A stretch of DNA of 64,000 bases from Candidatus Omnitrophota bacterium (GCA_028716245.1 JAQUQW010000004.1:4630-68629); one strand, 5' to 3'. Shown: positions 1-64,000, counted from the first letter of the stretch. The notes: generated by a model from the sequence alone, not told the origin. Numbers and translations: made by a program.

Positions 1-496
1 CCTGCGTTACGAATTTTCCTTCTCCGTGGGCAACCGGCAGATAAATTATTTTTCCCAGGCCCTTGGTCCAGACACATCGTCCGGCGGGTTTTAAATATAC
101 CCAACGATCCTCGAACTTTCCGGAATCATTGATAATTAAACTCGTTTCCTGCTTTGATTCTACGCTGGATGGTAATAAGCCGCTCTTAACCAAAATTTGA
201 AAACCGTTACAGATGCCAATAATCAATTTGCCATCATCGATAAATTTACGCAATGAATCGGCTAGTTTAAATCTTAATTCATTGGCAAATATTTTTCCTG
301 AGGCAATATCATCACCGTAGCTAAAGCCTCCGGGCAGAGCCAAAATACGGAAATCATCGAGGGTTCTTACGCCGCGAACCAAACTATTAATATGTAATAA
401 TTCAATCTTTGCTCCGGCGATCTTAAATGCCGCGGCAGTTTCCTGATCACAATTAGTCCCCGCGCTTCTTAAAACACAAACTTTAGGCGTTAGCAT
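1..496 (-). CDS. purQ: Phosphoribosylformylglycinamidine synthase I (PurQ, glutaminase subunit). The N-terminal ~165 aa are in the window and the C-terminus lies beyond position 1. ATG at 496 overlaps the LOG stop by 14 nt.
   Basis: Manual translation of the minus strand from 496 gives MLTPKVCVLRSAGTNCDQETAAAFKIAGAKIEL...LALPGGFSYGDD...GICNGFQIL...LPVAHGEGKF. These are class-I glutamine amidotransferase motifs typical of PurQ. The ORF track lists nothing here because the stop is outside the window. Confidence 0.8.
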   Translation of the reverse strand, partial: MLTPKVCVLRSAGTNCDQETAAAFKIAGAKIELLHINSLVRGVRTLDDFRILALPGGFSYGDDIASGKIFANELRFKLADSLRKFIDDGKLIIGICNGFQILVKSGLLPSSVESKQETSLIINDSGKFEDRWVYLKPAGRCVWTKGLGKIIYLPVAHGEGKFVTQ

Positions 497-1157
497 AGAA
501 TTTCTTGATTGCCGCGGCTACCTCTTGCGGCTTATCGACGATAATAAAGATATTCAGGTCTTCTTTACTGATATTACCGTGTTTATAAACCATGTCTTTT
601 AACCAGTCGATCAATCCTTTCCAATATTCGGAGCCCAGTAAAACAACCGGAAACTTAGAAATCCTTTGGGTCTGGATCAGGTTAATCGCCTCAAAAAATT
701 CATCCAGCGTGCCGTATCCGCCGGGCAAAATCACAAATGCCTTGGCGTATTTGACAAACATTACCTTCCGGATGAAGAAATAACGGAAATCCAGCAAGGT
801 ATCCACGTATTTATTCGGCTTCTGCTCGCAAGGTATATGTATATTTAACCCGATCGATTGGCCGCCGGCTCTTTTGGTTCCCCGGTTGGCTGCTTCCATT
901 AAGCCCGGGCCGCTTCCGGTAATTACCGCGTATCCTGCCTTGGCAATATAATAGGCCGTCTCTTCACCCAGCTTGTAAAATTTAGTATCCGGCTTGCTCC
1001 GCGCTGAACCAAAGATAGAAACTGCTCTTCCGATTTTCGAGAGGACTTCGAAGCCGTCAACAAACTCCGACATAATCCGAAATATCCGCCAGGTATCCTC
1101 CTGCGTAAAATCATCTCTTTCCAATAAACCATTGGGGCAAGCTTTAGCTTTTACCAT
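483..1157 (-). CDS. LOG-family protein (cytokinin riboside 5'-monophosphate phosphoribohydrolase / nucleotide 5'-monophosphate nucleosidase family; TIGR00730-like).
   Basis: 224 aa with the LOG signature PGGYGTLDE, GGGxG-like SGPGLMEA and an Rossmann-like N-terminus. Its 7-nt overlap with the purL stop and 14-nt overlap with the purQ start indicate translational coupling inside the pur operon. Confidence 0.8.
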   Translation of the reverse strand: MVKAKACPNGLLERDDFTQEDTWRIFRIMSEFVDGFEVLSKIGRAVSIFGSARSKPDTKFYKLGEETAYYIAKAGYAVITGSGPGLMEAANRGTKRAGGQSIGLNIHIPCEQKPNKYVDTLLDFRYFFIRKVMFVKYAKAFVILPGGYGTLDEFFEAINLIQTQRISKFPVVLLGSEYWKGLIDWLKDMVYKHGNISKEDLNIFIIVDKPQEVAAAIKKFYANA

Positions 1158-4048
1158 TTTAACGGCTCCTTCCAGGTTTCTTTTAACTTATTAATATCGG
1201 CATCCAGGCAAACTTTTCCGTCTAAACCAAATATTTTAAAATCAGGTCTCTTGGTTAAACACCCTGCCAGGCCAAAAGAAGCGCCTTTTAAAAGTCTTTC
1301 AAATTCTTTTTGGCTGGCCTTCTCCACCTCCACCACAAAACGGGAGTTTGACTCTGAAAAAAGCAGAAAATCATTGCGCTTATCAGGCGACTGATAGGGA
1401 GCCTCTGCCAAAAATATTTCCATGCCTAAGCCGCCGCTAAAAGCAACTTCAGCCAAAGCCACAGCCAAGCCTCCGTCAGAGCAATCGTGCATCGACTTAA
1501 CCAAACCTTTTTCTGTTGCCTTACTCAAGGCGCTAAAAGTTTTCTTTGCATCCTGATGATAAACCTTGGGCACTTGGTTCCCCACTGCCTTGTATAAATC
1601 ATAATAATGCGAGCCGCCTAATTCATCGCGGGTCTTACCCACGACATAAATTAAATTACCGGCTTCTTTGGCATACATCGACACTGCTTTATTCACATCA
1701 TCCATGACGCTGATTGCCGAAATCAGCAGCGTGCCCGGAATCGGCGTAGATTTACCGTGCACGTTGAACTCGTTATAAAAGCTATCCTTTCCCGAAATAA
1801 ACGGCAGGCCATAAGCTTTGGCGGTATGATAACAGCCGTAAGCCGCGCGGACCAAGCCGCCTAAGCGATCCGGCTTATCGGGATTACCCCAGCAAAAATT
1901 ATCCAGAATCGCTACCTCTTTTAATGAACCGCCCACGCTGATAATCTGGCGCAAGGCCTCATCAATACAGGAAGCCGCCATCCAGTAAGGATCGATAAAA
2001 CCAAAACGAAAATTTATGCCGTTAGAAATAATGATCCCTTTATTGGAATCAAATAACGGCTTGGTTACACTGGCATCGCTTGGCCCATCATTTTGAAGTC
2101 CGGCCAAAGGTTTGATAATCGAGCCGCCCTGCACTTCATGATCGTATTGACGCACCACCCATTCTTTAGAGCAAATATCATAATGGGCGAGCAGTTTTAA
2201 TAAATCCACGGTAAAATTTTTCTTTTCAGTAATCTTTGGTTCCCTGTGTTTGCTTTGGATGTAAACTGCTTTCTTAGCAATCTGCGGTATGCCTTCATGT
2301 AAAAAATGCATATCCAAATCGCAAACCAGATTATCCTGATAAAAAAGCTCTAATCTTTTGGTGCCGGTAAACTCTCCGATTACCGCGGCGCGGACATTTT
2401 CATTGGCAAATATACTAATTAACTTTTCGATATTTTTAGGCGGGACTGAAATTACCATTCTTTCCTGCGACTCAGAAATCCAGATCTCCATATAAGAAAG
2501 GCCGGAATATTTTAAAGGGACACGATCCAAATAAACCTTGGCCCCTAACTCCGCCCCCATCTCTCCTACCGCGCTGGACAATCCCCCTGCTCCGCAATCG
2601 GTAACGGCGGTGTATAAATTCTGTTCGCGCGCCTGTAAAATCGTATCCAAAACCTTTTTTTCTTCAATGGGATTGCCAATTTGCACTGCGCCGCTGGAAA
2701 CAGTTTCCGATTCATGGGTCAGCTCACCCGAAGAAAAAGTTGCTCCGTGAATTCCGTCGCGGCCGGTTGCCCCGCCTACCACTACAATTAAATCTCCTTT
2801 ATTTGTTTGCTTGAAAGATTTATCTTTGGGAATAATTCCCACTGTGCCGCAATAGACCAGCGGATTGCCCGCAAAGTGTTCATGGAATAATATCGCGCCA
2901 TTTACCGTGGGAATTCCCATTTTATTTCCATAATCACGCACTCCGCTGACTACCCCCTTCATCACCCGCTTAGGATGCAATGAACCAACCGGAACCTTGT
3001 TAAACGCCAGATCCGGAGGAGCAAAACAAAATATATCGCTGTTTAAAATCGGCTTTGCCCCCAGCCCGGTGCCCATGGAATCACGGATTACTCCGCCGAT
3101 ACCGGTATTTGCCCCGCCAAAAGGCTCTAATGCCGAAGGATGATTGTGTGTTTCCACTTTAAAACAAATATTATTCTCTTTATCGAATTTAATTACTCCG
3201 GAGTTATCTTTAAATACGGAAACGCACCAATCCTTATTTAACTCCTTGGTGGCTTTCATAATTGTCGACTTAAGCAGGTTTTTGATCGCTGTGTTGCCAA
3301 GCGCGGGCGCGGCTTTACTTTCTTTATAAGCAATGTTGCCGCGGAAGGTTTTATGGTAGCAATGCTCAGACCAGGTTTGGGCGATTGTTTCCAATTCGCA
3401 GTCAGTGGGATTACGCTTGATCTTACGGAAATAATCCCGGATCTGGCGCATCTCATTTAAATTTAAAAATAGCTGGCCCTTTTTACTAAGCTCTAAAAGT
3501 TTAGCATCCGTTGCCCCCAACAAATCTACCGTAATCAGATTAAACCGGTAGCCGGGCAGATGTTTGGTGTCCCCTTCAATAAGTCCGGGGCTGATTACAT
3601 GCTGGATAAGTTTGTTATAAAGAAGTTTTTCGGAAATGGTTTTTAGCTGGGAGGAAGAAAGCTTGCCGAAGATGATATATTTTTTCGCGGTCTTTACCGA
3701 TTCAACTGTGGTAATCCCTAAATCCCGGATACCTTTTAAAACTGATGCCTCAACCGGATCCATTACTCCCGGGTTATAGACGACCTCGACAATATGCTGA
3801 TTGGCTTTAAGAGAATTATCTGACTGATCAGATAAGATTTTGTAATCCTGCGCGACTTTATCCGTTAAAAGCTCCTGGCAGATACTTATAATTTGGCCTT
3901 GCGCTAAATTACCTTCTAAAGTATAAGCCTGGATAAACCTCACCTCTTTTACGTCGGCAATCCCCAGGTCAAAAATATCCTTGGCTACAGCCGCCCCGAC
4001 AGCGTCAAAAATACCGGGCTTATCCACTACTTCGATTTTGTACCGCAT
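1151..4048 (-). CDS. purL: Phosphoribosylformylglycinamidine synthase II (small-type PurL) with two tandem N-terminal PurS-like domains (PurS-PurS-PurL fusion), 965 aa.
   Basis: Residues 1-~80 (MRYKIEVVDKPGIFDAVGAAV...VRFIQAYTLEG) and ~85-165 (HIVEVVYNPGVMDPVEASVLKGIRDLGI...KKYIIFGKL) each match the PurS fold pattern V.V..KPGV.DP.G.AV...L..LG...V..VR.GK. The remainder is typical FGAM synthetase II (AIR-synthase-related domains; GGANTGIGGVIRD, paired PurM-like repeats). Confidence 0.9.
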   Translation of the reverse strand: MRYKIEVVDKPGIFDAVGAAVAKDIFDLGIADVKEVRFIQAYTLEGNLAQGQIISICQELLTDKVAQDYKILSDQSDNSLKANQHIVEVVYNPGVMDPVEASVLKGIRDLGITTVESVKTAKKYIIFGKLSSSQLKTISEKLLYNKLIQHVISPGLIEGDTKHLPGYRFNLITVDLLGATDAKLLELSKKGQLFLNLNEMRQIRDYFRKIKRNPTDCELETIAQTWSEHCYHKTFRGNIAYKESKAAPALGNTAIKNLLKSTIMKATKELNKDWCVSVFKDNSGVIKFDKENNICFKVETHNHPSALEPFGGANTGIGGVIRDSMGTGLGAKPILNSDIFCFAPPDLAFNKVPVGSLHPKRVMKGVVSGVRDYGNKMGIPTVNGAILFHEHFAGNPLVYCGTVGIIPKDKSFKQTNKGDLIVVVGGATGRDGIHGATFSSGELTHESETVSSGAVQIGNPIEEKKVLDTILQAREQNLYTAVTDCGAGGLSSAVGEMGAELGAKVYLDRVPLKYSGLSYMEIWISESQERMVISVPPKNIEKLISIFANENVRAAVIGEFTGTKRLELFYQDNLVCDLDMHFLHEGIPQIAKKAVYIQSKHREPKITEKKNFTVDLLKLLAHYDICSKEWVVRQYDHEVQGGSIIKPLAGLQNDGPSDASVTKPLFDSNKGIIISNGINFRFGFIDPYWMAASCIDEALRQIISVGGSLKEVAILDNFCWGNPDKPDRLGGLVRAAYGCYHTAKAYGLPFISGKDSFYNEFNVHGKSTPIPGTLLISAISVMDDVNKAVSMYAKEAGNLIYVVGKTRDELGGSHYYDLYKAVGNQVPKVYHQDAKKTFSALSKATEKGLVKSMHDCSDGGLAVALAEVAFSGGLGMEIFLAEAPYQSPDKRNDFLLFSESNSRFVVEVEKASQKEFERLLKGASFGLAGCLTKRPDFKIFGLDGKVCLDADINKLKETWKEPLKW

Positions 4049-4081
4049 ATTTAACGAGGTTTAAAAAAGGTGAGGGCTAAA

Positions 4082-5374
4082 TTATAATCCGACCTTCACA
4101 AAGATTTTATTAACGTTGCGTAAGTAAAAATCCAAATCGAATAGCTTATCCATTTCTTTGGAACCTAAATATTTGGCGGCTTGCGGTAAAGCTAAAAGGT
4201 TATCCTTAAAATTACCGGAGCCCTTCCAGGTTTGCATGGCTGCCTGCTGCACCAGATCATAGGCCTTGGTTCTTTCTAAGCCTTTATTCATTAAAGCAAT
4301 CAAAACACGCTGTGAAAAAATCAGGCCGCCTGTTTTGGCAAGGTTAGCCAGCATATTATCCGGATAGACCTTCATCCCGGAAACTACTTCCGTAAATTTA
4401 TTCAGCATATAATCCAAGGCTAAAGTGGAATCCGGAAAAATTATCCGCTCAACCGAAGAGTGGCTGATATCGCGTTCATGCCAAAGCGCCACATTTTCTA
4501 ATGCCACCTGGGCATTGGCGCGCAAGAGGCGGGCTAAACCGCAGATACGTTCGCAGATTACCGGATTGCGTTTATGCGGCATAGCGCTGGATCCCTTCTG
4601 CCCTTTGCCAAATGGTTCTTCAACTTCTAAAACTTCGGTCTTCTGCAGGTGCCTGATTTCAGTAGCGAATTTTTCTAATGAGGCGCCGATTACCGCCAGA
4701 GTGGCCATATATTGTGCGTATACATCCCGTTGTATTACCTGTGTGGCAATATTCACCGGCTCAAGGCCAAGTTTCTTACAGACATAAGCTTCAACATAAG
4801 GCTCAATATTGGAATAGGTGCCGACTGCTCCGGATAATTTTCCTAAGCAAGCCCCTTCTTTGGCGGATTTTAACCGGGCTAAATTCCGTCTGCTTTCATC
4901 AAACCAGAGCGCCAGCTTTAAACCAAAGGTTGTCGGCTCAGCATGCACCCCATGCGTGCGGCCGATACAAGCCATATCTTTATAAGTTCTAGCTTTCTTT
5001 GCCAAAACTTTGAGTAATTTTTCTAAATCTTCGATTAATATATCAGAAGCACTTTTTATTTGCACGCCTAGGGTAGTATCCAAGATATCGGAGGAGGTCA
5101 GGCCCATATGCAGGTATTGGGCGTCTTTACCTATATATTGGGCTACATTGGAAACAAACGCCACAACATCATGTTGTGTCTTCTCTTCGATTTTCCGGAT
5201 TTCAGACAGGTTAAATTTGGCTTTTTGTTTGATGCGTTTTACTGCTTGCGGCGGGACGATTTTTTTGGCAGCGTAAGCCTCAAGCGCGAGTATCTCGATG
5301 GCAAGCATAGTCTTAAACTTAAACTCCTCCTGCCAGATACTCTTCATTTTCGCCAGGCTGTAACGCTCAATCAT
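4082..5374 (-). CDS. purB: Adenylosuccinate lyase (PurB). The start is corrected to the internal ATG (MIERYSLAKM...). The ORF-track start at 5464 adds a spurious 30-aa N-extension.
   Basis: Fumarate-lyase family signature GSSAMPHKRNP. The N-terminus MIERYS matches the canonical PurB start. A GGGGG RBS lies 7 nt upstream of the ATG at 5374. Confidence 0.9.
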   Translation of the reverse strand: MIERYSLAKMKSIWQEEFKFKTMLAIEILALEAYAAKKIVPPQAVKRIKQKAKFNLSEIRKIEEKTQHDVVAFVSNVAQYIGKDAQYLHMGLTSSDILDTTLGVQIKSASDILIEDLEKLLKVLAKKARTYKDMACIGRTHGVHAEPTTFGLKLALWFDESRRNLARLKSAKEGACLGKLSGAVGTYSNIEPYVEAYVCKKLGLEPVNIATQVIQRDVYAQYMATLAVIGASLEKFATEIRHLQKTEVLEVEEPFGKGQKGSSAMPHKRNPVICERICGLARLLRANAQVALENVALWHERDISHSSVERIIFPDSTLALDYMLNKFTEVVSGMKVYPDNMLANLAKTGGLIFSQRVLIALMNKGLERTKAYDLVQQAAMQTWKGSGNFKDNLLALPQAAKYLGSKEMDKLFDLDFYLRNVNKIFVKVGL

Positions 5375-5405
5375 CGCGGACCCCCGTTTATTGTTTGAGA
5401 AGGTA

Positions 5406-5434
5406 ATTATAGCAAAATCCCGCCGTTTTAGCAA
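5406..5434 (-). promoter_or_regulatory. Putative sigma70-type promoter for purB (and the downstream purSL-LOG-purQ): TTGCTA -17- TATAAT with a TGn extended -10.
   Basis: Minus-strand sequence ...TTATTTGCTAAAACGGCGGGATTTTGCTATAAT, located ~30 nt upstream of the purB RBS. Confidence 0.4.
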
Positions 5435-5502
5435 ATAAAATAAGCAGCGGGTCCTGCCTGCCAAGCCACCTCGCCGTGCTCACTTGAATATCATATTGTT
5501 TC

Positions 5503-5530
5503 TTGCAATCATCCTATTTTGTTTTATAAT
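5503..5530 (+). promoter_or_regulatory. Putative sigma70 promoter TTGCAA -16- TATAAT for the divergent PpiD-like gene.
   Basis: ttgcaatcatcctattttgttttataat, followed by a GGAGG RBS and the ATG at 5555. Confidence 0.45.
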
Positions 5531-5554
5531 TAATGAATATAACTGGAGGTTAAA

Positions 5555-6676
5555 ATGTTAAAAATTTTACGCAATAAGAAAACCGCGAAAAAAGTCTGGA
5601 TTGGCCTGGCCATAATTATTATCCCTGCCTTTGCGCTTTGGGGATTTGGAGGGGCATTCCGCAGTAAAGAAGAAACTGCCGCTGTCGGAAGGATCTTTGG
5701 CCATAATGTCTCAAATCTTGAGTTTAAAGAATCCCTCTCAGCCGTAAGAACCTCCGCTACTATGCAATTCGGAGACAAACTCCCGGAGATTGAGAAATAC
5801 TTAAACTTACAGGCGCAAGCCTGGCAGAGGTTAATCCTTTTGCATGAAGCAAAAGTACGTAAAATCACCGTAAGCGACAAAGAGGTTATCAGCACAATTC
5901 AAAGCTCCCCTTATTTTCAGGACAAATACGGCTTTAGCAATAAGGTTTATGTTGAAACCTTGCGTTATGTCTTTAGGCTGCAGCCGCGCATCTTTGAGGA
6001 ACAGATGCGCCAGAGTCTAACCCTGGCTAAACTTTACGATCAGGTAACTAAAGATGTAAAATTAAGCGATGAACAGATCCGCCAGAAATACACAGAAGTC
6101 AATCAAGAATTAAACATCCATTATATTGCCAGCTTATTTTCCGACTTTGCCGCAAAAATTAAACCCACTGATAAAGAAATCGCTTCTTTCTTTGACAAAA
6201 ATAAAGCTATGTTTAAAGAACCTCCGGCTAAAGATAAACCGGCGCGGATTCCGGAGTTAGCCGAGATTAAGGACAAAGTTAAAGACGCTTTAATCAAAGA
6301 AGGGGCTAAAAAAACAGCAGAGGATAAAATAAAGGAATGCGCGGAAATTCTAAAAAAGGAGGAATTTATTCAGGCAGCCAAAGCCAGCGGCCTGAAAACC
6401 GGCCAAACCGCCTTCTTCAAATCCAGCGGCCAGATCGAAAACCTGGGAGCTGCGGAAATTTTCTGGAATACCGCCAAAAAGCTAAAAGATAAAGAGCTAA
6501 GCAGTACGCTTTCTAATGAAAAGGGCTATTATATTATCAAGCTGGGTTTGATTAAACCTATCGAAGAAGCTAAATTCGCCAAGGAAAAACAGGAATTTAG
6601 CCAGAAATTAATCTCTGAAAAGAAAAGCGAAGTTTTTGGTAAGTTTACTGAAGAGTTAATTAAAAAGGCGCAATAA
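5555..6676 (+). CDS. Membrane-anchored periplasmic chaperone of the PpiD/SurA-N-terminal-domain family. It lacks the parvulin PPIase domain.
   Basis: N-terminal TM helix (WIGLAIIIIPAFALWGF), then a SurA_N-like region with PpiD-like layout (V.G..I....F, ...SPYFQDKYGFSNKVY...). The 373-aa length, against ~620 aa for PpiD, implies no rotamase domain. Confidence 0.55.
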   Translation: MLKILRNKKTAKKVWIGLAIIIIPAFALWGFGGAFRSKEETAAVGRIFGHNVSNLEFKESLSAVRTSATMQFGDKLPEIEKYLNLQAQAWQRLILLHEAKVRKITVSDKEVISTIQSSPYFQDKYGFSNKVYVETLRYVFRLQPRIFEEQMRQSLTLAKLYDQVTKDVKLSDEQIRQKYTEVNQELNIHYIASLFSDFAAKIKPTDKEIASFFDKNKAMFKEPPAKDKPARIPELAEIKDKVKDALIKEGAKKTAEDKIKECAEILKKEEFIQAAKASGLKTGQTAFFKSSGQIENLGAAEIFWNTAKKLKDKELSSTLSNEKGYYIIKLGLIKPIEEAKFAKEKQEFSQKLISEKKSEVFGKFTEELIKKAQ

Positions 6677-6688
6677 AAGGGGATTATA

Positions 6689-6739
6689 AATACGACCCTG
6701 TTTCCCAGCCAATCGGGAAACAGGGTCGTATTTATTTGG
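6689..6739. terminator. Bidirectional rho-independent terminator between convergent genes: 17-bp perfect stem ATACGACCCTGTTTCCC / GGGAAACAGGGTCGTAT with an 8-nt loop, and T/A runs on both sides.
   Basis: Sequence aaatacgaccctgtttccc-agccaatc-gggaaacagggtcgtatttatttgg, read directly. Confidence 0.7.
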
Positions 6740-6749
6740 CTTTACTTAA

Positions 6750-6932
6750 TTAGCTTACTTTTATTGCGTTAACCGGGCAAGAATCGGCTACTTCCTGTAA
6801 ATTACAGCTTGCGCAAGTTTGCGCCTTAACATGGGCAATCCCGTCACCCTGCACTTCAAAAACATCCGGGCATGACTGCTCGCATAAACCGCATCCTACG
6901 CAAGTAGAAGCATCAACCGTGACCTTTGACAT
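6750..6932 (-). CDS. Small [4Fe-4S]/[3Fe-4S] ferredoxin (60 aa).
   Basis: CVGCGLCEQSCP plus a second CASC...CP motif. This is the single-cluster Desulfovibrio/Pyrococcus-type layout. Confidence 0.8.
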   Translation of the reverse strand: MSKVTVDASTCVGCGLCEQSCPDVFEVQGDGIAHVKAQTCASCNLQEVADSCPVNAIKVS

Positions 6933-6949
6933 ATTCGTTCTCCCTTTTA

Positions 6950-7429
6950 TTATCTTTCCAAAAGATTTTCAAACATCTCTTCGTGCGTTACTTCTTCGCT
7001 CAATATATGGGTAACCAGCTGATAAGTAACATTGTCTTTGCCGAGTGTCTTCTTGGCAATCTTATTATAAACCTCAATTGCCCCTGCCTCTGCCTCAGTT
7101 ACAATCCGGATAATCCGATTAATATCGGCGGTATTCTTCGGAGGCATTAAATAAGGGGAATTGGCCCCTTTTTCTAACTCCATCGGATTGGCTGGAGGAA
7201 CATCGCCAAGCTTGATAATTAAATCCGCCAATTCACCGGCATGCTCCAATTCATCCTTGGCTAATTTCTCTAACATCTCCTGTATATCTTCATAGGCGCG
7301 GCCGGAAACAATCTGGGCCATGTACCAGTAAAGATAAAATGCCAGCCATTCATCGCAATACGCTTTATTTAAATCCTTAACCAGGTCTTTTAAGCTTAAA
7401 TCGACAATTGCCCTTGCTTGTTTTCCCAT
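6950..7429 (-). CDS. Ferritin-like diiron protein (Bfr/Dps/rubrerythrin superfamily, four-helix bundle).
   Basis: Three E..ExxH-type motifs spaced as in ferritin-like proteins (DELEHAGEL, EAEAGAIEVY, EEVTHEEMF). 159 aa. Confidence 0.55.
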   Translation of the reverse strand: MGKQARAIVDLSLKDLVKDLNKAYCDEWLAFYLYWYMAQIVSGRAYEDIQEMLEKLAKDELEHAGELADLIIKLGDVPPANPMELEKGANSPYLMPPKNTADINRIIRIVTEAEAGAIEVYNKIAKKTLGKDNVTYQLVTHILSEEVTHEEMFENLLER

Positions 7430-7444
7430 GCTTGCCCTCCCCTG

Positions 7445-8323
7445 TTAAGCTTCTAGCTTCAAATTGTACTTCTTTATATTATTATCCGCAATCTCCTGGA
7501 TTTTTTTGATCTCTTCAGGATTATTGAGGAGATGTTTAAACCTGCCCTGGGTCTTTAAATATTCTTCAACCGGTTTAGGGCTAATTTGTTTACGGCCGGT
7601 CAATACGCCGTTTTCATATTCGAATAAAGGATAAAGCCCGGTTTCTACCGCTAATTTTGCAACCGGCAGCATCTGATTTGATTCATGCCGCCAACCTAAA
7701 GGGCAAGACGCGTGGATCTGGATATATTTCGGGCCTTTGATCGAAATTGCCTTTTTTACTTTACGCGATAAGTCCTGCGGAAAACCAACCGAAGCCGTGG
7801 CCACATAAGGAATCCCGTGCGCCAGGCAAATCTCAGGCACCGGTTTTTTGGGCCGGATGTTTCCCGAAGACTGCGCGCCCGCCGGGCTAGTCGTAGTGTT
7901 TGTATCAAAAGGAGTAAGCCCGCTTCTTTGCACTCCGGTATTCATGTAGGCTTCGTTATCATAACAGACATACAAAATATCATGGCCGCGTTCAAGCATG
8001 CCGCTTAAGGCCTGCAAGCCAATATCCCCGGTTGAGCCATCACCGCCCTGAGCAATAACATTAGTCGCGTCCTTTTTACCTAAATAGATCAGCGCTGCCT
8101 CAACCCCGGATGCAACCGCCGCGGAATTTTCAAACAAGGAATGGATCCAGGGAACCCCCCAGGCAGTATCCGGGTACTTGGTCGAAAAAACTTCCAGGCA
8201 GCCGGTGTTATTGACGACGATCGTGTTTGCTCCCGCTGCTTCAATAACTAAACGCGCGGCAATCGCCTGTCCGCAGCCGGCGCAAGCAGTATGTCCGGAT
8301 TTAAATAAAGGGCTATTCTCCAT
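7445..8323 (-). CDS. porB: Pyruvate/2-oxoacid:ferredoxin oxidoreductase beta subunit (TPP-binding).
   Basis: GDG-x-N TPP motif context (AQGGDGSTGDIG...NEAYMNTGVQ) and conserved Cys residues. Confidence 0.9.
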   Translation of the reverse strand: MENSPLFKSGHTACAGCGQAIAARLVIEAAGANTIVVNNTGCLEVFSTKYPDTAWGVPWIHSLFENSAAVASGVEAALIYLGKKDATNVIAQGGDGSTGDIGLQALSGMLERGHDILYVCYDNEAYMNTGVQRSGLTPFDTNTTTSPAGAQSSGNIRPKKPVPEICLAHGIPYVATASVGFPQDLSRKVKKAISIKGPKYIQIHASCPLGWRHESNQMLPVAKLAVETGLYPLFEYENGVLTGRKQISPKPVEEYLKTQGRFKHLLNNPEEIKKIQEIADNNIKKYNLKLEA

Positions 8324-9500
8324 ATTCTTCCTTGAGTAACTCTGGTTTTAAGTCGATGAAATCAGAATTAACTTCCTTAACCGTAAGCCTTCTAAATACT
8401 TCATGGATAGATTCCAGGGTTATATCTCTTCCGCCAAGGCCGGCGACAAAACTGCTGACTACTTTGGGACCTTTTTTCTTGCCATAGAAGGCGGCTTTCA
8501 TCTCCACGGCAATCGGCGCATAAGCCCCCAAAGAAACAGCTTTATCTAAAACCGCTACTTTGGGCACATTCTTTAAAGCTTCATAAACCCTGGCGTAAGG
8601 AAAAGGCCGATAGGTTATAATCCGTAAGAGCCCGACTTTTTTGCCTTTTGCGCGCTGTTCATCAACCACTTCTTTGATCGTGCCGCAGACCGAACCCATG
8701 GCCACAATCACTTTTTCAGCGTCTTTGGTCTGATATTCTTCAACCAGTAAATCCTGGTAATCCCTGCCAAAAACAGCATTAAACTCTTTGCTTATTTCGG
8801 ATAAATACCCGACTGATTCTTTCATCGTTTCCTGGATGGCAAAACGCGTCTCCATATAATAATCCGGATCAGCCAAAAGCCCCATAGAAATCGGCTCGGC
8901 CGTGTCTAATTTGTACAAAGGCTTATACGCCGGTAAAAATTTATTTACTTTCTCCTGTTCGGGGATATCCACTGTTTCCATCCCGTGGGTCAGGATAAAA
9001 CCATCCATACAAACCATCACCGGAAGCATTACCCGTTTATCTTCGGCCAAGCGGTAGGCGATCAGGTGGAAATCAACCACCTCCTGATTATCCTCGGCGT
9101 AAATCTGAAACCATCCGGCATCACGCAAAGATATGGAATCCTGCTGGTCGTTCCAAATGTTTATGGGAGCGCTTATGGCGCGATTGGCGCAGGTCATGAC
9201 CACCGGCAGGCGCATTCCGGCAATATTAAAAACCACCTCCTGCATATAGAATAACCCTTGAGAGCTGGTAGCGGTATAAACGCGCACTCCGGTTGCCGAA
9301 CCTCCTAAGACTACAGAAGCTGCGGAATGCTCGCTTTCCACGTTCACAAATTGCGAATTAAGTTCTTTGTTAGCCACCATCTGCGCAAGGTCTTCAACAA
9401 TATGCGTTTGAGGTGTTATTGGATAAGCCGAGATTACACCGGGCGCAGTCGCCTTGATAATTTCCGCTATCGCGTGTGATCCCTCTACAAATTCTTTCAT
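8313..9500 (-). CDS. porA: Pyruvate/2-oxoacid:ferredoxin oxidoreductase alpha subunit.
   Basis: 395 aa. POR alpha domain I/II pattern (GYPITPQT..., TATSSQG). Confidence 0.9.
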   Translation of the reverse strand: MKEFVEGSHAIAEIIKATAPGVISAYPITPQTHIVEDLAQMVANKELNSQFVNVESEHSAASVVLGGSATGVRVYTATSSQGLFYMQEVVFNIAGMRLPVVMTCANRAISAPINIWNDQQDSISLRDAGWFQIYAEDNQEVVDFHLIAYRLAEDKRVMLPVMVCMDGFILTHGMETVDIPEQEKVNKFLPAYKPLYKLDTAEPISMGLLADPDYYMETRFAIQETMKESVGYLSEISKEFNAVFGRDYQDLLVEEYQTKDAEKVIVAMGSVCGTIKEVVDEQRAKGKKVGLLRIITYRPFPYARVYEALKNVPKVAVLDKAVSLGAYAPIAVEMKAAFYGKKKGPKVVSSFVAGLGGRDITLESIHEVFRRLTVKEVNSDFIDLKPELLKEEYGE

Positions 9501-9769
9501 TTGCCCTCTTCTTTTGATTCTTCTGAAACCATCTCAATATCTTTTTTCGGACAGATATCCGCGCATAACCCGCAGCCCTTGCAATAAGTATAATCTACCG
9601 AAAAAGAATTCTTCTCTTTTCCGCGCACGCAACCCTCCGGGCAGATCATTAAACACATCCTGCAGGCAATACAATTCTTATGTAAATAATGCGGCCGCAG
9701 CAAAGTCCTCCAACTGCCGGTCTTGCTGCCTTTACTTTTTGCCGGATTTACGGTTAACGGTCCGAACAT
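9497..9769 (-). CDS. porD: POR delta subunit (2x[4Fe-4S] ferredoxin).
   Basis: CIACRMCLMICP and CKGCGLCADICP motifs. 90 aa. Confidence 0.85.
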   Translation of the reverse strand: MFGPLTVNPAKSKGSKTGSWRTLLRPHYLHKNCIACRMCLMICPEGCVRGKEKNSFSVDYTYCKGCGLCADICPKKDIEMVSEESKEEGK

Positions 9770-9770
9770 T

Positions 9771-10322
9771 TTATCCTTTTAGTTTATTTTTAACAAATTC
9801 AAAACCTTCTTTAACTGCCTGGATATTGCCTTCCTGGGCCTTACCCTTAAAACGATTTTTGACTACCGCGATAAGATTATCTAATTTTAATTCTCCGGTA
9901 GCCGCGGCGAATGCCCCGATTAAAGCGGTATTGCCTAACGGCCGGCCGATGTTTTTTAAAGCAATTTCATTAGCCGGGACTACAAAGACTTTTTGCTTGG
10001 CTTTTAATTTGGGCAGCTCCAGGTCTTCTTTGCCGTTAATAATCGCTACCCCATCATCCTTTAATCCGGAAAAACAGTTATAACCGCGCATAAGGGTCGG
10101 ATCAACGATAATTACGTAGTCAGGCTCATAAATCTGGCTGCGCAGACGCACCGGGTCAGTATCTACGCGCACAAAGGCGTTCATCGGCGCCCCCATCCGG
10201 GCTGCTCCGAAGTTGGGAAAGGCATAAGGGTATTTACCTTCGTTAAAGTAGCTAAACCCTAACAATGCCGCGGTAGTGATTGCGCCCTGGCCGGCGCGGG
10301 CATGGATTCTGATTTCTTTCAT
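9771..10322 (-). CDS. porG: POR gamma subunit.
   Basis: HARAGQGAITTAALLG motif typical of the 2-oxoacid:acceptor oxidoreductase gamma subunit. Gene order gamma-delta-alpha-beta. Confidence 0.85.
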   Translation of the reverse strand: MKEIRIHARAGQGAITTAALLGFSYFNEGKYPYAFPNFGAARMGAPMNAFVRVDTDPVRLRSQIYEPDYVIIVDPTLMRGYNCFSGLKDDGVAIINGKEDLELPKLKAKQKVFVVPANEIALKNIGRPLGNTALIGAFAAATGELKLDNLIAVVKNRFKGKAQEGNIQAVKEGFEFVKNKLKG

Positions 10323-10370
10323 ATTATTCTTTCTTGTGCCACTGTGAAAATCGCCAAAAGCGATTTCTTG

Positions 10371-10398
10371 ATTATATAGCTTATACTGGTTTTGTCAA
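10371..10398 (-). promoter_or_regulatory. Putative sigma70 promoter for porGDAB: TTGACA -16- TATAAT. The 5'UTR then carries a 7-bp hairpin (AAATCGC/GCGATTT).
   Basis: Minus strand TTGACAaaaccagtataagctaTATAATcaagaaatcgcttttggcgattttcac. Confidence 0.45.
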
Positions 10399-10409
10399 AT
10401 AGTTTATTT

Positions 10410-11444
10410 TTAGAAGTTTTTGCGGATAAAAACGCTGGTTTGGCCAAGCAGGCTTAAAATTCCTTCCGCCTTGAGGGGATCTAGGGTGCCTAAACCGCAT
10501 GCCGGGCTGACCATCAGCCTTTCCAGCAGGAGGTTACGGTCAATTCCTTTCTTAACCAGTATATCTAAACCGGATTTTATCTTTTGCGCCAACATCTCCG
10601 GGCCCTGGCTGCTATTATAGCCCTGGGTCGGAATAATCCCCCAGCAGATAATCCCGCCTCTTTTTAAGAAACTGTTGAGATTATCCGCGTAAAGGACAAA
10701 CCTCTCCTGAAATTCAAAAGCGTCAAAATTAATGATGTCGATATTTTCGGTATCCGTAAGCATGGACCAATCGGTATTTCCGCAGCAATGGATGCCGATC
10801 AGGCAACCCTTGGCTTTTAAACTATCCGTAAGCTCTAAAAAAGCATTAATTACATCGCTGCGGTTAACCGGAGTATAGGCAGAACCTACGGCGCTGAGAA
10901 ACGGCTCATCAAAAAACATAATCATTTTCTTGCCGAATTTCTTGAATAAATCCAACTGCCAAAGCGCCTTCATGCTCAAGCCCTTAATCATCGCCTGCAT
11001 CAAGACCGCATCATGTAAAATAGCTTTGCCGCCTAAATCGGTTATTCCGGAACAAAAGGTAAACGGGCCGGTAACCTGGCATTTGATAAATTCAATGCCG
11101 CTTAGGTCTATCTGGCCAAGCCGCTGATAAAATGCGTGCAAACCCCGGGCAAAATCCGGAGTAATCTTAAAATACTCCAGATCCTGGGAGATAATTTTTT
11201 CATAGAATAACTCCAGCTCTTTTTCCCTGTCGTAAGCGGCAAAACTTAAGCCATTGGCGCCCATCTTAAGCCCGGGCAGATTCTGGCTGAATTGCGCGAT
11301 CATCCCCTCGCGCGCCTCGATCTTAGGCAGTTGCGGCCAAAAAGGCGCTGCGGGAAGATAACGTAAAATTAAATCTACCGCTTTTTGCGGATCAAGCAAA
11401 GGAAGGCTGCCGATACCCGTTGCCAGGCCTTTTATCTTAATCAT
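10410..11444 (-). CDS. Zinc-dependent methyltransferase of the MetE C-terminal-domain / URO-D superfamily (truncated 'core-MetE'-like cobalamin-independent methionine synthase family, or MtaA-like).
   Basis: 344 aa. GIHCCGNTDW resembles the H-x-C-G zinc motif. FFDEP resembles the substrate-binding (I/V)(Q)IDEP region of Meth_synt_2-family proteins. There is no N-terminal folate-binding domain. Confidence 0.45.
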   Translation of the reverse strand: MIKIKGLATGIGSLPLLDPQKAVDLILRYLPAAPFWPQLPKIEAREGMIAQFSQNLPGLKMGANGLSFAAYDREKELELFYEKIISQDLEYFKITPDFARGLHAFYQRLGQIDLSGIEFIKCQVTGPFTFCSGITDLGGKAILHDAVLMQAMIKGLSMKALWQLDLFKKFGKKMIMFFDEPFLSAVGSAYTPVNRSDVINAFLELTDSLKAKGCLIGIHCCGNTDWSMLTDTENIDIINFDAFEFQERFVLYADNLNSFLKRGGIICWGIIPTQGYNSSQGPEMLAQKIKSGLDILVKKGIDRNLLLERLMVSPACGLGTLDPLKAEGILSLLGQTSVFIRKNF

Positions 11445-11905
11445 ACCTTTTCCCGCCTTAGCTTGCCTGTAGGATGTATCTGGACGATCTCTTCTACTTT
11501 TATTTTTAAAATTACAAACTGCTCGGAAGCAGCCATTTCATAAGCATTGTGGGCCCGGCCCTTCATAATTCCGTCGATAATCCTGGTCGTGGATAGATCT
11601 ATTTCTTTACGCTCTAAATCAGTGAGCGCTAAATCATACTCCGGCCCGCTATCAATAATCTCCACTTTTCCGTTTATCTGATAACCCATAAGGGTATTAT
11701 TATCGAGAAAAGAAAGCGAAACATGCGGATTGACCTGAAGGTTGCGAAAAGTCTGGCCGATAACATAATCGACCAGATAAATATAGCTGGCATCTACCTT
11801 CAATAAAAATTTAGGTGCCGCATTGGGCCTAGCATCCAAATCACAGGAGGCTGTGCTGATAAATTCCCGGGATTCAATAAGGGCCTTTATGGCTTTACTA
11901 ATCAT
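11441..11905 (-). CDS. Pyridoxamine 5'-phosphate oxidase-like FMN-binding split-barrel protein.
   Basis: 154 aa with general-stress-protein-26 / PNPOx-like pattern (ARPNAAPK...YIYLVD...). It overlaps its neighbours by 4 nt. Confidence 0.55.
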   Translation of the reverse strand: MISKAIKALIESREFISTASCDLDARPNAAPKFLLKVDASYIYLVDYVIGQTFRNLQVNPHVSLSFLDNNTLMGYQINGKVEIIDSGPEYDLALTDLERKEIDLSTTRIIDGIMKGRAHNAYEMAASEQFVILKIKVEEIVQIHPTGKLRREKV

Positions 11906-12291
11906 TTCTTGCCTTTAAATCCTTCCATCACGCTGTCAGCCAGGACATTGGCAAAAGCAGATTTAAAATCATAGACAGCATTAAAGTCATCCGGGGAATC
12001 GCCTTGCGCCTTAGCTAAGAGTTTTTTCTCGATCATACTAAAAACAATATTGCCGAAATCCCGCGTCTCTCTTATTCCCCAATACGTTAAAACACGGCTG
12101 GCCAGGGCCCCGTACTGGTTAATCGCGTAATCCCGCAGGCCAAAAGCAAGTTCGCCCCCGGAAACATGGGTTTTTCTCTTTAGCTTGTTTTGCGTGAAAT
12201 TCAAGCCCTGCAGCACAAACTCATAGGCATCCGGTTTATACCTTTTGTCCTGATTACAGATTTCCTCAACTAAATCGTAAAATTTACCCAT
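11902..12291 (-). CDS. Hypothetical protein, 129 aa.
   Basis: Intact ORF with an ATG start, overlapping its neighbour by 4 nt. I recognise no domain. Confidence 0.3.
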   Translation of the reverse strand: MGKFYDLVEEICNQDKRYKPDAYEFVLQGLNFTQNKLKRKTHVSGGELAFGLRDYAINQYGALASRVLTYWGIRETRDFGNIVFSMIEKKLLAKAQGDSPDDFNAVYDFKSAFANVLADSVMEGFKGKK

Positions 12292-12763
12292 TATTCCCCT
12301 TAAACAATAACTTTTTATAATCCAACGGTAAGGCGTGCTGATCTGAAATTACGCGCCCGGATTTATCCATAAATACATATGTGGGCACCCCAATAACTTT
12401 ATATTTATCCGCGACCAGCCCATCTCTGTCTAAAAGTATTCCGAAAGTAAGCGCATTACTCATAAAAAATCTCTGCACCTTATAATCCGGCTCTCCGATA
12501 TTAACCGCAAAAACAGTTATCCCCTCTTTTTTCATCTGAGGATACATCTGGTTTAAAATCTTGATCTCCTTGCGGCAGTAGGGACACCAGGTAGTCCAGA
12601 AAAATAAGATTGTTGGCTTTCCGTTATAACTGGAAAGATCCACCGCTTTACCGTCTAAATCATTCAAGATAATATCTCCGGCAGAGGCTGTCTTGGAAAA
12701 ACCTAAAACTAAGAGAATTAAAATAACCAACACCAGTATCCTGTTTTTTTTAAGAAATCCCAC
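12284..12763 (-). CDS. tlpA: TlpA/ResA-like thioredoxin-fold thiol-disulfide oxidoreductase with an N-terminal membrane anchor. The start is corrected to the GTG that overlaps the ccdA stop by 1 nt.
   Basis: WCPYC active site (FFWTTWCPYCRKE). A perfect AAGGAGG RBS lies 5 nt before GTG (aaggaggttctaGTGg), and TAG/GTG overlap. The ORF-track start at 12850 would overlap ccdA by 88 nt. Confidence 0.75.
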   Translation of the reverse strand: MGFLKKNRILVLVILILLVLGFSKTASAGDIILNDLDGKAVDLSSYNGKPTILFFWTTWCPYCRKEIKILNQMYPQMKKEGITVFAVNIGEPDYKVQRFFMSNALTFGILLDRDGLVADKYKVIGVPTYVFMDKSGRVISDQHALPLDYKKLLFKGNNG

Positions 12764-13431
12764 TAGAACCTCCTTATCGCCGTAATAATAAAATATACTC
12801 CCGATAAAACAATGACTGAGGCGCAAATTTTCTTGATTGTAATCATCCATTTACCGGGCTTAGGCAATCCGGTAAGGGCGGGCCCGAAAGTGCCGATAAA
12901 AATAAAAACCAAACCCATCCCGTAAGAAAAACAAAACAAGAGGAACGCCGCGTAAAATACGTTTTTGGTCAGCGCTAAATAAGCCAAAATCGAAGCCAAA
13001 ATCGGGGTAAGGCAGGGTGAGATCATTAATCCTGAAACAAGGCCAAATAATAAAGCCGATAGATAGCTGCCTTTCCTGATGGCCGGGAGTTTTAAATGGG
13101 AAATAAAATTAAACTGCAATAAATCAAACATCGAAAGCCCGAAGATAAATATGACCACCCCCGAAATAAGGCTGACTGCGGGGCTGGAGCTAATTTTACC
13201 GAAAATACTGCCGGTTAACACCGCCAGGATCCCCAGAAAGGAATAAGTAATGGCAATGCCGCTAACATAAGAGAAGCTTAAGAAAAACCCCCTGGTCTTT
13301 GAATTTTGCGCGTGACCGACGATGTAGCCGGCGCTAATCGGGATAAGCGGATAGACGCAGGGCGTCAGGCTGGCCAAAAATCCGCCAAAGAAAGCAATGA
13401 AAAAATCAAATGGGCTGCCTAAGAGATGCAT
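12763..13431 (-). CDS. ccdA: Cytochrome c-type biogenesis protein CcdA (DsbD transmembrane-domain family).
   Basis: Six predicted TM helices and conserved Cys in TM1 and TM4 (LTPCVYPLIP...SPCLTP). Confidence 0.8.
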   Translation of the reverse strand: MHLLGSPFDFFIAFFGGFLASLTPCVYPLIPISAGYIVGHAQNSKTRGFFLSFSYVSGIAITYSFLGILAVLTGSIFGKISSSPAVSLISGVVIFIFGLSMFDLLQFNFISHLKLPAIRKGSYLSALLFGLVSGLMISPCLTPILASILAYLALTKNVFYAAFLLFCFSYGMGLVFIFIGTFGPALTGLPKPGKWMITIKKICASVIVLSGVYFIITAIRRF

Positions 13432-13726
13432 CGATCCACCTTAAATATGGCTTATTCCCGGAAATTACCGGAAGGGCGATAATCTCCGGTACTTTATAGC
13501 TGTGCAAGGACTTGACTAATTTGATAATTGAGGGCAATTTTTCTTTCTTGGATTTAATAACCAGCAAGGATTCTTTAACCCGGTCTATTTTAGCTTCCCA
13601 AAAAAACAGAGAATCGACTTTATCGATGATATTAACACAGGCGGCTAACTTTGCCTTAACCAGGCCAGCGGCAATAATTTGGCCTTCCTTTTTATCGGTT
13701 GCGGTAACCAAAATAACGATATACAT
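13406..13726 (-). CDS. cutA: Divalent-cation tolerance protein CutA.
   Basis: 106 aa matching the CutA1 pattern (IVLVTA...EA..IA..L....LAAC.N....S.YRW.G.I.). Confidence 0.75.
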   Translation of the reverse strand: MYIVILVTATDKKEGQIIAAGLVKAKLAACVNIIDKVDSLFFWEAKIDRVKESLLVIKSKKEKLPSIIKLVKSLHSYKVPEIIALPVISGNKPYLRWIDASLRQPI

Positions 13727-13733
13727 TTTTTTA

Positions 13734-13970
13734 TTATACCATATTCTCCTGGACTTTTATAGACCTGATCCTGCCCAGCTGCGCACAAAGGTCAAAAACC
13801 AAAGCCGGGTCTTCGGTAACCATATTCACCTGATAATTACAGCTTTCCTTCTGCTCCAGGGCTTGGCTTACTACCAAATCATTGCCAAACTCCGCCAGCG
13901 AGTTTTTAATAATTTTTGGCGAGCTGTCCTTGGCGTGTAAAATAAACTCTAGCGCGTATTTGGTTATCAT
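13734..13970 (-). CDS. Hypothetical small protein (78 aa).
   Basis: Intact ORF. I cannot assign a family with confidence. Confidence 0.3.
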   Translation of the reverse strand: MITKYALEFILHAKDSSPKIIKNSLAEFGNDLVVSQALEQKESCNYQVNMVTEDPALVFDLCAQLGRIRSIKVQENMV

Positions 13971-14698
13971 TTGAGCATAATTACTGAAATCAAACGTCCG
14001 GCGCTTTTAGCCTCTTTACGAAAAGAAAAATAATTAGCATTATCGGAGAAAGTACAAAGCTTAGGATCAAAAATATTTTTTTCTTGAACTCCGCAGCCGG
14101 TTAACTGCCTCTGGTTGATTAAAACGATATCCATAAAAACCCGGCCGCTTCGCTTGATCAACCCGAAGGGAAAATTACTTTTAAAATCCTTCTCTACTTC
14201 AAAACAGCAGGAACGGATAGACGGGCCAAACCCAACCAGGAGACTTTGCGGCTGGCTGTCAAAGCTTTCCCGCATAACCCGGATGCCTTCGGCGCAGATA
14301 TTCTTTTCGGTGCCGCGCCAACCCGCGTGTAAAATCGCAATCGCCGGACGCTTGGGGTCATAGATAAAAACCGACAGGCAATCCGCGGTTAATATCGCAA
14401 TAGGCAGACCTCTCTTATCGGTAACAAAACCATCCGTATCGGCAAAAGAACTTTCATAATCCAAAGCCCCCCTGCCCTTGTTTTCTTCGGTTACATATTC
14501 AACATTTTTACCGTGCACCTGCTTAGCGCAGATCAAATCACGGTAATTAATACCGATGGCATCAAGAAATTTTATCCGGTTCTCCAAGGATGCGGCGGTA
14601 TCCCCATAGCATAAAGACATATTCCCGTCCTGCCTTCTGCTAAAAGCCGCGGTTACCGAATTTAACCCGAATTTTTGTAATGGGTTATAAGGCTGCAT
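13967..14698 (-). CDS. pgeF: PgeF/YfiH (DUF152) family purine-nucleoside phosphorylase / laccase-domain protein.
   Basis: Conserved H..GWRG (ILHAGWRGT) and ..ADC.. (LTADCLSV) motifs. Confidence 0.8.
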   Translation of the reverse strand: MQPYNPLQKFGLNSVTAAFSRRQDGNMSLCYGDTAASLENRIKFLDAIGINYRDLICAKQVHGKNVEYVTEENKGRGALDYESSFADTDGFVTDKRGLPIAILTADCLSVFIYDPKRPAIAILHAGWRGTEKNICAEGIRVMRESFDSQPQSLLVGFGPSIRSCCFEVEKDFKSNFPFGLIKRSGRVFMDIVLINQRQLTGCGVQEKNIFDPKLCTFSDNANYFSFRKEAKSAGRLISVIMLK

Positions 14699-14909
14699 CG
14701 ATCTCCACCAGTTTATCGCGCGATTTTTTTCCGCTTTTAATCCTGAGTTGATATTTCTTTATTTTAAAATACTCGCTCAGCAAATCTATCAGCTGGCTGT
14801 TAGCCTGGCCATCACAGGCAGGCCTGGTCAGATGGACCTTCAAAACATTGCCTTTTTGTTCAACATGATTGCGGCTGGCCCGGGGGCAAACGCGGATATT
14901 AAAGATCAT
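14685..14909 (-). CDS. DUF167 (YggU) family protein.
   Basis: 74 aa. LKV.LTRP..DGQAN..L...L...F.I.K..L.I.SGK.SR.K.V.I pattern. Confidence 0.6.
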   Translation of the reverse strand: MIFNIRVCPRASRNHVEQKGNVLKVHLTRPACDGQANSQLIDLLSEYFKIKKYQLRIKSGKKSRDKLVEIDAAL

Positions 14910-14922
14910 CGGTTAAATTTGC

Positions 14923-15852
14923 TTAATGCTCTATTTGTTTAGTATCCTGAATATTGGTCAGGCGTTCAGATACCTTTTCCAAGCGCTTCTGCGCGTCGCT
15001 ATACTTGGTATTGGCATTGACCAGATGGCTGCCCAAAGTATTGAAATCTTCTTTGAATTTATCCGTTTCAATCGAAAGGGAAACTAAGCTTTTTAGAATT
15101 AACTTGGCATTCTCTTCAACTTTTAAGCCGCGTAAACCTAAACAGATTACCTGCAGATAGGCGTAAAATGTGTTCGGGGAAACAGGGATGACTTTCTTAG
15201 ACATACTAAAAGAAAATATATCCTCTTTAATGATTACTTCGTAATAAACATTTTCAGCCGGGATATACATTAAGGCAAAATCATAAGTATTTTCATCGGG
15301 CAAAATATATTTTGCCGCGATTTCGTTAATCCGGTTTTTGATGTCCTGGATGAATTTTTTACGGAATGATTCTTTGGCCGGCTCATCGCTAGCCTCGATC
15401 ATCTTCTGGAAATTCTCCAGGCTGAATTTAGCGTCAACCGGGACCAGCCGTTCGCCAAGCCGGATAACCGCATCAACTGTATCGGAATTTTTAAAACGAT
15501 ATTGGGCCTGATAATGCTCTTTAGGTAATACCTGGGAAAGCAAGTTCTCTAATAAAGTTTCTCCCATTGCCCCGCGGAACTTCGGGGCGCGCAGGAGCTC
15601 CTGAAGGCTGGAAATATCACGGCTAATAGCGATAATCTGCTTATTGGTCTCCTCTAATTTTCCCAGCTGCTCTTTTACGTTTCCAAAGGCAGAGGTGGCG
15701 CTGCCTAAATTCTGGCCAATGATCTTATTGGCCTCCTGCAGGGACTGGTTCATCTGATTCAGGCGCTCATTGACCTGGGAGGATATCTTCAGGACTATCC
15801 CGATGACCAAAACACCGATGACCAAAAATAATAAAACCGCAAGCCATTCCAT
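14923..15852 (-). CDS. rmuC: DNA recombination protein RmuC.
   Basis: N-terminal TM helix, a coiled-coil region, then RGAMGETLLENLL and VPVDAKF motifs as in E. coli RmuC. Confidence 0.8.
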   Translation of the reverse strand: MEWLAVLLFLVIGVLVIGIVLKISSQVNERLNQMNQSLQEANKIIGQNLGSATSAFGNVKEQLGKLEETNKQIIAISRDISSLQELLRAPKFRGAMGETLLENLLSQVLPKEHYQAQYRFKNSDTVDAVIRLGERLVPVDAKFSLENFQKMIEASDEPAKESFRKKFIQDIKNRINEIAAKYILPDENTYDFALMYIPAENVYYEVIIKEDIFSFSMSKKVIPVSPNTFYAYLQVICLGLRGLKVEENAKLILKSLVSLSIETDKFKEDFNTLGSHLVNANTKYSDAQKRLEKVSERLTNIQDTKQIEH

Positions 15853-15884
15853 AATTTATTAGTATAGCACCAGAAATATTATTC

Positions 15885-16604
15885 TTAAAGCAAATACTCC
15901 GGCCTTATCCTCTTGATACTTCTAAAAATATTAGTCTTGATATCCGGGCAATCCTTTTTCAACTCCTTGATCATTTCGGTAATCTTGGTGCGTTTGGAGG
16001 TAATCGAATTCGGGCAAGTACATTTATGATGCGGGAACTCCAACTCTTTGGCCGACTTTACGATTAAGTCCTCATCCACATAAGCCAGCGGACGGATAAT
16101 GGTTATTGCCCCCTTAAAAAGCACCTGCTTGGGGTTCATTGACGAGATCTCGCCGTTAAAAAACATATTCATCAGGGTAGTTTCAATAATATCATCCTTA
16201 TGATGGCCCAAAGCCAGCTTGGTGCAGGCAAAACGTTTGGTCACCTCAAAAAGCGCTTTGCGCCGGTTCCAGGAACACCAGAAACAAGAAATATCCTTAC
16301 GGCTCTTGCCCTTTAATATATCTATTTTCTCGATATGATACTCTACCCCGATCTTCTTAAAATATTCGCCGAGGATTTTCGGATGATGGCAGGGATACCC
16401 CATATCCACGTGAACCGCTAAGAGTTCATATTTAACCGGCACGAATTTCTGCCTGTCCTTTAGAAATTTAAGCAGGGTCAGGCTATCCTTGCCGCCGGAG
16501 ACAGCCACCGCTATTTTATCGCCGGCAGTAATCATCGCATAATCCATGATCGCCTTGCCCATACTCTTAGAAATATAATATTTGGCGCCTTGCAATGTTC
16601 CCAT
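15885..16604 (-). CDS. ttcA: tRNA 2-thiocytidine(32) synthetase TtcA-like PP-loop ATPase.
   Basis: SGGKDS PP-loop and the Cys clusters CFWCSW and CTCPNS. Confidence 0.8.
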   Translation of the reverse strand: MGTLQGAKYYISKSMGKAIMDYAMITAGDKIAVAVSGGKDSLTLLKFLKDRQKFVPVKYELLAVHVDMGYPCHHPKILGEYFKKIGVEYHIEKIDILKGKSRKDISCFWCSWNRRKALFEVTKRFACTKLALGHHKDDIIETTLMNMFFNGEISSMNPKQVLFKGAITIIRPLAYVDEDLIVKSAKELEFPHHKCTCPNSITSKRTKITEMIKELKKDCPDIKTNIFRSIKRIRPEYLL

Positions 16605-16610
16605 ATATTT

Positions 16611-18416
16611 TTAGATTCTTCCGGAATCAGCAACCATCTTATGGATTTGCTGATTTAAAGGATGGCGGAGTAATTCCTCGAGGCTAAGCGGAAGCCTAAG
16701 CGACCAGTTCATTGGGCTGATCGTCCCCGGGACATTTATCCGGTACGCATAGGGATCGCCTTTAAAAATACCGGCTAAACTCAAATAATCGACTATTGAA
16801 TTAATGCAAAATATTGCCTGGGAGCTTAAAATAAACTGGATTACCTTGACTAATAATTCTTCACTGGCAGCTTCGGCCATTGCGCCGGGGCAGCCCAGAA
16901 TCTTCCAAAGTTTCTCTTTTTCTCTATAAGTATTTTCGTAAAGATCGATAAAATCACCTACCCCATCCCTATGCTTACCCAGTTCCCAAAGCAGCTTATC
17001 TACGGTATCGATCTCTTTTCTCCAGCGCAGGCGCCCATGCATTGAAAGGCCCGGATCAAAAAGTTTTAAACTGACTTTGGCAAAATCAATTTTCCGGTCA
17101 TTGCACTTACGCCTAAACAAAGCTTCATCTACCGTACCTGCCTCATACTGCCACCAGGCCTTCCAGTTAGTCGTATCATGCGTAGAAAGCATGCTTACGG
17201 ATAGCTGGCGGTACTCCTGCGGCAGGAGAAAATCATGCCGTTTATGCCAATCCTTGACCCAACGCTGGACATCATTTCCGGGTATTCCAAATTCCAGCAA
17301 CGTATCCGTGCAACATTTAGGGATCACCCCTAAGTCTTCGGCGCAAAGCAGCATTTTTGTGTCTTGCACCAGAACGCTTAATATTTTTTGCCCATGCTGG
17401 CACCAAAGGCCCTCATCAAGAGGATCAAACTTTCCGTTTAGCCCGTGGTTTTCTTCCGGCTCATTATAAGGAATACTCCAGATACGGAAAAGCCCGACGA
17501 CATGGTCAATGCGCAGGATATTATAGAACTCTTGGGCGTATTTTAATTTTTCTTTGATATAACGGTAATCGTCTTTAGAGATATTTTCCCAATTATAAAT
17601 AGGCATCCCCCAGCGCTGCCCCTTGGCACAGTACATATCCGGCGGAGCTCCGGCGGCAAAATCAAGCTTGAAAAATTGCGGGTGGCTCCAGACATCGGCG
17701 CTGTCCCGGGAAACCAAAACCGGCAGGTCGCCTTTTATAAGAATATTATTTTTGGCGGCATATTCAGCTGCCTGCTTAAATTGTTTAAAAAGTACCCACT
17801 GCAGCCACATTTGAAAAGTCACCTCTTCGATGTTCTCCTGCTGGAAATCCTGTAATGCCTGCCGGAAGCGCTGCTTAAATCTTTCTCCCCATTCATACCA
17901 GGGCTTGCCCTGATGATGGTCTTTGAGCACTTTAAAAAGCGCAAAATCCATCAACCAATAAAAATTTTTGCGCTGGAATTCTTCAAAATCAAACGCCTGG
18001 CTTAAATCCTCTGCCAAATAGATATCCCAGAGCAGCCGCAACTTTTCTTCTTTTACCGTGTAATCAACCTGATCGGGGATGCCGGAAACCGGAGTAAATT
18101 TTTTATCTTTTAATTGGCCAAAACCTTTTAGGGAAATATAGGCGGGTTCCAGCGCGAAAGAACTTAAAGCATCATAAGGACAAAACACCGAACCGACTTC
18201 GTTCATCGGCAGCAGCTGGAGAATTGAGTTAGAGGTTAACTTTGCCCAATCGATAATCAGCTTTAAATCATCCAGATCCCCGATGCCAAAACTATCCTTT
18301 GAATACAGGCTAAATAACGGGATTAAAACTCCAGCGCGCTTTTTAAAACCGGCATTTTTCCAATTATCTTTGGATATGCTTTTGGAAAGGAAATCTTGAA
18401 GGTTTAATTCAGGCAT
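16611..18416 (-). CDS. malQ: 4-alpha-glucanotransferase (amylomaltase, GH77).
   Basis: 601 aa. GH77 catalytic region (RIDHVVGLFRIW, CAEDLGVIP, MLSTHDT). Confidence 0.85.
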   Translation of the reverse strand: MPELNLQDFLSKSISKDNWKNAGFKKRAGVLIPLFSLYSKDSFGIGDLDDLKLIIDWAKLTSNSILQLLPMNEVGSVFCPYDALSSFALEPAYISLKGFGQLKDKKFTPVSGIPDQVDYTVKEEKLRLLWDIYLAEDLSQAFDFEEFQRKNFYWLMDFALFKVLKDHHQGKPWYEWGERFKQRFRQALQDFQQENIEEVTFQMWLQWVLFKQFKQAAEYAAKNNILIKGDLPVLVSRDSADVWSHPQFFKLDFAAGAPPDMYCAKGQRWGMPIYNWENISKDDYRYIKEKLKYAQEFYNILRIDHVVGLFRIWSIPYNEPEENHGLNGKFDPLDEGLWCQHGQKILSVLVQDTKMLLCAEDLGVIPKCCTDTLLEFGIPGNDVQRWVKDWHKRHDFLLPQEYRQLSVSMLSTHDTTNWKAWWQYEAGTVDEALFRRKCNDRKIDFAKVSLKLFDPGLSMHGRLRWRKEIDTVDKLLWELGKHRDGVGDFIDLYENTYREKEKLWKILGCPGAMAEAASEELLVKVIQFILSSQAIFCINSIVDYLSLAGIFKGDPYAYRINVPGTISPMNWSLRLPLSLEELLRHPLNQQIHKMVADSGRI

Positions 18417-18424
18417 AGCTTAAA

Positions 18425-19237
18425 TTATCTTAAGGGCAGGATTAACTGAATTATCCTGTGTCCCCAAAATAAAGACAACAAAGCCGCTGTCGAAAGAAAC
18501 GGGCCGTATGGTATAGTGTGGTCTTTTTTGGTAACCAGGGTTACGATACCAAAAACTATTCCTAAAAACGGGGCCAGGAAAAATGTAAGTAAAGCCATTT
18601 TCCAGCCCATAAACGCGCCGATCATCGCCAAGAGTTTTACATCCCCGCCGCCCATCGATTCGGTTTCTCCGCTGATTGCCGGGCGCTTCAGCAGCTTAAA
18701 ATAAACCAGGTCAAAAATAGCGCCGGTCAAATAGATGATCCCGCCGCCGATGATAATACCCAATAAAGACCGCAGCATAGGAATAAAAGAAAATTTGAGC
18801 GGGCCGAAGGTAAAACCGGTTATGGAAACCATAATAAAACCGATAATCATGCCCCCTACCGATACTTCATCGGGAATAATCCGGTGGGGAATGTCCACGA
18901 AAGTGGCGATAATTAAACCCCAGAGCATAACCATAAACAAAAAGAAATTATAACTTAAGCCAAAATGATTAAACAGCGCTACCATCAAAAAAGCGGTTAA
19001 CAGTTCAACCAAAGGATAACGCCAGGAGATCTTCTCTTTACAAAAACGGCACCTTCCCCCAAGCAGTATGAAACTTACCAGAGGAATATTATCATAACCG
19101 GGTATCCTCTTGCGGCATTTCGGGCAATGCGAACGCGGCCAGACCACGGATTCGCTTTTAGGCATACGATGGATGCAAACGTTTAAAAAACTTCCGACAA
19201 TAGAACCAAAAATAAAAACAATTATTTTGGCAATCAT
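18425..19237 (-). CDS. pilD: Type IV prepilin peptidase (A24 family, with the N-terminal zinc-binding CxxC...CxxC domain).
   Basis: CPKCRKRI...CRFCKEKI followed by polytopic TM helices with conserved Asp residues. Confidence 0.85.
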   Translation of the reverse strand: MIAKIIVFIFGSIVGSFLNVCIHRMPKSESVVWPRSHCPKCRKRIPGYDNIPLVSFILLGGRCRFCKEKISWRYPLVELLTAFLMVALFNHFGLSYNFFLFMVMLWGLIIATFVDIPHRIIPDEVSVGGMIIGFIMVSITGFTFGPLKFSFIPMLRSLLGIIIGGGIIYLTGAIFDLVYFKLLKRPAISGETESMGGGDVKLLAMIGAFMGWKMALLTFFLAPFLGIVFGIVTLVTKKDHTIPYGPFLSTAALLSLFWGHRIIQLILPLR

Positions 19238-20085
19238 GATTTCTTTACTCCTTTCAAAAGCGCCTCTTGCATCGTCTTAATCGGGGCTTTTCTACCGCTG
19301 AAATGCTCGAAAGCAAAAACCCCCTGGTATAAAAGCATGCCTAAGCCATTAGAAAAATTTAAATTGCGCTCTTTAGCCAAAGAAATGAGCTTAGTTTCGG
19401 GGGGATTATAGATAAGATCATAGACAAATAAACCTTTATGCAAATCTTGAGGATCAACCAGGCAGGGATCCGCCGGGCGCATCCCCACCGGAGAAGCATT
19501 AATTAACAGATCCTTATCCGCTATTTCCAAGTCTTCGATGCGCATGGCAACGTTGAATTTAGTTTTAGGAAAAACGGAGTTTAATTTTTTAAAAAGGCTC
19601 AAGCTCTTAAACTTGTCAATATCATAAATACAAAGTTCCTTGATTTTCATCTTGGCTAAGGCAAAACAAACCGCTTTAGAGGCTCCGCCTGCGCCGATTA
19701 TCGCAACCTTGCCGGACCTAACCTTCAATTCCTTAAGATGCGCGCTGAATCCCAGGTAATCCGTGTTAAAGCCTTTTAATTTAGCGCCCCTATCCACCAC
19801 CACGGTATTAGCCGCGCCAATCTCCTTTACAGCCAAAGACCGGCTGTTTAAAAAATCGAGGATGTCTTCTTTATAGGGATAAGTAACATTAAAACCCCGG
19901 ATATTATTTTTCTTTAAATTGCTTAAGAAATTTCCTAATTCTTCGGGCTTTAACTCAAATAACTTATATTTGGCATTTATTTTCAATTTAGAAAACGCGG
20001 CATTGTGCATACAAGGAGAGAGGCTGTGTTTGACGGGAAAACCTACTAAACCGTAAAGTCTCGGTTTTAAGGGTTTTAAGGTCAT
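19234..20085 (-). CDS. aroE: Shikimate dehydrogenase.
   Basis: YGLVGFPVKHSLSP N-terminal motif, GAGGASKAV Rossmann motif, and NAT.VG. Confidence 0.85.
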   Translation of the reverse strand: MTLKPLKPRLYGLVGFPVKHSLSPCMHNAAFSKLKINAKYKLFELKPEELGNFLSNLKKNNIRGFNVTYPYKEDILDFLNSRSLAVKEIGAANTVVVDRGAKLKGFNTDYLGFSAHLKELKVRSGKVAIIGAGGASKAVCFALAKMKIKELCIYDIDKFKSLSLFKKLNSVFPKTKFNVAMRIEDLEIADKDLLINASPVGMRPADPCLVDPQDLHKGLFVYDLIYNPPETKLISLAKERNLNFSNGLGMLLYQGVFAFEHFSGRKAPIKTMQEALLKGVKKS

Positions 20086-21590
20086 TTATTTTCGAGTTTG
20101 TTTGCGGCATCAATGTACGCCTTGACCGCCGCTTCGATAATATCCGTGCTTGAGCCGCGTCCGCTGACAATAGAATCTTTTACCTTTAGCCTGAGGCTAA
20201 CCTGGCCCAAAGCATCCTTTCCGGAGGTAACCGCCTCCAGGCGAAAATCTTCCAGTTTTGCTTTATAACCGGTGATCTTATCGATGGCTTTAAAACAGGC
20301 ATCCACCGGGCCGTCACCGGAAGAAACTCCGGATATATCTTTACCGCCTTTAATCAATATAACCTGGGCCCGAGGCTTAATCTTGGTGCCGGAATTAATT
20401 TCAAAACTATCCAGCTTCCAGACAGGCTTGGCAACGCGGATTTCATCCTCGACAATCGCCCTGAGATCTTCATCAAAAATATCTTTTTTCTTATCGGATA
20501 AATCTTTAAAGCGGACAAAAGCTTTATCCACCTGGTCCTTGTTTAAATGAAAACCTAATTTTATCAATCTTTCATTAAAAGCGTGCCGGCCGGAATGCTT
20601 GCCCAAAACCATCCCCTCGACGACAAAGCCCACGTCTTCACCGCGGATAATTTCATAAGTAGAACGCTCCTTAAGCACGCCATCCTGATGGATGCCGGAC
20701 TCATGCCTGAAGGCATTGCCTCCGACAATAGCTTTATTCGGAGCGACCGCAAAACCGGTAAGCTTGCTTACCAGGCGGCTGGCCTTATAAATATTCTTTT
20801 TATTTATACCGGTTTTTAAACCGCAATATACGTCTTTGCGCGTATCAATGCTCATCACGATTTCTTCAAGAGAAGCGTTCCCGGCGCGTTCTCCGATGCC
20901 GTTAATCGTGCATTCCACCTGCCGGGCGCCGTTTTTGACCGCCGACAAAGAATTAGCAACTGCTAAACCTAAATCATTGTGGCAATGCACGGAGATAACC
21001 GCCTTATCGATATTAGGGACATTGTTCTTGATTGCCTGGATCAGCCTGCCGCATTCTTCAGGCTCGCTGTAACCTACCGTATCCGGGATATTCACGGTAG
21101 TTGCCCCGGCTTTGATTACCGCTTCCACCACCTGAAAAAGAAAATCTTTTTCCGTGCGCGAGGCATCCTCCGGAGAAAATTCGATATCCGGACAAAATTT
21201 TTTGGCATAGCTTACCGACTCCACAGCCAGGCGGATAATTTCATCTTCGGCTTTTTTTAGCTTATATTGCATATGGATTTTCGATGTCGCCAAAAACACG
21301 TGGATCCGCGGCCTGCGGGCAGGTTTAGTTGCTTCTACCGCCGCATCGATATCTTTTTTGATTGCCCGGGCCAGGCCACAGATAATCGGAAGCTTAATGC
21401 TTTTGGCTACCGCCTCTACCGCGGCAAAATCACCCTTGGAAGAAATGGGAAATCCCGCCTCAATAACATCGACTCCCAGATTTTCCAGAGCCCAGGCCAC
21501 CTCCAGCTTTTCTTTATGATTCAAAGAAGCCCCCGGCGCCTGCTCCCCGTCCCTTAAAGTTGTATCGAATATAATTATTTCCTCTGACAT
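20082..21590 (-). CDS. leuA: 2-Isopropylmalate synthase / (R)-citramalate synthase family (LeuA short form with C-terminal LeuA-dimer regulatory domain).
   Basis: [28 protein letters not shown], and the C-terminal regulatory domain. 502 aa. Confidence 0.8.
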
Positions 21591-21593
21591 AAC

Positions 21594-22178
21594 CTATTTT
21601 AGCACAAGTGAACTAACTGTTGCCTGGAACTCCTTTAAATTATCATCGAAATTGGCTGTTGTGCCGCTGCAATAAAGAAAATATGCGGTATTATTCTTTA
21701 TAAAAATATAAACTGAGTTCTTCAAATTACTTTCAAGGCGGCCTTTATAATCTCCCACGCTTATATCTTTACCGCCTTCGAATATAAAATTTACCCCCTC
21801 TTGGCCATCGTGTGTAAATATCGCTGGCTCTTTTATGATTTTCAAATCTTTAAAAATTGTTTTTAAGCTTAAAACTTGAGCGTTTGCGACTTCCAGCGGT
21901 GTTTTAAATTTTGTAAGTGCCAACGGCCCGGCCACCAGAGAAATAAAACATTCATTTGGCGAGTTAAGCGGGTTTGGGCTAAATACCACCAAAGGCCCGG
22001 ATCGATTGGTTTCTTTAGACGTAGCAAACCAGCCTTGCGGACCGGTTATCCTTATTCCCAATTCTTTATTTTCGTAAGTAAACGGCCTTTTAGACTGATC
22101 TTGGGCTATTGCCGAAGACAAGAAAAGTAAAAAGAAAAAACCGCTTATTATAAAAATCTTTTTTTTCTTGTTGAACAT
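21594..22178 (-). CDS. Secreted hypothetical protein (signal peptide plus a ~170-aa domain of unknown function).
   Basis: N-terminal KKKK-hydrophobic-AIAQ signal peptide. I recognise no domain. It sits 3 nt after leuA and 28 nt before ilvC. Confidence 0.4.
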   Translation of the reverse strand: MFNKKKKIFIISGFFFLLFLSSAIAQDQSKRPFTYENKELGIRITGPQGWFATSKETNRSGPLVVFSPNPLNSPNECFISLVAGPLALTKFKTPLEVANAQVLSLKTIFKDLKIIKEPAIFTHDGQEGVNFIFEGGKDISVGDYKGRLESNLKNSVYIFIKNNTAYFLYCSGTTANFDDNLKEFQATVSSLVLK

Positions 22179-22206
22179 ATTTATTATATATCATTAGGCT
22201 TATAAA

Positions 22207-23199
22207 CTACTTCTTCATCCAGGGCATCATTTCCCTTAATTGCTTCCCGACTTTTTCAATGAGATGGTCATCGCCGGCTTTGATTAAGCTGTCAAAACTC
22301 TTGCGGCCGGTTTCATTTTCCTTAATCCATTCTCTGGCGAATTTTCCGGATTTAATTTCCTTAAGAATTTTTTGCATTTCCTTGCGCGTTTTTTGCGTGA
22401 TGATCCTGGGCCCGCGGGTTAAATCACCGTAACAGGCGGTATTGGAAACTCCCCGGCGCATCCCGGAAATACCGCGTTCCTGGATAAGGTCGGTGATCAA
22501 CTTTAACTCGTGTAAAACCTCAAAATAAGCAATCTCCGGCTGATAGCCGGCGTCAATTAAAGTATCAAAACCGGCTTTAATCAGTTCACTGACTCCGCCG
22601 CAGAGCACTGCCTGCTCACCAAAAAGATCAGTCTCGGTCTCCTCATCAAAAGTCGTTTCAATTACGCCTGCGGTTGTGGCCTTAAGTGCTTTGGCGTAAG
22701 CCAACGCTAAATTTTTTGCCTGGCCGCTGGCATCCTGATAAATCGCGATTAATGAAGGCACGCCTTTGCCCTCTTCATACATTTTCCTCACTAAAGCCCC
22801 GGGGCCTTTGGGCGCCACCATAAATACGTCGACATTCTTCGGAGGCTTAATTTGCTTAAAACGGATATTAAAACCGTGAGAAAAACAAAGCGCCTTGCTT
22901 TTTTTTAAATTCGGCTTGATTGATTCCTGATAAACTTTGGCCTGCACATGGTCCTGGGTAAGGATCTGGATGATGTCGGCAGCTTTTGCCGCTTCGGCGG
23001 CGCTAACCGGAGTAAATCCATCTTTCTTTGCCTGTTCAAAATTAGGAGTGCCTTGCATTTCAGAAACTACCACCCTGACCCCTGAATCGCGTAAACATAA
23101 GGATTGGCCGCGGCCCTGTATGCCATAACCGATAATGGCGACGGTTTTATCCTTTAGTAAATTTAAATCCGCGTCTTTGTCATAATAAATCTTAGCCAT
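22207..23199 (-). CDS. ilvC: Ketol-acid reductoisomerase.
   Basis: 330 aa class I KARI (GYGIQGRGQ..., Mg-binding D/E cluster). Confidence 0.95.
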
Positions 23200-23217
23200 T
23201 GCTAAACCTCCCTTTTA

Positions 23218-23261
23218 TTAGGGACAGCGACCATTTTTACAAAAATGGTCGCTGTCCCTAA
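23218..23261. repeat. Perfect 21-bp inverted repeat (hairpin) in the ilvN-ilvC spacer: TTAGGGACAGCGACCATTTTT-ac-AAAAATGGTCGCTGTCCCTAA.
   Basis: Read directly. There is no downstream U-run on the coding (minus) strand, and the ilvC RBS (GGGAGG) follows. Confidence 0.6.
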
Positions 23262-23265
23262 TTAA

Positions 23266-23736
23266 TTACTCGATTGCCAATTTTCCTGTCCTGACTAACT
23301 CCTTGATCCCGAATTTATTCAACTCTTCCAAAAGCGCTTTTATCTGATGCTCATCCCCCACCGCCTCGACAATGGCGGTATCGGCTTTATGCTGAATGAT
23401 CTTGCCCACGAACTTATCAAAGATCGCCTCAAGTTTAGGTTTATCCTTTGGCGCGTAATTTATCTTTGCCAAAACCAGTTCGCGGTCGATATGTTCCTTC
23501 TTGGTAAAATCCGTAACCGTAATCACGTCGATTAATTTATTCAACTGTTTATTGATTTGCTCTAAAACTTTCTCATCGCGAGCCTCAACTACAATAGTCA
23601 TATAGGATATGGAAGGATCTAAAGTTTCACTAACCGCTAAAGACGCGATATTATAGCCTCGGGCGCTAAAAAGCCCGGCCACCCGCGCTAATACGCCGAA
23701 TTTATTCTCAACTAATACTGATATGGTATGGCGCAT
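23266..23736 (-). CDS. ilvN: Acetolactate synthase small (regulatory, ACT) subunit.
   Basis: ISVLVENKFGVLARVAGLFSARGYNI ACT-domain signature. 156 aa. Confidence 0.9.
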   Translation of the reverse strand: MRHTISVLVENKFGVLARVAGLFSARGYNIASLAVSETLDPSISYMTIVVEARDEKVLEQINKQLNKLIDVITVTDFTKKEHIDRELVLAKINYAPKDKPKLEAIFDKFVGKIIQHKADTAIVEAVGDEHQIKALLEELNKFGIKELVRTGKLAIE

Positions 23737-25403
23737 TATGCTAATCCTTCAATCATTTCGTTTATCGCTTTTCCCGCCGGGACCATCGGATAAACATTCT
23801 CTTGCGGCTCGATACGGAAATCGATAAACACGGTATTATCCGTCTCTATTGCTTTCTGTAATGCCGCGCGGACTTCGGTTTTTTTGGTTACCCGGATCCC
23901 TACCGCTCCATAACTCTGCGCCAGCATTACATAATCCGGGCTGGAAATCGGGGTGAAAGAATAACGTTTCTTGTAAAATAATTCCTGCCATTGCCTGACC
24001 ATGCCCAGAAACCCGTTATTAAATATTAATACTTTCACATTTATTTTGTTAGCCACGCAAGTACCCAGCTCCTGGATATTCATCTGAATCGAACCGTCTC
24101 CGGCAATATTAAAAACTTCTTTTTCCGGGCAGCCTAATTTCGCGCCCATTGCCGCGGGAAATCCAAACCCCATTGTCCCCAATCCGCCGCTTGAAATAAA
24201 TGTACGGGGAGTTAGGTATTTATACCATTGGCATGCCCACATCTGGCTCTGGCCTACTTCGGTGCAAATTACCGCCTCCCCTTTAGTTAAATCCCAAAGC
24301 TGCTCAAGGATATACTGCGGCTTAATCATCGCGCTATCATCTTTATAAGTCAATGGGTGCTTCTTTTTCCAGGCTCCCACCGTTTTAAACCATTCCGCGG
24401 TATCCGGAAGCTTCTTAATTTCAGTAATGAGCTGCTTAAGAATATTCTTGGCGTCTCCGACGATCGGCACATCTACCCGGATATTTTTACTAATCGATGA
24501 AGGATCAATATCAATATGGATAATTTTTGCCCCGGGAGCAAACGCGTCTAACCTGCCGGTTACCCGGTCATCAAAACGCGCTCCTATGGCAATGATTAAA
24601 TCCGATTCCATGACCGCGTGGTTAGCGTAGGCAGTGCCATGCATACCCAGCATGCCTAAGAATAATTTATGCGTTCCGCAGAAACCGCCTAATCCCATAA
24701 AAGTAGTGGTTACCGGTGCCTGGATTTTCTCCGCCAGTTTTTTTAATTCCAGGTCCGCTCCGGAAGTAATTATCCCGCCGCCGGCGTAAATAATCGGTTT
24801 CTTGCTGTCCGAAATTAATTTTGCCGCTTTCTTAATCTGTCCCGGATGGCCGAAATAAGTCGGCTGGTAACTGCGTATATTTATTTTTTCCGGCCAAATA
24901 AATTCCGTCTCCGCCCTCTGAATATCCACGGGAATATCAATAAGCACCGGGCCCGGCCGTCCGCTTGAGGCAATATAAAACGCCTCAGCGATGATCCGCG
25001 CTAAATCCCTAACATCTTTAACTAGAAAATTATGTTTGGTTATGGGACGGGTAATTCCGGTTACATCTGCTTCCTGAAAAGCGTCATTGCCGATTAAATG
25101 CGTGCCAACCTGGCCGGTTATGGCGACCATCGGAATTGAATCCATATAAGCAGTAGCAATTCCTGTGACAAGGTTCGTCGCGCCCGGGCCGCTGGTAGCC
25201 AGGCAAACTCCCACTTTACCGGTTGAGCGGGCATAGCCATCCGCGGCGTGCGCGGCTCCCTGTTCGTGCCGGGTTAAAATAAATTTAATATCGAAATCAT
25301 AAAGCTGGTCAAATATAGGTAAAACCTGGCCCCCGGGATAACCAAAGATTACCTCAGCCCCCGCCCGCTTTAAAGATTCTAATAATATCCTTGCGCCAAC
25401 CAT
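23736..25403 (-). CDS. ilvB: Acetolactate synthase large subunit (TPP/FAD).
   Basis: 555 aa. GDG...NN TPP motif (IAGDGSIQMNIQEL...NNGFLGMVRQWQ). Confidence 0.9.
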   Translation of the reverse strand: MVGARILLESLKRAGAEVIFGYPGGQVLPIFDQLYDFDIKFILTRHEQGAAHAADGYARSTGKVGVCLATSGPGATNLVTGIATAYMDSIPMVAITGQVGTHLIGNDAFQEADVTGITRPITKHNFLVKDVRDLARIIAEAFYIASSGRPGPVLIDIPVDIQRAETEFIWPEKINIRSYQPTYFGHPGQIKKAAKLISDSKKPIIYAGGGIITSGADLELKKLAEKIQAPVTTTFMGLGGFCGTHKLFLGMLGMHGTAYANHAVMESDLIIAIGARFDDRVTGRLDAFAPGAKIIHIDIDPSSISKNIRVDVPIVGDAKNILKQLITEIKKLPDTAEWFKTVGAWKKKHPLTYKDDSAMIKPQYILEQLWDLTKGEAVICTEVGQSQMWACQWYKYLTPRTFISSGGLGTMGFGFPAAMGAKLGCPEKEVFNIAGDGSIQMNIQELGTCVANKINVKVLIFNNGFLGMVRQWQELFYKKRYSFTPISSPDYVMLAQSYGAVGIRVTKKTEVRAALQKAIETDNTVFIDFRIEPQENVYPMVPAGKAINEMIEGLA

Positions 25404-25404
25404 C

Positions 25405-27057
25405 TTACTTTAATATCGCTCCTTTATCCGCTGAAGTCACTAACCTGGAATAACGGGACAAATATCCAGTCTTAATTTTTGGCTCAACCGGTTTCCAGCC
25501 CTTAAATCTTTTGCCTATCTCACCCTTACTTAATTTGACTTCAAGTTTGCGATTTGGAATATCAATGTTTAACATATCACCGTCTTTAATAATCGCAATC
25601 GGCCCGCCTGCCGAAGCCTCCGGCGAGATATGGCCAATACAGGGGCCTTTGGTCCCGCCTGAAAAACGGCCATCGGTAATTAAGGCCACCGAATCGCTCA
25701 AACCCAATCCTACAATCGCCGCCGTAGGAGCCAGCATCTCCCGCATTCCCGGGCCGCCGGCAGGCCCTTCATAACGGATAACAATGCAATCGCCTTTTTT
25801 GATTTTATTATTCATGATCGCCCGCATTGCTTCTTCTTCACGGTTAAATACGCGGGCCCGGCCGCTAAACTTCATCATCTTCGCACTCACCCCGGACTGC
25901 TTGACCACCGCGCCGTTTGGCGCGATATTACCGTATAGAACTGCAATGCCGCCTTGTTTATGATAGGCGCCGGAGAAAGGACGAATTACCTCCTCATCAA
26001 AAATAGTCGCGCTAGCGGCGATCGCAAATGTTTTCTGGCCGTTTACATTTAAAGTATTATTCAATTTGGATTTTAATCTTTTTAATACCGCCGGAATCCC
26101 GCCGGCATATTCCAGATCCTCCATAAAATGCTCGCCTGCCGGTTCAATGTTAGTGATATGCGGCACACTCTTGCTGATTTTATCAAATGTCTTTAAATCC
26201 AAATCAATACCGGCTTCATGGGCAATGCTCATTAAATGCAGGACAGTATTACTTGAACCGCCTAAGGCCATATCCACCACAATAGCATTTTCTAAAGATT
26301 CCCTGGTAATGATATCGCTTGGCTTAATATTTTTCTTCACCAACTCCACAATCCGCTCACCGCTGGCCTGGGCAATCCTACGTTTCTTGGCCGAGCCTGC
26401 CAAAGCTGTGCCACAACCGGGAATAGACATACCCATAGTCTCAGTTAAACAGGCCATAGTATTGGCAGTATATAGCCCCTGACATGAACCCTGGCCCGGG
26501 CAAGCTTCCATCTCTAAACATGAAAGTTCCGCCCCAGAGATATCGCCTTTCTTTGCCCTGGCCATTCCTTCAAAGGTATCGTGCACAAAAGCTAATTTTC
26601 TTTTATTGAACCTGCCGGAGAGCATCGGGCCGGCAGTAACGATAATTGCCGGAATATTCAGGCGCCTGGCCCCCATGAGCATACCCGGAGTAATTTTATC
26701 GCAGTTAGTCAAACAAATAATTCCGTCTAATTGGTGGGCGTTACAAACTGTTTCAATAGTATCGGCGACAATCTCGCGTAAAGCCAAAGGATAACACATA
26801 CCCAAATGCCCCATCGCGATCCCATCGCAGATACCCGGCACCCCGAATAAAAACGGCACGCCTCCGCCATAACAGACCCCGCGCTCAATAAATCTTTCCA
26901 AATCGCGCATCCCGACATGGCCGGGGATAAGATCAGTAAATGATGAGGCTACGCCGATAAACGGACGGCCTAAATCTTTTCTAGACAGGCCGGTAGCGTG
27001 CAAAAGCGCCCGATGCGGCACTCTATCTAAACCTTTTTTAATCTGGTCTGAACGCAT
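25405..27057 (-). CDS. ilvD: Dihydroxy-acid dehydratase.
   Basis: ILVD/EDD family motifs ([18 protein letters not shown]). Confidence 0.95.
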
Positions 27058-27071
27058 AAGTTCTCTCCCTA

Positions 27072-28397
27072 TTAGTCAGCACCTTCTCCGTCATGAACTA
27101 CTCCGGGGGCATCCTTTCGTTTACGCGTAATTACCCGCTTTAAGGTAATATATTTATCTACAAGCGCGCGGTTGTTTACCGCGCCAAGCTGCTTAAAAAG
27201 AAAATCAAACTTGGCTTCGATCTCCGCGGCGATTTTATCACGTAAATCCTGCGCTAAAGACATGATCTCTTTCTTAAACGGCCCTAACGCCTTTTTACGG
27301 GCTTTATAAAAAAATTGTTCTTCGGTTTCTCCTTCTTTTCGCTCATTGGCAGCATTAACCTTTAACCACTCATAAATCTTATTCTTTAAATCCGCGGGAA
27401 AGTATTTGCTGTCAAACATCATATTCTGGAATCCGGTTGCCAAATGCACTTCCAAGGTGTTGTTCTCCGGGAATTTATGGAACATTTCTTCCGGTAAAGT
27501 AGAAGCGCCGTGCTGCACTGCTCCGCCGATGCCGAATTCTTTTTGGGCAATACCGGAAAGAGTATTTAAGGTACCGAAATCAAGTTTGACCTCGGCGATC
27601 GAGCCATCGGCCTTAACTACTCCGCCGTGGCTGGTCCCGGTCTGAACCGAGATCTTGCTTATACCGACTAAGCCTTTGCGTAACCTTTCTTTATAGCCTT
27701 CCATAAAGGCGCGCAGGTCTTCGGCGGTTGAATTCTGATGCCCTACCTCGCCAATCTCCCCGCCCACCGAAACCGTTATGCCTTTAGGTTGGATGCGGCG
27801 GATAAACTGGGTTAATTTCGCGCAGGACTCATAATTATCCTTCTGCTGTTTCTTAATATCCTTTTTAGATAAATCCACCAGCGTCGAGGAATCGATATCG
27901 ATGTTGTAGAAACCACCGTCAATGCTGTCGGCGATCATACTTTGCAGCGCCTCCAGCTCTTTATCCGGATTCTCCTGGAATTTCTTGGCATTAACCTGGC
28001 AATGATCAGCCTGGATAAATACCGGCCCGCTATAATTCTCCTTTATTGCCGCAGCCAGAACAACCGAAGTGTATTCAACCGGCGCTTGGGCCGTATAACC
28101 CATTTCAGATTTGGCAATCTCAAAAATAAATGCCCCGGAGTTATTCTTCTTGGCTGTTCTGAATATCGCCCGGGCTAAATCATAGGTCATACTGCGCAGG
28201 TTCATCGCCGGCACGGTAAAGGCGCTAAATTCACCCCTGCCGCGGGCGATATAAAGCTCATGAATACTGGAAGGATAAATTCCTTTTTTATAGGCGATAC
28301 CTAGGATCTTCTCGGCTAATTTCTTTTTTAGGATTACATCGTCGGTCAAGATTAAATCCATTACAACCTTATCAATTTCAAGCGGCTTTCTTCCCAT
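27072..28397 (-). CDS. Class II fructose/ketose-bisphosphate aldolase family protein (long 441-aa variant).
   Basis: Colinear with E. coli FbaA landmarks: PAMN, QADHCQ (cf. HTDHC), [10 protein letters not shown] (cf. NVHGVY) and [11 protein letters not shown] (cf. VFHGGSGS). Confidence 0.65.
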
Positions 28398-28410
28398 TTT
28401 GATTCATCTC

Positions 28411-28496
28411 CTTGCCCACAAGGGCACACCCGCATTATAATCCGCCACGAGGCGGATACTGGCGCAATTCAATTAAGCGCCAGGTAGCGCGGGGCG
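28411..28496. repeat. REP-like GC-rich palindromic element, long variant: CTTGCCCACAAGGGCACACCCGC ... GCGCGGGGCG, with internal hairpins CCGCC-acga-GGCGG and CTGGCGC-aattcaattaa-GCGCCAG.
   Basis: It shares its flanks with the copies at 30729 and 36724. It lies in the aldolase-pfkA spacer. Confidence 0.5.
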
Positions 28497-28499
28497 CTA

Positions 28500-29459
28500 T
28501 CAAGTGAGCGCTTTAATTAAATTGTAAAAATTATTCACCTTTAATTCTTTTTTTCTTATGGCAATCTCAAAATTAACTTCGGTGATTTTTCCGCCGGTTA
28601 GCCCTAAAGCAATATCGGTTTTACCCGCAAGCAGACAATCAACCGCCGCCTTACCAAGACTTAAAGCCATATCCCGGCTAAAAGCCGTCGGACGGCCGCC
28701 TCTTTGCACATGGCCTAAAACTACTGTGCGGGTTTCTAATCCGGTCATATCGGTAATTTGTCTGGCAAGGTCATCGGCCTTACCCGCTCCTTCAGCCAGC
28801 ACGATAATCCAGCTCATTTTTCCGATCAGATTACCATGCACGATATCATGGCAAATCATGTTAAGATCTAATTCCTTCTCCGGAATGATTACATCCTCGC
28901 ATCCTCCGGCAAGGGCAACGGTCAAAGCAATAAAACCTGATTCCCTGCCCATTACCTCAACCACAAAGATCCGCTCCATACTGGTTGCGGTATCGCGAAT
29001 CTTATCAATAGCATCCAGGGCGGTATTGATTGCCGTATCCGTGCCGATAGTATAGTCTATACCATTGACATCATTATCAATAGAAGCCGCTATTCCAATA
29101 CAAGGAATATTGTATTTCTTATAAAACTCATGGGCAGCGGCAAAAGAACCATTGCCGCCGATAACAACCAAGCCATCAATATTATTTTTCTTAATTGTTG
29201 CATATGCCCGCTTCTGCCCCTCTTCAGTCCGAAACTCCGAACAGCGGGCAGTTTTTAAAACCGTCCCGCCCTGGCCGATAATGCCGGAGACAGAACGCTG
29301 ATTTAAAATTTTTAACTCCTCGTTAATTAACCCCCACCATCCGCGAAAAACACCCATTACTTCCAGTTTTTGATTAATTCCATAACGGACCACGGAACGG
29401 ATTGCCGGATTCATCCCCGGGGCATCGCCGCCGGTAGTCAAAACCGCGATTTTTTTCAT
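28500..29459 (-). CDS. pfkA: ATP-dependent 6-phosphofructokinase. The start is corrected to the ATG one codon downstream of the ORF-track TTG.
   Basis: GGDAPGMN, GGNGS, MGR motifs. 319 aa. It overlaps ahcY by 1 nt. Confidence 0.9.
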   Translation of the reverse strand: MKKIAVLTTGGDAPGMNPAIRSVVRYGINQKLEVMGVFRGWWGLINEELKILNQRSVSGIIGQGGTVLKTARCSEFRTEEGQKRAYATIKKNNIDGLVVIGGNGSFAAAHEFYKKYNIPCIGIAASIDNDVNGIDYTIGTDTAINTALDAIDKIRDTATSMERIFVVEVMGRESGFIALTVALAGGCEDVIIPEKELDLNMICHDIVHGNLIGKMSWIIVLAEGAGKADDLARQITDMTGLETRTVVLGHVQRGGRPTAFSRDMALSLGKAAVDCLLAGKTDIALGLTGGKITEVNFEIAIRKKELKVNNFYNLIKALT

Positions 29460-30715
29460 CAAGTACCCATCTCCCAGCTGGCTAGATATTTTCTCTGCTC
29501 CGCGGTCAAGGTATCAATCGCAATCCCCATCGACTGAAGTTTGAGCTTGGCGATATTTTTATCGATATCTTCCGGAACAGTATAAACCTGTTTTTTTAAT
29601 TTGCGGTAATTTTTAGCCATATATTCGGCAGAAAGAGCCTGGTTGGCAAAAGACATATCCATAACGCTGGCCGGATGGCCTTCGGCTGCGGCTAAATTAA
29701 TCAAACGGCCTTCCCCTAAAACATAAATTTTGCGATTATTTTTTAAGGTATATTCGTCAACAAAATCCCGGGTTGCCCGCTTGGATTTGGAGATGCTGGC
29801 TAAACCCGGAATATCGATCTCAACATTAAAATGGCCGGAGTTAGCGACAATTGCCCCGTCCTTCATTAGGCCAAAGTGCTCTTTACGGATAACATTGATA
29901 TCACCGGTGACCGTAATAAAAATATCCCCTATTTTGGCGGCTTTTTTAATCGGCATAACTTCAAAGCCGTCCATCGTGGCCTCCAGAGCCCGCAGAGGAT
30001 CAACTTCAATAACAATTACTTTGGCTCCCATTCCTTTTGCGCGCATCGCCGTGCCTTTACCGCACCAACCGTAACCGCAGACTACAAAATTAGACCCGGC
30101 AATTAATTTATTGGTTGAACGGATGACCCCGTCAAGCGTAGACTGTCCTGTGCCGTAACGGTTATCAAAAAGATGTTTGGTTTGCGCGTCATTAACCGCA
30201 ATTATCGGATAGCGTAACTTTCCTTCCTGCGCCAAAGCGCGCAGGCGGATGACTCCGGTAGTTGTCTCTTCGGTTCCTCCGATAATATTAGCATGCATCC
30301 CGGATGGACGCTGATGAATGGTACTCACCAGGTCGGCGCCGTCATCCATAGTAATATCCGGCTTTACCGCGAGGGCGGATTTCAAATGCAGGTAATAAGT
30401 TTTGGTATCTTCGCCCTTAATGGCGAAAACAGCCACCTTTAAATCTTTTACTAAAGAAGCAGCTACATCATCCTGGGTCGAAAGAGGATTGGATGCGCAA
30501 AGATACGCCTCTGCCCCGCCTGATTTTAAGACATCCGCCAATACCGCGGTCTCAGTGGTAACATGCAGGCAACAGGCAACCTTTAGCCCCTTTAAAGGCT
30601 TCTCTTTTAAAAACTTTTGTTTGATTAAACCAAGCACAGGCATATTTTTAGAGGCCCACTCAATCCTTAGAGCGCCTTTCTTAGCTAACTTTATATCTTT
30701 AATATCGTATTTCAT
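29459..30715 (-). CDS. ahcY: Adenosylhomocysteinase.
   Basis: 418 aa with the NAD-binding GYGWCGKG-type motif and the SAHH N-domain. Confidence 0.95.
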
Positions 30716-30728
30716 TACTTATCCTCTC

Positions 30729-30775
30729 TTGCCCGCACGGGCACACCCGCGCAATTCCTTATAAGCGCGGGGTGT
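30729..30775. repeat. REP-like palindromic element CTTGCCCGCACGGGCACACCCGCGCAATTCCTTATAAGCGCGGGGTG in the metK-ahcY spacer.
   Basis: 10-bp stem ACACCCGCGC/GCGCGGGGTG with a 13-nt loop. It is nearly identical to 36724-36755. Confidence 0.5.
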
Positions 30776-30777
30776 CA

Positions 30778-31947
30778 TTATAAACAACTGGCTTGCTTTT
30801 TCAAAATTTGCACCTTGTCCGCCTTCTCCCACAGAAATTCCGGCTCCGGCCTGCCAAAATGCCCGTAGCTGGCGGTCTTCCTATATATGGGGCGGCGTAA
30901 CCTCAATGAATCAATAATTCCTTTAGGCCTAAGCTGGAAATTCTGCCTAACCAGCTTAACCAAAGCCTCCTCCGGAACAACCGATGTCCCTTCGGTCTTG
31001 ACCATAACCGACAAAGGATCCGCGTGGCCGATCACATAAGCAAGCTGAATAAGGCATTTATCCGCCAGACCGGCTGCCACGATATTTTTAGCGATATAAC
31101 GGCACATATACGCTGCGGATCGGTCAACTTTAGTCGGATCCTTGCCGGAAAATGCCCCGCCGCCATGCGCAACTGCTCCGCCATAAGTATCCACAATTAT
31201 TTTTCTTCCGGTCATACCCGTATCGGATTGCGGCCCGCCGACTACAAATTTACCCGTCTGATTAACATAATATTTGGTACCTTTATCCACCCAGCCGCGA
31301 AGTACGGGTCCGGCAACCTGGCGGATAATCTCCTGGCGCGCTTTTTCAGTAATACGTTTGCCGCTTCGATCCAAGATATCCTCGGTATGCTGTGAAGCTA
31401 AAACTACCGAATCAACCCGCACGGGTTTACCACAATCATACTCAACAGTAACCTGGGTTTTGCCGTCCGGGCCAAGATATTTTAAAATATTATTTTTACG
31501 GACCTCGGTCAAGCGCATCGCCAGCTTCTGCGCTAACATCAAAGCCAGCGGCATTAATTCCTCGGTCTCATTACAAGCATAACCAAACATTATCCCCTGG
31601 TCTCCGGCTCCGCCGACATCAACCCCTTGCGATATATCCGGTGACTGGGAATGGATGGCATTAAGAATAGCGCAGGTATGAAAATCAAACCCGTATTTAG
31701 GATGATTATAACCTATTTCTTCAATTATCTTCCTGCCTATATCATGCACATGTATAAAACCGCGCGTGGTAATTTCACCCCCCACGATCAAAAGCCCCAT
31801 GGTTACGTAAGTTTCGCAGGCTACGCGCGAATAAGGATCACTTTTTAAACAGGCATCCAGGACCCCATCTGAGATCTGATCACATAACTTATCCGGATGG
31901 CCTTCGGTTACTGACTCTGAAGTAAAATAAAACTTCGACGCCGACAT
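30778..31947 (-). CDS. metK: S-adenosylmethionine synthetase. The start is corrected to ATG ([20 protein letters not shown]) with an AGGAGGA RBS. The ORF-track TTG start at 31971 is spurious.
   Basis: [24 protein letters not shown] signatures. Confidence 0.95.
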
Positions 31948-31960
31948 TTCTCCTCCTAAA

Positions 31961-32704
31961 TTATTGGGCAAAAATTTTTTTTGCCGCGTTTAAATACTTG
32001 TAATCACCGATATCAAACCAGGAACCGCCAAATACATACCCATAAACATCTACCTTATCTTTAAGCCAGGCGATATAGCTACCGGTGGCATCAACCCTAT
32101 TGGCTTTTTTATTTTGGATATACTGCCTAACCAGGCTTAAATGATCTTTAGGTATATAATACAGGCACATGGCTACCAGGGAACTCTGCGGTTTTCTGGG
32201 TTTTTCTTCAAAACTAATTACTCTCTTGCGGTTATCCAGTTTAACTACCCCATAACGGCTGGCATCCTTCTTCTGCCCTAGCGCATATAAACCCAGGCTT
32301 ACAGCCGGCCTTCTTTTTACGGAAGAACCCAGGAACCCCTTCAAAGAACCACTGAATAAATTATCACCGCCGATTACCAGAAGATCTTCCCGGACCTTCT
32401 GCCTTTTAACCACAAAATTTATATCTCCGATAGCTCCCAGCCTATCCCGGTTATTTTTAGTCAGGTCATCGATCAGCGTAATTTTCTTGGACGATTTAAC
32501 TGATTTTACCCACTGACGAAAGTTAAGAATAAATTTCCTGTTGGTTACGATATAAATTTCATCAACACCGGAAATCGCGTTTAATTTGTCAACGATATAA
32601 TTTATAATCGGCCTGCCTTTTACCTCTAAAAGCGGCTTAGGGTACTTTTTGGTTAAAGGGTAGAGCCGGGTTGCGTATCCGGCAGCTAAAATCAACGCCT
32701 TCAC
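31961..32704 (-). CDS. Sugar-phosphate nucleotidyltransferase (NTP-transferase family). GTG start with a GGGGG RBS.
   Basis: [18 protein letters not shown]...PKPLL N-terminal nucleotide-binding motif. 247 aa. Confidence 0.65.
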
Positions 32705-32759
32705 TTATCCCCCTCTACAAAGCTTCGGGGGATTTCGCCAGACAGAAACTTTAAGGTAC

Positions 32760-34490
32760 TCATTTTAAAATCTCCGCCAGTTTATTTTGAGCAAACTCCT
32801 CTACCTGGGTGCCGGTTAAAAGCTTCATCGCCTCATTGGCAAATCCCTGCGCGCCTTTAAATCCAACAGCGCGGATTATATATTTTAGCTCCGGGATAAT
32901 CTGCGGCGGCATACTAAACTCATCAAGCCCCAGGCCCAAGAGAATGAGCGCCAAGGACGGATCCCCGGCCATCTCTCCGCACATCGCTACTTTAATTTTA
33001 GCATTATGGGCGGCATCAATAATGTTCTTGACTAACCTTAAGATTGCCGGATGCGCCGGCTCATAAAGATAGGCGACTTTTTCATTGGCCCGATCAACTG
33101 CCAAAGAGTACTGAATTAGGTCATTAGTGCCAATACTGAAGAAATCCGCCTCCTTAGCTAAAATATCGGCGGTCATTGCCGCCGAAGGGACTTCAATCAT
33201 TACCCCCACCCGGATTTGGTCGTTAAAAGCCAAACCATTCTTCCTTAGCTCCTCTTTGGCTTCATCAAGCAGGAGATTGGCTTGGCGCAACTCATCTATC
33301 CCGGAAATCATAGGATACATTAGTTTAAGATTACCGTGCACTGAAGCCCTAAGAATTGCCCGTAACTGCAGTTTAAATATATCCGGCCGCGCCAGGCAAA
33401 ATCTAATCGCCCTCCAGCCTAAAAATGGCTGCATCTCATACGGAATTTTAAACTGGGATAGAAATTTATCTCCTCCGATATCCAGGGTACGAATCACTAC
33501 CGAATGCGGATTCATCGCTTGGGCAACATATTTATAAGCCTGATAATGCTCTTCTTCAGTGGGTGAATCCTTGCGATTCATGTAAAAAAACTCTGTGCGA
33601 TAAAGCCCAATACCTTCGCTGCCATGCAGTTTAACTGAAGACACCTCATCGGGAAATTCAATATTGGCGCTTACCATAACCACCCTGCCATCAGTGGTAA
33701 TTGCCGGCAGGTCTTTAACCGACAGGAATCTTTCCGCGATACCTTTTAATTTCTCAAGTTTCTGGCGATAACTCCTAAGCGTTTCCTCATCCGGATCAAT
33801 AATCACTATGCCCATACTGCCATCGACAATAAGGATGTCTCCCGGATTAACCTTGGCGGTAATTGTTTCCAAACCCACTACCGCCGGTATTTCAAGGGAT
33901 TTGGCCATAATGGCGGTATGCGAAGTTTTTCCTCCGATATCGGTAACAAAAGCAGCGACATTCTTAGTATGCATTGCCGCGGTATCCGAAGGAGAAAGGT
34001 CATGGGCGACAATGATCGCTTTTTCTTTAATATCTTCCAAAACCTTCTTCTCTTTACCTAAAAGGTTCCTTAATATCCTCCTGCCGACATCATTAATATC
34101 GGCAATGCGCTCCTTAAGGTATTCATCCTCGATTTTCAAGAAGACACCGATATATTTTTTCAAAACTTCCGAGAAAACATAGGCAACATTAAGCTGCTCC
34201 TTCTTCAGGCGGGAGATAACCTCTTCAATGAGCATCCGATCTTCCAAAACCAGAAGGTGCGCATCAAAGATCTGAGCTTCCTCCTGGCCCATATCCGAGC
34301 TGATCCTCTTTTGCAGTTCGATAATTTCGCGGCGGGTCTTAATCAGCGCTTCTTCGAAAAGCTGGATCTGCGCGGGGATATCTTCCCACTTGATTGCTTC
34401 CCGCAGGACAATAAACTCCTCGCTTCCGATTTTATAAACCGGCCCGATACTTATGCCGCTGGCAGCCGCTATTCCCTTTAGTTGAATCAT
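32760..34490 (-). CDS. ptsI: Phosphoenolpyruvate-protein phosphotransferase (PTS Enzyme I).
   Basis: GGKTSHTAIMAKSLEIPAVVG active-site His region and the PEP-utilising C-terminal domain. Confidence 0.95.
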   Translation of the reverse strand: MIQLKGIAAASGISIGPVYKIGSEEFIVLREAIKWEDIPAQIQLFEEALIKTRREIIELQKRISSDMGQEEAQIFDAHLLVLEDRMLIEEVISRLKKEQLNVAYVFSEVLKKYIGVFLKIEDEYLKERIADINDVGRRILRNLLGKEKKVLEDIKEKAIIVAHDLSPSDTAAMHTKNVAAFVTDIGGKTSHTAIMAKSLEIPAVVGLETITAKVNPGDILIVDGSMGIVIIDPDEETLRSYRQKLEKLKGIAERFLSVKDLPAITTDGRVVMVSANIEFPDEVSSVKLHGSEGIGLYRTEFFYMNRKDSPTEEEHYQAYKYVAQAMNPHSVVIRTLDIGGDKFLSQFKIPYEMQPFLGWRAIRFCLARPDIFKLQLRAILRASVHGNLKLMYPMISGIDELRQANLLLDEAKEELRKNGLAFNDQIRVGVMIEVPSAAMTADILAKEADFFSIGTNDLIQYSLAVDRANEKVAYLYEPAHPAILRLVKNIIDAAHNAKIKVAMCGEMAGDPSLALILLGLGLDEFSMPPQIIPELKYIIRAVGFKGAQGFANEAMKLLTGTQVEEFAQNKLAEILK

Positions 34491-34756
34491 AATTCTTCCT
34501 CGCTGCTAATTATCTTCTCTAATTCTTCCAATGCTTTCTCCGCATCAGCCCCGTCTGCTTCAATAATGATCAAACTGCCCTTTTCCGCTCCAAGCATAAG
34601 AATACCCATTATGGATTTACCGTTGACCTCTTCAGCATCACGGCGCACGGTAATCCGCGCGTCAAATTTATTGGCTACCTGCACGAATATGGCGGCCGGC
34701 CGGGCATGCAACCCTTGTTTATTCTTTACGACTAGTTCTTTTTTAATTAAACCCAT
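34487..34756 (-). CDS. ptsH: Phosphocarrier protein HPr.
   Basis: GLHARPA (His15) and the regulatory Ser region GKSIMG. 89 aa. Confidence 0.9.
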   Translation of the reverse strand: MGLIKKELVVKNKQGLHARPAAIFVQVANKFDARITVRRDAEEVNGKSIMGILMLGAEKGSLIIIEADGADAEKALEELEKIISSEEEL

Positions 34757-34758
34757 GC

Positions 34759-36000
34759 TTAGATCTCTTCAATAAAACTTAAAATAATTTTTGCTAACTT
34801 TTCCGGGTCATGCCGGATTACCCCGTCTACAATCATGCCGAAATCTTCCTCGACCACCCGGTAACCAACTCCCTCTACCTTCTTACGGTCGTTAGTTACA
34901 ATGACCGATTTATCTTTGGAATAGCGCCCCAGGATTTCCTGCGGCACCTCTCCATTATTCACCAGGCAATAATCCAGGATGCGGACGTGGCTATGTTTTA
35001 CCAAAGCCTTAATATGATCGGAAACGCTGTAGCCATCGGTCTCGCCAGACTGAGTCATCATATTACAAACATAAACCTTTAATGCCTCAGACTCGGCAAT
35101 TTCCTTGGTTATCTCCTTAATTAAGAGATTGGGAATTATGCTCGTATATAAAGAACCCGGCCCTAGAATAATAATCTGCGCTTCCCTGATTGCCTTTAAG
35201 GCATCTTGGGTGGCCGGCGGCTGTTCGGGAGTAAGGTTGACCCGGTTAATCGCCTTCCTGGCCCTGGGAATCTGGTCTTCTCCGATCACTGTTGAACCAT
35301 CATTAAAATGGGCCACCAGCGTGACATCCTCAAGCGTAGAAGGAATAACCTGCCCCCGTAAAGCCAAAACCTTACTGGTTTCCTTAATCGCCTTTTCAAA
35401 ATCACCGGTCAAGCGGGTCATCACCGTCAGGAAGAGATTGCCGAAGGAATGCCCGGAAAATTCCGAATTCCCATCAAAACGGAACTGAAAAAGATCCCGC
35501 ATCAACGCCGGGGCATCAGCCAGGGCAACCAGGCAGTTACGAATATCCCCGGGAGGCAAAACATCAAACTGCTGCCGCAAGCGTCCGCTTGAACCTCCAT
35601 TATCCGCTACTGTAACTACAGCGGAGATATTCGATGAATAGTTTTTTAACCCGCTTAAAAGAACCGATAACCCTGTACCGCCGCCTACGGCAACGATACG
35701 CGGGCCGCGGCTTAATTGTTTTTTCTGATACAAAATATCGATTAACTCTGTACCCCTGGAAGATGGGGCAAATACCGCGATAAAAGAACGCATCATCCTC
35801 TTGATGCCCAGGATTAAAATTATAATTCCCGAAATTACGATCAAAGCATCCAGGAATTGAATCAGCCAGAACTCTTCGCTGCGCAGATTAGCGGTTCCTA
35901 AAATCAAAAGCGCTACTCCAAAAGCGCTTAAACCGATCCAGCGCTTGATCCCTATGCCCGGATAAAACCATTTTAAGATGCCGGTTACGATAGATTTCAT
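34759..36000 (-). CDS. yvcK: YvcK/UPF0052 (CofD-like) gluconeogenesis-factor family protein with an extra N-terminal two-helix membrane anchor.
   Basis: IVAVGGGTGLS...ADNGGSSGRLR core. The first ~80 aa contain two hydrophobic helices. Confidence 0.8.
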   Translation of the reverse strand: MKSIVTGILKWFYPGIGIKRWIGLSAFGVALLILGTANLRSEEFWLIQFLDALIVISGIIILILGIKRMMRSFIAVFAPSSRGTELIDILYQKKQLSRGPRIVAVGGGTGLSVLLSGLKNYSSNISAVVTVADNGGSSGRLRQQFDVLPPGDIRNCLVALADAPALMRDLFQFRFDGNSEFSGHSFGNLFLTVMTRLTGDFEKAIKETSKVLALRGQVIPSTLEDVTLVAHFNDGSTVIGEDQIPRARKAINRVNLTPEQPPATQDALKAIREAQIIILGPGSLYTSIIPNLLIKEITKEIAESEALKVYVCNMMTQSGETDGYSVSDHIKALVKHSHVRILDYCLVNNGEVPQEILGRYSKDKSVIVTNDRKKVEGVGYRVVEEDFGMIVDGVIRHDPEKLAKIILSFIEEI

Positions 36001-36009
36001 TTTTGTGGG

Positions 36010-36480
36010 CTAAATCTTTTTTTCGTCTTCCTGCGTGATAATCTTGATTACGGATTTATCATCCATGCAGGTACGCAGGGTATCACGAAAATATTTATCC
36101 TTTAACAGGCGTGATATCCTGGCTAAAGCCTTAAGATGCGGGCCGGCGGAATCCTGCGGGGCGACCAGTAAAAAGAAAATATACGCTAATTCCCCGTCTA
36201 GAGAATCAAAATCCACGCCTTTCTTGGAAAGCCCGAAAGCCGCCACTAACTTATCTACACAGTCACATTTTGCGTGCGGTATGGCTATGCCTTGGCCGAT
36301 GGCAGTAGAGCCCAGGGCCTCCCTGGACATAAGGGAATCAATGAGCTTGCCGCGGTTGCGTTTCTCGACATCGCCGGATTCGATCAGAAGATCGACCATC
36401 TCATTAATCACATCTTCTTTTCGGGTAGATTTTATATCGGTGAGAATTGCCTTTTTGGAAAGAAAATCCATTATCTGCAT
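36010..36480 (-). CDS. ptsN: PTS EIIA-Ntr (PtsN-type, fructose-family IIA regulatory protein).
   Basis: GIAIPHAK active-site His motif. 156 aa. Confidence 0.8.
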   Translation of the reverse strand: MQIMDFLSKKAILTDIKSTRKEDVINEMVDLLIESGDVEKRNRGKLIDSLMSREALGSTAIGQGIAIPHAKCDCVDKLVAAFGLSKKGVDFDSLDGELAYIFFLLVAPQDSAGPHLKALARISRLLKDKYFRDTLRTCMDDKSVIKIITQEDEKKI

Positions 36481-36613
36481 TTGTTTCTCCTTTAAATGAG
36501 CGCTTAACTTACGAATGCAACGTGCGAGTAAGTTAATGCGCGAATTTATCCCGCCGAATAATTTGAGACGGGATCTAAATTACCTATCCTACTACCTTAG
36601 AACTAAAGAACTA

Positions 36614-36687
<74 letters not shown>

Positions 36688-36723
36688 GATACCTATCGCG
36701 CACCGACGTCCTCTACCAAGAGG

Positions 36724-36755
36724 ACACCCGCGCAATACCTTATAAGCGCGGGGTG
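36724..36755. repeat. REP-like palindrome ACACCCGCGCAATACCTTATAAGCGCGGGGTG between tRNA-Leu and tRNA-Gly (followed by CTTTTTG on the plus strand).
   Basis: It matches the 30743-30775 copy with two loop substitutions. Confidence 0.45.
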
Positions 36756-36785
36756 CTTTTTGCTACTCGGGTGCTGCAAGTTTCT

Positions 36786-36867
36786 TGGGCGGAAGAGGAC
36801 TTGAACCTCCAAGGGTTGCCCCAATAGCTCCTAAGGCTATCGCGTCTGCCAATTTCGCCATCCGCCC
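36786..36867 (-). tRNA. tRNA-Leu (anticodon TAG), 82 nt with a long variable arm.
   Basis: Manual fold: GGGCGGA acceptor stem, anticodon stem-loop ATAGC-CTTAGGA-GCTAT, 13-nt variable arm, T-arm GGAGGTTCAAGTCCTCT. Confidence 0.85.
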
Positions 36868-36907
36868 TAGAACGGGCACTACCTGCATCCTCTCCTGCTG
36901 AATTTAT

Positions 36908-36980
36908 TGAGCCTCCCGCGACTCGAACGCGGCACAACCACATTAAAAGTGTGGTGCTCTACCGGATGAGCTAGAGGCCC
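36908..36980 (-). tRNA. tRNA-Lys (anticodon TTT), 73 nt.
   Basis: Manual fold: GGGCCTC acceptor stem, D-arm GCTCATCCGGTAGAGC, anticodon stem-loop CCACA-CTTTTAA-TGTGG, T-arm CCGCGTTCGAGTCGCGG. Confidence 0.85.
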
Positions 36981-36985
36981 AAAAT

Positions 36986-37546
36986 CTAAAATTCCAAAAT
37001 TTCTTTTTCTTTAACCTTTAAAATTTCGTCGATCTTAGCGATATATTTATCAACAATTTTCTGTAATTCGTCAACTCCGCGGAATTTCTCGTCTTCGGAG
37101 ACAATTTTGTCCTTCTCCATTTTCTCCACGGCTTCTTTGGCGTCCCTTCTGATAGTACGCAGGGATACCCGGCCGTCTTCGGCCATTTTATGGGCCAACT
37201 TGGCCATCTCCTGGCGCCTCTCTTTGGATAACTGGGGGACAGCGATCCGGATTATCTTTCCGTCATTGGAAGGGCTGACTCCCAGGTTGGATTTTAGAAT
37301 CGCCTTCTCAATCTCAACAATCGCGGAAACATCCCAAGGCTGAATAACAATCAAATGCGCGTCCGGGGCCGATATGGCTGCCAGCTGTTTTAACATGGTC
37401 GGCGTCCCATAATAATCAATATGCAGGCCTTCGACCAAACTCGGAGAAGCCCTGCCGGTCCTGACTTCATGGAATTGGCGGTTCATCGAATCAAAAGCCT
37501 TCTTCATCTTCTCTTCAGTATTAAATAATATTTCTTTAATAGACAT
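36986..37546 (-). CDS. frr: Ribosome recycling factor.
   Basis: 186 aa, RRF family pattern. Confidence 0.95.
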   Translation of the reverse strand: MSIKEILFNTEEKMKKAFDSMNRQFHEVRTGRASPSLVEGLHIDYYGTPTMLKQLAAISAPDAHLIVIQPWDVSAIVEIEKAILKSNLGVSPSNDGKIIRIAVPQLSKERRQEMAKLAHKMAEDGRVSLRTIRRDAKEAVEKMEKDKIVSEDEKFRGVDELQKIVDKYIAKIDEILKVKEKEILEF

Positions 37547-37562
37547 ACCCGCTTACCTCCGA

Positions 37563-38285
37563 TTATCTTACGACGGTACCAATATTCTCACCCAAAATTA
37601 CGCGCCGGATATTACCTAAGCGATTAAGGTTAAAAACCACGATGGGTAATTTATTATCCATGCACAAGCTGACTGCCGTGGCGTCCATCACCTTTAATCC
37701 CTTTTTAAGCACATCGATATATTTTAACCGGCTGAATTTTTTGGCGTCCTTTACTTTCAGCGGATCGGCGGAATAAACCCCATCGACCTTGGTGGCTTTT
37801 AAAATCGCGCCGGCGTTAATCTCCATGGCCCGCAGGGCGGCGGCCGTATCAGTAGTAAAATAAGGATTGCCGGTGCCGGCAACAAAAATTACTACCCGGC
37901 CCTTTTCTAAATGCCGGATCGCCCTTCTTCTAATGTAAGGTTCGGCTATCTTTTGCATCTCAATTGCCGTCATCACCCTGGTCGGCACGCCTGTTTTCTC
38001 CAGCGCGTCCTGCAGCGAAAGCCCGTTGATTACCGTGGCCAGCATCCCCATATAATCCGCGACGGAGCGGTCCATATCCAGGCCGCGGCAAGCAGTATTC
38101 TCCTGGCCGCGCAGGATATTGCCCGCGCCTAAAACAACAGCGACATCTACCGCTAAATCCCGGATTTCTTTAATCTGACGCGAGATAGAAATAAGCACTT
38201 GCGGGTCAATGCCATGCGTATTTTTTCCAGCCAGGGCCTCGCCGCTTATTTTAAGGACGATTCTTTTGTAAACCGGTTTGACCAT
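37563..38285 (-). CDS. pyrH: UMP kinase.
   Basis: KISGEAL..., [10 protein letters not shown] motifs. Confidence 0.95.
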
Positions 38286-38810
38286 TTATTCGCCAATCTT
38301 GTAGCGGATGAACCTGCGGATAACGATATTTTCGCCGATTTTTGCCACGATGTTACCCAGGTAATCTTTAATCGTTAAACCCGGATCTTTCACAAAAACC
38401 TGCTCTAATAAACAATTATTTTTATAGTAATCTTCTTTGTTTTTTTCATGCTTGAGAATTTCCTCCGGCACATCTTCTTTCTTGATATACTCCGGGCTGG
38501 TAGCGGCAACCTGCATCGCCAGGTCCTTGGTGAATTTAATGAACTCATCGTTGCGGGCGGCAAAATCCGATTCACAGTTAACCTCCAACAAGACTCCGAT
38601 TTTATTGCCATGATGGATATAGCAATCAATCCTGCCTTCTTTGGCGACCCGGCCCTGTTTCTTGGCCGCAACCTCTAAGCCCTGCTTACGTAATAGTATG
38701 ATTGCCTGCTTGATATCGCCTTTGGCCTCCTCTAACGCTTTTTTGCAATGCGCAACACTTGAGCAGGTCAGGCCCCTTAATTCTTTAATCGCGTTAACTG
38801 AACTTTTCAT
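38286..38810 (-). CDS. tsf: Elongation factor Ts (short form).
   Basis: N-terminal UBA-like LR..TG......K.AL motif. 174 aa. Confidence 0.85.
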   Translation of the reverse strand: MKSSVNAIKELRGLTCSSVAHCKKALEEAKGDIKQAIILLRKQGLEVAAKKQGRVAKEGRIDCYIHHGNKIGVLLEVNCESDFAARNDEFIKFTKDLAMQVAATSPEYIKKEDVPEEILKHEKNKEDYYKNNCLLEQVFVKDPGLTIKDYLGNIVAKIGENIVIRRFIRYKIGE

Positions 38811-38817
38811 TTTAAAA

Positions 38818-39711
38818 TTACCCCTTTTTTCTTAGTTTCGGTTTTATTTCTGCTGCCGGTTTCAGGTGGGCCTTTTTTGCCGCCGTAGAATCATCAGTAA
38901 GCGGCTGGCTCTCCTCGACAATCTCTTCGATTTCCTTAATCTTAAGCTCTTCTTCCGGAAGTACCTCCGGAGAAATATCCTGTTTGACGTCTTCTACCTT
39001 AACCCCTTCCTGAGTAAGGTAAGACAAAAACTTTTTTCTTCCTTCGATAATCGTATCCGCGATAATCGAGGTTACCGTGCGGATGGATTTGGTGGCATCA
39101 TCATTACCGGGGATAGGATAATCGACCAGGGCGGGATTGGAATTAGTATCGATTAATCCGATTACCGGGATTCCCAATCTGCGCGCCTCAAGCACCGCGG
39201 TTTCCTCTTTTTTGGTGTCTACGACAAAAACTGCCTTGGGCATCCGCTCCATGAGGACAATCCCGGAGAAATTCTTATTAAGCTTGGCCAGCTCTTTTTC
39301 CAGGAGCGCCACCTCCTTTTTAGTCAGCTTCTCAAATGTCCCGTCCAGGCGCATCTTTTCGATGTCTTTTAAGCGGTTGATGCTCTTTTTAATGGTGGCA
39401 AAATTAGTGAGCATCCCCCCCGGCCAGCGGTCAGTAACGTAATACATCCCGCTGCGGATAGCCTCCTGCTTAATTACATCCTGGGCTTGTTTTTTAGTAC
39501 CCACAAAAAGCACGAATTCACCCTTAGAGGCTATCTCCATTAAAAAATCCCGGGCAGCGTTAATACACTCCTCGGTCTTTTCTAAATCGATAATGTAAAT
39601 ACCGCTTCTTGAACCAAAAATGAACTTCTTCATTTTGGGATTCCAGCGTTTAGTCTGGTGGCCAAAATGCACGCCTGCTTCTAATAGCTGCTTGATCAAT
39701 TCTGATGGCAC
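38818..39711 (-). CDS. rpsB: 30S ribosomal protein S2 with a K/E-rich C-terminal extension. GTG start.
   Basis: [15 protein letters not shown]...RWNPKM signature. Confidence 0.95.
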
Positions 39712-39839
39712 TTTTCTTTTCCCCCTTCTTCGTATTTCTTTATTATTGGTTAATATTCTTTCCTTTTTCGTTATAAAAAATAACGTGCCTAAATCACTTA
39801 AAATTTCCCCAGATATTAGGCTAGGAAGTTAATCGGGTA

Positions 39840-39867
39840 ATTATAGCAAAATTTTGTTTATTTGCAA
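39840..39867 (-). promoter_or_regulatory. Putative sigma70 promoter TTGCAA -16- TATAAT (TGn extended -10) for rpsB-tsf-pyrH-frr, leaving a ~125-nt leader.
   Basis: Minus strand TTGCAAataaacaaaattttgcTATAATtacc. Confidence 0.45.
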
Positions 39868-41661
39868 CTATTTTTGCAGCTCTTGAGCCGTATACAACCG
39901 CTTGTACAAACCGTTCTTTTCCAGGAGCTGGCTATGGGTGCCCTGTTCAACGATCATTCCTTTATCTAAAACCACAATCCTGTCTGCGTTTCTTACCGTA
40001 GAAAGCCGATGCGCGATCATAAATACCGTCCTGCCGCTAACCAGCCGGTCCAAAGCCTCCTGAACAATGCGCTCAGAGGCGGAATCCAGCTGCGAAGTAG
40101 CCTCATCCAAGATTAATATCGGGGCATCCTTCAAAAGGGCGCGGGCTATGGCAATCCGCTGGCGCTCTCCTCCTGAAATTTTTACTCCCCTGTCCCCGAT
40201 AATTGTTTCATACCCTTGCGCGCAATTAAGTATAAAATCGTGGGCGTGGGCCTTTTTAGCCGCCTCCTCAATTTCTTGCAAAGAAGCATCCTGCCGGCCA
40301 TAGGCAATATTCGAACGGATCGTATCATTAAAAAGCATGGTCTCCTGATTAACGATGCCAATCTGTGCGCGTAATGATTTTAAACCGAACTCCCGCACAT
40401 CCATTCCGTCAATCAATACGGCCCCTTTTTGAGGATCATAAAAGCGCGGGATTAAATCCACCAAGGTGCTTTTTCCTGAACCGCTGGGCCCGACAATCGC
40501 CAACATTTGGCCGTATTGTACCTCTAAGTTAACTCCTTTTAAAATTTGCGTATCGGCGTAACTAAACCAGGCATCATTAAACCTGATGTTTTTCTTAAAA
40601 TCCGGCAAAACCTTTGGCTCGGCGGCCTCTTTTACGCTTGCTTGCGTCTCTAAAACCTCATGGATCCGTTCACTAGCGGCCAAACCTTGCTGATTCAGAG
40701 CATTAACTTGACTCAATTTTTTAAATGGACTGAACAAAGAAAAAAACGAACCGATAAAAAGCCCAAAGACTCCAAAGGATATCCTCCCGGTAATAACCTC
40801 ATGCCCACCCCAGAAAACAACAAAAGCGCCAGCCACGGCGATTAAAAGCTCCATCGAGGAATTAAGTAAAAGCGAGCGCTTAATTGTCCTCATGCAAATT
40901 TTAAAATAATCCGCATTTACCCGGTTAAACTTATTTACCTCATACTCCTCCATATTAAAAGCCTTAACAATCCTGGCGCCCATAATCGTCTCATAGAGCA
41001 GAGAATTAGTATCGGCAATCTTTTCCTGGGAACGCTTGGAAAGTTTTCTCAAGGCCTTACCGACTTTGATAATCGGAAAACTGATTAAAGGCAAGAACAC
41101 CAATGAAATCAAAGCCATCTTAAAATAGATAAAGAAAATAAACGTGGCAAAAATAACTACCTGCAGGCTCTGATAAATCAAATCCGTTGAGCCGTAGGAT
41201 ACGGCATTCTCCACGATTTTAGCGTCGTTAGTAATCCGCGACATCAATTCACCGCCGCGCTTGTGCGTAAAATAATTAAGCGATAATGACTGGATCTTGG
41301 CGTAAAGCTGGCTCTTGATATCCCGGATCACCCGCTGGCCGATATCCGACATAAAATAACTTTGAAAAAAACCAAAGACCCCCTTTAAGAAAAGAAGCAG
41401 CAGGAAGCTAATCACCATATAGTTAAGCATAATCTCCGGAGGAATATTGTTTATTTTATCCACGAAACCCGCCAGGAAATCCGGTAATTTGGTAGGGACA
41501 ATGATCTTTTTATGCGTCAAAACTATATCGACCAAAGGCAGCATCATCGTATAAGTTACCCCGTTAAACACCGCGGAGAACAGCATGCAAACGGTAGCCG
41601 CCAGAAAAAGCCCTTTATAAGGCCTAACGAATCTGAGCAATTTCAGGTAATCTTTCATCAT
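39868..41661 (-). CDS. msbA: ABC transporter, fused permease/ATPase of the MsbA/lipid-A-exporter type. The start is corrected to ATGATG (MMKDYLKLLRFVRPYKG). The ORF-track TTG start at 41712 is spurious.
   Basis: Six-TM ABC exporter domain, then Walker A GPSGSGKST, signature LSGGERQR and Walker B ILILDEATS. Confidence 0.8.
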   Translation of the reverse strand: MMKDYLKLLRFVRPYKGLFLAATVCMLFSAVFNGVTYTMMLPLVDIVLTHKKIIVPTKLPDFLAGFVDKINNIPPEIMLNYMVISFLLLLFLKGVFGFFQSYFMSDIGQRVIRDIKSQLYAKIQSLSLNYFTHKRGGELMSRITNDAKIVENAVSYGSTDLIYQSLQVVIFATFIFFIYFKMALISLVFLPLISFPIIKVGKALRKLSKRSQEKIADTNSLLYETIMGARIVKAFNMEEYEVNKFNRVNADYFKICMRTIKRSLLLNSSMELLIAVAGAFVVFWGGHEVITGRISFGVFGLFIGSFFSLFSPFKKLSQVNALNQQGLAASERIHEVLETQASVKEAAEPKVLPDFKKNIRFNDAWFSYADTQILKGVNLEVQYGQMLAIVGPSGSGKSTLVDLIPRFYDPQKGAVLIDGMDVREFGLKSLRAQIGIVNQETMLFNDTIRSNIAYGRQDASLQEIEEAAKKAHAHDFILNCAQGYETIIGDRGVKISGGERQRIAIARALLKDAPILILDEATSQLDSASERIVQEALDRLVSGRTVFMIAHRLSTVRNADRIVVLDKGMIVEQGTHSQLLEKNGLYKRLYTAQELQK

Positions 41662-41756
41662 TTCCTTTCCTTTAAGAAGAATTATTTTAACATATCCGCT
41701 TAGCCATGGCAAACCTTTTTATTGTTTAAATTAACAAAGACCGCTAAAAAAATCAG

Positions 41757-42710
41757 TTGCATGCGAGCCTTGGCTCTGCTATGATTTTAAACATGAGTAA
41801 ACTAAGGGTGGCGGTAATCGGAGTAGGGCATTTAGGCAGTATCCACGCCAAAATATATAAGGAAAGCCCTAATTGCCAGTTAGTGGGGGTCTGCGACACC
41901 AATCCGGAATCTTTAAACCGAACCTGCGCTAATTTAGAAGTAGCAGGATATAGCGACTATAAAAAGCTTTTTGGCAAGGTGGACGCGGTCAGCGTTGCCG
42001 TCCCCACTTTCTTGCATCATAACATTACAACCGAGTTCCTTAAAGCCGGGATTCATACCCTGGTGGAAAAGCCTTTTACTCTAACCCTCAAAGATGCTAA
42101 TGACCTGATTAAGATCGCCGATAGGAATAAGCTGATTCTCCAGGTCGGCCACGTGGAAAGGTTTAACTCTGCCTTCGCCGCTACCCTTAAAATAATTAAC
42201 CTGCCAAAATTTATCGAATGCCACCGCCTTTCCAGCTTTCCTAACCGTTCACTCGACGTAGGCGCTGTGCTGGACATTATGATCCACGATATTGATATTG
42301 TCCTGGGGCTGGTAAGTTCTCCACTAAAGAAAATTGATTCCGTAGGGATAAACGTCCTGACCAAATTTGAAGATATTGCCAATGCCCGCCTGACTTTTAA
42401 AAATGGCTGCGTTGCCAACCTTACCGCGTCCCGGGTATCCGATGACTCCATGCGTAAAATACGTATTTTTCAGGAAGATACTTATATTTCCCTTGATTAT
42501 AAAAACGCCCAAGCCTCGGTTTACCGGAAAATCGGTTTACAGATAACCAAAGAAAACCTGCCCATCGAAAAAGAGCAGCCTCTGCAAAAAGAATTGGAAT
42601 CCTTTATTACCTGCGTTACCAATAAAACTACTCCCCTGGTTTCGGGCCCAATCGCCCGGCAAGCCTTGGCCGTTGCGCTAAAAATCCAAAAACAAATATG
42701 GCACAAATAA
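41757..42710 (+). CDS. Gfo/Idh/MocA-family NAD(P)-dependent oxidoreductase. The true start is possibly the internal MSKLRVAVIGVG at 41793.
   Basis: N-terminal Rossmann motif VAVIGVGHLGSIHAK and the EKP motif (VEKPFTL). Confidence 0.8.
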   Translation: MHASLGSAMILNMSKLRVAVIGVGHLGSIHAKIYKESPNCQLVGVCDTNPESLNRTCANLEVAGYSDYKKLFGKVDAVSVAVPTFLHHNITTEFLKAGIHTLVEKPFTLTLKDANDLIKIADRNKLILQVGHVERFNSAFAATLKIINLPKFIECHRLSSFPNRSLDVGAVLDIMIHDIDIVLGLVSSPLKKIDSVGINVLTKFEDIANARLTFKNGCVANLTASRVSDDSMRKIRIFQEDTYISLDYKNAQASVYRKIGLQITKENLPIEKEQPLQKELESFITCVTNKTTPLVSGPIARQALAVALKIQKQIWHK

Positions 42711-43840
42711 AAAAAATCTTTATTGTTTGCGGTGAACCTTCCGGTGACCTTTTGGCCGCAAACTTGGTTAGCGCAATTAAGAATCTTGACCCGAACATAA
42801 AGATATCCGGGACCGCAGGAACACATTTATCCAAAGCCGGATGCGAAATTTTCTACGATATCCAAGAGCTTGCGGTCATGGGATTCTTCGATGTTTTAAA
42901 GAAACTGCCGAAATTCTTTAAGTTAAAAAAAACAACCTTAAAAAAAATTGATGCCGATAAACCGGACGCCGTAATCCTGGTTGATTTTTCCGGTTTTAAC
43001 CTGCGCCTGGCCAAGGCGATCAATAAACGCCTACCGGTTATTTATTATGTCAGCCCGCAGGTTTGGGCCTCAAGGGAAGGCCGGATAAATTGCATAAAAA
43101 AATTTATCTCGCTGATGATTGTGCTTTTTAAATTCGAAGAAGAGTTTTACCAACAGCGGGGAATTCAAACCTCCTGCGTTGGCCATCCATTGATAGATCT
43201 GGTAAAACCTATTCTAGAAAAACAGGAATTTGTAAATAATTTCCGGATTGATCAATCCAAAAAAATCATTGCCCTGCTCCCCGGCTCACGCAAACAGGAA
43301 ATAAAAATAATCCTGCCTTTGATGCTTAAGACAGCAGTCCTGATTAATAAAGCAATCCCGCAAACGCAGTTTATTATCGCTAAAGCCCCGAATTTAGATC
43401 AACAGCTATATTGGGATGAATGTAAAAAATTCAATTTGGACTTCAAAATTATCGACGGCTTAACTTACGATTGCCTGAATATCGCCCAAGCAAGCATAGT
43501 CTGCTCCGGGACCGCCACCTTGGAAGCGGCAATTATGCAGAAACCTTTTGTCATTGTCTATAAAACCAACATGCTTAACTACCTGCTTTACCGGCCGCAA
43601 ATAAAAATCCCCTATATCGGCATGGTCAATATCGTGGCGGGAAGAAAAATTGTCCCGGAGTTTATCCAGTTCGCTGCCCGGCCTAAAATGATTGCCAAAG
43701 CAATTATCGGACTTTTGCAAAATCTTCCTTCTGCCAACCGCATGAGTCAAGATCTAAAAGCGGTAAAAGAATCTCTGGGCGAGCCTGGGGCGGCAGGACG
43801 CGCGGCCAAACTAATTCTTGAATTCCTGCAGAAAAACTAG
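42698..43840 (+). CDS. lpxB: Lipid-A-disaccharide synthase.
   Basis: IFIVCGEPSGDLLAANL N-terminal motif typical of LpxB (GT19). 380 aa. Confidence 0.9.
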   Translation: MAQIKKIFIVCGEPSGDLLAANLVSAIKNLDPNIKISGTAGTHLSKAGCEIFYDIQELAVMGFFDVLKKLPKFFKLKKTTLKKIDADKPDAVILVDFSGFNLRLAKAINKRLPVIYYVSPQVWASREGRINCIKKFISLMIVLFKFEEEFYQQRGIQTSCVGHPLIDLVKPILEKQEFVNNFRIDQSKKIIALLPGSRKQEIKIILPLMLKTAVLINKAIPQTQFIIAKAPNLDQQLYWDECKKFNLDFKIIDGLTYDCLNIAQASIVCSGTATLEAAIMQKPFVIVYKTNMLNYLLYRPQIKIPYIGMVNIVAGRKIVPEFIQFAARPKMIAKAIIGLLQNLPSANRMSQDLKAVKESLGEPGAAGRAAKLILEFLQKN

Positions 43841-43919
43841 GGACCGTTTCTATTTTTCTCGGGTCTATGCTAGAAAAATAGAAACGGTCCCTTTTATTCC
43901 CTTTTATTCCCTTTTATTC
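43840..43919. terminator. Bidirectional terminator: 18-bp stem GGGACCGTTTCTATTTTT / AAAAATAGAAACGGTCCC with a 16-nt loop, followed by a 3x tandem CCTTTTATT repeat.
   Basis: Read directly. It lies between the convergent lpxB and M48 peptidase genes. Confidence 0.7.
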
Positions 43920-45005
43920 TTTATCACTGGCGAATTTTATCCGTTCGTCAATCGGCGGGTGGGTAAAAAAGAAGAACTTAATCAGCGGATGCGGGTTCCT
44001 ATCGGCAAGATTTTGGTTAGCCAGCTTCTCCATCAGCGAAATAAATGCCTCTTTTGCGCCGGTTACTTTGAGCGCTAAATTATCGGCTTCTTTTTCAAAT
44101 CGCCGGCTGACCAAGGCTTCCAAGGGGGCCATGATGATCCCAAATAATATAAAATAAAGAAAAACCAGCGGCAAGCCGGCTAATTGCGCAAGGGAATTTA
44201 ATTTAAATACCGCTAAAGTATACGCGCTGGTCTTAAAAATCAGATAAAATAATCCTAAGGTTAGCAGTGAATTTACAATGATCAACTTGATAATATGCCC
44301 GAGCCGGTAATGGGCAAACTCATGCGCCAAAATTACTTCAATCTCATCATGGCTATACTTATCCTTTAAGGTATCCGCTAAAAGCACGCGTCTGGTTTTA
44401 CCCATCCCGGTAAATGCCGCGTTGGCCTTGAGCGTTTTTTTACTAAAATCGATTTCAAAGACATCCAATAACTTAATCCGCATTTTCGCGGCTAGATTAA
44501 AAATTTTTTGGCGCAGGAGTTCATCCTCGAGTTTCTTATATTTAAAAAATAACGGAATAATTAAAATCGGGGTTAACTTGGCTAAAACCACGCTAAAAAA
44601 TATCCAAAAAATGGAGATTACCAGCCACCATTGGTTGAATTTCCCTAAAACCCAATAAAAAGACAGCACCAGTATCAAGGAAATTAGGTACCCCAATACT
44701 GCGGATTTCAATTGATCCATCCACCAGGCTGCGGCCTTTTGTTTAGTCAGGTTGAATTTATGCTCCAGGGTAAAACCAGCATAAAAATTAAGCGGCAGAT
44801 TCAATGCGTAATATAATATCAAGCTGATTAAAAGGAATGCCGCTGGCAGCAGGTAGTTGGGCAGGTTGATACTTTTAAGGAATGCCTCAAGAGATAAAGA
44901 AAACCCTGATCCTAAGAAAATCAGGAGCAGGGTTATGCTATAAACTGTATCAATGATACTTAAAGCATACTTACGATGAGAATAACTTTTGGCTAAGTCA
45001 GCCAT
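43914..45005 (-). CDS. M48-family zinc metallopeptidase (Ste24/HtpX-like) with an N-terminal polytopic membrane domain.
   Basis: HEFAH (HExxH) motif plus a downstream E in EKEADNLA. Multiple TM helices precede the catalytic domain. Confidence 0.75.
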   Translation of the reverse strand: MADLAKSYSHRKYALSIIDTVYSITLLLIFLGSGFSLSLEAFLKSINLPNYLLPAAFLLISLILYYALNLPLNFYAGFTLEHKFNLTKQKAAAWWMDQLKSAVLGYLISLILVLSFYWVLGKFNQWWLVISIFWIFFSVVLAKLTPILIIPLFFKYKKLEDELLRQKIFNLAAKMRIKLLDVFEIDFSKKTLKANAAFTGMGKTRRVLLADTLKDKYSHDEIEVILAHEFAHYRLGHIIKLIIVNSLLTLGLFYLIFKTSAYTLAVFKLNSLAQLAGLPLVFLYFILFGIIMAPLEALVSRRFEKEADNLALKVTGAKEAFISLMEKLANQNLADRNPHPLIKFFFFTHPPIDERIKFASDKE

Positions 45006-45007
45006 TC

Positions 45008-45256
45008 TTATTTCTTGGCTGTTTTTGCCAGCGGGGCAACATTGACAAATGTGCGCAGCTGGCCATGGCTGGTCTTCTTGCGGGTAAAATAAACCTTACC
45101 CGGGCAAAGGGCAAACAAAGTGCCCGGGCCGCGGACATTCACGCCGGCTTTATAGGTATCCACACCGCGGACCAGGATCTCTCCGGTCTTCACCAGCTTT
45201 CCGCCGCTGGATTTAAGCGCTTTATCTTTTTTGGGAGTAGAAAAACCACCGATCAT
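45008..45256 (-). CDS. rpmA: Ribosomal protein L27 family protein with a divergent N-terminus.
   Basis: The central region aligns with L27 (E. coli ...[40 protein letters not shown]...; here ...TGEILVRGVDTYKAGVNVRGPGTLFALCPGKVYFTRKK...). The N-terminus is MIGGFSTPKKDK instead of the conserved AHKKGGGS. It is not next to rplU. Confidence 0.55.
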   Translation of the reverse strand: MIGGFSTPKKDKALKSSGGKLVKTGEILVRGVDTYKAGVNVRGPGTLFALCPGKVYFTRKKTSHGQLRTFVNVAPLAKTAKK

Positions 45257-45364
45257 TTTATAACCCTCCTTAATAAATATTTAGAGAAATTGAGCACCTT
45301 ATGTTCCTGTATAGCGAAATCCCTTGCGAACAAAGTGAGCAAGGGAAATATTACCACAAAAATA

Positions 45365-46759
45365 TTAATTAAGCAATACTTCTTCGTCCTTATCCGGAAT
45401 ATGCACATCCAACCCTTTTTGGATCAATATATCGGCAAGGGCCTGGGATTGTTCAACTTCTCCATGCACCAGAAAAATACGTTTAAGCGGCAAGCACCCG
45501 GAAACAAAATCCAAGAGTTCGGTCTGGTCGGCATGGCCGGAAAAAGCATTGATTACGACAACCTCCGCGTTAAGTTCATATTCTACGCCGAATATTTTCA
45601 CAAAAGGATTTTTCTCAACTATCCTTCTGCCTAAAGTATCGGCCGCCATGTATCCGACAATCAAAATCATATTCCGCGTATCCTCAATATTATTTTGCAA
45701 GTGATGCAGGATTCTTCCAGATTCACACATGCCGCTTCCGGCAATAATAATCATCGGCCGCTTATCGAAATTTAGGGCCTTGGATTCTTTTTGCTCGCGG
45801 ATAAAACGCAGGTTTAATAATTCAAACGGGTTATCCCCCTTATCAAATGCCCGTTTGGTCTTGTCATTTAAAAAATCGATGTGGTACTCAAAAAGATCGG
45901 TAATACTGGTAGCCAGCGGGCTATCCACATAAATAGGCACCGAAGGGATGAGTTTGTCTTTAAGTAATTCATTCAGGAAATAAATTACCTCCTGCGTGCG
46001 TTCCAAGGTAAAAGAAGGAATGAGTACTTTCCCCCCGCGCCTTACCGCACGCGAGATCGCCTCTCTTAATTTTGACTGCGCCTCTTCAATTGGCCGATGC
46101 AGGCGGCCGCCATAAGTAGACTCCATGATTAAATAATCAAGCCCTTTGGGGATTACCGGATCCCCCAGAAGAGGAAGATTTTTTCTTCCCAAATCCACCG
46201 CGTAACCCAGGCGCAAAGAACCCTGCGCGTCTTTAATATCCAGGACAACGGTTCCCGAACCTAAAATATGCCCGGCATCCAAAATAGTGGCGCAAACATC
46301 CTTGGCAATACAAAACTTTTGATTATAAGCAATGGGCCGGAAAATTTTAGTGGCCCGGGCCGCCTCTTTTGCCGTATACAACGGTTTACGTAAAGGCATA
46401 TTTATACGCCGGTTAATTTTATTCACGTAGCGCACATCTTCTTCCTGGATCTTTCCGGAATCAATCAGCATAAGGTTGGCTAAATCTTTGGTCGCCGAAG
46501 TAGTATAAATCTTACAACGCAGCCCCTGCTTAATCAAATTGGGGATATTACCGCAATGATCAATATGGGCGTGCGATAAAACCATGGCCTTGATCGTGCG
46601 CGGATTATAATGAAAAGTCGTATTAATTTCATAGAAGGCATCGCGATGGCCCTGAAAAAGGCCGGCGTCAAGGAGGATTTCGCCTTTACCGGCCGTAATC
46701 AGATGGCTGGATCCGGTAACAGTCTTTGCGCCTCCCAGAAATTTTACTTGAACTGACAT
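45365..46759 (-). CDS. MBL-fold beta-CASP ribonuclease (RNase J / CPSF-like, with RNA-specificity domain).
   Basis: HAHIDHCG metallo-beta-lactamase motif, then beta-CASP and C-terminal RMMBL-like regions. 464 aa. Confidence 0.75.
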   Translation of the reverse strand: MSVQVKFLGGAKTVTGSSHLITAGKGEILLDAGLFQGHRDAFYEINTTFHYNPRTIKAMVLSHAHIDHCGNIPNLIKQGLRCKIYTTSATKDLANLMLIDSGKIQEEDVRYVNKINRRINMPLRKPLYTAKEAARATKIFRPIAYNQKFCIAKDVCATILDAGHILGSGTVVLDIKDAQGSLRLGYAVDLGRKNLPLLGDPVIPKGLDYLIMESTYGGRLHRPIEEAQSKLREAISRAVRRGGKVLIPSFTLERTQEVIYFLNELLKDKLIPSVPIYVDSPLATSITDLFEYHIDFLNDKTKRAFDKGDNPFELLNLRFIREQKESKALNFDKRPMIIIAGSGMCESGRILHHLQNNIEDTRNMILIVGYMAADTLGRRIVEKNPFVKIFGVEYELNAEVVVINAFSGHADQTELLDFVSGCLPLKRIFLVHGEVEQSQALADILIQKGLDVHIPDKDEEVLLN

Positions 46760-46767
46760 GATTATCT

Positions 46768-48429
46768 TTACCTGTCGTAGGTGGAATAAAAATACGGAGT
46801 GTGCGCCATAAATTCCGCGGCGCAGGTATCAACCAGCTTAAAATCCACGGTTATATCCATGGATTTTCTTAACTTATAAACTTCAGCTTCCTCCAGGGAT
46901 AAAAGTTTAGCCAGCTGCCTATCGCTAAAACCATACTCCTTGGCGCGCTTCAGTAATTCATGGGTTATATTATTTTTATTCTCAATCAACTCTCTCTCGC
47001 AATCGATAATCTCTTTAATATTATGCAAAAACCAGCGGTCAATCTTAGTTAAATCATGGATTACCTCAATATCTAATTTAGCGCGAAAGGCATCGCCGAT
47101 ATAAAAAATCCTTTCCGCGTTCGGCTGCTTTAACTTCTGGCGGATCTTATCTAAGACCGAATTATCCAGCTGAATATCGGCCGGGTTATTAAAAACAATA
47201 CTCTCTAAACCAAACTTCTTGATCTCCAAAGAACGTAAACCCTTCTGCAGGGCCTCTTTAAATGTACGGCCGATGGACATCGCCTCGCCTACTGATTTCA
47301 TCGATATTCCCAGCGTATTATCCGCCAAAGCGAATTTTTCAAAAGTAAAACGCGGGACCTTGACCACGCAATAATCAATCGCCGGCTCAAAACAGGCGGG
47401 TGTTGACTTAGTAATATCATTCGGGATTTCATCAAGGGTATAGCCCACGGCAAGCTTAGCGGCAATTTTGGCAATCGGGAAACCCGTGGCCTTTGAAGAT
47501 AACGCGGAACTGCGCGAAACCCGCGGGTTCATTTCAATAACCACCATCCTGCCGGTCTTGGGATGCACAGCAAACTGGATATTGGAACCGCCGGTTTCTA
47601 CCCCGATCTCGCGAATACAGGCAAGAGCGGCGTCGCGCATCTTTTGATACTCCCTATCCGTTAATGTCTGAATAGGGGCAACCGTAATGCTGTCCCCGGT
47701 ATGCACGCCCATGGGATCAAAATTTTCAATAGTGCAGATAACCACGACATTATCTTTTAAGTCACGCATAACCTCCAACTCAAATTCCTTCCAGCCAATC
47801 ACGGATTCCTCAACCAGGATCTCACTAATCATACTGGATTCCAGGCCGCGCTTGGCCAGGACCTTAAATTCTTCCAGATTATAAGCAATCGATCCCCCCG
47901 CTCCTCCCATCGTAAAACTGGGCCGGATAATTAAAGGAAAACCGATTTTCTCCGATACCGCGATTGCCTGCTCCAAATTATAAGCCTGATCGCTTTTAGG
48001 TAGATCTAATCCGATCTTTTCCATTGCCGCTTTAAATAATTTACGGTCCTCGCCCTTTTTAATTGATTTTATATTTGCCCCGATAGTTTCCACCTTATAT
48101 TTCTTGAGCACTCCTTTTTTTTCCAATTCCACAGTCGTATTCAAAGCAGTCTGGCCGCCAAGCGTAGGCAAGAGGGCATCCGGCCTTTCCTTGGCAATAA
48201 TATCTTCCACGATCTCGGCGGTAATCGGCTCAAGATAGGTTCTATCGGCAACCTCCGGGTCAGTCATAATTGTCGCCGGATTGGAATTCACCAGGATTAT
48301 CTTATACCCCTCCTGCTTTAAGACCTTGCAAGCCTGGGTCCCGGAATAATCAAATTCACAAGCCTGGCCGATAACAATCGGGCCGCTTCCGATGATAAGG
48401 ATCTTTTTTAGATCAGTTCTTTTGGGCAT
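46768..48429 (-). CDS. carB: Carbamoyl-phosphate synthase large subunit, N-terminal half only (carboxyphosphate synthetase plus oligomerisation domains). It ends at ...[10 protein letters not shown].
   Basis: 553 aa, colinear with CarB residues 1-~550 (ATP-grasp 1, then the oligomerisation domain). A clean stop is followed 8 nt later by the next gene. No second ATP-grasp or MGS-like domain occurs in the window. Confidence 0.9.
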
Positions 48430-49528
48430 ATTTTTTTGGTTTCTTTGTTGCCTGCATTAATTTTACAAACTCAGCGAATAAATACCCTGCATCATGCGGG
48501 CCGGGGGATGCCTCAGGATGAAACTGCACGGAAAATAAAGGCAGCTTTTTATGGCGTAAACCCTCTGAGGTGCCGTCATTTAAATTCACATGAGTCAACT
48601 CAATATCTTTTTTATTTAAAGAGTTGATATCCACGCAAAACCCGTGATTCTGACTGGTTATCGAAACTTTACCCGTCCTTAAATCTTTTACCGGATGGTT
48701 TGCCCCGTGATGGCCAAATTTAAGTTTATAAGTTTTACCGCCTAAAGCCAGCCCGAGCATCTGGTGCCCCAGGCAGATCCCAAAAATCGGAACTCGGCCG
48801 ATGAGATTGGCCACTGTTTCAATCACATAACCCACGGCAGCCGGGTCTCCGGGGCCGTTAGAAAGCAAAACTCCGTCGGGATTTTCCTCAAGGATCTCTT
48901 GATAAGTTGCCTGCGCGGGCACGACCGTAACATTGCATTTATGGCGGCTTAATTCCCTCAAGGTATTGAACTTTACCCCGCAGTCTAAAACAACTACTTT
49001 ATAGCGGTTGTCTTTGGATTGCGCATACACATATTTCTGGGCAATGGCCACGTCTTTAACCAAGTCCAGGCCCACTAGCCCCCGGCTTTGCTTTGCCTTA
49101 TTCACCAGGCTCCGCGCATCAGAATCCTGCGTAGACAAAACCGCTTTCATCGCGCCTTTTTCTCTTATATACAAAGTCAACGCGCGCGTATCAATTCCTT
49201 CAATTGCCAAAATATTATTTTCTTTTAAATACTCTCCCAGTTCCTGGTTACTTCTCCAATTACTGGCAATCTTACTATACTCTTTAACTACAAAACCTTC
49301 TAAAAAAGGCCGGCGGCTCTCCGCGTCCTCCTTATTGATTCCATAATTACCGATCAAAGGATAAGTCATGGCCACGATCTGACCCTTATAGGAGGGATCG
49401 GTAATGATCTCCTGATATCCGGCCATACTGGTATTAAAAACAACTTCCCCCGTAATCTGGCCGCTGGCGCCAAAAGAGAGGCCCTCAAACACTGTGCCGT
49501 CTTCTAAAGCAAGAAATGCCTGCATCAT
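48413..49528 (-). CDS. carA: Carbamoyl-phosphate synthase small (glutaminase) subunit.
   Basis: GICLGHQ catalytic Cys motif and the CPSase_sm N-domain. 371 aa. Confidence 0.95.
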
Positions 49529-51129
49529 TATTTTTTTTCTGCGGCGGCGCGGATAAACTCCCTAAACAAAGGATGCGCCGCATCGGGTTTGGATTTAAAT
49601 TCGGGGTGAAATTGCACGGCAATAAAATATGGATGATTTTTCAATTCCACAATCTCAACCAAATTCTTCTTCTGGTAAATCCCGGAAAAAACTACTCCTT
49701 TACATTCTAATCTTTTACGGAATTTGTTATTAAACTCATACCGGTGGCGGTGGCGCTCAAAAATAAGGCTTTTCTTATAAATCCTGGCAGCTAAAGTATT
49801 CTTTTTTATTTTACAGGGATAGGCGCCCAGGCGCATTGTCCCTCCCATATCCTTAATATTTTTCTGTTCAACTAAAAGGCTGATTACGGGGTTCTTGGCT
49901 TTGGGTTTAAATTCAGTGGAATTGGCATCCGCTAAACCGCAGATAGCGCGCGCAAAATCCATCACCGCGCACTGCATCCCCAAACAAATCCCTAAGAAAG
50001 GAATTTTATTTTTTCGCGCAAAGCCAACCGCCTTAATCTTGCCTTCGATCCCCCTGCACCCAAAACCTCCGGGCACTAAAATTGCATCTATTCCGGCCAA
50101 CAGCTTCTCCGCGCCATGCTTTTCAATATCTTCAGAGTCAATCTTTTTAACCTCTACTTTTACCTGATTGCTGATGCCTCCGTGGGTAATTGCTTCGTAA
50201 ATGGATTTATAAGCATCCTGCAGGCCGATATATTTACCCACCACCGCCACCTGGACTGTTTTTCGCGGAGATAACAGGCGTTCGACCACATTCTTCTCCC
50301 AATCCTTTAAATCGGATGGCTTGGAAATTAAACCAAAGTGGCTTAAGATTATTTCATCGAGGATCTGGCCCTTAAAAACCAACGGCACCTGATAAATCGA
50401 TTCCACATCGCGGGACTCAATAACCGCTTCCTTCCTCACATTGCAAAATAAAGATATTTTTTCCTTAACCTCATCGGAAAGAGTTTTTTCAGTGCGGCAG
50501 ATCAATATATCCGGCTGGATACCGATCTGGCGTAACGTTTGCACGCTGTGCTGCGTGGGCTTGGTTTTTATCTCATCGGCAACCTTAATGTAAGGAACCA
50601 GGGTAAGATGGATATAGAGGACATTTTTTTCTCCGGCATCCACCTCAAACTGCCGGGCCGCCTCCAGGAAAGGAAGGCTTTCGATATCACCAACCGTGCC
50701 GCCTATCTCAATCAATATAATATCCGCCCGGCTGACTTCCGCAACCTTCTTGATCCTATTTTTTATTTCACCGGTAATATGCGGGATAACCTGGATAGTT
50801 TTCCCTAAATAATCCCCTCTGCGCTCACGCGAAATTACCGCGTTGTAAACCTGGCCGGTAGTGGCATTATTAAACTTGGTCATCGCCGCTTTGGTAAATC
50901 TTTCGTAATGGCCTAAGTCCAGGTCGGTTTCCGCCCCGTCATCGGTAACATAGACCTCCCCGTGCTGATAAGGGTTCATTGTCCCCGGATCAACATTAAT
51001 ATAAGGATCCAGTTTCATTAAGGTGACTTTGAGGCCGCGGGATTCCAGGATTTTAGCGATCGAGGCGGAAGCGATTCCCTTGCCTAAGCTCGAGATAACG
51101 CCGCCGGTGATAAAGATATATTTACTCAT
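49528..51129 (-). CDS. pyrG: CTP synthase.
   Basis: N-terminal [11 protein letters not shown] and the C-terminal GATase GICLGMQ. Confidence 0.95.
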
Positions 51130-51191
51130 ATTTTACGTGAAGAAGGCGTTTGGTGCCGGCAATCCGGCTCCTAAACGCCTTTGTTTTATTA

Positions 51192-51220
51192 ACTATAACA
51201 AAAGCGTTTAAGAATGTCAA
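51192..51220 (-). promoter_or_regulatory. Putative sigma70 promoter TTGACA -17- TATAGT for pyrG-carA-carB'.
   Basis: Minus strand TTGACAttcttaaacgcttttgtTATAGTtaat, ~60 nt upstream of the pyrG ATG. Confidence 0.45.
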
Positions 51221-51284
51221 ACTATTTTTAAAACCTAATACTGCGCGGGTCCTGCCTTTAGCGTCTGTCTTGTCTTGTTTCCTC

Positions 51285-51400
51285 GCGCACCGCTTGCCCC
51301 GCCCCGGCGAGGCGGGGCTGCGCTCGGCCAGAATTTTGCGCTCTGCCAAGCTTCGTAGATAGCCGGGCATCCGTGCCCGCGCAAAATTCTCACGTGCGCT
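51285..51400. repeat. GC-rich block of nested REP-like palindromes.
   Basis: CCCGCC-ccggcga-GGCGGG; 12-bp arms AGAATTTTGCGC ... GCGCAAAATTCT enclosing GGGCA-tccg-TGCCC; GCGCAC ... GTGCGC. It shares the CCGCGCAA(A)TTC motif with the REP-like copies at 28424, 30743 and 36724. No plausible ORF. Confidence 0.4.
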
Positions 51401-51441
51401 CGGAACCAAGCCAAGCCATCCGCTAATACTATATACATAAA

Positions 51442-51655
51442 TGACACTGACAAGTTTCGCAGCGAGTGTCGATTTTAGCCAATGGAGCTTGAGCGAGGAT
51501 ACCCCAAGGCCAACCTTTAGGTTGGCAATCTTGGGATGGCGATGCTGTTTGAGTGGTTTTTGCTAGAGCAAAAACCACGAGTTCAGCAGCCACCGAAATG
51601 CGAAAGACCATTGGCGTTAAGAAATCGACCTCGAGCGAGAAACTTGTCGGGGTCA
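51442..51655. repeat. 214-nt imperfect palindrome (candidate MITE/ERIC-like element or long-hairpin sRNA).
   Basis: ~35-nt arms TGACACTGACAAGTTTCGCAGCGAGTGTCGATTTT(AGCCAATGG) / (CCATTGGCG...)GAAATCGACCTCGAGCGAGAAACTTGTCGGGGTCA. Internal hairpins CCCAAGG[CCAACC-ttta-GGTTGG]caatCTTGGG (51503-51535) and perfect GTGGTTTTTGC-taga-GCAAAAACCAC (51553-51578). Confidence 0.5.
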
Positions 51656-51707
51656 CCTGTAACAGCGCAGGGCGAAAAATTTCAGCGACGGAAGCAAAAG
51701 ATGGAAA

Positions 51708-53039
51708 TCAAACTAAACGCAAATACTCCTTGCCTTCCTTCCAGGGATTGAGGTAACGCTCAATACTCAGACTGTTATCCTGGACCAGATCAACTACGCG
51801 TTTTTTATCTAGGGGTGAGATAATCTCGACTTTTGGCCGCCGGATGTCGGATTCATTTTCATCTTTAACTAATGCAATACTCCCATCATTTAACGCCACG
51901 ATCGAACCAACCGGCCAGAGGCCCATAAATCGAAAAAATTTATCCAGTAACTCCTGATCAAAAGAAGCGCCTCCCTCTTTATTCATTATATTATAGACCA
52001 CGTCAGGAGAATAATCCTGTTTATAGCCCCTTCTTTGGGAAAGGGCATCATAGACATCGCAGATAGAAACAATCCGGGAAGCAATATGCTGCTTTCTTAA
52101 TAAGGGCATCCGGGGGTAACCGGAGGAATCATATTTTAAATGGTGCTCAAAGCTGACGACCACAGGCAAGAGGCCCAAAGTATCTACATATTTAAGCATT
52201 ATCTCCGCCCCCATAATCGTGTGGCTGCGAATACGCCCAAACTCCTGGTCCGTAAGCTTATCGGGTTTATGCAGTATTTTACGCGAAATGAATAGCTTGC
52301 CGATATCATGGAACATGGCGGCAACGCCGATATTTAAAACATCGCTCTTGTCAAAACCCAGGCGCGAAGAAAAATACATGGAAAGAATAGAAACATTGAG
52401 CATATGGATATAGGTCTCCATATCGTATCTTTTTACCGTAGCCAGCTTAAGCAGCTCCTGGCGCTGCGTGCTTAAATTTTCCATAATATTACCCATGGAA
52501 AGTTTAAGCGCAAGATGGTCGATCTTTTCAAAATTAAGCACTCCGCTTAAAGCCTGATTAATCTTATCCGCGGAAGAATCATAAAGACTGCGTTGAGCCG
52601 GGCCAACATCAGCCTTATCTTTTTCGGACCCAACCTTAAGCTTGCCTATATTAATATGCTGGATACCGGCAAGGTTAAGCATCTCCTGAAGATCCCCTTT
52701 AAAATCTTCTTTGGGCCGGGCGATAAATTCGATGAATATGCCCAGCTCATCTTTACTTAACCCGCGCAAAAAAGCAAGCCTTTCGATATTTCTTTCTTTT
52801 AAATATAAGATCGCCGGGCGCAGAAATTTACTCAGATCAAAAAAGATCTCCTTTTCAAAAGCCAGGTCCTCTCCGACAATTCCAATGATCATCTCCTGGC
52901 GCTCTGCCAGGACATCCTCAAAAGACGCATAGGCGCTATCCAAAGACCTGGTAAACATAGGATGCTTCAGGCCGTACATCTTATAAGCCTGAAGACAGGT
53001 AAGTAAACTTTTAAAAGCCGCCTCAATATTAGAAAACAT
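51708..53039 (-). CDS. HD-GYP domain protein (predicted c-di-GMP phosphodiesterase) with a ~190-aa N-terminal domain of unknown function.
   Basis: HD motif (AAMFHDIGK), HHLKYDSSGYP (HD-GYP signature), SICDVYDAL. Confidence 0.8.
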   Translation of the reverse strand: MFSNIEAAFKSLLTCLQAYKMYGLKHPMFTRSLDSAYASFEDVLAERQEMIIGIVGEDLAFEKEIFFDLSKFLRPAILYLKERNIERLAFLRGLSKDELGIFIEFIARPKEDFKGDLQEMLNLAGIQHINIGKLKVGSEKDKADVGPAQRSLYDSSADKINQALSGVLNFEKIDHLALKLSMGNIMENLSTQRQELLKLATVKRYDMETYIHMLNVSILSMYFSSRLGFDKSDVLNIGVAAMFHDIGKLFISRKILHKPDKLTDQEFGRIRSHTIMGAEIMLKYVDTLGLLPVVVSFEHHLKYDSSGYPRMPLLRKQHIASRIVSICDVYDALSQRRGYKQDYSPDVVYNIMNKEGGASFDQELLDKFFRFMGLWPVGSIVALNDGSIALVKDENESDIRRPKVEIISPLDKKRVVDLVQDNSLSIERYLNPWKEGKEYLRLV

Positions 53040-54972
53040 CCCACTCCTTTAAAATCTGTTTGGCCTTATTCCGCATTTTTTTATTCCAAAAAAATCTCAG
53101 GCGAGCCAAATCGCGGATTCGGCCGGCTGCCTCAACGAATCTCAAATCAAAAACAAGCTGCATGTTTTCCATAAGCAAGTCGTTCTTTTTTCCAAAAAAG
53201 TTAGGAATATTAAACAGCACATCCAACCCCTTCTCTCTTGCCTGCGCATCCAATATCAAAACAGAAAACAAGTTCTTTCTAAGCAGGAAGGAATCCGCAC
53301 TTAACTGGCGCATCAAAAAATCAACATCGACTTTTTTAAATTTAGCCATGGCCGTAAGCACCTCGATCTTAATCAATTCATTAGCTGAAGAATAAATATA
53401 TTCTAAAGCCTCCAGGGCTCTAGGGTCGGCAAGCCGGCCTAAAGCATCGATTAAGCCGGCAAGAAACTCCATATCCTGGAGTTTCTGCCCCAGGCGCTGG
53501 TAAAAAGCATCCATTTGCTGCGCAAACAACCTGAAAAATAAACTCACCACCTGATTACCGGGTTTTAGAGAAGCGAATATTTTATCCAAGTAATAACCAA
53601 CATCCTGGCTGGGCGAAGAAACCATATCCAGGAGAAATTCCTGCTGCGGCAAGAGGGATTGGTTTAACGCAATATTTTCGATAAATGCGGAAAGTTTTTT
53701 TTCAAGATTAGCGCATACGCCGATACCCTGTTTTTTTCTTTCCATCAACAGGCTAAAAATACTCTTTAAAAAATCCAGGTCATTATCTTCAAGTATACCG
53801 GCAAACTCTTTCTCTAAAATTTCCCCTGCTAATTCTAGGTTATCCTCATCCCCGGCGGTTGAAAGCATATTTAAAATTATATAATGGTAATTTCCACGAA
53901 GCCTCCGCTGGTCAAAAAATAATCCTCCGGAAGGAGCAATCCCCTTAATTAAAGATTCCAGTGTGTTACGGTATACGGCGGATACCCGGTCATCATGTCC
54001 TGCGGTTAATAAATTCTGGATTCTCTTTAGCGCGTTGGGATTATCTTTTAAATACTGGGATTGCTTTACCCTGGCTAGGAACCCTTCGGCAATCTTCGGA
54101 GGATTTTTCTGCTCGGCGATTTTGGAAAAAAGCTGCAAACTTAAATCATCGAAATTATCCTCCTGGGAAATACCCTCCCAGAGAAGGGCGCTAAAATCCT
54201 CCGCGCTTAAACTATCAAAGACAGGCACCAGCTTTGCCAGTTTTTCTTCATTAAGGGATTTTTTATTGCGTAAGAGCCATAAAAAAAGATCCTTTGAGCA
54301 TTTATCGAACTTTTCCTTATTCTTTCCCCTTAGACAAACCAGGAACTCATGGATATCTGAAGGGACTTCTTCGGTTTCAAGAATATCTTTTTCGCTGCTG
54401 CGTTTGATCAGCGGGCCGAAATCATCGGCCAGTACCTCTAATTTGGCCGGGTCATTACTGTGGGTAGCCTCCTTAAGTATATATCCCCAAATGTCGGCGC
54501 ATTCCTGCCCCTGCTCCTGCAAAAAGGCAGAGTAGTCCAGCTCCCCTATTGTAAAATGAGCAAGCTGTTTATCCTTAAGAATGGCATTAATTCCGCCGCC
54601 TTTAAAAATATCTTTTTGTGACAGGGAGATTACCGAGAGAAACTGGACCAGTTCCTGAAGGCTCACACCGTTTCTAATTTCGAAGCTTTTGATTTTACGC
54701 TGATGCAACAGGCGGGCTAATTCGTCATAGAAACCGCTTTTAGCCAAATTTTTGCCGTCAACCAGGATACCGGTGCTGGTTACCCCGATTCTAAGCGGGT
54801 TTAAAACAGCCAGGGCATCTTCAAGCTTAACCTTAAAGTTTTCAACGGATTTAATAAAATAAGGGTGGTCTTTGGAATAAGAGAAAGCGTTGGTAAGGGC
54901 GACTTTGAGGCTGCGAAAAAAATCTTCTAGTATTTTTTCATTTTCCACAAGTGTTATTCTACAACCAAACAA
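53029..54972 (-). CDS. Hypothetical 647-aa protein. Its N-terminal ~130 aa are paralogous to the N-domain of the adjacent HD-GYP protein. Its C-terminal region is helical-repeat (HEAT/PBS-lyase-like). The start is uncertain (TTG at 54972 or GTG at 54948).
   Basis: Alignment by eye: ILEDFFRSLKVALTNAFSYSKDHPYF...LEDALAVL...IGV against IEAAFKSLLTCLQAYKMYGLKHPMF...FEDVLAER...IGI. There is an 11-nt overlap with the HD-GYP gene. ALGRLADPRALEALEYIY is a HEAT-like repeat. Confidence 0.4.
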   Translation of the reverse strand: MFGCRITLVENEKILEDFFRSLKVALTNAFSYSKDHPYFIKSVENFKVKLEDALAVLNPLRIGVTSTGILVDGKNLAKSGFYDELARLLHQRKIKSFEIRNGVSLQELVQFLSVISLSQKDIFKGGGINAILKDKQLAHFTIGELDYSAFLQEQGQECADIWGYILKEATHSNDPAKLEVLADDFGPLIKRSSEKDILETEEVPSDIHEFLVCLRGKNKEKFDKCSKDLFLWLLRNKKSLNEEKLAKLVPVFDSLSAEDFSALLWEGISQEDNFDDLSLQLFSKIAEQKNPPKIAEGFLARVKQSQYLKDNPNALKRIQNLLTAGHDDRVSAVYRNTLESLIKGIAPSGGLFFDQRRLRGNYHYIILNMLSTAGDEDNLELAGEILEKEFAGILEDNDLDFLKSIFSLLMERKKQGIGVCANLEKKLSAFIENIALNQSLLPQQEFLLDMVSSPSQDVGYYLDKIFASLKPGNQVVSLFFRLFAQQMDAFYQRLGQKLQDMEFLAGLIDALGRLADPRALEALEYIYSSANELIKIEVLTAMAKFKKVDVDFLMRQLSADSFLLRKNLFSVLILDAQAREKGLDVLFNIPNFFGKKNDLLMENMQLVFDLRFVEAAGRIRDLARLRFFWNKKMRNKAKQILKEWDVF

Positions 54973-56613
54973 CTACTCCTGCAACATTTTCTTAGCCTTA
55001 TCGTCTGCTGCATCGGTAATGAAAGATATACCTGTTTCTTTTTCTGTTTGGCGGTTTGCCGAGAAAATATCGCTACGCGTAATTGACTTAAGCGTGAATC
55101 TCCTGGCACCGGCCATTAACTGCTGCAGGCCAGCCGCTAATTTATCGGCCAGCGTCCAGAAGGCAACTGCGCCTAGAGGCACATTTTTCATCTCATTTTT
55201 GCCGACCTTTTTCTGAAGGTCATAATAACCGGCAAAAAGCTCTTCGGCGCTTGTTCCAAGTTCAGCTACTGATGCCGGAAGCTTATCCCAGCTTCCGCTT
55301 ACCCTGGCTTTGGCTGATGGATTCAACACGCCTTCGATATTAGATCCCAGATATGCGGGAATCATTAACGCCCGGCCCATACATACTAATTTGGTATAAG
55401 GAGCTCCTAATGCCAAAGCTTTGAATATATGATCTTCGCGGGCAAGGCCGCCGGCAAAAGCCATAGCCACCACCTTTTTGCCTTTTTTACGTAAAATTTC
55501 CGCGTATTCATAAGCTTTGGAATGCAGCAATATGGAAGGAACGCCCCAGGTTTCCATCATATTCCAAGGGCTCATCCCGGTACCGCCGCCGGAGCCATCA
55601 ATTGTCAGCAGATCAAGCTTGGCATCGGAAGCGTACTTAATCGACATCGCTAAAGCTTCCATCCCGTAAGAACCAGTCTTCAGCGATATTCTCTTATAAC
55701 CGATCTTCCGCAGGTATTTAACTGCTTCCATAAAACTCTCTTCTACCTGCTTCTCCGAAGAAAGGCTGGTATAGCCTAAACGGCTGTGGCGGGCGATAGA
55801 TTTAATCGCTCCCGCTTTAAAAGCATCCTGTACTTCAGGCACGGTAGGATCAGGATCAACAACATATCCCCGTTTTTTAAGAAACTGCGCGTATTCAAGG
55901 CTGGTAACCTGGATCTCTCCGCCGATACATTTGGCGCCCTGGCCCCACTTTAATTCAATAACCACTTTGTCGCCGTATTTACCAATTACGTATTCGGCAA
56001 CCCCGTTACGGGTATCCTCAACATTCATCTGCACGATAATGGCGCCATAGCCGTCGTAATAACGCAGGAACGTCTCGATCCTTCTGTCCAATTCAGGAGC
56101 CTTGAGGATCCTTCCATTTTTAATTTCGGCCTGTTTATCAATACCGACTACATTCTCCCCAACAACGATCGGCACGCCTACCAGGGCCGCGCCGCAAGCA
56201 AAAGACTCCCAGTATTTGGCGGCGACGAAAGTTGAGCCCAGCGCCCCGGTCATTATCGGAACTCTAAATTTGGTTTTAACTGCCTGCCCGAATTCTCCCT
56301 CAATATTCACATTAGGAAAAATACAATCATCTTCGGAATTCGTCAGCCCCTTAGGAAGGCCGTATGCCCCATAATTATAACCGTTAATCCGCAAAGAATT
56401 ATAAGCGACTCCCAAATGAGTTGTGTTTGCGCTTCCGGCGGTAGTAAAACTATAATCCCTTGGATACAGAAGCTTTCTTCCTTTTAAACTGGAAAGCCAG
56501 GTCTCGCATTTACCCATACAGTCTACGCGGCAAAGGGTGCATAACCCGCTCTCACAAGGATTTCCCCGGTTTACCGTACCTAAAGCATCGTTTGTTTTCG
56601 GCCATTGAATCAT
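54973..56613 (-). CDS. FMN-binding glutamate-synthase-family protein (GltB central-domain-like, archaeal-type) with an N-terminal Cys cluster.
   Basis: PCESGLCTLCRVDCMGKCE N-terminal Fe-S motif. LTIDGSGGGTGMSP and FAGGLAREDHIFKALALGA match the GltS FMN-domain signatures. Confidence 0.7.
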   Translation of the reverse strand: MIQWPKTNDALGTVNRGNPCESGLCTLCRVDCMGKCETWLSSLKGRKLLYPRDYSFTTAGSANTTHLGVAYNSLRINGYNYGAYGLPKGLTNSEDDCIFPNVNIEGEFGQAVKTKFRVPIMTGALGSTFVAAKYWESFACGAALVGVPIVVGENVVGIDKQAEIKNGRILKAPELDRRIETFLRYYDGYGAIIVQMNVEDTRNGVAEYVIGKYGDKVVIELKWGQGAKCIGGEIQVTSLEYAQFLKKRGYVVDPDPTVPEVQDAFKAGAIKSIARHSRLGYTSLSSEKQVEESFMEAVKYLRKIGYKRISLKTGSYGMEALAMSIKYASDAKLDLLTIDGSGGGTGMSPWNMMETWGVPSILLHSKAYEYAEILRKKGKKVVAMAFAGGLAREDHIFKALALGAPYTKLVCMGRALMIPAYLGSNIEGVLNPSAKARVSGSWDKLPASVAELGTSAEELFAGYYDLQKKVGKNEMKNVPLGAVAFWTLADKLAAGLQQLMAGARRFTLKSITRSDIFSANRQTEKETGISFITDAADDKAKKMLQE

Positions 56614-56681
56614 GAAGACTCCCCTTTCCTTAATCTCAAATCTTAATCAGATTTTGCCTAAAAATCAGGCAGTTGGGTTTT

Positions 56682-56720
56682 AAAAAAGACGCCTTTGCTA
56701 CTCTGCAAAATCAAGGCGTA
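56682..56720 (-). terminator. Rho-independent terminator downstream of nfnB: ACGCCTT-gattttgcagagtagca-AAGGCGT followed by CTTTTTT.
   Basis: Read directly on the minus strand. Confidence 0.65.
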
Positions 56721-56729
56721 ATATTTAAA

Positions 56730-56761
56730 CTATATAATAATACAGGGAATTTCTTTGTCAA
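56730..56761 (-). promoter_or_regulatory. Putative promoter TTGACA -14/17- TATTATATA for the gltB-like / 647-aa / HD-GYP operon.
   Basis: Minus strand TTGACAaagaaattccctgtattattatatag. Confidence 0.35.
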
Positions 56762-58170
56762 GAATTTTGCAGGATACTTATTGCGGCCTTCTTGGCCATA
56801 CCCATGGCCTCAATAACCGTCCCCTCTCCCCCGACAATATCTCCGCCGGCAAAAACATGCTTAATCGAGGTCTCCATGGTCGCAGGATTAATCACAATAT
56901 CTTTGTATTTATCGGTTTTTAATTCAGGGGTGGCGCTGGTTAAAACCTGGTTTGCCTCTAAACCGATAGCAATAATCGTCAGGTCGCAGGGAATACTAAA
57001 ATCACTGCCTTCTAAAGCAACGGGCTTTCTCCTTCCGGAAGCATCCGCTTCTTTAAGTTCACAATTGAGGCAATTTAATTGCCGCACAAAGCCTTTATCA
57101 TCAGCCTGAAACTCTTTGGGCTGAACCAGGAATTTAAATTTAATCCCTTCTTCTTCGGCGTGTTTAATCTCAAGCCTGCGCGCCGGCATCTCGGTTACCG
57201 TGCGCCGGTAAATAATCTTTACGTCCGGTTTTATGCCGTTTATCTTTTGCAGGCGCAGAGCGCAGCGCGCCGCGTCCATGGCGGTATTGCCCCCTCCGAC
57301 AACCAGGGCATGCCGGCCGATATTTACCGGAGTGTGGTATTCGGGGAATTTGTAGGCGGACATCAGGTTTATCCGGGTCAAAAACTCATTAGCCGAATAA
57401 ACATTGCAAAGGTTCTCTCCCTTTATACCCAAAAATAACGGCACTCCGGCGCCTAGCCCCAAGAAAATCCGGCTAAACCCCTGCTGAAATAATTCATCCA
57501 AAGAGACGGTCTTACCCACCAGAACATTGGTTTTAAATTCTACCCCTAACTTAGCTAAATAATTAATCTCATAATCAAGGATTTCCCGCGGCAGACGGAA
57601 GTTCGGAATGCCATACCTTAAAACTCCGCCGCAACTCTGCAGGCCTTCAAAAACAACTACCGCCGCCCCTTTTCTGGCTAATTCACCGGCGCAGCATAAC
57701 CCTGCCGGGCCGCTGCCAACCACGGCTACTTTGGCCTCCGATGATTGGGCATCTTTTTCTACCGGTGCCTGCAAGTTATTGCGCATTCCATAATCGCCGA
57801 CAAACCTCTCCAAAAAATGGATATTGATTGCCTCGGAGCTGCAATACGCTAATTTGCTTTTATTCAACACGCAGGCTTTGCGGCATTGGTATTCCGCCGG
57901 GCAAACCCGGCCGCAAATCGAAGGAAAATTATTCGTTTTGCGGATAGTAAAATAAGCTCCGGCATAATCTTTTTTAGCAACCTGGAAGATAAACTCTTTG
58001 ATATTGATATTTACCGGGCAGCCCGAAATGCAGGTAGGATTTTTACATTGGAGACAACGCAGGCTCTCAGCTAAAGCCTCCTTTTCTGAATATCCTAATA
58101 CTACTTCATCGAATCCGCTTATCCTTTTATCGGCAGATAACTCTTTTGCTTTAATGGGTTCTTTAGTCAT
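56758..58170 (-). CDS. nfnB: NfnB/SudA/GltD-like NAD(P)H oxidoreductase subunit (2x[4Fe-4S] plus FAD/NAD(P) pyridine-nucleotide-disulfide fold). The start is probably the ATG at 58170 (MTKEPIKAKEL); the ORF-track TTG at 58188 is less likely.
   Basis: Cys clusters CLQCKNPTCISGCP / CGRVCPAEYQCRKAC, then VAVVGSGPAGLCCAGELA and a second GGGNTAMD dinucleotide motif. Confidence 0.75.
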   Translation of the reverse strand: MTKEPIKAKELSADKRISGFDEVVLGYSEKEALAESLRCLQCKNPTCISGCPVNINIKEFIFQVAKKDYAGAYFTIRKTNNFPSICGRVCPAEYQCRKACVLNKSKLAYCSSEAINIHFLERFVGDYGMRNNLQAPVEKDAQSSEAKVAVVGSGPAGLCCAGELARKGAAVVVFEGLQSCGGVLRYGIPNFRLPREILDYEINYLAKLGVEFKTNVLVGKTVSLDELFQQGFSRIFLGLGAGVPLFLGIKGENLCNVYSANEFLTRINLMSAYKFPEYHTPVNIGRHALVVGGGNTAMDAARCALRLQKINGIKPDVKIIYRRTVTEMPARRLEIKHAEEEGIKFKFLVQPKEFQADDKGFVRQLNCLNCELKEADASGRRKPVALEGSDFSIPCDLTIIAIGLEANQVLTSATPELKTDKYKDIVINPATMETSIKHVFAGGDIVGGEGTVIEAMGMAKKAAISILQNS

Positions 58171-58207
58171 ATTGGAAACAGTTTCCAACTCAATCGGGAA
58201 ACAGGGC

Positions 58208-59059
58208 CTAAAATTTTAATTTACAGATATGCTTCTCTTTCTCCAGATATATGGAGTTCCTTTTTTCCAGCTCCTCCCAATCAACTTGGCCAGCTTCAAA
58301 CTCCGGGCCGTCTACGCAGCTGAATTTAACTTTTCCGGCAACGGTTACCCTGCAGCAACCGCACATCCCGGTAGCATCAACCATCAGCGCGTTTAATGAA
58401 ACAATTGTTTTAATATTGAAAGACTGGCTAATCTGCGAAACTTTCTTCATCATCGGGATTGGCCCTACCGCGTAAACTAAATCATATTTATCTTTTTTAA
58501 GCAGGTCCTCTAAAACATCAGTGGTAAAACCTTTTTGGCCAAGCGAGCCATCATCAGTCATCAGATAAATTTTATCCGCCGTATCCCTAAGTTCTTTTTC
58601 CAATATTAATAATTCTTTAGTCTTGGCCCCGATGACCGCCGTAATATTGTTTCCTGCCTGCTTTAGGCTTGTTGCCACAGGATAAATTTCGGCAATCCCT
58701 ACTCCACCGCCGACTAAAATAACTTTGCCATAATTTTTTATCTTGGTAGCATGGCCCAGAGGGCCAACCAACGCGTATAGAGTATCGCCTGCATTAAGGG
58801 CACCTAAAGTTTTAGTCGTCAGTCCCACTTCCTGGAAAATAAGGATTATGGTTTGGGCGAAACTATCTGCCTTAACAATAGTCAGCGGTATCCGCTCTCC
58901 TTTTTCGCTGGGCATAACTACGACGAATTGCCCGGCGCCGGCTTTGCGGCTAATCTCCGGGGCGCTTATCGTCAGCTTGACAACCCTTACTCCGGCATGA
59001 TCGACGATAAGTTCTTTAGCGATTATTTTACCGGCTTTGCTCAAATCAGACATATTCAT
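58208..59059 (-). CDS. nfnA: NfnA/SudB/PyrK-like subunit (FAD/NAD(P)-binding ferredoxin-reductase fold with a C-terminal [2Fe-2S]).
   Basis: 283 aa. The C-terminal Cys cluster GMCGCCRV...C matches the PyrK-type 2Fe-2S site. Confidence 0.7.
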   Translation of the reverse strand: MNMSDLSKAGKIIAKELIVDHAGVRVVKLTISAPEISRKAGAGQFVVVMPSEKGERIPLTIVKADSFAQTIILIFQEVGLTTKTLGALNAGDTLYALVGPLGHATKIKNYGKVILVGGGVGIAEIYPVATSLKQAGNNITAVIGAKTKELLILEKELRDTADKIYLMTDDGSLGQKGFTTDVLEDLLKKDKYDLVYAVGPIPMMKKVSQISQSFNIKTIVSLNALMVDATGMCGCCRVTVAGKVKFSCVDGPEFEAGQVDWEELEKRNSIYLEKEKHICKLKF

Positions 59060-60434
59060 CCCTTAGCCCTTTTTCGACGCGGCTAAAAAATTCTTTCAGT
59101 TTAACTTGTTCAGACGCAGCCAGTTCTTTAGAATGCCGCGCGATCATTTTATAGCCGGTATCCCTGACTGCCACGGAAGCAAAATCATCCAGATATTCTT
59201 TCAACGTAATCAAAGCGTTCATCTTGCATTTACCCTTAATCGTTCCGGGCTTAGCCAACTGCATAAAACTTTCACCGGTCCGGTTCATCCGGTAACAAGC
59301 GGCGCAAAAACTGGGAATATAATCATGGGCAATTAAAGTCCCCACTATTTCATCCAAACTGCGATGGTCGCCAAGAGAAAATTGGCCGCCTGCCTGTTCT
59401 TCGGCGCTAGTGGAATAACCTCCGGGTGAGGTAGATGATTCAGCGCTAATCTGAGAAACACCCAGGCTTAGAAGCGTATCGCGCAGCAGCGGGTCTTCAC
59501 GCGTCGACATGATTATCCCGGTATACGGCACAGAAAGCCTTAAAACCGCGACTACTTTCTTAAACTCATCATCAGAAATTTTGCAGGGAGGATTAAAAGA
59601 CAATTGCGCGCCTTCTGCCGGCTCAATGCGCGGCACAGAAATAGTATGCGGCCCGACCTTAAATTTCTCTTCCATGTGTTCAATATGGGAAAGCAGGCCT
59701 AAAGTTTCAAAGCGGTAATCATATAGACCGTAAAGAACCCCAATCCCTATGTCATCTATTCCCGCGGTAAATGCGCGGTCAACCGCATCAATCCGGTTAT
59801 CCGGATCGCTTTTTGGCCCTTTAGGATGCATCCGGCGGTACGTTTCTTCATGGTATGTTTCCTGAAAAACCTGATAAGTTCCAATACCGCTCTCCTTAAG
59901 CCGCTTAAATTCGCTAGTGCCAAGCGGCGCGCAATTAACATTAACTCTTTTTATTTTATGCTTGCCCACCCCTGCCGCATAAATAGCCTTAACTGCCTGG
60001 ACATAATAATCTATATTGGATTTATCTTCCGGGGCAGCCTCCCCGCAAACCATCAGTATTCTCTTGTGGCCGCGCCCCAGGAGCCACTCTACCTGATGTT
60101 TAATTTCAGGCACAGTTAGGGCCTTACGCTTAATCAACGGGTTATCCGCTTTGAATGCGCAATATAAACAATTATTAGCGCAAAGATTGCTGATATAAAG
60201 TGGCGCAAAGAGCACTACCCTTTTCCCATAAATCTCTTCCTTAACTGAATTAGCCGCGCTGAATATCTTCTGAATATATCCGGGATCATCCACCGCAAGC
60301 AAAGCCGCTGACTCAGCCATTGTAAGCCGCTTAAGCGCACGGCTTTTATTCAGAATTGCATCAAGCGCGCGCTGATCAGTGTTTACCGCCTCAATTAATA
60401 AATTATTTATTTTTTCTGCGTTAATATATTTCAT
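59046..60434 (-). CDS. hydG: [FeFe]-hydrogenase-type radical-SAM maturase HydG (tyrosine lyase producing CO/CN).
   Basis: Radical-SAM CANNCLYC (CxxxCxxC) near residue 85. ThiH/HydG-like core. A C-terminal CAACx22C (CX2CX22C) auxiliary-cluster motif distinguishes HydG from ThiH. 462 aa. Confidence 0.8.
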   Translation of the reverse strand: MKYINAEKINNLLIEAVNTDQRALDAILNKSRALKRLTMAESAALLAVDDPGYIQKIFSAANSVKEEIYGKRVVLFAPLYISNLCANNCLYCAFKADNPLIKRKALTVPEIKHQVEWLLGRGHKRILMVCGEAAPEDKSNIDYYVQAVKAIYAAGVGKHKIKRVNVNCAPLGTSEFKRLKESGIGTYQVFQETYHEETYRRMHPKGPKSDPDNRIDAVDRAFTAGIDDIGIGVLYGLYDYRFETLGLLSHIEHMEEKFKVGPHTISVPRIEPAEGAQLSFNPPCKISDDEFKKVVAVLRLSVPYTGIIMSTREDPLLRDTLLSLGVSQISAESSTSPGGYSTSAEEQAGGQFSLGDHRSLDEIVGTLIAHDYIPSFCAACYRMNRTGESFMQLAKPGTIKGKCKMNALITLKEYLDDFASVAVRDTGYKMIARHSKELAASEQVKLKEFFSRVEKGLRDEYV

Positions 60435-60438
60435 AAAA

Positions 60439-61740
60439 TTAAAGCGCCTCCAGATCGGTTGGGGCGCGGCCTAAAGAACGCAAGAGAGAAACCGTGGATT
60501 CAATCTGGGCGGAAATATCCTCGGATTGATGCGCTCTGTCCGGATAAATAGAGTAAAATGGCCGATAGGATAACGGGGTAACATTAAGCATCAGCGAATT
60601 TGCTCCCGCAAGCAGGCTGCTTTTTGCCGCGTCCTTGCTTAAAGTTTCCAGAGCGGTAGTTACCAGAATCTTGGCATTGTTGTCGCCTACAATTCTGGCC
60701 AGGGCCAAGACCTTAATCACTTCTTCTACCGGCACGGACTTGTGATTTGAGAAAGGCGTAGCCGGATGCGGGATAAAAGGGCCGAAACTATACATCTCCG
60801 CGCGCAGCTCTTTAGCCAGAAATAAATCATTTAAAATATCTTCATTGCTCTGCCCGGGTAAGCCGATTAAGCTTCCGGTAAGGATTAAGTAACCCAGAGC
60901 ATAGGCCTTGCGTAAATGCAGCAGCCGGTTCTCTAAGCTCATCCCGGGATGCACCTTCTGATAAAGCTTAAGGTTGGAAGTTTCAAAACGCATCAGCAGG
61001 CCGCGGGCTCCGGCCTGATAAAGTTTTTCTAAACCCTCTACTCCGATCTCGCCAAAACTTATAAAAATCAGCGCGGGAAATTTTTCCTTGATCTGTTTAA
61101 CGATATCCGCTAATTCATCAATGGTGTATCCGGGATCCTCTCCGCTTTGCAAAACTAAAGATTTAAATCCATAAACTTCAACCGCCTCTTTAGCCGCCTG
61201 TAAAATTTCATCCTTACTCATGCGATAGCGCTTCAGTTCCTTATTATGATAAGATATCCCGCAATACTGGCAACCCTGGCAACAGTAATTGGATATCTCA
61301 ATTATCCCATGGACGCAGCAGGAATTTTTATGGTATTTCTGGCGCAGGAAATTTGCTGTTTTAAAAAATAACTCTATCTTGTGCTTGTCTTTTGACCCCA
61401 ATAGGTACAACAGCTCCCGGCGGCTGAGCTCTCTTGACTGGCTGGCCTTATCCAATATTGCAAATAGTTTCTTATCCGTATGCGTACCGTTAAACTGCAG
61501 GCGGGAAAGCTTTAAATCCACCTCCTGCAATTGGAAAAACGTTTCTTTCCATACCGCAAGAATACTTTGGGCCTCAGAGGGAGAAATCTTGCTGACCACA
61601 AATCCTCCCTGCGCGTAGATATAATCGCCGATATCGATTTTGGACAGTTCGTTATGGGCTTTCCTTTTCTCGCCAAAATAATCCACGGTGACCGTGTTAT
61701 TCTCTATTTTTTCAACTTTCCCCGGTATGGCATAACACAT
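60439..61740 (-). CDS. hydE: Fusion protein: N-terminal HypC/HupF-like domain (aa 1-~75, starts MCYAIP) fused to the radical-SAM maturase HydE (aa ~90-433).
   Basis: MCYAIPGKVEKIENNTVTVDYFGEKRKAHNELSKIDIGDYIYAQGGFVV follows the HypC consensus MC[LI]AIP...VDFGG......GDY.LVH.GFA. Downstream, SNYCCQGCQYC (CxxxCxxC) and LKRYRMSKDEILQAAKEAVEVYGFKSLVLQSGEDPGY align closely with Thermotoga HydE (LKRYRMTPEEIVERARLAV..GAKTIVLQSGEDPY). Confidence 0.8.
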   Translation of the reverse strand: MCYAIPGKVEKIENNTVTVDYFGEKRKAHNELSKIDIGDYIYAQGGFVVSKISPSEAQSILAVWKETFFQLQEVDLKLSRLQFNGTHTDKKLFAILDKASQSRELSRRELLYLLGSKDKHKIELFFKTANFLRQKYHKNSCCVHGIIEISNYCCQGCQYCGISYHNKELKRYRMSKDEILQAAKEAVEVYGFKSLVLQSGEDPGYTIDELADIVKQIKEKFPALIFISFGEIGVEGLEKLYQAGARGLLMRFETSNLKLYQKVHPGMSLENRLLHLRKAYALGYLILTGSLIGLPGQSNEDILNDLFLAKELRAEMYSFGPFIPHPATPFSNHKSVPVEEVIKVLALARIVGDNNAKILVTTALETLSKDAAKSSLLAGANSLMLNVTPLSYRPFYSIYPDRAHQSEDISAQIESTVSLLRSLGRAPTDLEAL

Positions 61741-61746
61741 CTTAAA

Positions 61747-62211
61747 CTAAAGCAGCCTTTCTTGGATAAATTTATCAACTTGTTCGGTCAACTCTTGCAG
61801 CTTTTCTTGCAATGTACCGCTTAAAGATTCGCCAAAACCTACATCAGCCACCTGGATGCCGGCAACATAAATTTTGGTTGTAATCTCCAAATCGGAGGTT
61901 AACCTGAAAATATCCTTAAGATTTAGTTCATGGGATGAGAGCGCACTGTCTTTATTTGTAAAAGAGGCTTGCTCTAAACCAAATATCTTTAACTCCCCTA
62001 TCGGCAATTTTGCGTTGATACCGTCGATAAGTAAAACCGTATCATAGTCCTGCAGGCGATGGATTAAATCAAAACTGGCAATGCCAAAATCAAGATAGTC
62101 GATACCCGGGCGCGGATAATGATTAAGGAGGGACCCCAGAATAATTACCCCTATTCCGTCATCTCTCCTTAAACTGTTGCCTAAACCGATTACCGCGATT
62201 TTTTTAGACAA
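61747..62211 (-). CDS. [NiFe] hydrogenase maturation endopeptidase (HycI/HybD family). TTG start.
   Basis: IAVIGLGNSLRRDDGIGV..., D..DTVLLIDGI, and FTNK...SSHELNL (cf. HybD FTNK.SPHQLGL). Confidence 0.75.
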   Translation of the reverse strand: MSKKIAVIGLGNSLRRDDGIGVIILGSLLNHYPRPGIDYLDFGIASFDLIHRLQDYDTVLLIDGINAKLPIGELKIFGLEQASFTNKDSALSSHELNLKDIFRLTSDLEITTKIYVAGIQVADVGFGESLSGTLQEKLQELTEQVDKFIQERLL

Positions 62212-63574
62212 AGCTTACGTCCAGCAAATGCGTGGCGCAGGATATGCAGGGGTCATAGGAACGGGCCAACATCTCAAGATCAAGGGTAATCTCTTCTTGA
62301 GTTTTCTTACCCAACAACTCCGGGACAAGTTTGCGCATATCATCCTCTAAATTACCTATATTCTGATTGGTAGGAATCACGCAGTTGGCAGCCGTAATAT
62401 GCGCGGAATCATCAATTGTATATTCATGGAATAAAGAACCCCGGGGTACTTCAACGCATCCTGTGCCGGTATTGGGTTTATATTTGATCTTGCCAACTTC
62501 ACTTCTCTTTGGCCAGGAGGCAACCACCACCCCCTCCTCCTTTAATCCGTCTTTTAAAATCTTCTCCAGTATAGTAATCGATTCTTCCAGGCAGTGCACC
62601 CATTCCACAAGCTGAGCGGCAGTATTAAGGTAAGGGTTATAGCAGGGAGCCTTTAGCCCTAATTCGGCGGCTACTGCCTTGGCTTTTTTGTGCAGCTTAT
62701 TGAAATTATTGTTAAAACGCGACAGGGATCCCACGGCATAAGACTTGCCGTTGATCTTGGAAATTTTAGCCTTGGAATAATCGACCACGGATTCCATAAA
62801 AAGTTTACGGTAATCCCGCACTTTGCTCTTTTCCCCGTTGACCATTAAATCTCCGTCATACATCGCGTATTCATCATCAGAGGTCAGGGACATATATTGA
62901 GTCGGCCTCTGGAATTGCGGAAATTTAAGCGTCTTAATGATCTTTACCGTCGCTTCGCCGTCTTTGCGCGATTCTAACATCAGGGTATGCAATTTTTCCA
63001 GTCCTTCCCTTGACGGAAGCTGGGTAAGCCCGCCGATAACATAACTTATCGGATGGATATGCCTGCCGGCAAGCACCTCTGCGCCATAATCACTCATCCG
63101 CTTCATCCGTAAAGCCATCTCAATTACCGGCCGGTGCGTTTTGATCAAAGGAACAATACTTTTTACCCCTAATAAATCCGGGGCAACCAGAATATAGATG
63201 TGCAAAATATGGCTGTCCAGCATCTCGGTGTATAGCAGCAGCTTCCTGAGCATCACTACTTCAGCTGATGGTTTTACGCCCAAGGCATCCTCTGCCGCCT
63301 TAATGCTGGCCAGGGTATGCCCGCAAGCGCAAATGCCGCAGATACGGCTGGTCAGATGCTGGGCTTCCCAGATCGACCTGCCGACAAGCATCGACTCAAA
63401 AAAACGCGGAGATTCAATTACCTGAAACTCGCATTTAGCCAGCTTGCCTTCTTTTACGTCCACAACAATATTACCATGGCCCTCTACCCTGGTCAGATAA
63501 TGCACATCAACATTCAGGTTTTGCGAATCTATCTTATTTGAACTCTTGGTCATATTTCTCCCCCATAGAATCAT
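62204..63574 (-). CDS. [NiFe] hydrogenase large subunit (group-3-type signatures).
   Basis: L1 motif RICGICACGH with upstream RVEGHG. C-terminal L2 motif DPCISCATH followed by a 7-aa tail (LLDVSFV) as the potential protease-cleaved extension. The alternative ATG start at 63553 would reduce the overlap with the small subunit. Confidence 0.9.
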   Translation of the reverse strand: MILWGRNMTKSSNKIDSQNLNVDVHYLTRVEGHGNIVVDVKEGKLAKCEFQVIESPRFFESMLVGRSIWEAQHLTSRICGICACGHTLASIKAAEDALGVKPSAEVVMLRKLLLYTEMLDSHILHIYILVAPDLLGVKSIVPLIKTHRPVIEMALRMKRMSDYGAEVLAGRHIHPISYVIGGLTQLPSREGLEKLHTLMLESRKDGEATVKIIKTLKFPQFQRPTQYMSLTSDDEYAMYDGDLMVNGEKSKVRDYRKLFMESVVDYSKAKISKINGKSYAVGSLSRFNNNFNKLHKKAKAVAAELGLKAPCYNPYLNTAAQLVEWVHCLEESITILEKILKDGLKEEGVVVASWPKRSEVGKIKYKPNTGTGCVEVPRGSLFHEYTIDDSAHITAANCVIPTNQNIGNLEDDMRKLVPELLGKKTQEEITLDLEMLARSYDPCISCATHLLDVSFV

Positions 63575-64000
63575 TATATAAAGTAAAACTATTCAGGATA
63601 TCCTCTACCTTTAACCCGTATTTTTGCAAGATATCTTTTGCCGCGTCACTTGCCGGTTTCTCAACCAACCCTCGGCAGCCATAGCAGCGGTTTCCGTTAT
63701 TAATGCACCAGGAGTTGCATCCGGCGCGGGTAACCGGGCCCATACACTCCTGATCCTTTTCATAACGACAGACATTTTCATTCATCTTGCATTCCACGCA
63801 AACAGCGTAATTGGGCAAAGGATAAGGCTTACCCAAAAGGATTGCTTTGAGGACCGCAATAATCTCGGGAATATAAGGCGGGCAGTTAAGGATATAATAA
63901 TCCACTTTCACTACCGCGTCCAGCGGCATGGCCTTAATGGTGTTGATCAACCCGGCCTTGTCCCCGTAAACTCTTTGTTTGGCCAACTCTAGGGGCGAGC
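63534..64000 (-). CDS. [NiFe] hydrogenase small subunit, C-terminal part (the N-terminus lies beyond the window end). The ORF-track start at 63986 is an internal TTG, and the frame stays open to position 64000.
   Basis: YYILNCPPYIPE (cf. GCPP proximal-cluster motif) and the C-terminal Cys array CVEC...C...C...CNSWC...CYGC for the medial/distal Fe-S clusters. Confidence 0.75.
   Translation of the reverse strand, partial: SPLELAKQRVYGDKAGLINTIKAMPLDAVVKVDYYILNCPPYIPEIIAVLKAILLGKPYPLPNYAVCVECKMNENVCRYEKDQECMGPVTRAGCNSWCINNGNRCYGCRGLVEKPASDAAKDILQKYGLKVEDILNSFTLYNDSMGEKYDQEFK

Follow-up and report, generated by a model that had tools for sequence, protein, structure and literature searches.

The window, a 64,000-nucleotide stretch of DNA from a Candidatus Omnitrophota bacterium (GCA_028716245.1 JAQUQW010000004.1:4630-68629), contains the distal part of an Omnitrophota group 3b [NiFe]-hydrogenase operon, the start of which lies beyond the window end. 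In the reading that we consider fairly probable, the cofactor-assembly genes of this operon are a HypC::HydE fusion and HydG, and not HypC, HypD, HypE and HypF, and their products would provide an Fe-CO/CN unit to the hydrogenase large subunit. If true, this would represent an undescribed way to build the [NiFe] Fe-CO/CN centre, the gene arrangement being conserved in hundreds of uncultured bacteria; no description of a HypC::HydE/HydG route in [NiFe] operons was found in the literature searched.

The operon genes named in an initial annotation of this DNA were all recovered at their places on the minus strand, on which every feature given below is located, by profile, motif and alignment evidence. 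The [NiFe] small (delta) subunit gene (63534..>64000) is truncated by the window end and represented by its C-terminal ≈150 aa, its top NCBIfam matches being sulfhydrogenase delta HydD/ShyD (profile positions 108-246 of 261, E 7e-24); a complete orthologue (254 aa, Oxidored_q6) is encoded by the related locus L001. The group 3b large (alpha) subunit gene (62204-63574, 456 aa) specifies the motifs RICGICACGH and DPCISCATH and a short C-terminal extension of the kind removed in proteolytic maturation, matches Pfam NiFeSe_Hases and has ShyA/HydA as its top NCBIfam match, and is assigned to group 3b because its nearest solved chains are the sulfhydrogenase 1 alpha subunits of P. furiosus and T. 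kodakarensis (PDB 9nez and 5yxy, E 4e-66). It is followed by a gene for a hydrogenase maturation endopeptidase of the HyaD/HybD/HycI superfamily (61747-62211, 154 aa; TIGR00072, 99.5 bits, cut-off 47.45; Pfam HycI), for which the earlier designation as HycI-like is retained at superfamily level, the NCBIfam superfamily model being matched and the HycI equivalog model not.

Downstream of the fusion and HydG genes, an NfnA/SudB-like FAD/NAD(P)-binding subunit (58208-59059; PRK06222, 357 bits versus 220; Pfam DHODB_Fe-S_bind and NAD_binding_1), the gene of which shares a 14 nt overlap with the HydG stop, precedes an NfnB/GltD-like NADPH-dependent oxidoreductase subunit (56758-58188; TIGR01316, 514.6 bits versus 471.75; Pfam Fer4_20 and Pyr_redox_2). 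As regards the terminator proposed past the latter gene, a consensus scan with a loop limit of 8 nt reported none there, while a weak terminator-like hairpin (56682..56719) can be read by eye in the gap, its 7-bp stem being formed by 56719-56713 and 56695-56689, its loop being 17 nt long, and a stretch of six T (T6) following at 56687-56682. The operon had been read from the small subunit gene onwards, yet in the relatives L001 and L005 (90-92% identical) it starts earlier, with a short HypA-like gene followed by genes for the beta and gamma subunits.

The HypC::HydE fusion is specified by a single unbroken ORF of 433 aa (60439-61740). Its HypC-like domain (residues 1-67, 61540..61740) matches Pfam HupF_HypC over residues 1-64 (53.8 bits, gathering score 28.5) and, by alignment, T. 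kodakarensis HypC (2z1c, E 3e-8); in both alignments generated (A1 and A2) the N-terminal Cys2 (MCYAIPG) is invariant, and an equally invariant Gln44 stands in place of the conserved histidine of HypC. The same alignments together with an AlphaFold model delimit a conserved helical linker (residues 68-95, 61456..61539), with predicted helices at 54-64 and 68-83 (pLDDT 58-72) and with W64, E66, F68, F69, L71, Q72, D75 and S79 as invariant positions in or near it. The remainder of the protein (residues 96-433, 60439..61455) is a HydE-type radical-SAM domain, which matches TIGR03956 over residues 96-414 with 255.9 bits, barely above the cut-off of 254.6, whereas standalone HydE proteins score 330-360 bits against 256 for the fused domain. 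Residues 91-427 give a full-length alignment with T. maritima HydE (E 5e-70), and a Foldseek comparison of the AlphaFold model with this enzyme returned a target-normalised TM-score of 0.93-0.96 at an rmsd of 1.4 Å and 41% identity; a fixed docking of the HypC and HydE domains is not established by the model. The radical-SAM cysteines (CX3CX2C at C153/C157/C160) are invariant and the cysteines of the optional second Fe-S cluster are absent. Also invariant are M316 and M384, which align with Met224 and Met291 of T. maritima HydE, the two methionines discussed for that enzyme.

The adjacent gene (59046-60434, 462 aa) encodes a HydG of the tyrosine lyase / Fe(CO)2(CN) synthon synthase type, which matches TIGR03955 with 491 bits (cut-off 312), can be aligned with T. 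italicus HydG (4WCX, E 1e-132, 61% identity) from residue 3 to residue 461 and, as had been claimed, carries the diagnostic C-terminal CX2CX22C motif in a motif alignment. The profile-HMM check upheld the domain calls made for both radical-SAM proteins. In comparisons of the window with L005 or L001, dN/dS amounted to 0.11 (fusion) and 0.10-0.13 (HydG), i.e. both are under purifying selection (dN/dS of approximately 0.1) in operons devoid of an [FeFe] block.

The fusion is encoded in at least 385 GTDB species genomes, and considering that it recurs in 385 species genomes, its arrangement with [NiFe] genes is far beyond chance. Fusion loci (80) were fetched from Omnitrophota, Margulisiibacteriota, Saganbacteria/WOR-1, WOR-3, Brevinematales/Spirochaetes, Auribacterota, Elusimicrobia and others, and the synteny anticipated for relatives was found to span many phyla and three [NiFe] groups: a large subunit is present in 70 of 85 loci (54 of 3b type, 15 of group 4, Mbh-Mrp type, and one Tat-exported and group 1-like), and contig ends truncate most of the others. 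The endopeptidase was found in 66 of the 85 related loci, and a protease or HypA-like gene occurs no more than two genes upstream of the fusion in 60 of the 68 loci that extend far enough upstream. As for HydG, 34 of 66 loci have it among the next two genes downstream and 45 of 66 have it at any position. It comes directly after the fusion in loci devoid of an [FeFe] block such as the window, L001, L005, L008 and L009; it is not found nearby in approximately 13 loci where no [FeFe] hydrogenase is in view. Triple HypC-HydE-HydG fusions (P0122, 906 aa; P0129, 881 aa) occur within 3b operons of distant lineages, and the orders HycI-HypA-HypB-HypC::HydE-HydG (L096), HypA-HypB-fusion with HydG adjacent (L083), fusion-HydG-SSU-LSU-protease...HypA-HypB (L078) and HypC-fusion-HydG, convergent to a 3b operon (L092), were also observed, while no [FeFe] gene is in view in the triple-fusion or the hypA-hypB-fusion-hydG loci.

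Five loci (L037, L041, L053, L059 and L076) contain the fusion, often with HydG, and no hydrogenase within 10 kb; these loci, and the NfnAB-like genes situated behind HydG in the window and in its nearest relatives, would fit an alternative in which the fusion and HydG build an organometallic iron centre for an unrecognised enzyme or for the downstream NfnAB-/glutamate-synthase-like proteins, or in which the HypC domain replaces HydF as H-cluster scaffold. However, the genes downstream of the fusion differ among loci whereas its constant partners are the upstream protease, the HypA-like gene and the [NiFe] genes, and to our knowledge the only role of HypC is that of a [NiFe] large-subunit chaperone, so that this alternative is considered highly improbable.

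No hyp, hydA or hydF gene was detected in the remaining 57 kb of the window by reading of ORFs of ≥150 aa, by a motif scan or by tblastn with HypD, HypE and HydF, in agreement with the reported absence of HydA, HydF and hypA/B/D/E/F from the 64 kb. Likewise, tblastn detected no HypD or HypE in the window and 96 loci (1.56 Mb in total), and a motif scan of the window and the first 84 loci (1.4 Mb) detected no HypD/HypB signature and no HypF zinc fingers. That HydG and the fusion stand in place of hyp genes, as originally proposed, is a finding on neighbourhoods, and hypDEF, hydF and hydA may be encoded elsewhere in the genomes; characterised 3b enzymes often have their hyp genes apart from the structural ones, and at least one Omnitrophota genome carries hypACDEF (PMC10066038 supplement).

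These latter observations are compatible with a second alternative, which we regard as unlikely, namely that HydG and the HydE domain are conventional maturases in an odd place that serve only [FeFe] hydrogenases nearby or elsewhere, with the HypC domain being ordinary and HypD/E/F encoded elsewhere, and with the fusion and synteny reflecting co-regulation of hydrogen-metabolism genes, for example through Rex, and not shared chemistry. In 13 of 85 loci an [FeFe] HydA gene does lie downstream of the fusion, 4-6 kb away, with Rex and a sensor kinase between, and HydG and HydE therefore have a conventional client in part of the lineage; the argument that had been drawn from the missing [FeFe] hydrogenase is thereby weakened. 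In addition, the window HydG is 61% identical to that of T. italicus and passes the equivalog cut-off, and HydG proteins beside [FeFe] hydrogenases are of the same type as that of the window (72-82% identity), which indicates that HydG is not specialised for [NiFe]. However, HydG and a standalone HydE come after the [FeFe] hydrogenase block in L011, L013, L030 and L032, where the fusion remains with the [NiFe] genes, and L040 holds HydF-HydG-HydE as well as the fusion, and since a standalone HydE is already present at [FeFe] loci, the fused domain would be redundant if it served [FeFe] hydrogenases only. A split in a neighbour-joining tree separates all 98 fused HydE domains from 118 standalone HydEs, the fused domain thus being a HydE clade of its own that is always fused to HypC. 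Its retained catalytic residues and purifying selection in operons lacking an [FeFe] block, the triple fusions and hypA-hypB-fusion-hydG orders, and the restriction of HydF to a single locus (L040), with an 85-aa C-terminal remnant in L009, likewise argue against conventional maturases.

We consequently favour the fusion and HydG as [NiFe] maturases. That they serve [NiFe] maturation at all is probable, and that they fully replace HypD/E/F is possible and rather doubtful, though more probable than a supply of the CO ligand alone. Regarding the hybrid maturation route first suggested for this operon, its tie to [NiFe] hydrogenase is strongly supported by synteny, triple fusions, the hypA-hypB-fusion-hydG order, the separate canonical HydE and purifying selection, while the CO/CN delivery chemistry is what we infer. 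Based on family membership, HydG would cleave tyrosine to yield cysteine-bound Fe(CO)2(CN) on its C-terminal cluster. The fused HydE domain, which keeps the radical-SAM cysteines and both methionines, may then accept this complex and strip the cysteine backbone by radical chemistry as in H-cluster synthesis. The resulting mononuclear Fe-carbonyl-cyanide fragment would bypass HydF dimerisation and be delivered to the large subunit by the fused HypC domain. Finally, in keeping with standard [NiFe] maturation and the genes present, the HypA-like protein encoded at the operon head in relatives, with HypB in some lineages, would insert nickel, after which the endopeptidase would trim the C-terminus. 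As the HydG product is Fe(CO)2(CN) and the [NiFe] site requires Fe(CN)2(CO), the scheme has to assume a swap of ligands; the replacement of the HypC histidine by glutamine, and the normal need of HypC for HypD Cys41 as its partner, also speak against it, as do the fusion loci with no hydrogenase within 10 kb or no HydG nearby, the unspecialised nature of HydG and a model in which the docking of the two domains is not fixed.

HydG is a known biological CO generator that produces CN and CO in equal amounts. A third alternative, slightly less probable than that of conventional maturases, is that HypC/D/E/F encoded elsewhere give the two cyanides and that HydG and the fusion supply the carbonyl (Fe-CO) under anoxic conditions, as an anaerobic counterpart of HypX. 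The synteny evidence for it is identical to that for the favoured reading, L092 has an extra standalone HypC beside the fusion, and where CO comes from under anaerobic conditions is the principal unanswered question of [NiFe] maturation (PMC12134894). Against it, HypD, HypE and HypF are missing from the 1.56 Mb of neighbourhoods even where HypA and HypB adjoin the fusion, and a separate cyanide pathway would be redundant given the equal yield of CN and CO by HydG.

Compared to canonical [NiFe] assembly (HypA-F plus endopeptidase; E. coli hyp and hyb operons), the fusion loci share a HypC-type domain in which the essential N-terminal cysteine is kept, a gene of HypA type, HypB in some cases, and an endopeptidase gene immediately behind the structural ones; protease, HypA-like and HypC-like genes succeed one another in what we take to be the order of E. 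coli hybD, hybF, hybG. They differ in that neither the HypD scaffold nor the HypE/HypF cyanide branch was found in 96 fusion neighbourhoods, in that the HypC domain is joined to a radical-SAM enzyme and has its conserved His changed to Gln, and in that HypA is often only the N-terminal half, without the zinc module. With [FeFe] H-cluster maturation by HydG, HydE and HydF they share a full HydG family member with the C-terminal cluster motif and a HydE domain of the T. maritima fold with its key residues; in contrast, the window and most loci have neither HydF nor HydA, and the fused HydE clade is separate, lacks the second-cluster cysteines and occurs side by side with canonical HydE at loci that have an [FeFe] hydrogenase. 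HypX obtains CO from formyl-tetrahydrofolate in aerobes, where HypC, HypD, HypE and HypF are still needed. It is required for CO synthesis under oxic conditions (PMC12134894), and the present system would similarly be an accessory diatomic-ligand route beyond the six core Hyp proteins, the putative source here being tyrosine, via oxygen-sensitive radical-SAM enzymes in anaerobes. Algal HydEF is a HydE-HydF fusion, and we know of no precedent in which a [NiFe] chaperone is joined to an [FeFe] maturase. Archaeal [FeFe]-[NiFe] hybrid complexes exist (PMC11216029), and together with HydEF they are precedents for maturase fusion and for physical or evolutionary links between hydrogenase classes, although in those cases the fused partners are proteins of one pathway or structural subunits.

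Nearly all long open reading frames (ORFs) of the 64-kb window are carried by its minus strand, and the hydrogenase operon listed in the initial annotation was borne out, with small corrections, by ORF, motif, tblastn and family-profile checks, given that the listed genes were found and that hyp, hydA and hydF were without a match elsewhere in the window. The operon comprises, all on the minus strand, a [NiFe] small subunit of which the window contains the C-terminal part (63534 to beyond 64000) and whose best NCBIfam matches are sulfhydrogenase delta subunits, a 456-aa [NiFe] large subunit (62204-63574) containing the motifs RxCGxCxxxH and DPCxxCxxH, a maturation endopeptidase (61747-62211; TIGR00072), a single 433-aa ORF joining HypC to HydE (60439-61740; Pfam HupF_HypC at residues 1-64, HydE equivalog at residues 96-414), here named the fusion together with its homologues in relatives, and a 462-aa HydG (59046-60434; TIGR03955). 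Located 3' of the HydG gene are an NfnA/SudB-like and then an NfnB/GltD-like gene, both recognized by NCBIfam models; as the small FAD/NAD subunit (PRK06222, 357 bits against a cut-off of 220) and the GltD-like subunit (TIGR01316, 514.6 bits against 471.75) pass their family cut-offs, the pair is predicted to form an NADPH oxidoreductase of the NfnAB/SudAB type.

The nearest chains to the large subunit among solved structures are those of sulfhydrogenase (1) alpha from P. furiosus and T. kodakarensis (E 4e-66), and the protein was therefore assigned to [NiFe] group 3b, of which it is a distant member, since it reaches 252 bits against the cut-off of 700 set for the NCBIfam equivalogs of the Pyrococcus proteins. 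Within the window only the partial delta and the alpha gene of this 3b operon are visible; beta (Fer4_22), gamma, delta and alpha are all present in L001 and L005, two relative loci 90-92% identical to the window, the latter being its closest relative (92% identity).

The remainder of the window is occupied by housekeeping genes for purine, branched-chain amino acid, glycolysis, translation and lipid A functions, and no hyp, hydA or hydF gene was detected there by ORF reading, motif scans or tblastn with HypD, HypE and HydF, the HypD and HypE query sequences having been verified against PDB entries. Downstream of the NfnB-like gene lie a 546-aa protein with a Cys-rich N-terminus and a Glu_synthase domain (54973-56613; ORF cluster c29), a 647-aa protein without a family match (53029-54972; c23) and a 443-aa HD-domain protein (51708-53039; c24), in an order that is kept in relatives. 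A near-consensus (11/12) promoter-like site was noted at 56761-56734, as was a stretch of 580 bp (51130-51707) that separates pyrG from the HD-domain gene, contains no convincing ORF and, at gathering thresholds, gave no match in Rfam. The minus strand also carries three tRNA genes, at 36614-36980.

The HydG of the window clearly passes the equivalog cut-off when scored as a whole protein (TIGR03955, 491.2 bits against 312.15), is 61% identical to the crystallised T. italicus HydG, and contains both the radical-SAM CX3CX2C motif (CANNCLYC near residue 85) and, aligned with the T. italicus protein, the C-terminal auxiliary-cluster motif CX2CX22C (FCAACYR...x22...C). It is thus placed in the HydG family as a predicted tyrosine lyase giving Fe(CO)2(CN)(Cys). 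The idea that it represents a [NiFe]-specialised paralogue was dropped, since the same HydG type also adjoins [FeFe] hydrogenase blocks. A second HydG type of about 498 aa was observed in which the C-terminal CX2CX22C is replaced by a conserved FCTAGYRCGRTG[KE]C...x14...C (C-x5-C-x5-C-x14-C) and which still passes the HydG equivalog (460 bits). This type occurs in the relative loci L034, L036, L037, L039, L040, L042, L044, L047, L051, L052, L055, L061, L062, L068, L071, L075, L078, L079 and L082, mostly beside fusions of group 4 hydrogenase loci, and in L040 beside HydF and a canonical HydE.

The HydE part of the fusion passes its model marginally (TIGR03956, 255.9 bits against an equivalog cut-off of 254.6), with standalone HydEs of the same loci scoring 330-360 bits, and aligns end to end with T. 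maritima HydE (E 5e-70). An AlphaFold model of the fusion superposes on the T. maritima enzyme with a target-normalised TM-score of 0.93-0.96 at 1.4 A; the overall pTM is 0.84, the linker being of low confidence and the relative docking of the two domains not being fixed by the model. Among the aligned fusions, C153/C157/C160 of the CX3CX2C motif, M316 and M384 are invariant, the two methionines aligning with Met224 and Met291 discussed for T. maritima HydE. The HypC part is recognized by Pfam PF01455 (HupF_HypC; 53.8 bits, gathering score 28.5) and scores 42.7 bits on TIGR00074, which is under the cut-off of 48. Its N-terminal MCYAIPG, in which Cys2 occupies the iron ligand position, is invariant in 53 aligned fusion sequences and was also retrieved at the start of fusion genes by a motif scan that covered the window together with the first 84 relative loci. 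Alignment with T. kodakarensis and E. coli HypC retains Cys2, and the conserved histidine of HypC (His51 in E. coli, His45 in T. kodakarensis) is replaced by an invariant Gln44. A GDYxYAQGG segment, a helical linker and the radical-SAM cysteines are further invariant features.

The closest database proteins are all of about 433 aa with both Pfam domains present, and more than 120 clusters at the 90% identity level, mostly labelled Omnitrophota, are 62-95% identical to the fusion of the window; they are named 'HydE', 'HypC family chaperone', 'biotin synthase' or 'radical SAM protein'. An exhaustive profile search returned about 20 fusion clusters at the 50% identity level, together with canonical standalone HydEs that are only 33-43% identical to the fusion of the window. 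A scan of one genome per GTDB species identified 385 genomes encoding a relative of the fusion, the best 80 loci of which are distributed over Omnitrophota, Margulisiibacteriota, Saganbacteria/WOR-1, WOR-3, Brevinematales/Spirochaetes, Auribacterota, Elusimicrobia and others. When 226 HydE domains were placed in a neighbour-joining tree, the fused domains did not group with canonical HydE: all 98 fused domains fall on one side of a split, along with 10 sequences apparently not fused, mainly fragments or proteins with a mis-called start, and 118 standalone HydEs, including those of L040 and L032, fall on the opposite side. The deepest branch is short, so that monophyly of the fused clade needs a better tree.

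For analysis of the gene neighbourhoods, ORFs were called and clustered in the window and 84 relative loci (85 in total), each reaching at most 10 kb either side of the fusion, and HMMs were built from the recurrent clusters; L085-L096 were added later, giving 96 relative loci. A [NiFe] large subunit is encoded in 70 of the 85 loci, and Pfam-checked typing assigned 54 of these to group 3b, 15 to group 4 with Mrp-like subunits and one to a group 1-like enzyme with Tat export; contig ends cut short most of the remaining 15 loci. Among 68 loci with 3 kb or more of sequence upstream of the fusion, 60 have a protease or HypA-like gene as the first or second gene on that side. HydG is no more than two genes downstream of the fusion in 34 of 66 loci, and 45 of the 66 contain it at some position. 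Triple fusions of HypC, HydE and HydG form two families, both located within group 3b [NiFe] operons, and in L092 HypC, the fusion and HydG are convergent with a 3b operon.

Several variants of this arrangement were recorded. The triple fusions P0122 (L085:10001-12721, 906 aa) and P0129 (L089:10001-12646, 881 aa) are each a single polypeptide within a 3b operon, and P0145 (803 aa) joins HydE to HydG and has no HypC. In the distant lineage represented by L092, a standalone 76-aa HypC (9766-9996) directly precedes the HypC-HydE fusion, and another radical-SAM gene of 373 aa (16474-17595) follows the 3b beta subunit.

HypA and HypB also adjoin the fusion: the order in L096 is HycI, HypA, HypB, fusion, HydG, and both Hyp genes are found next to the fusion and HydG in L078 and L083. 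The HypA-like gene usually corresponds to the N-terminal nickel-binding half only (Pfam positions 1-66 of 112). Its products were observed to be 80-92 aa in length, to start with MHE or MHD and to be without the CxxC...CxxC zinc module; one cluster (c6; L039:9635-9877 and 44 other loci) is directly upstream of the fusion and another (c13; L010:5183-5461 and 13 others) at the head of the 3b operon. A membrane protein of 237-253 aa with a His-rich loop (HVHLHVHADGEVHRHTHVH) recurs near hydrogenase or HypA/HypB genes (L026:7415-8128 and five other loci, cluster c44; L078:18053-18814); the protein has no Pfam match and may be a nickel transporter.

No HypD or HypE was detected by tblastn in the neighbourhoods formed by the window and the 96 relative loci (1.56 Mb), and no HypF zinc finger by a motif scan covering the window plus the first 84 of these loci. 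At the level of these neighbourhoods, therefore, the genes for nickel insertion and proteolysis are present, with HypA/HypB and the protease near the fusion, and the iron-ligand branch composed of HypD, HypE and HypF is missing. A HypE-like 'PRIC' motif in L072 was discarded as spurious, being on the opposite strand of a gene that by reading is putatively Fic-like, and the neighbourhood counts of PMC12727194 were rejected as a control because 13 query genes are pooled in them.

The premise of the initial annotation that HydE and HydG have no client in this lineage was weakened by the presence, in 13 of the 85 loci, of an [FeFe] HydA a few kb downstream of the fusion, after Rex, a sensor kinase and NuoE/F-like subunits. 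As a less probable alternative, the fusion and HydG may be conventional [FeFe] maturases that only happen to lie beside a [NiFe] operon. HydF, with which HydE is typically associated alongside an [FeFe] hydrogenase, was found in one of the 85 loci and as a remnant in one more, and the window contains neither HydA nor HydF. Where the sequence is long enough (L011, L013, L030 and L032), HydG and a standalone HydE come after the [FeFe] block, and in L040 HydF, HydG and a standalone HydE are located upstream of a 3b operon which ends with the fusion. The [FeFe] block therefore has its own standalone HydE, and the fused HydE is an additional copy, retained beside the [NiFe] genes. The [FeFe] catalytic subunits themselves (L002:17086-18870, L013:16099-17865 and 11 other loci) are partnered by NuoE/F-like subunits or a NuoF-GltD fusion and are preceded by genes for Rex, a Cache/HAMP histidine kinase and response regulators. 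Eight of these loci were caught by the motif scan, and their H-cluster motif is TSCSPGW, with Ser for the second Cys.

The window and the relatives nearest to it lack the whole [FeFe] block as well as the standalone HydE, and HydG abuts the fusion in them. An 85-aa ORF between HydG and the NfnA-like gene of L009 (12757-13014) shows homology to HydF solely in the C-terminal region of the latter (48% identity to the HydF of L040), its HCGAC cluster motif being changed to SCWGC, and looks like a leftover from loss of the [FeFe] block. In operons without this block, the fusion has a dN/dS of 0.11 and HydG one of 0.10-0.13, similar to the protease, which argues that selection maintains both genes there. 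The simplest account is that the [NiFe] hydrogenase encoded next to the fusion and HydG is what they act on, and comparative genomics gives strong support for a link of the two to this enzyme; a different client is a less likely alternative. An Ace Lake study reports a single hydrogenase for each Omnitrophota MAG, of group 3b in three genera (PMC8542988), a pattern which would fit a client of the [NiFe] kind only, should those MAGs carry the fusion.

Replacement of the Hyp iron-ligand branch by the fusion and HydG is a plausible hypothesis. HydG makes a cysteine-bound Fe(CO)2(CN) complex from tyrosine, and radical attack by HydE on the cysteine sulfur of this complex frees a mononuclear Fe-carbonyl-cyanide species (PMC10114646); the N-terminal cysteine of HypC carries the Fe(CN)2(CO) unit to the large subunit (PMC12134894). 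In the proposed route, HydG would act first on tyrosine and be followed by the dedicated HydE paralogue, both by radical-SAM chemistry, and the fused HypC domain would serve as carrier of the Fe unit to the [NiFe] large subunit. The covalent connection of HypC to HydE would fit a design for diverting the HydE product to this subunit and away from HydF. Conversion of Fe(CO)2(CN) to Fe(CN)2(CO) would need a CO-to-CN adjustment, a step which we infer, as we do every chemical step of the route. HydG and the fusion may instead supply the CO ligand only, the anaerobic source of which is regarded as the most pressing open question of [NiFe] maturation (PMC12134894). The full proposal, namely a widespread pathway independent of HypD, HypE and HypF in which the Fe(CN)2(CO) unit of [NiFe] enzymes would be made via HydG, a HydE paralogue and a HypC carrier, with both CO and CN derived from tyrosine, is put forward tentatively, and we judge its chance to be somewhat below even.

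Full-text literature searches, in which subscription journals are poorly covered so that a prior mention is possible, returned no account of a HypC-HydE fusion or of HydG/HydE in [NiFe] maturation, and neither is described in a 2025 review of [NiFe] cofactor biosynthesis (PMC12134894) or in a 2024 paper on hybrid hydrogenases (PMC11216029). The HypC-HydE(-HydG) module, occupying the hypC slot of [NiFe] operons in hundreds of uncultured anaerobes, is a concrete candidate for an alternative route to the Fe-CO/CN unit or for the anaerobic CO source, and the finding deserves experimental follow-up. The accessory genes form a compact set of about three, which should be transferable to E. coli. If the proposal is true, heterologous [NiFe] hydrogenase production would become simpler, and the use of marker genes would change in two respects, as HydE/HydG matches are now taken as a sign of [FeFe] hydrogenases and missing hyp genes as a sign of non-functional [NiFe] enzymes. 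To our knowledge, HydG and HydE have been taken to be exclusive to [FeFe] enzymes. Six Hyp proteins are considered necessary for every [NiFe] hydrogenase according to the current review (PMC12134894); the module described here, if it acts as proposed, would form an evolutionary and mechanistic bridge between the two hydrogenase maturation machineries.
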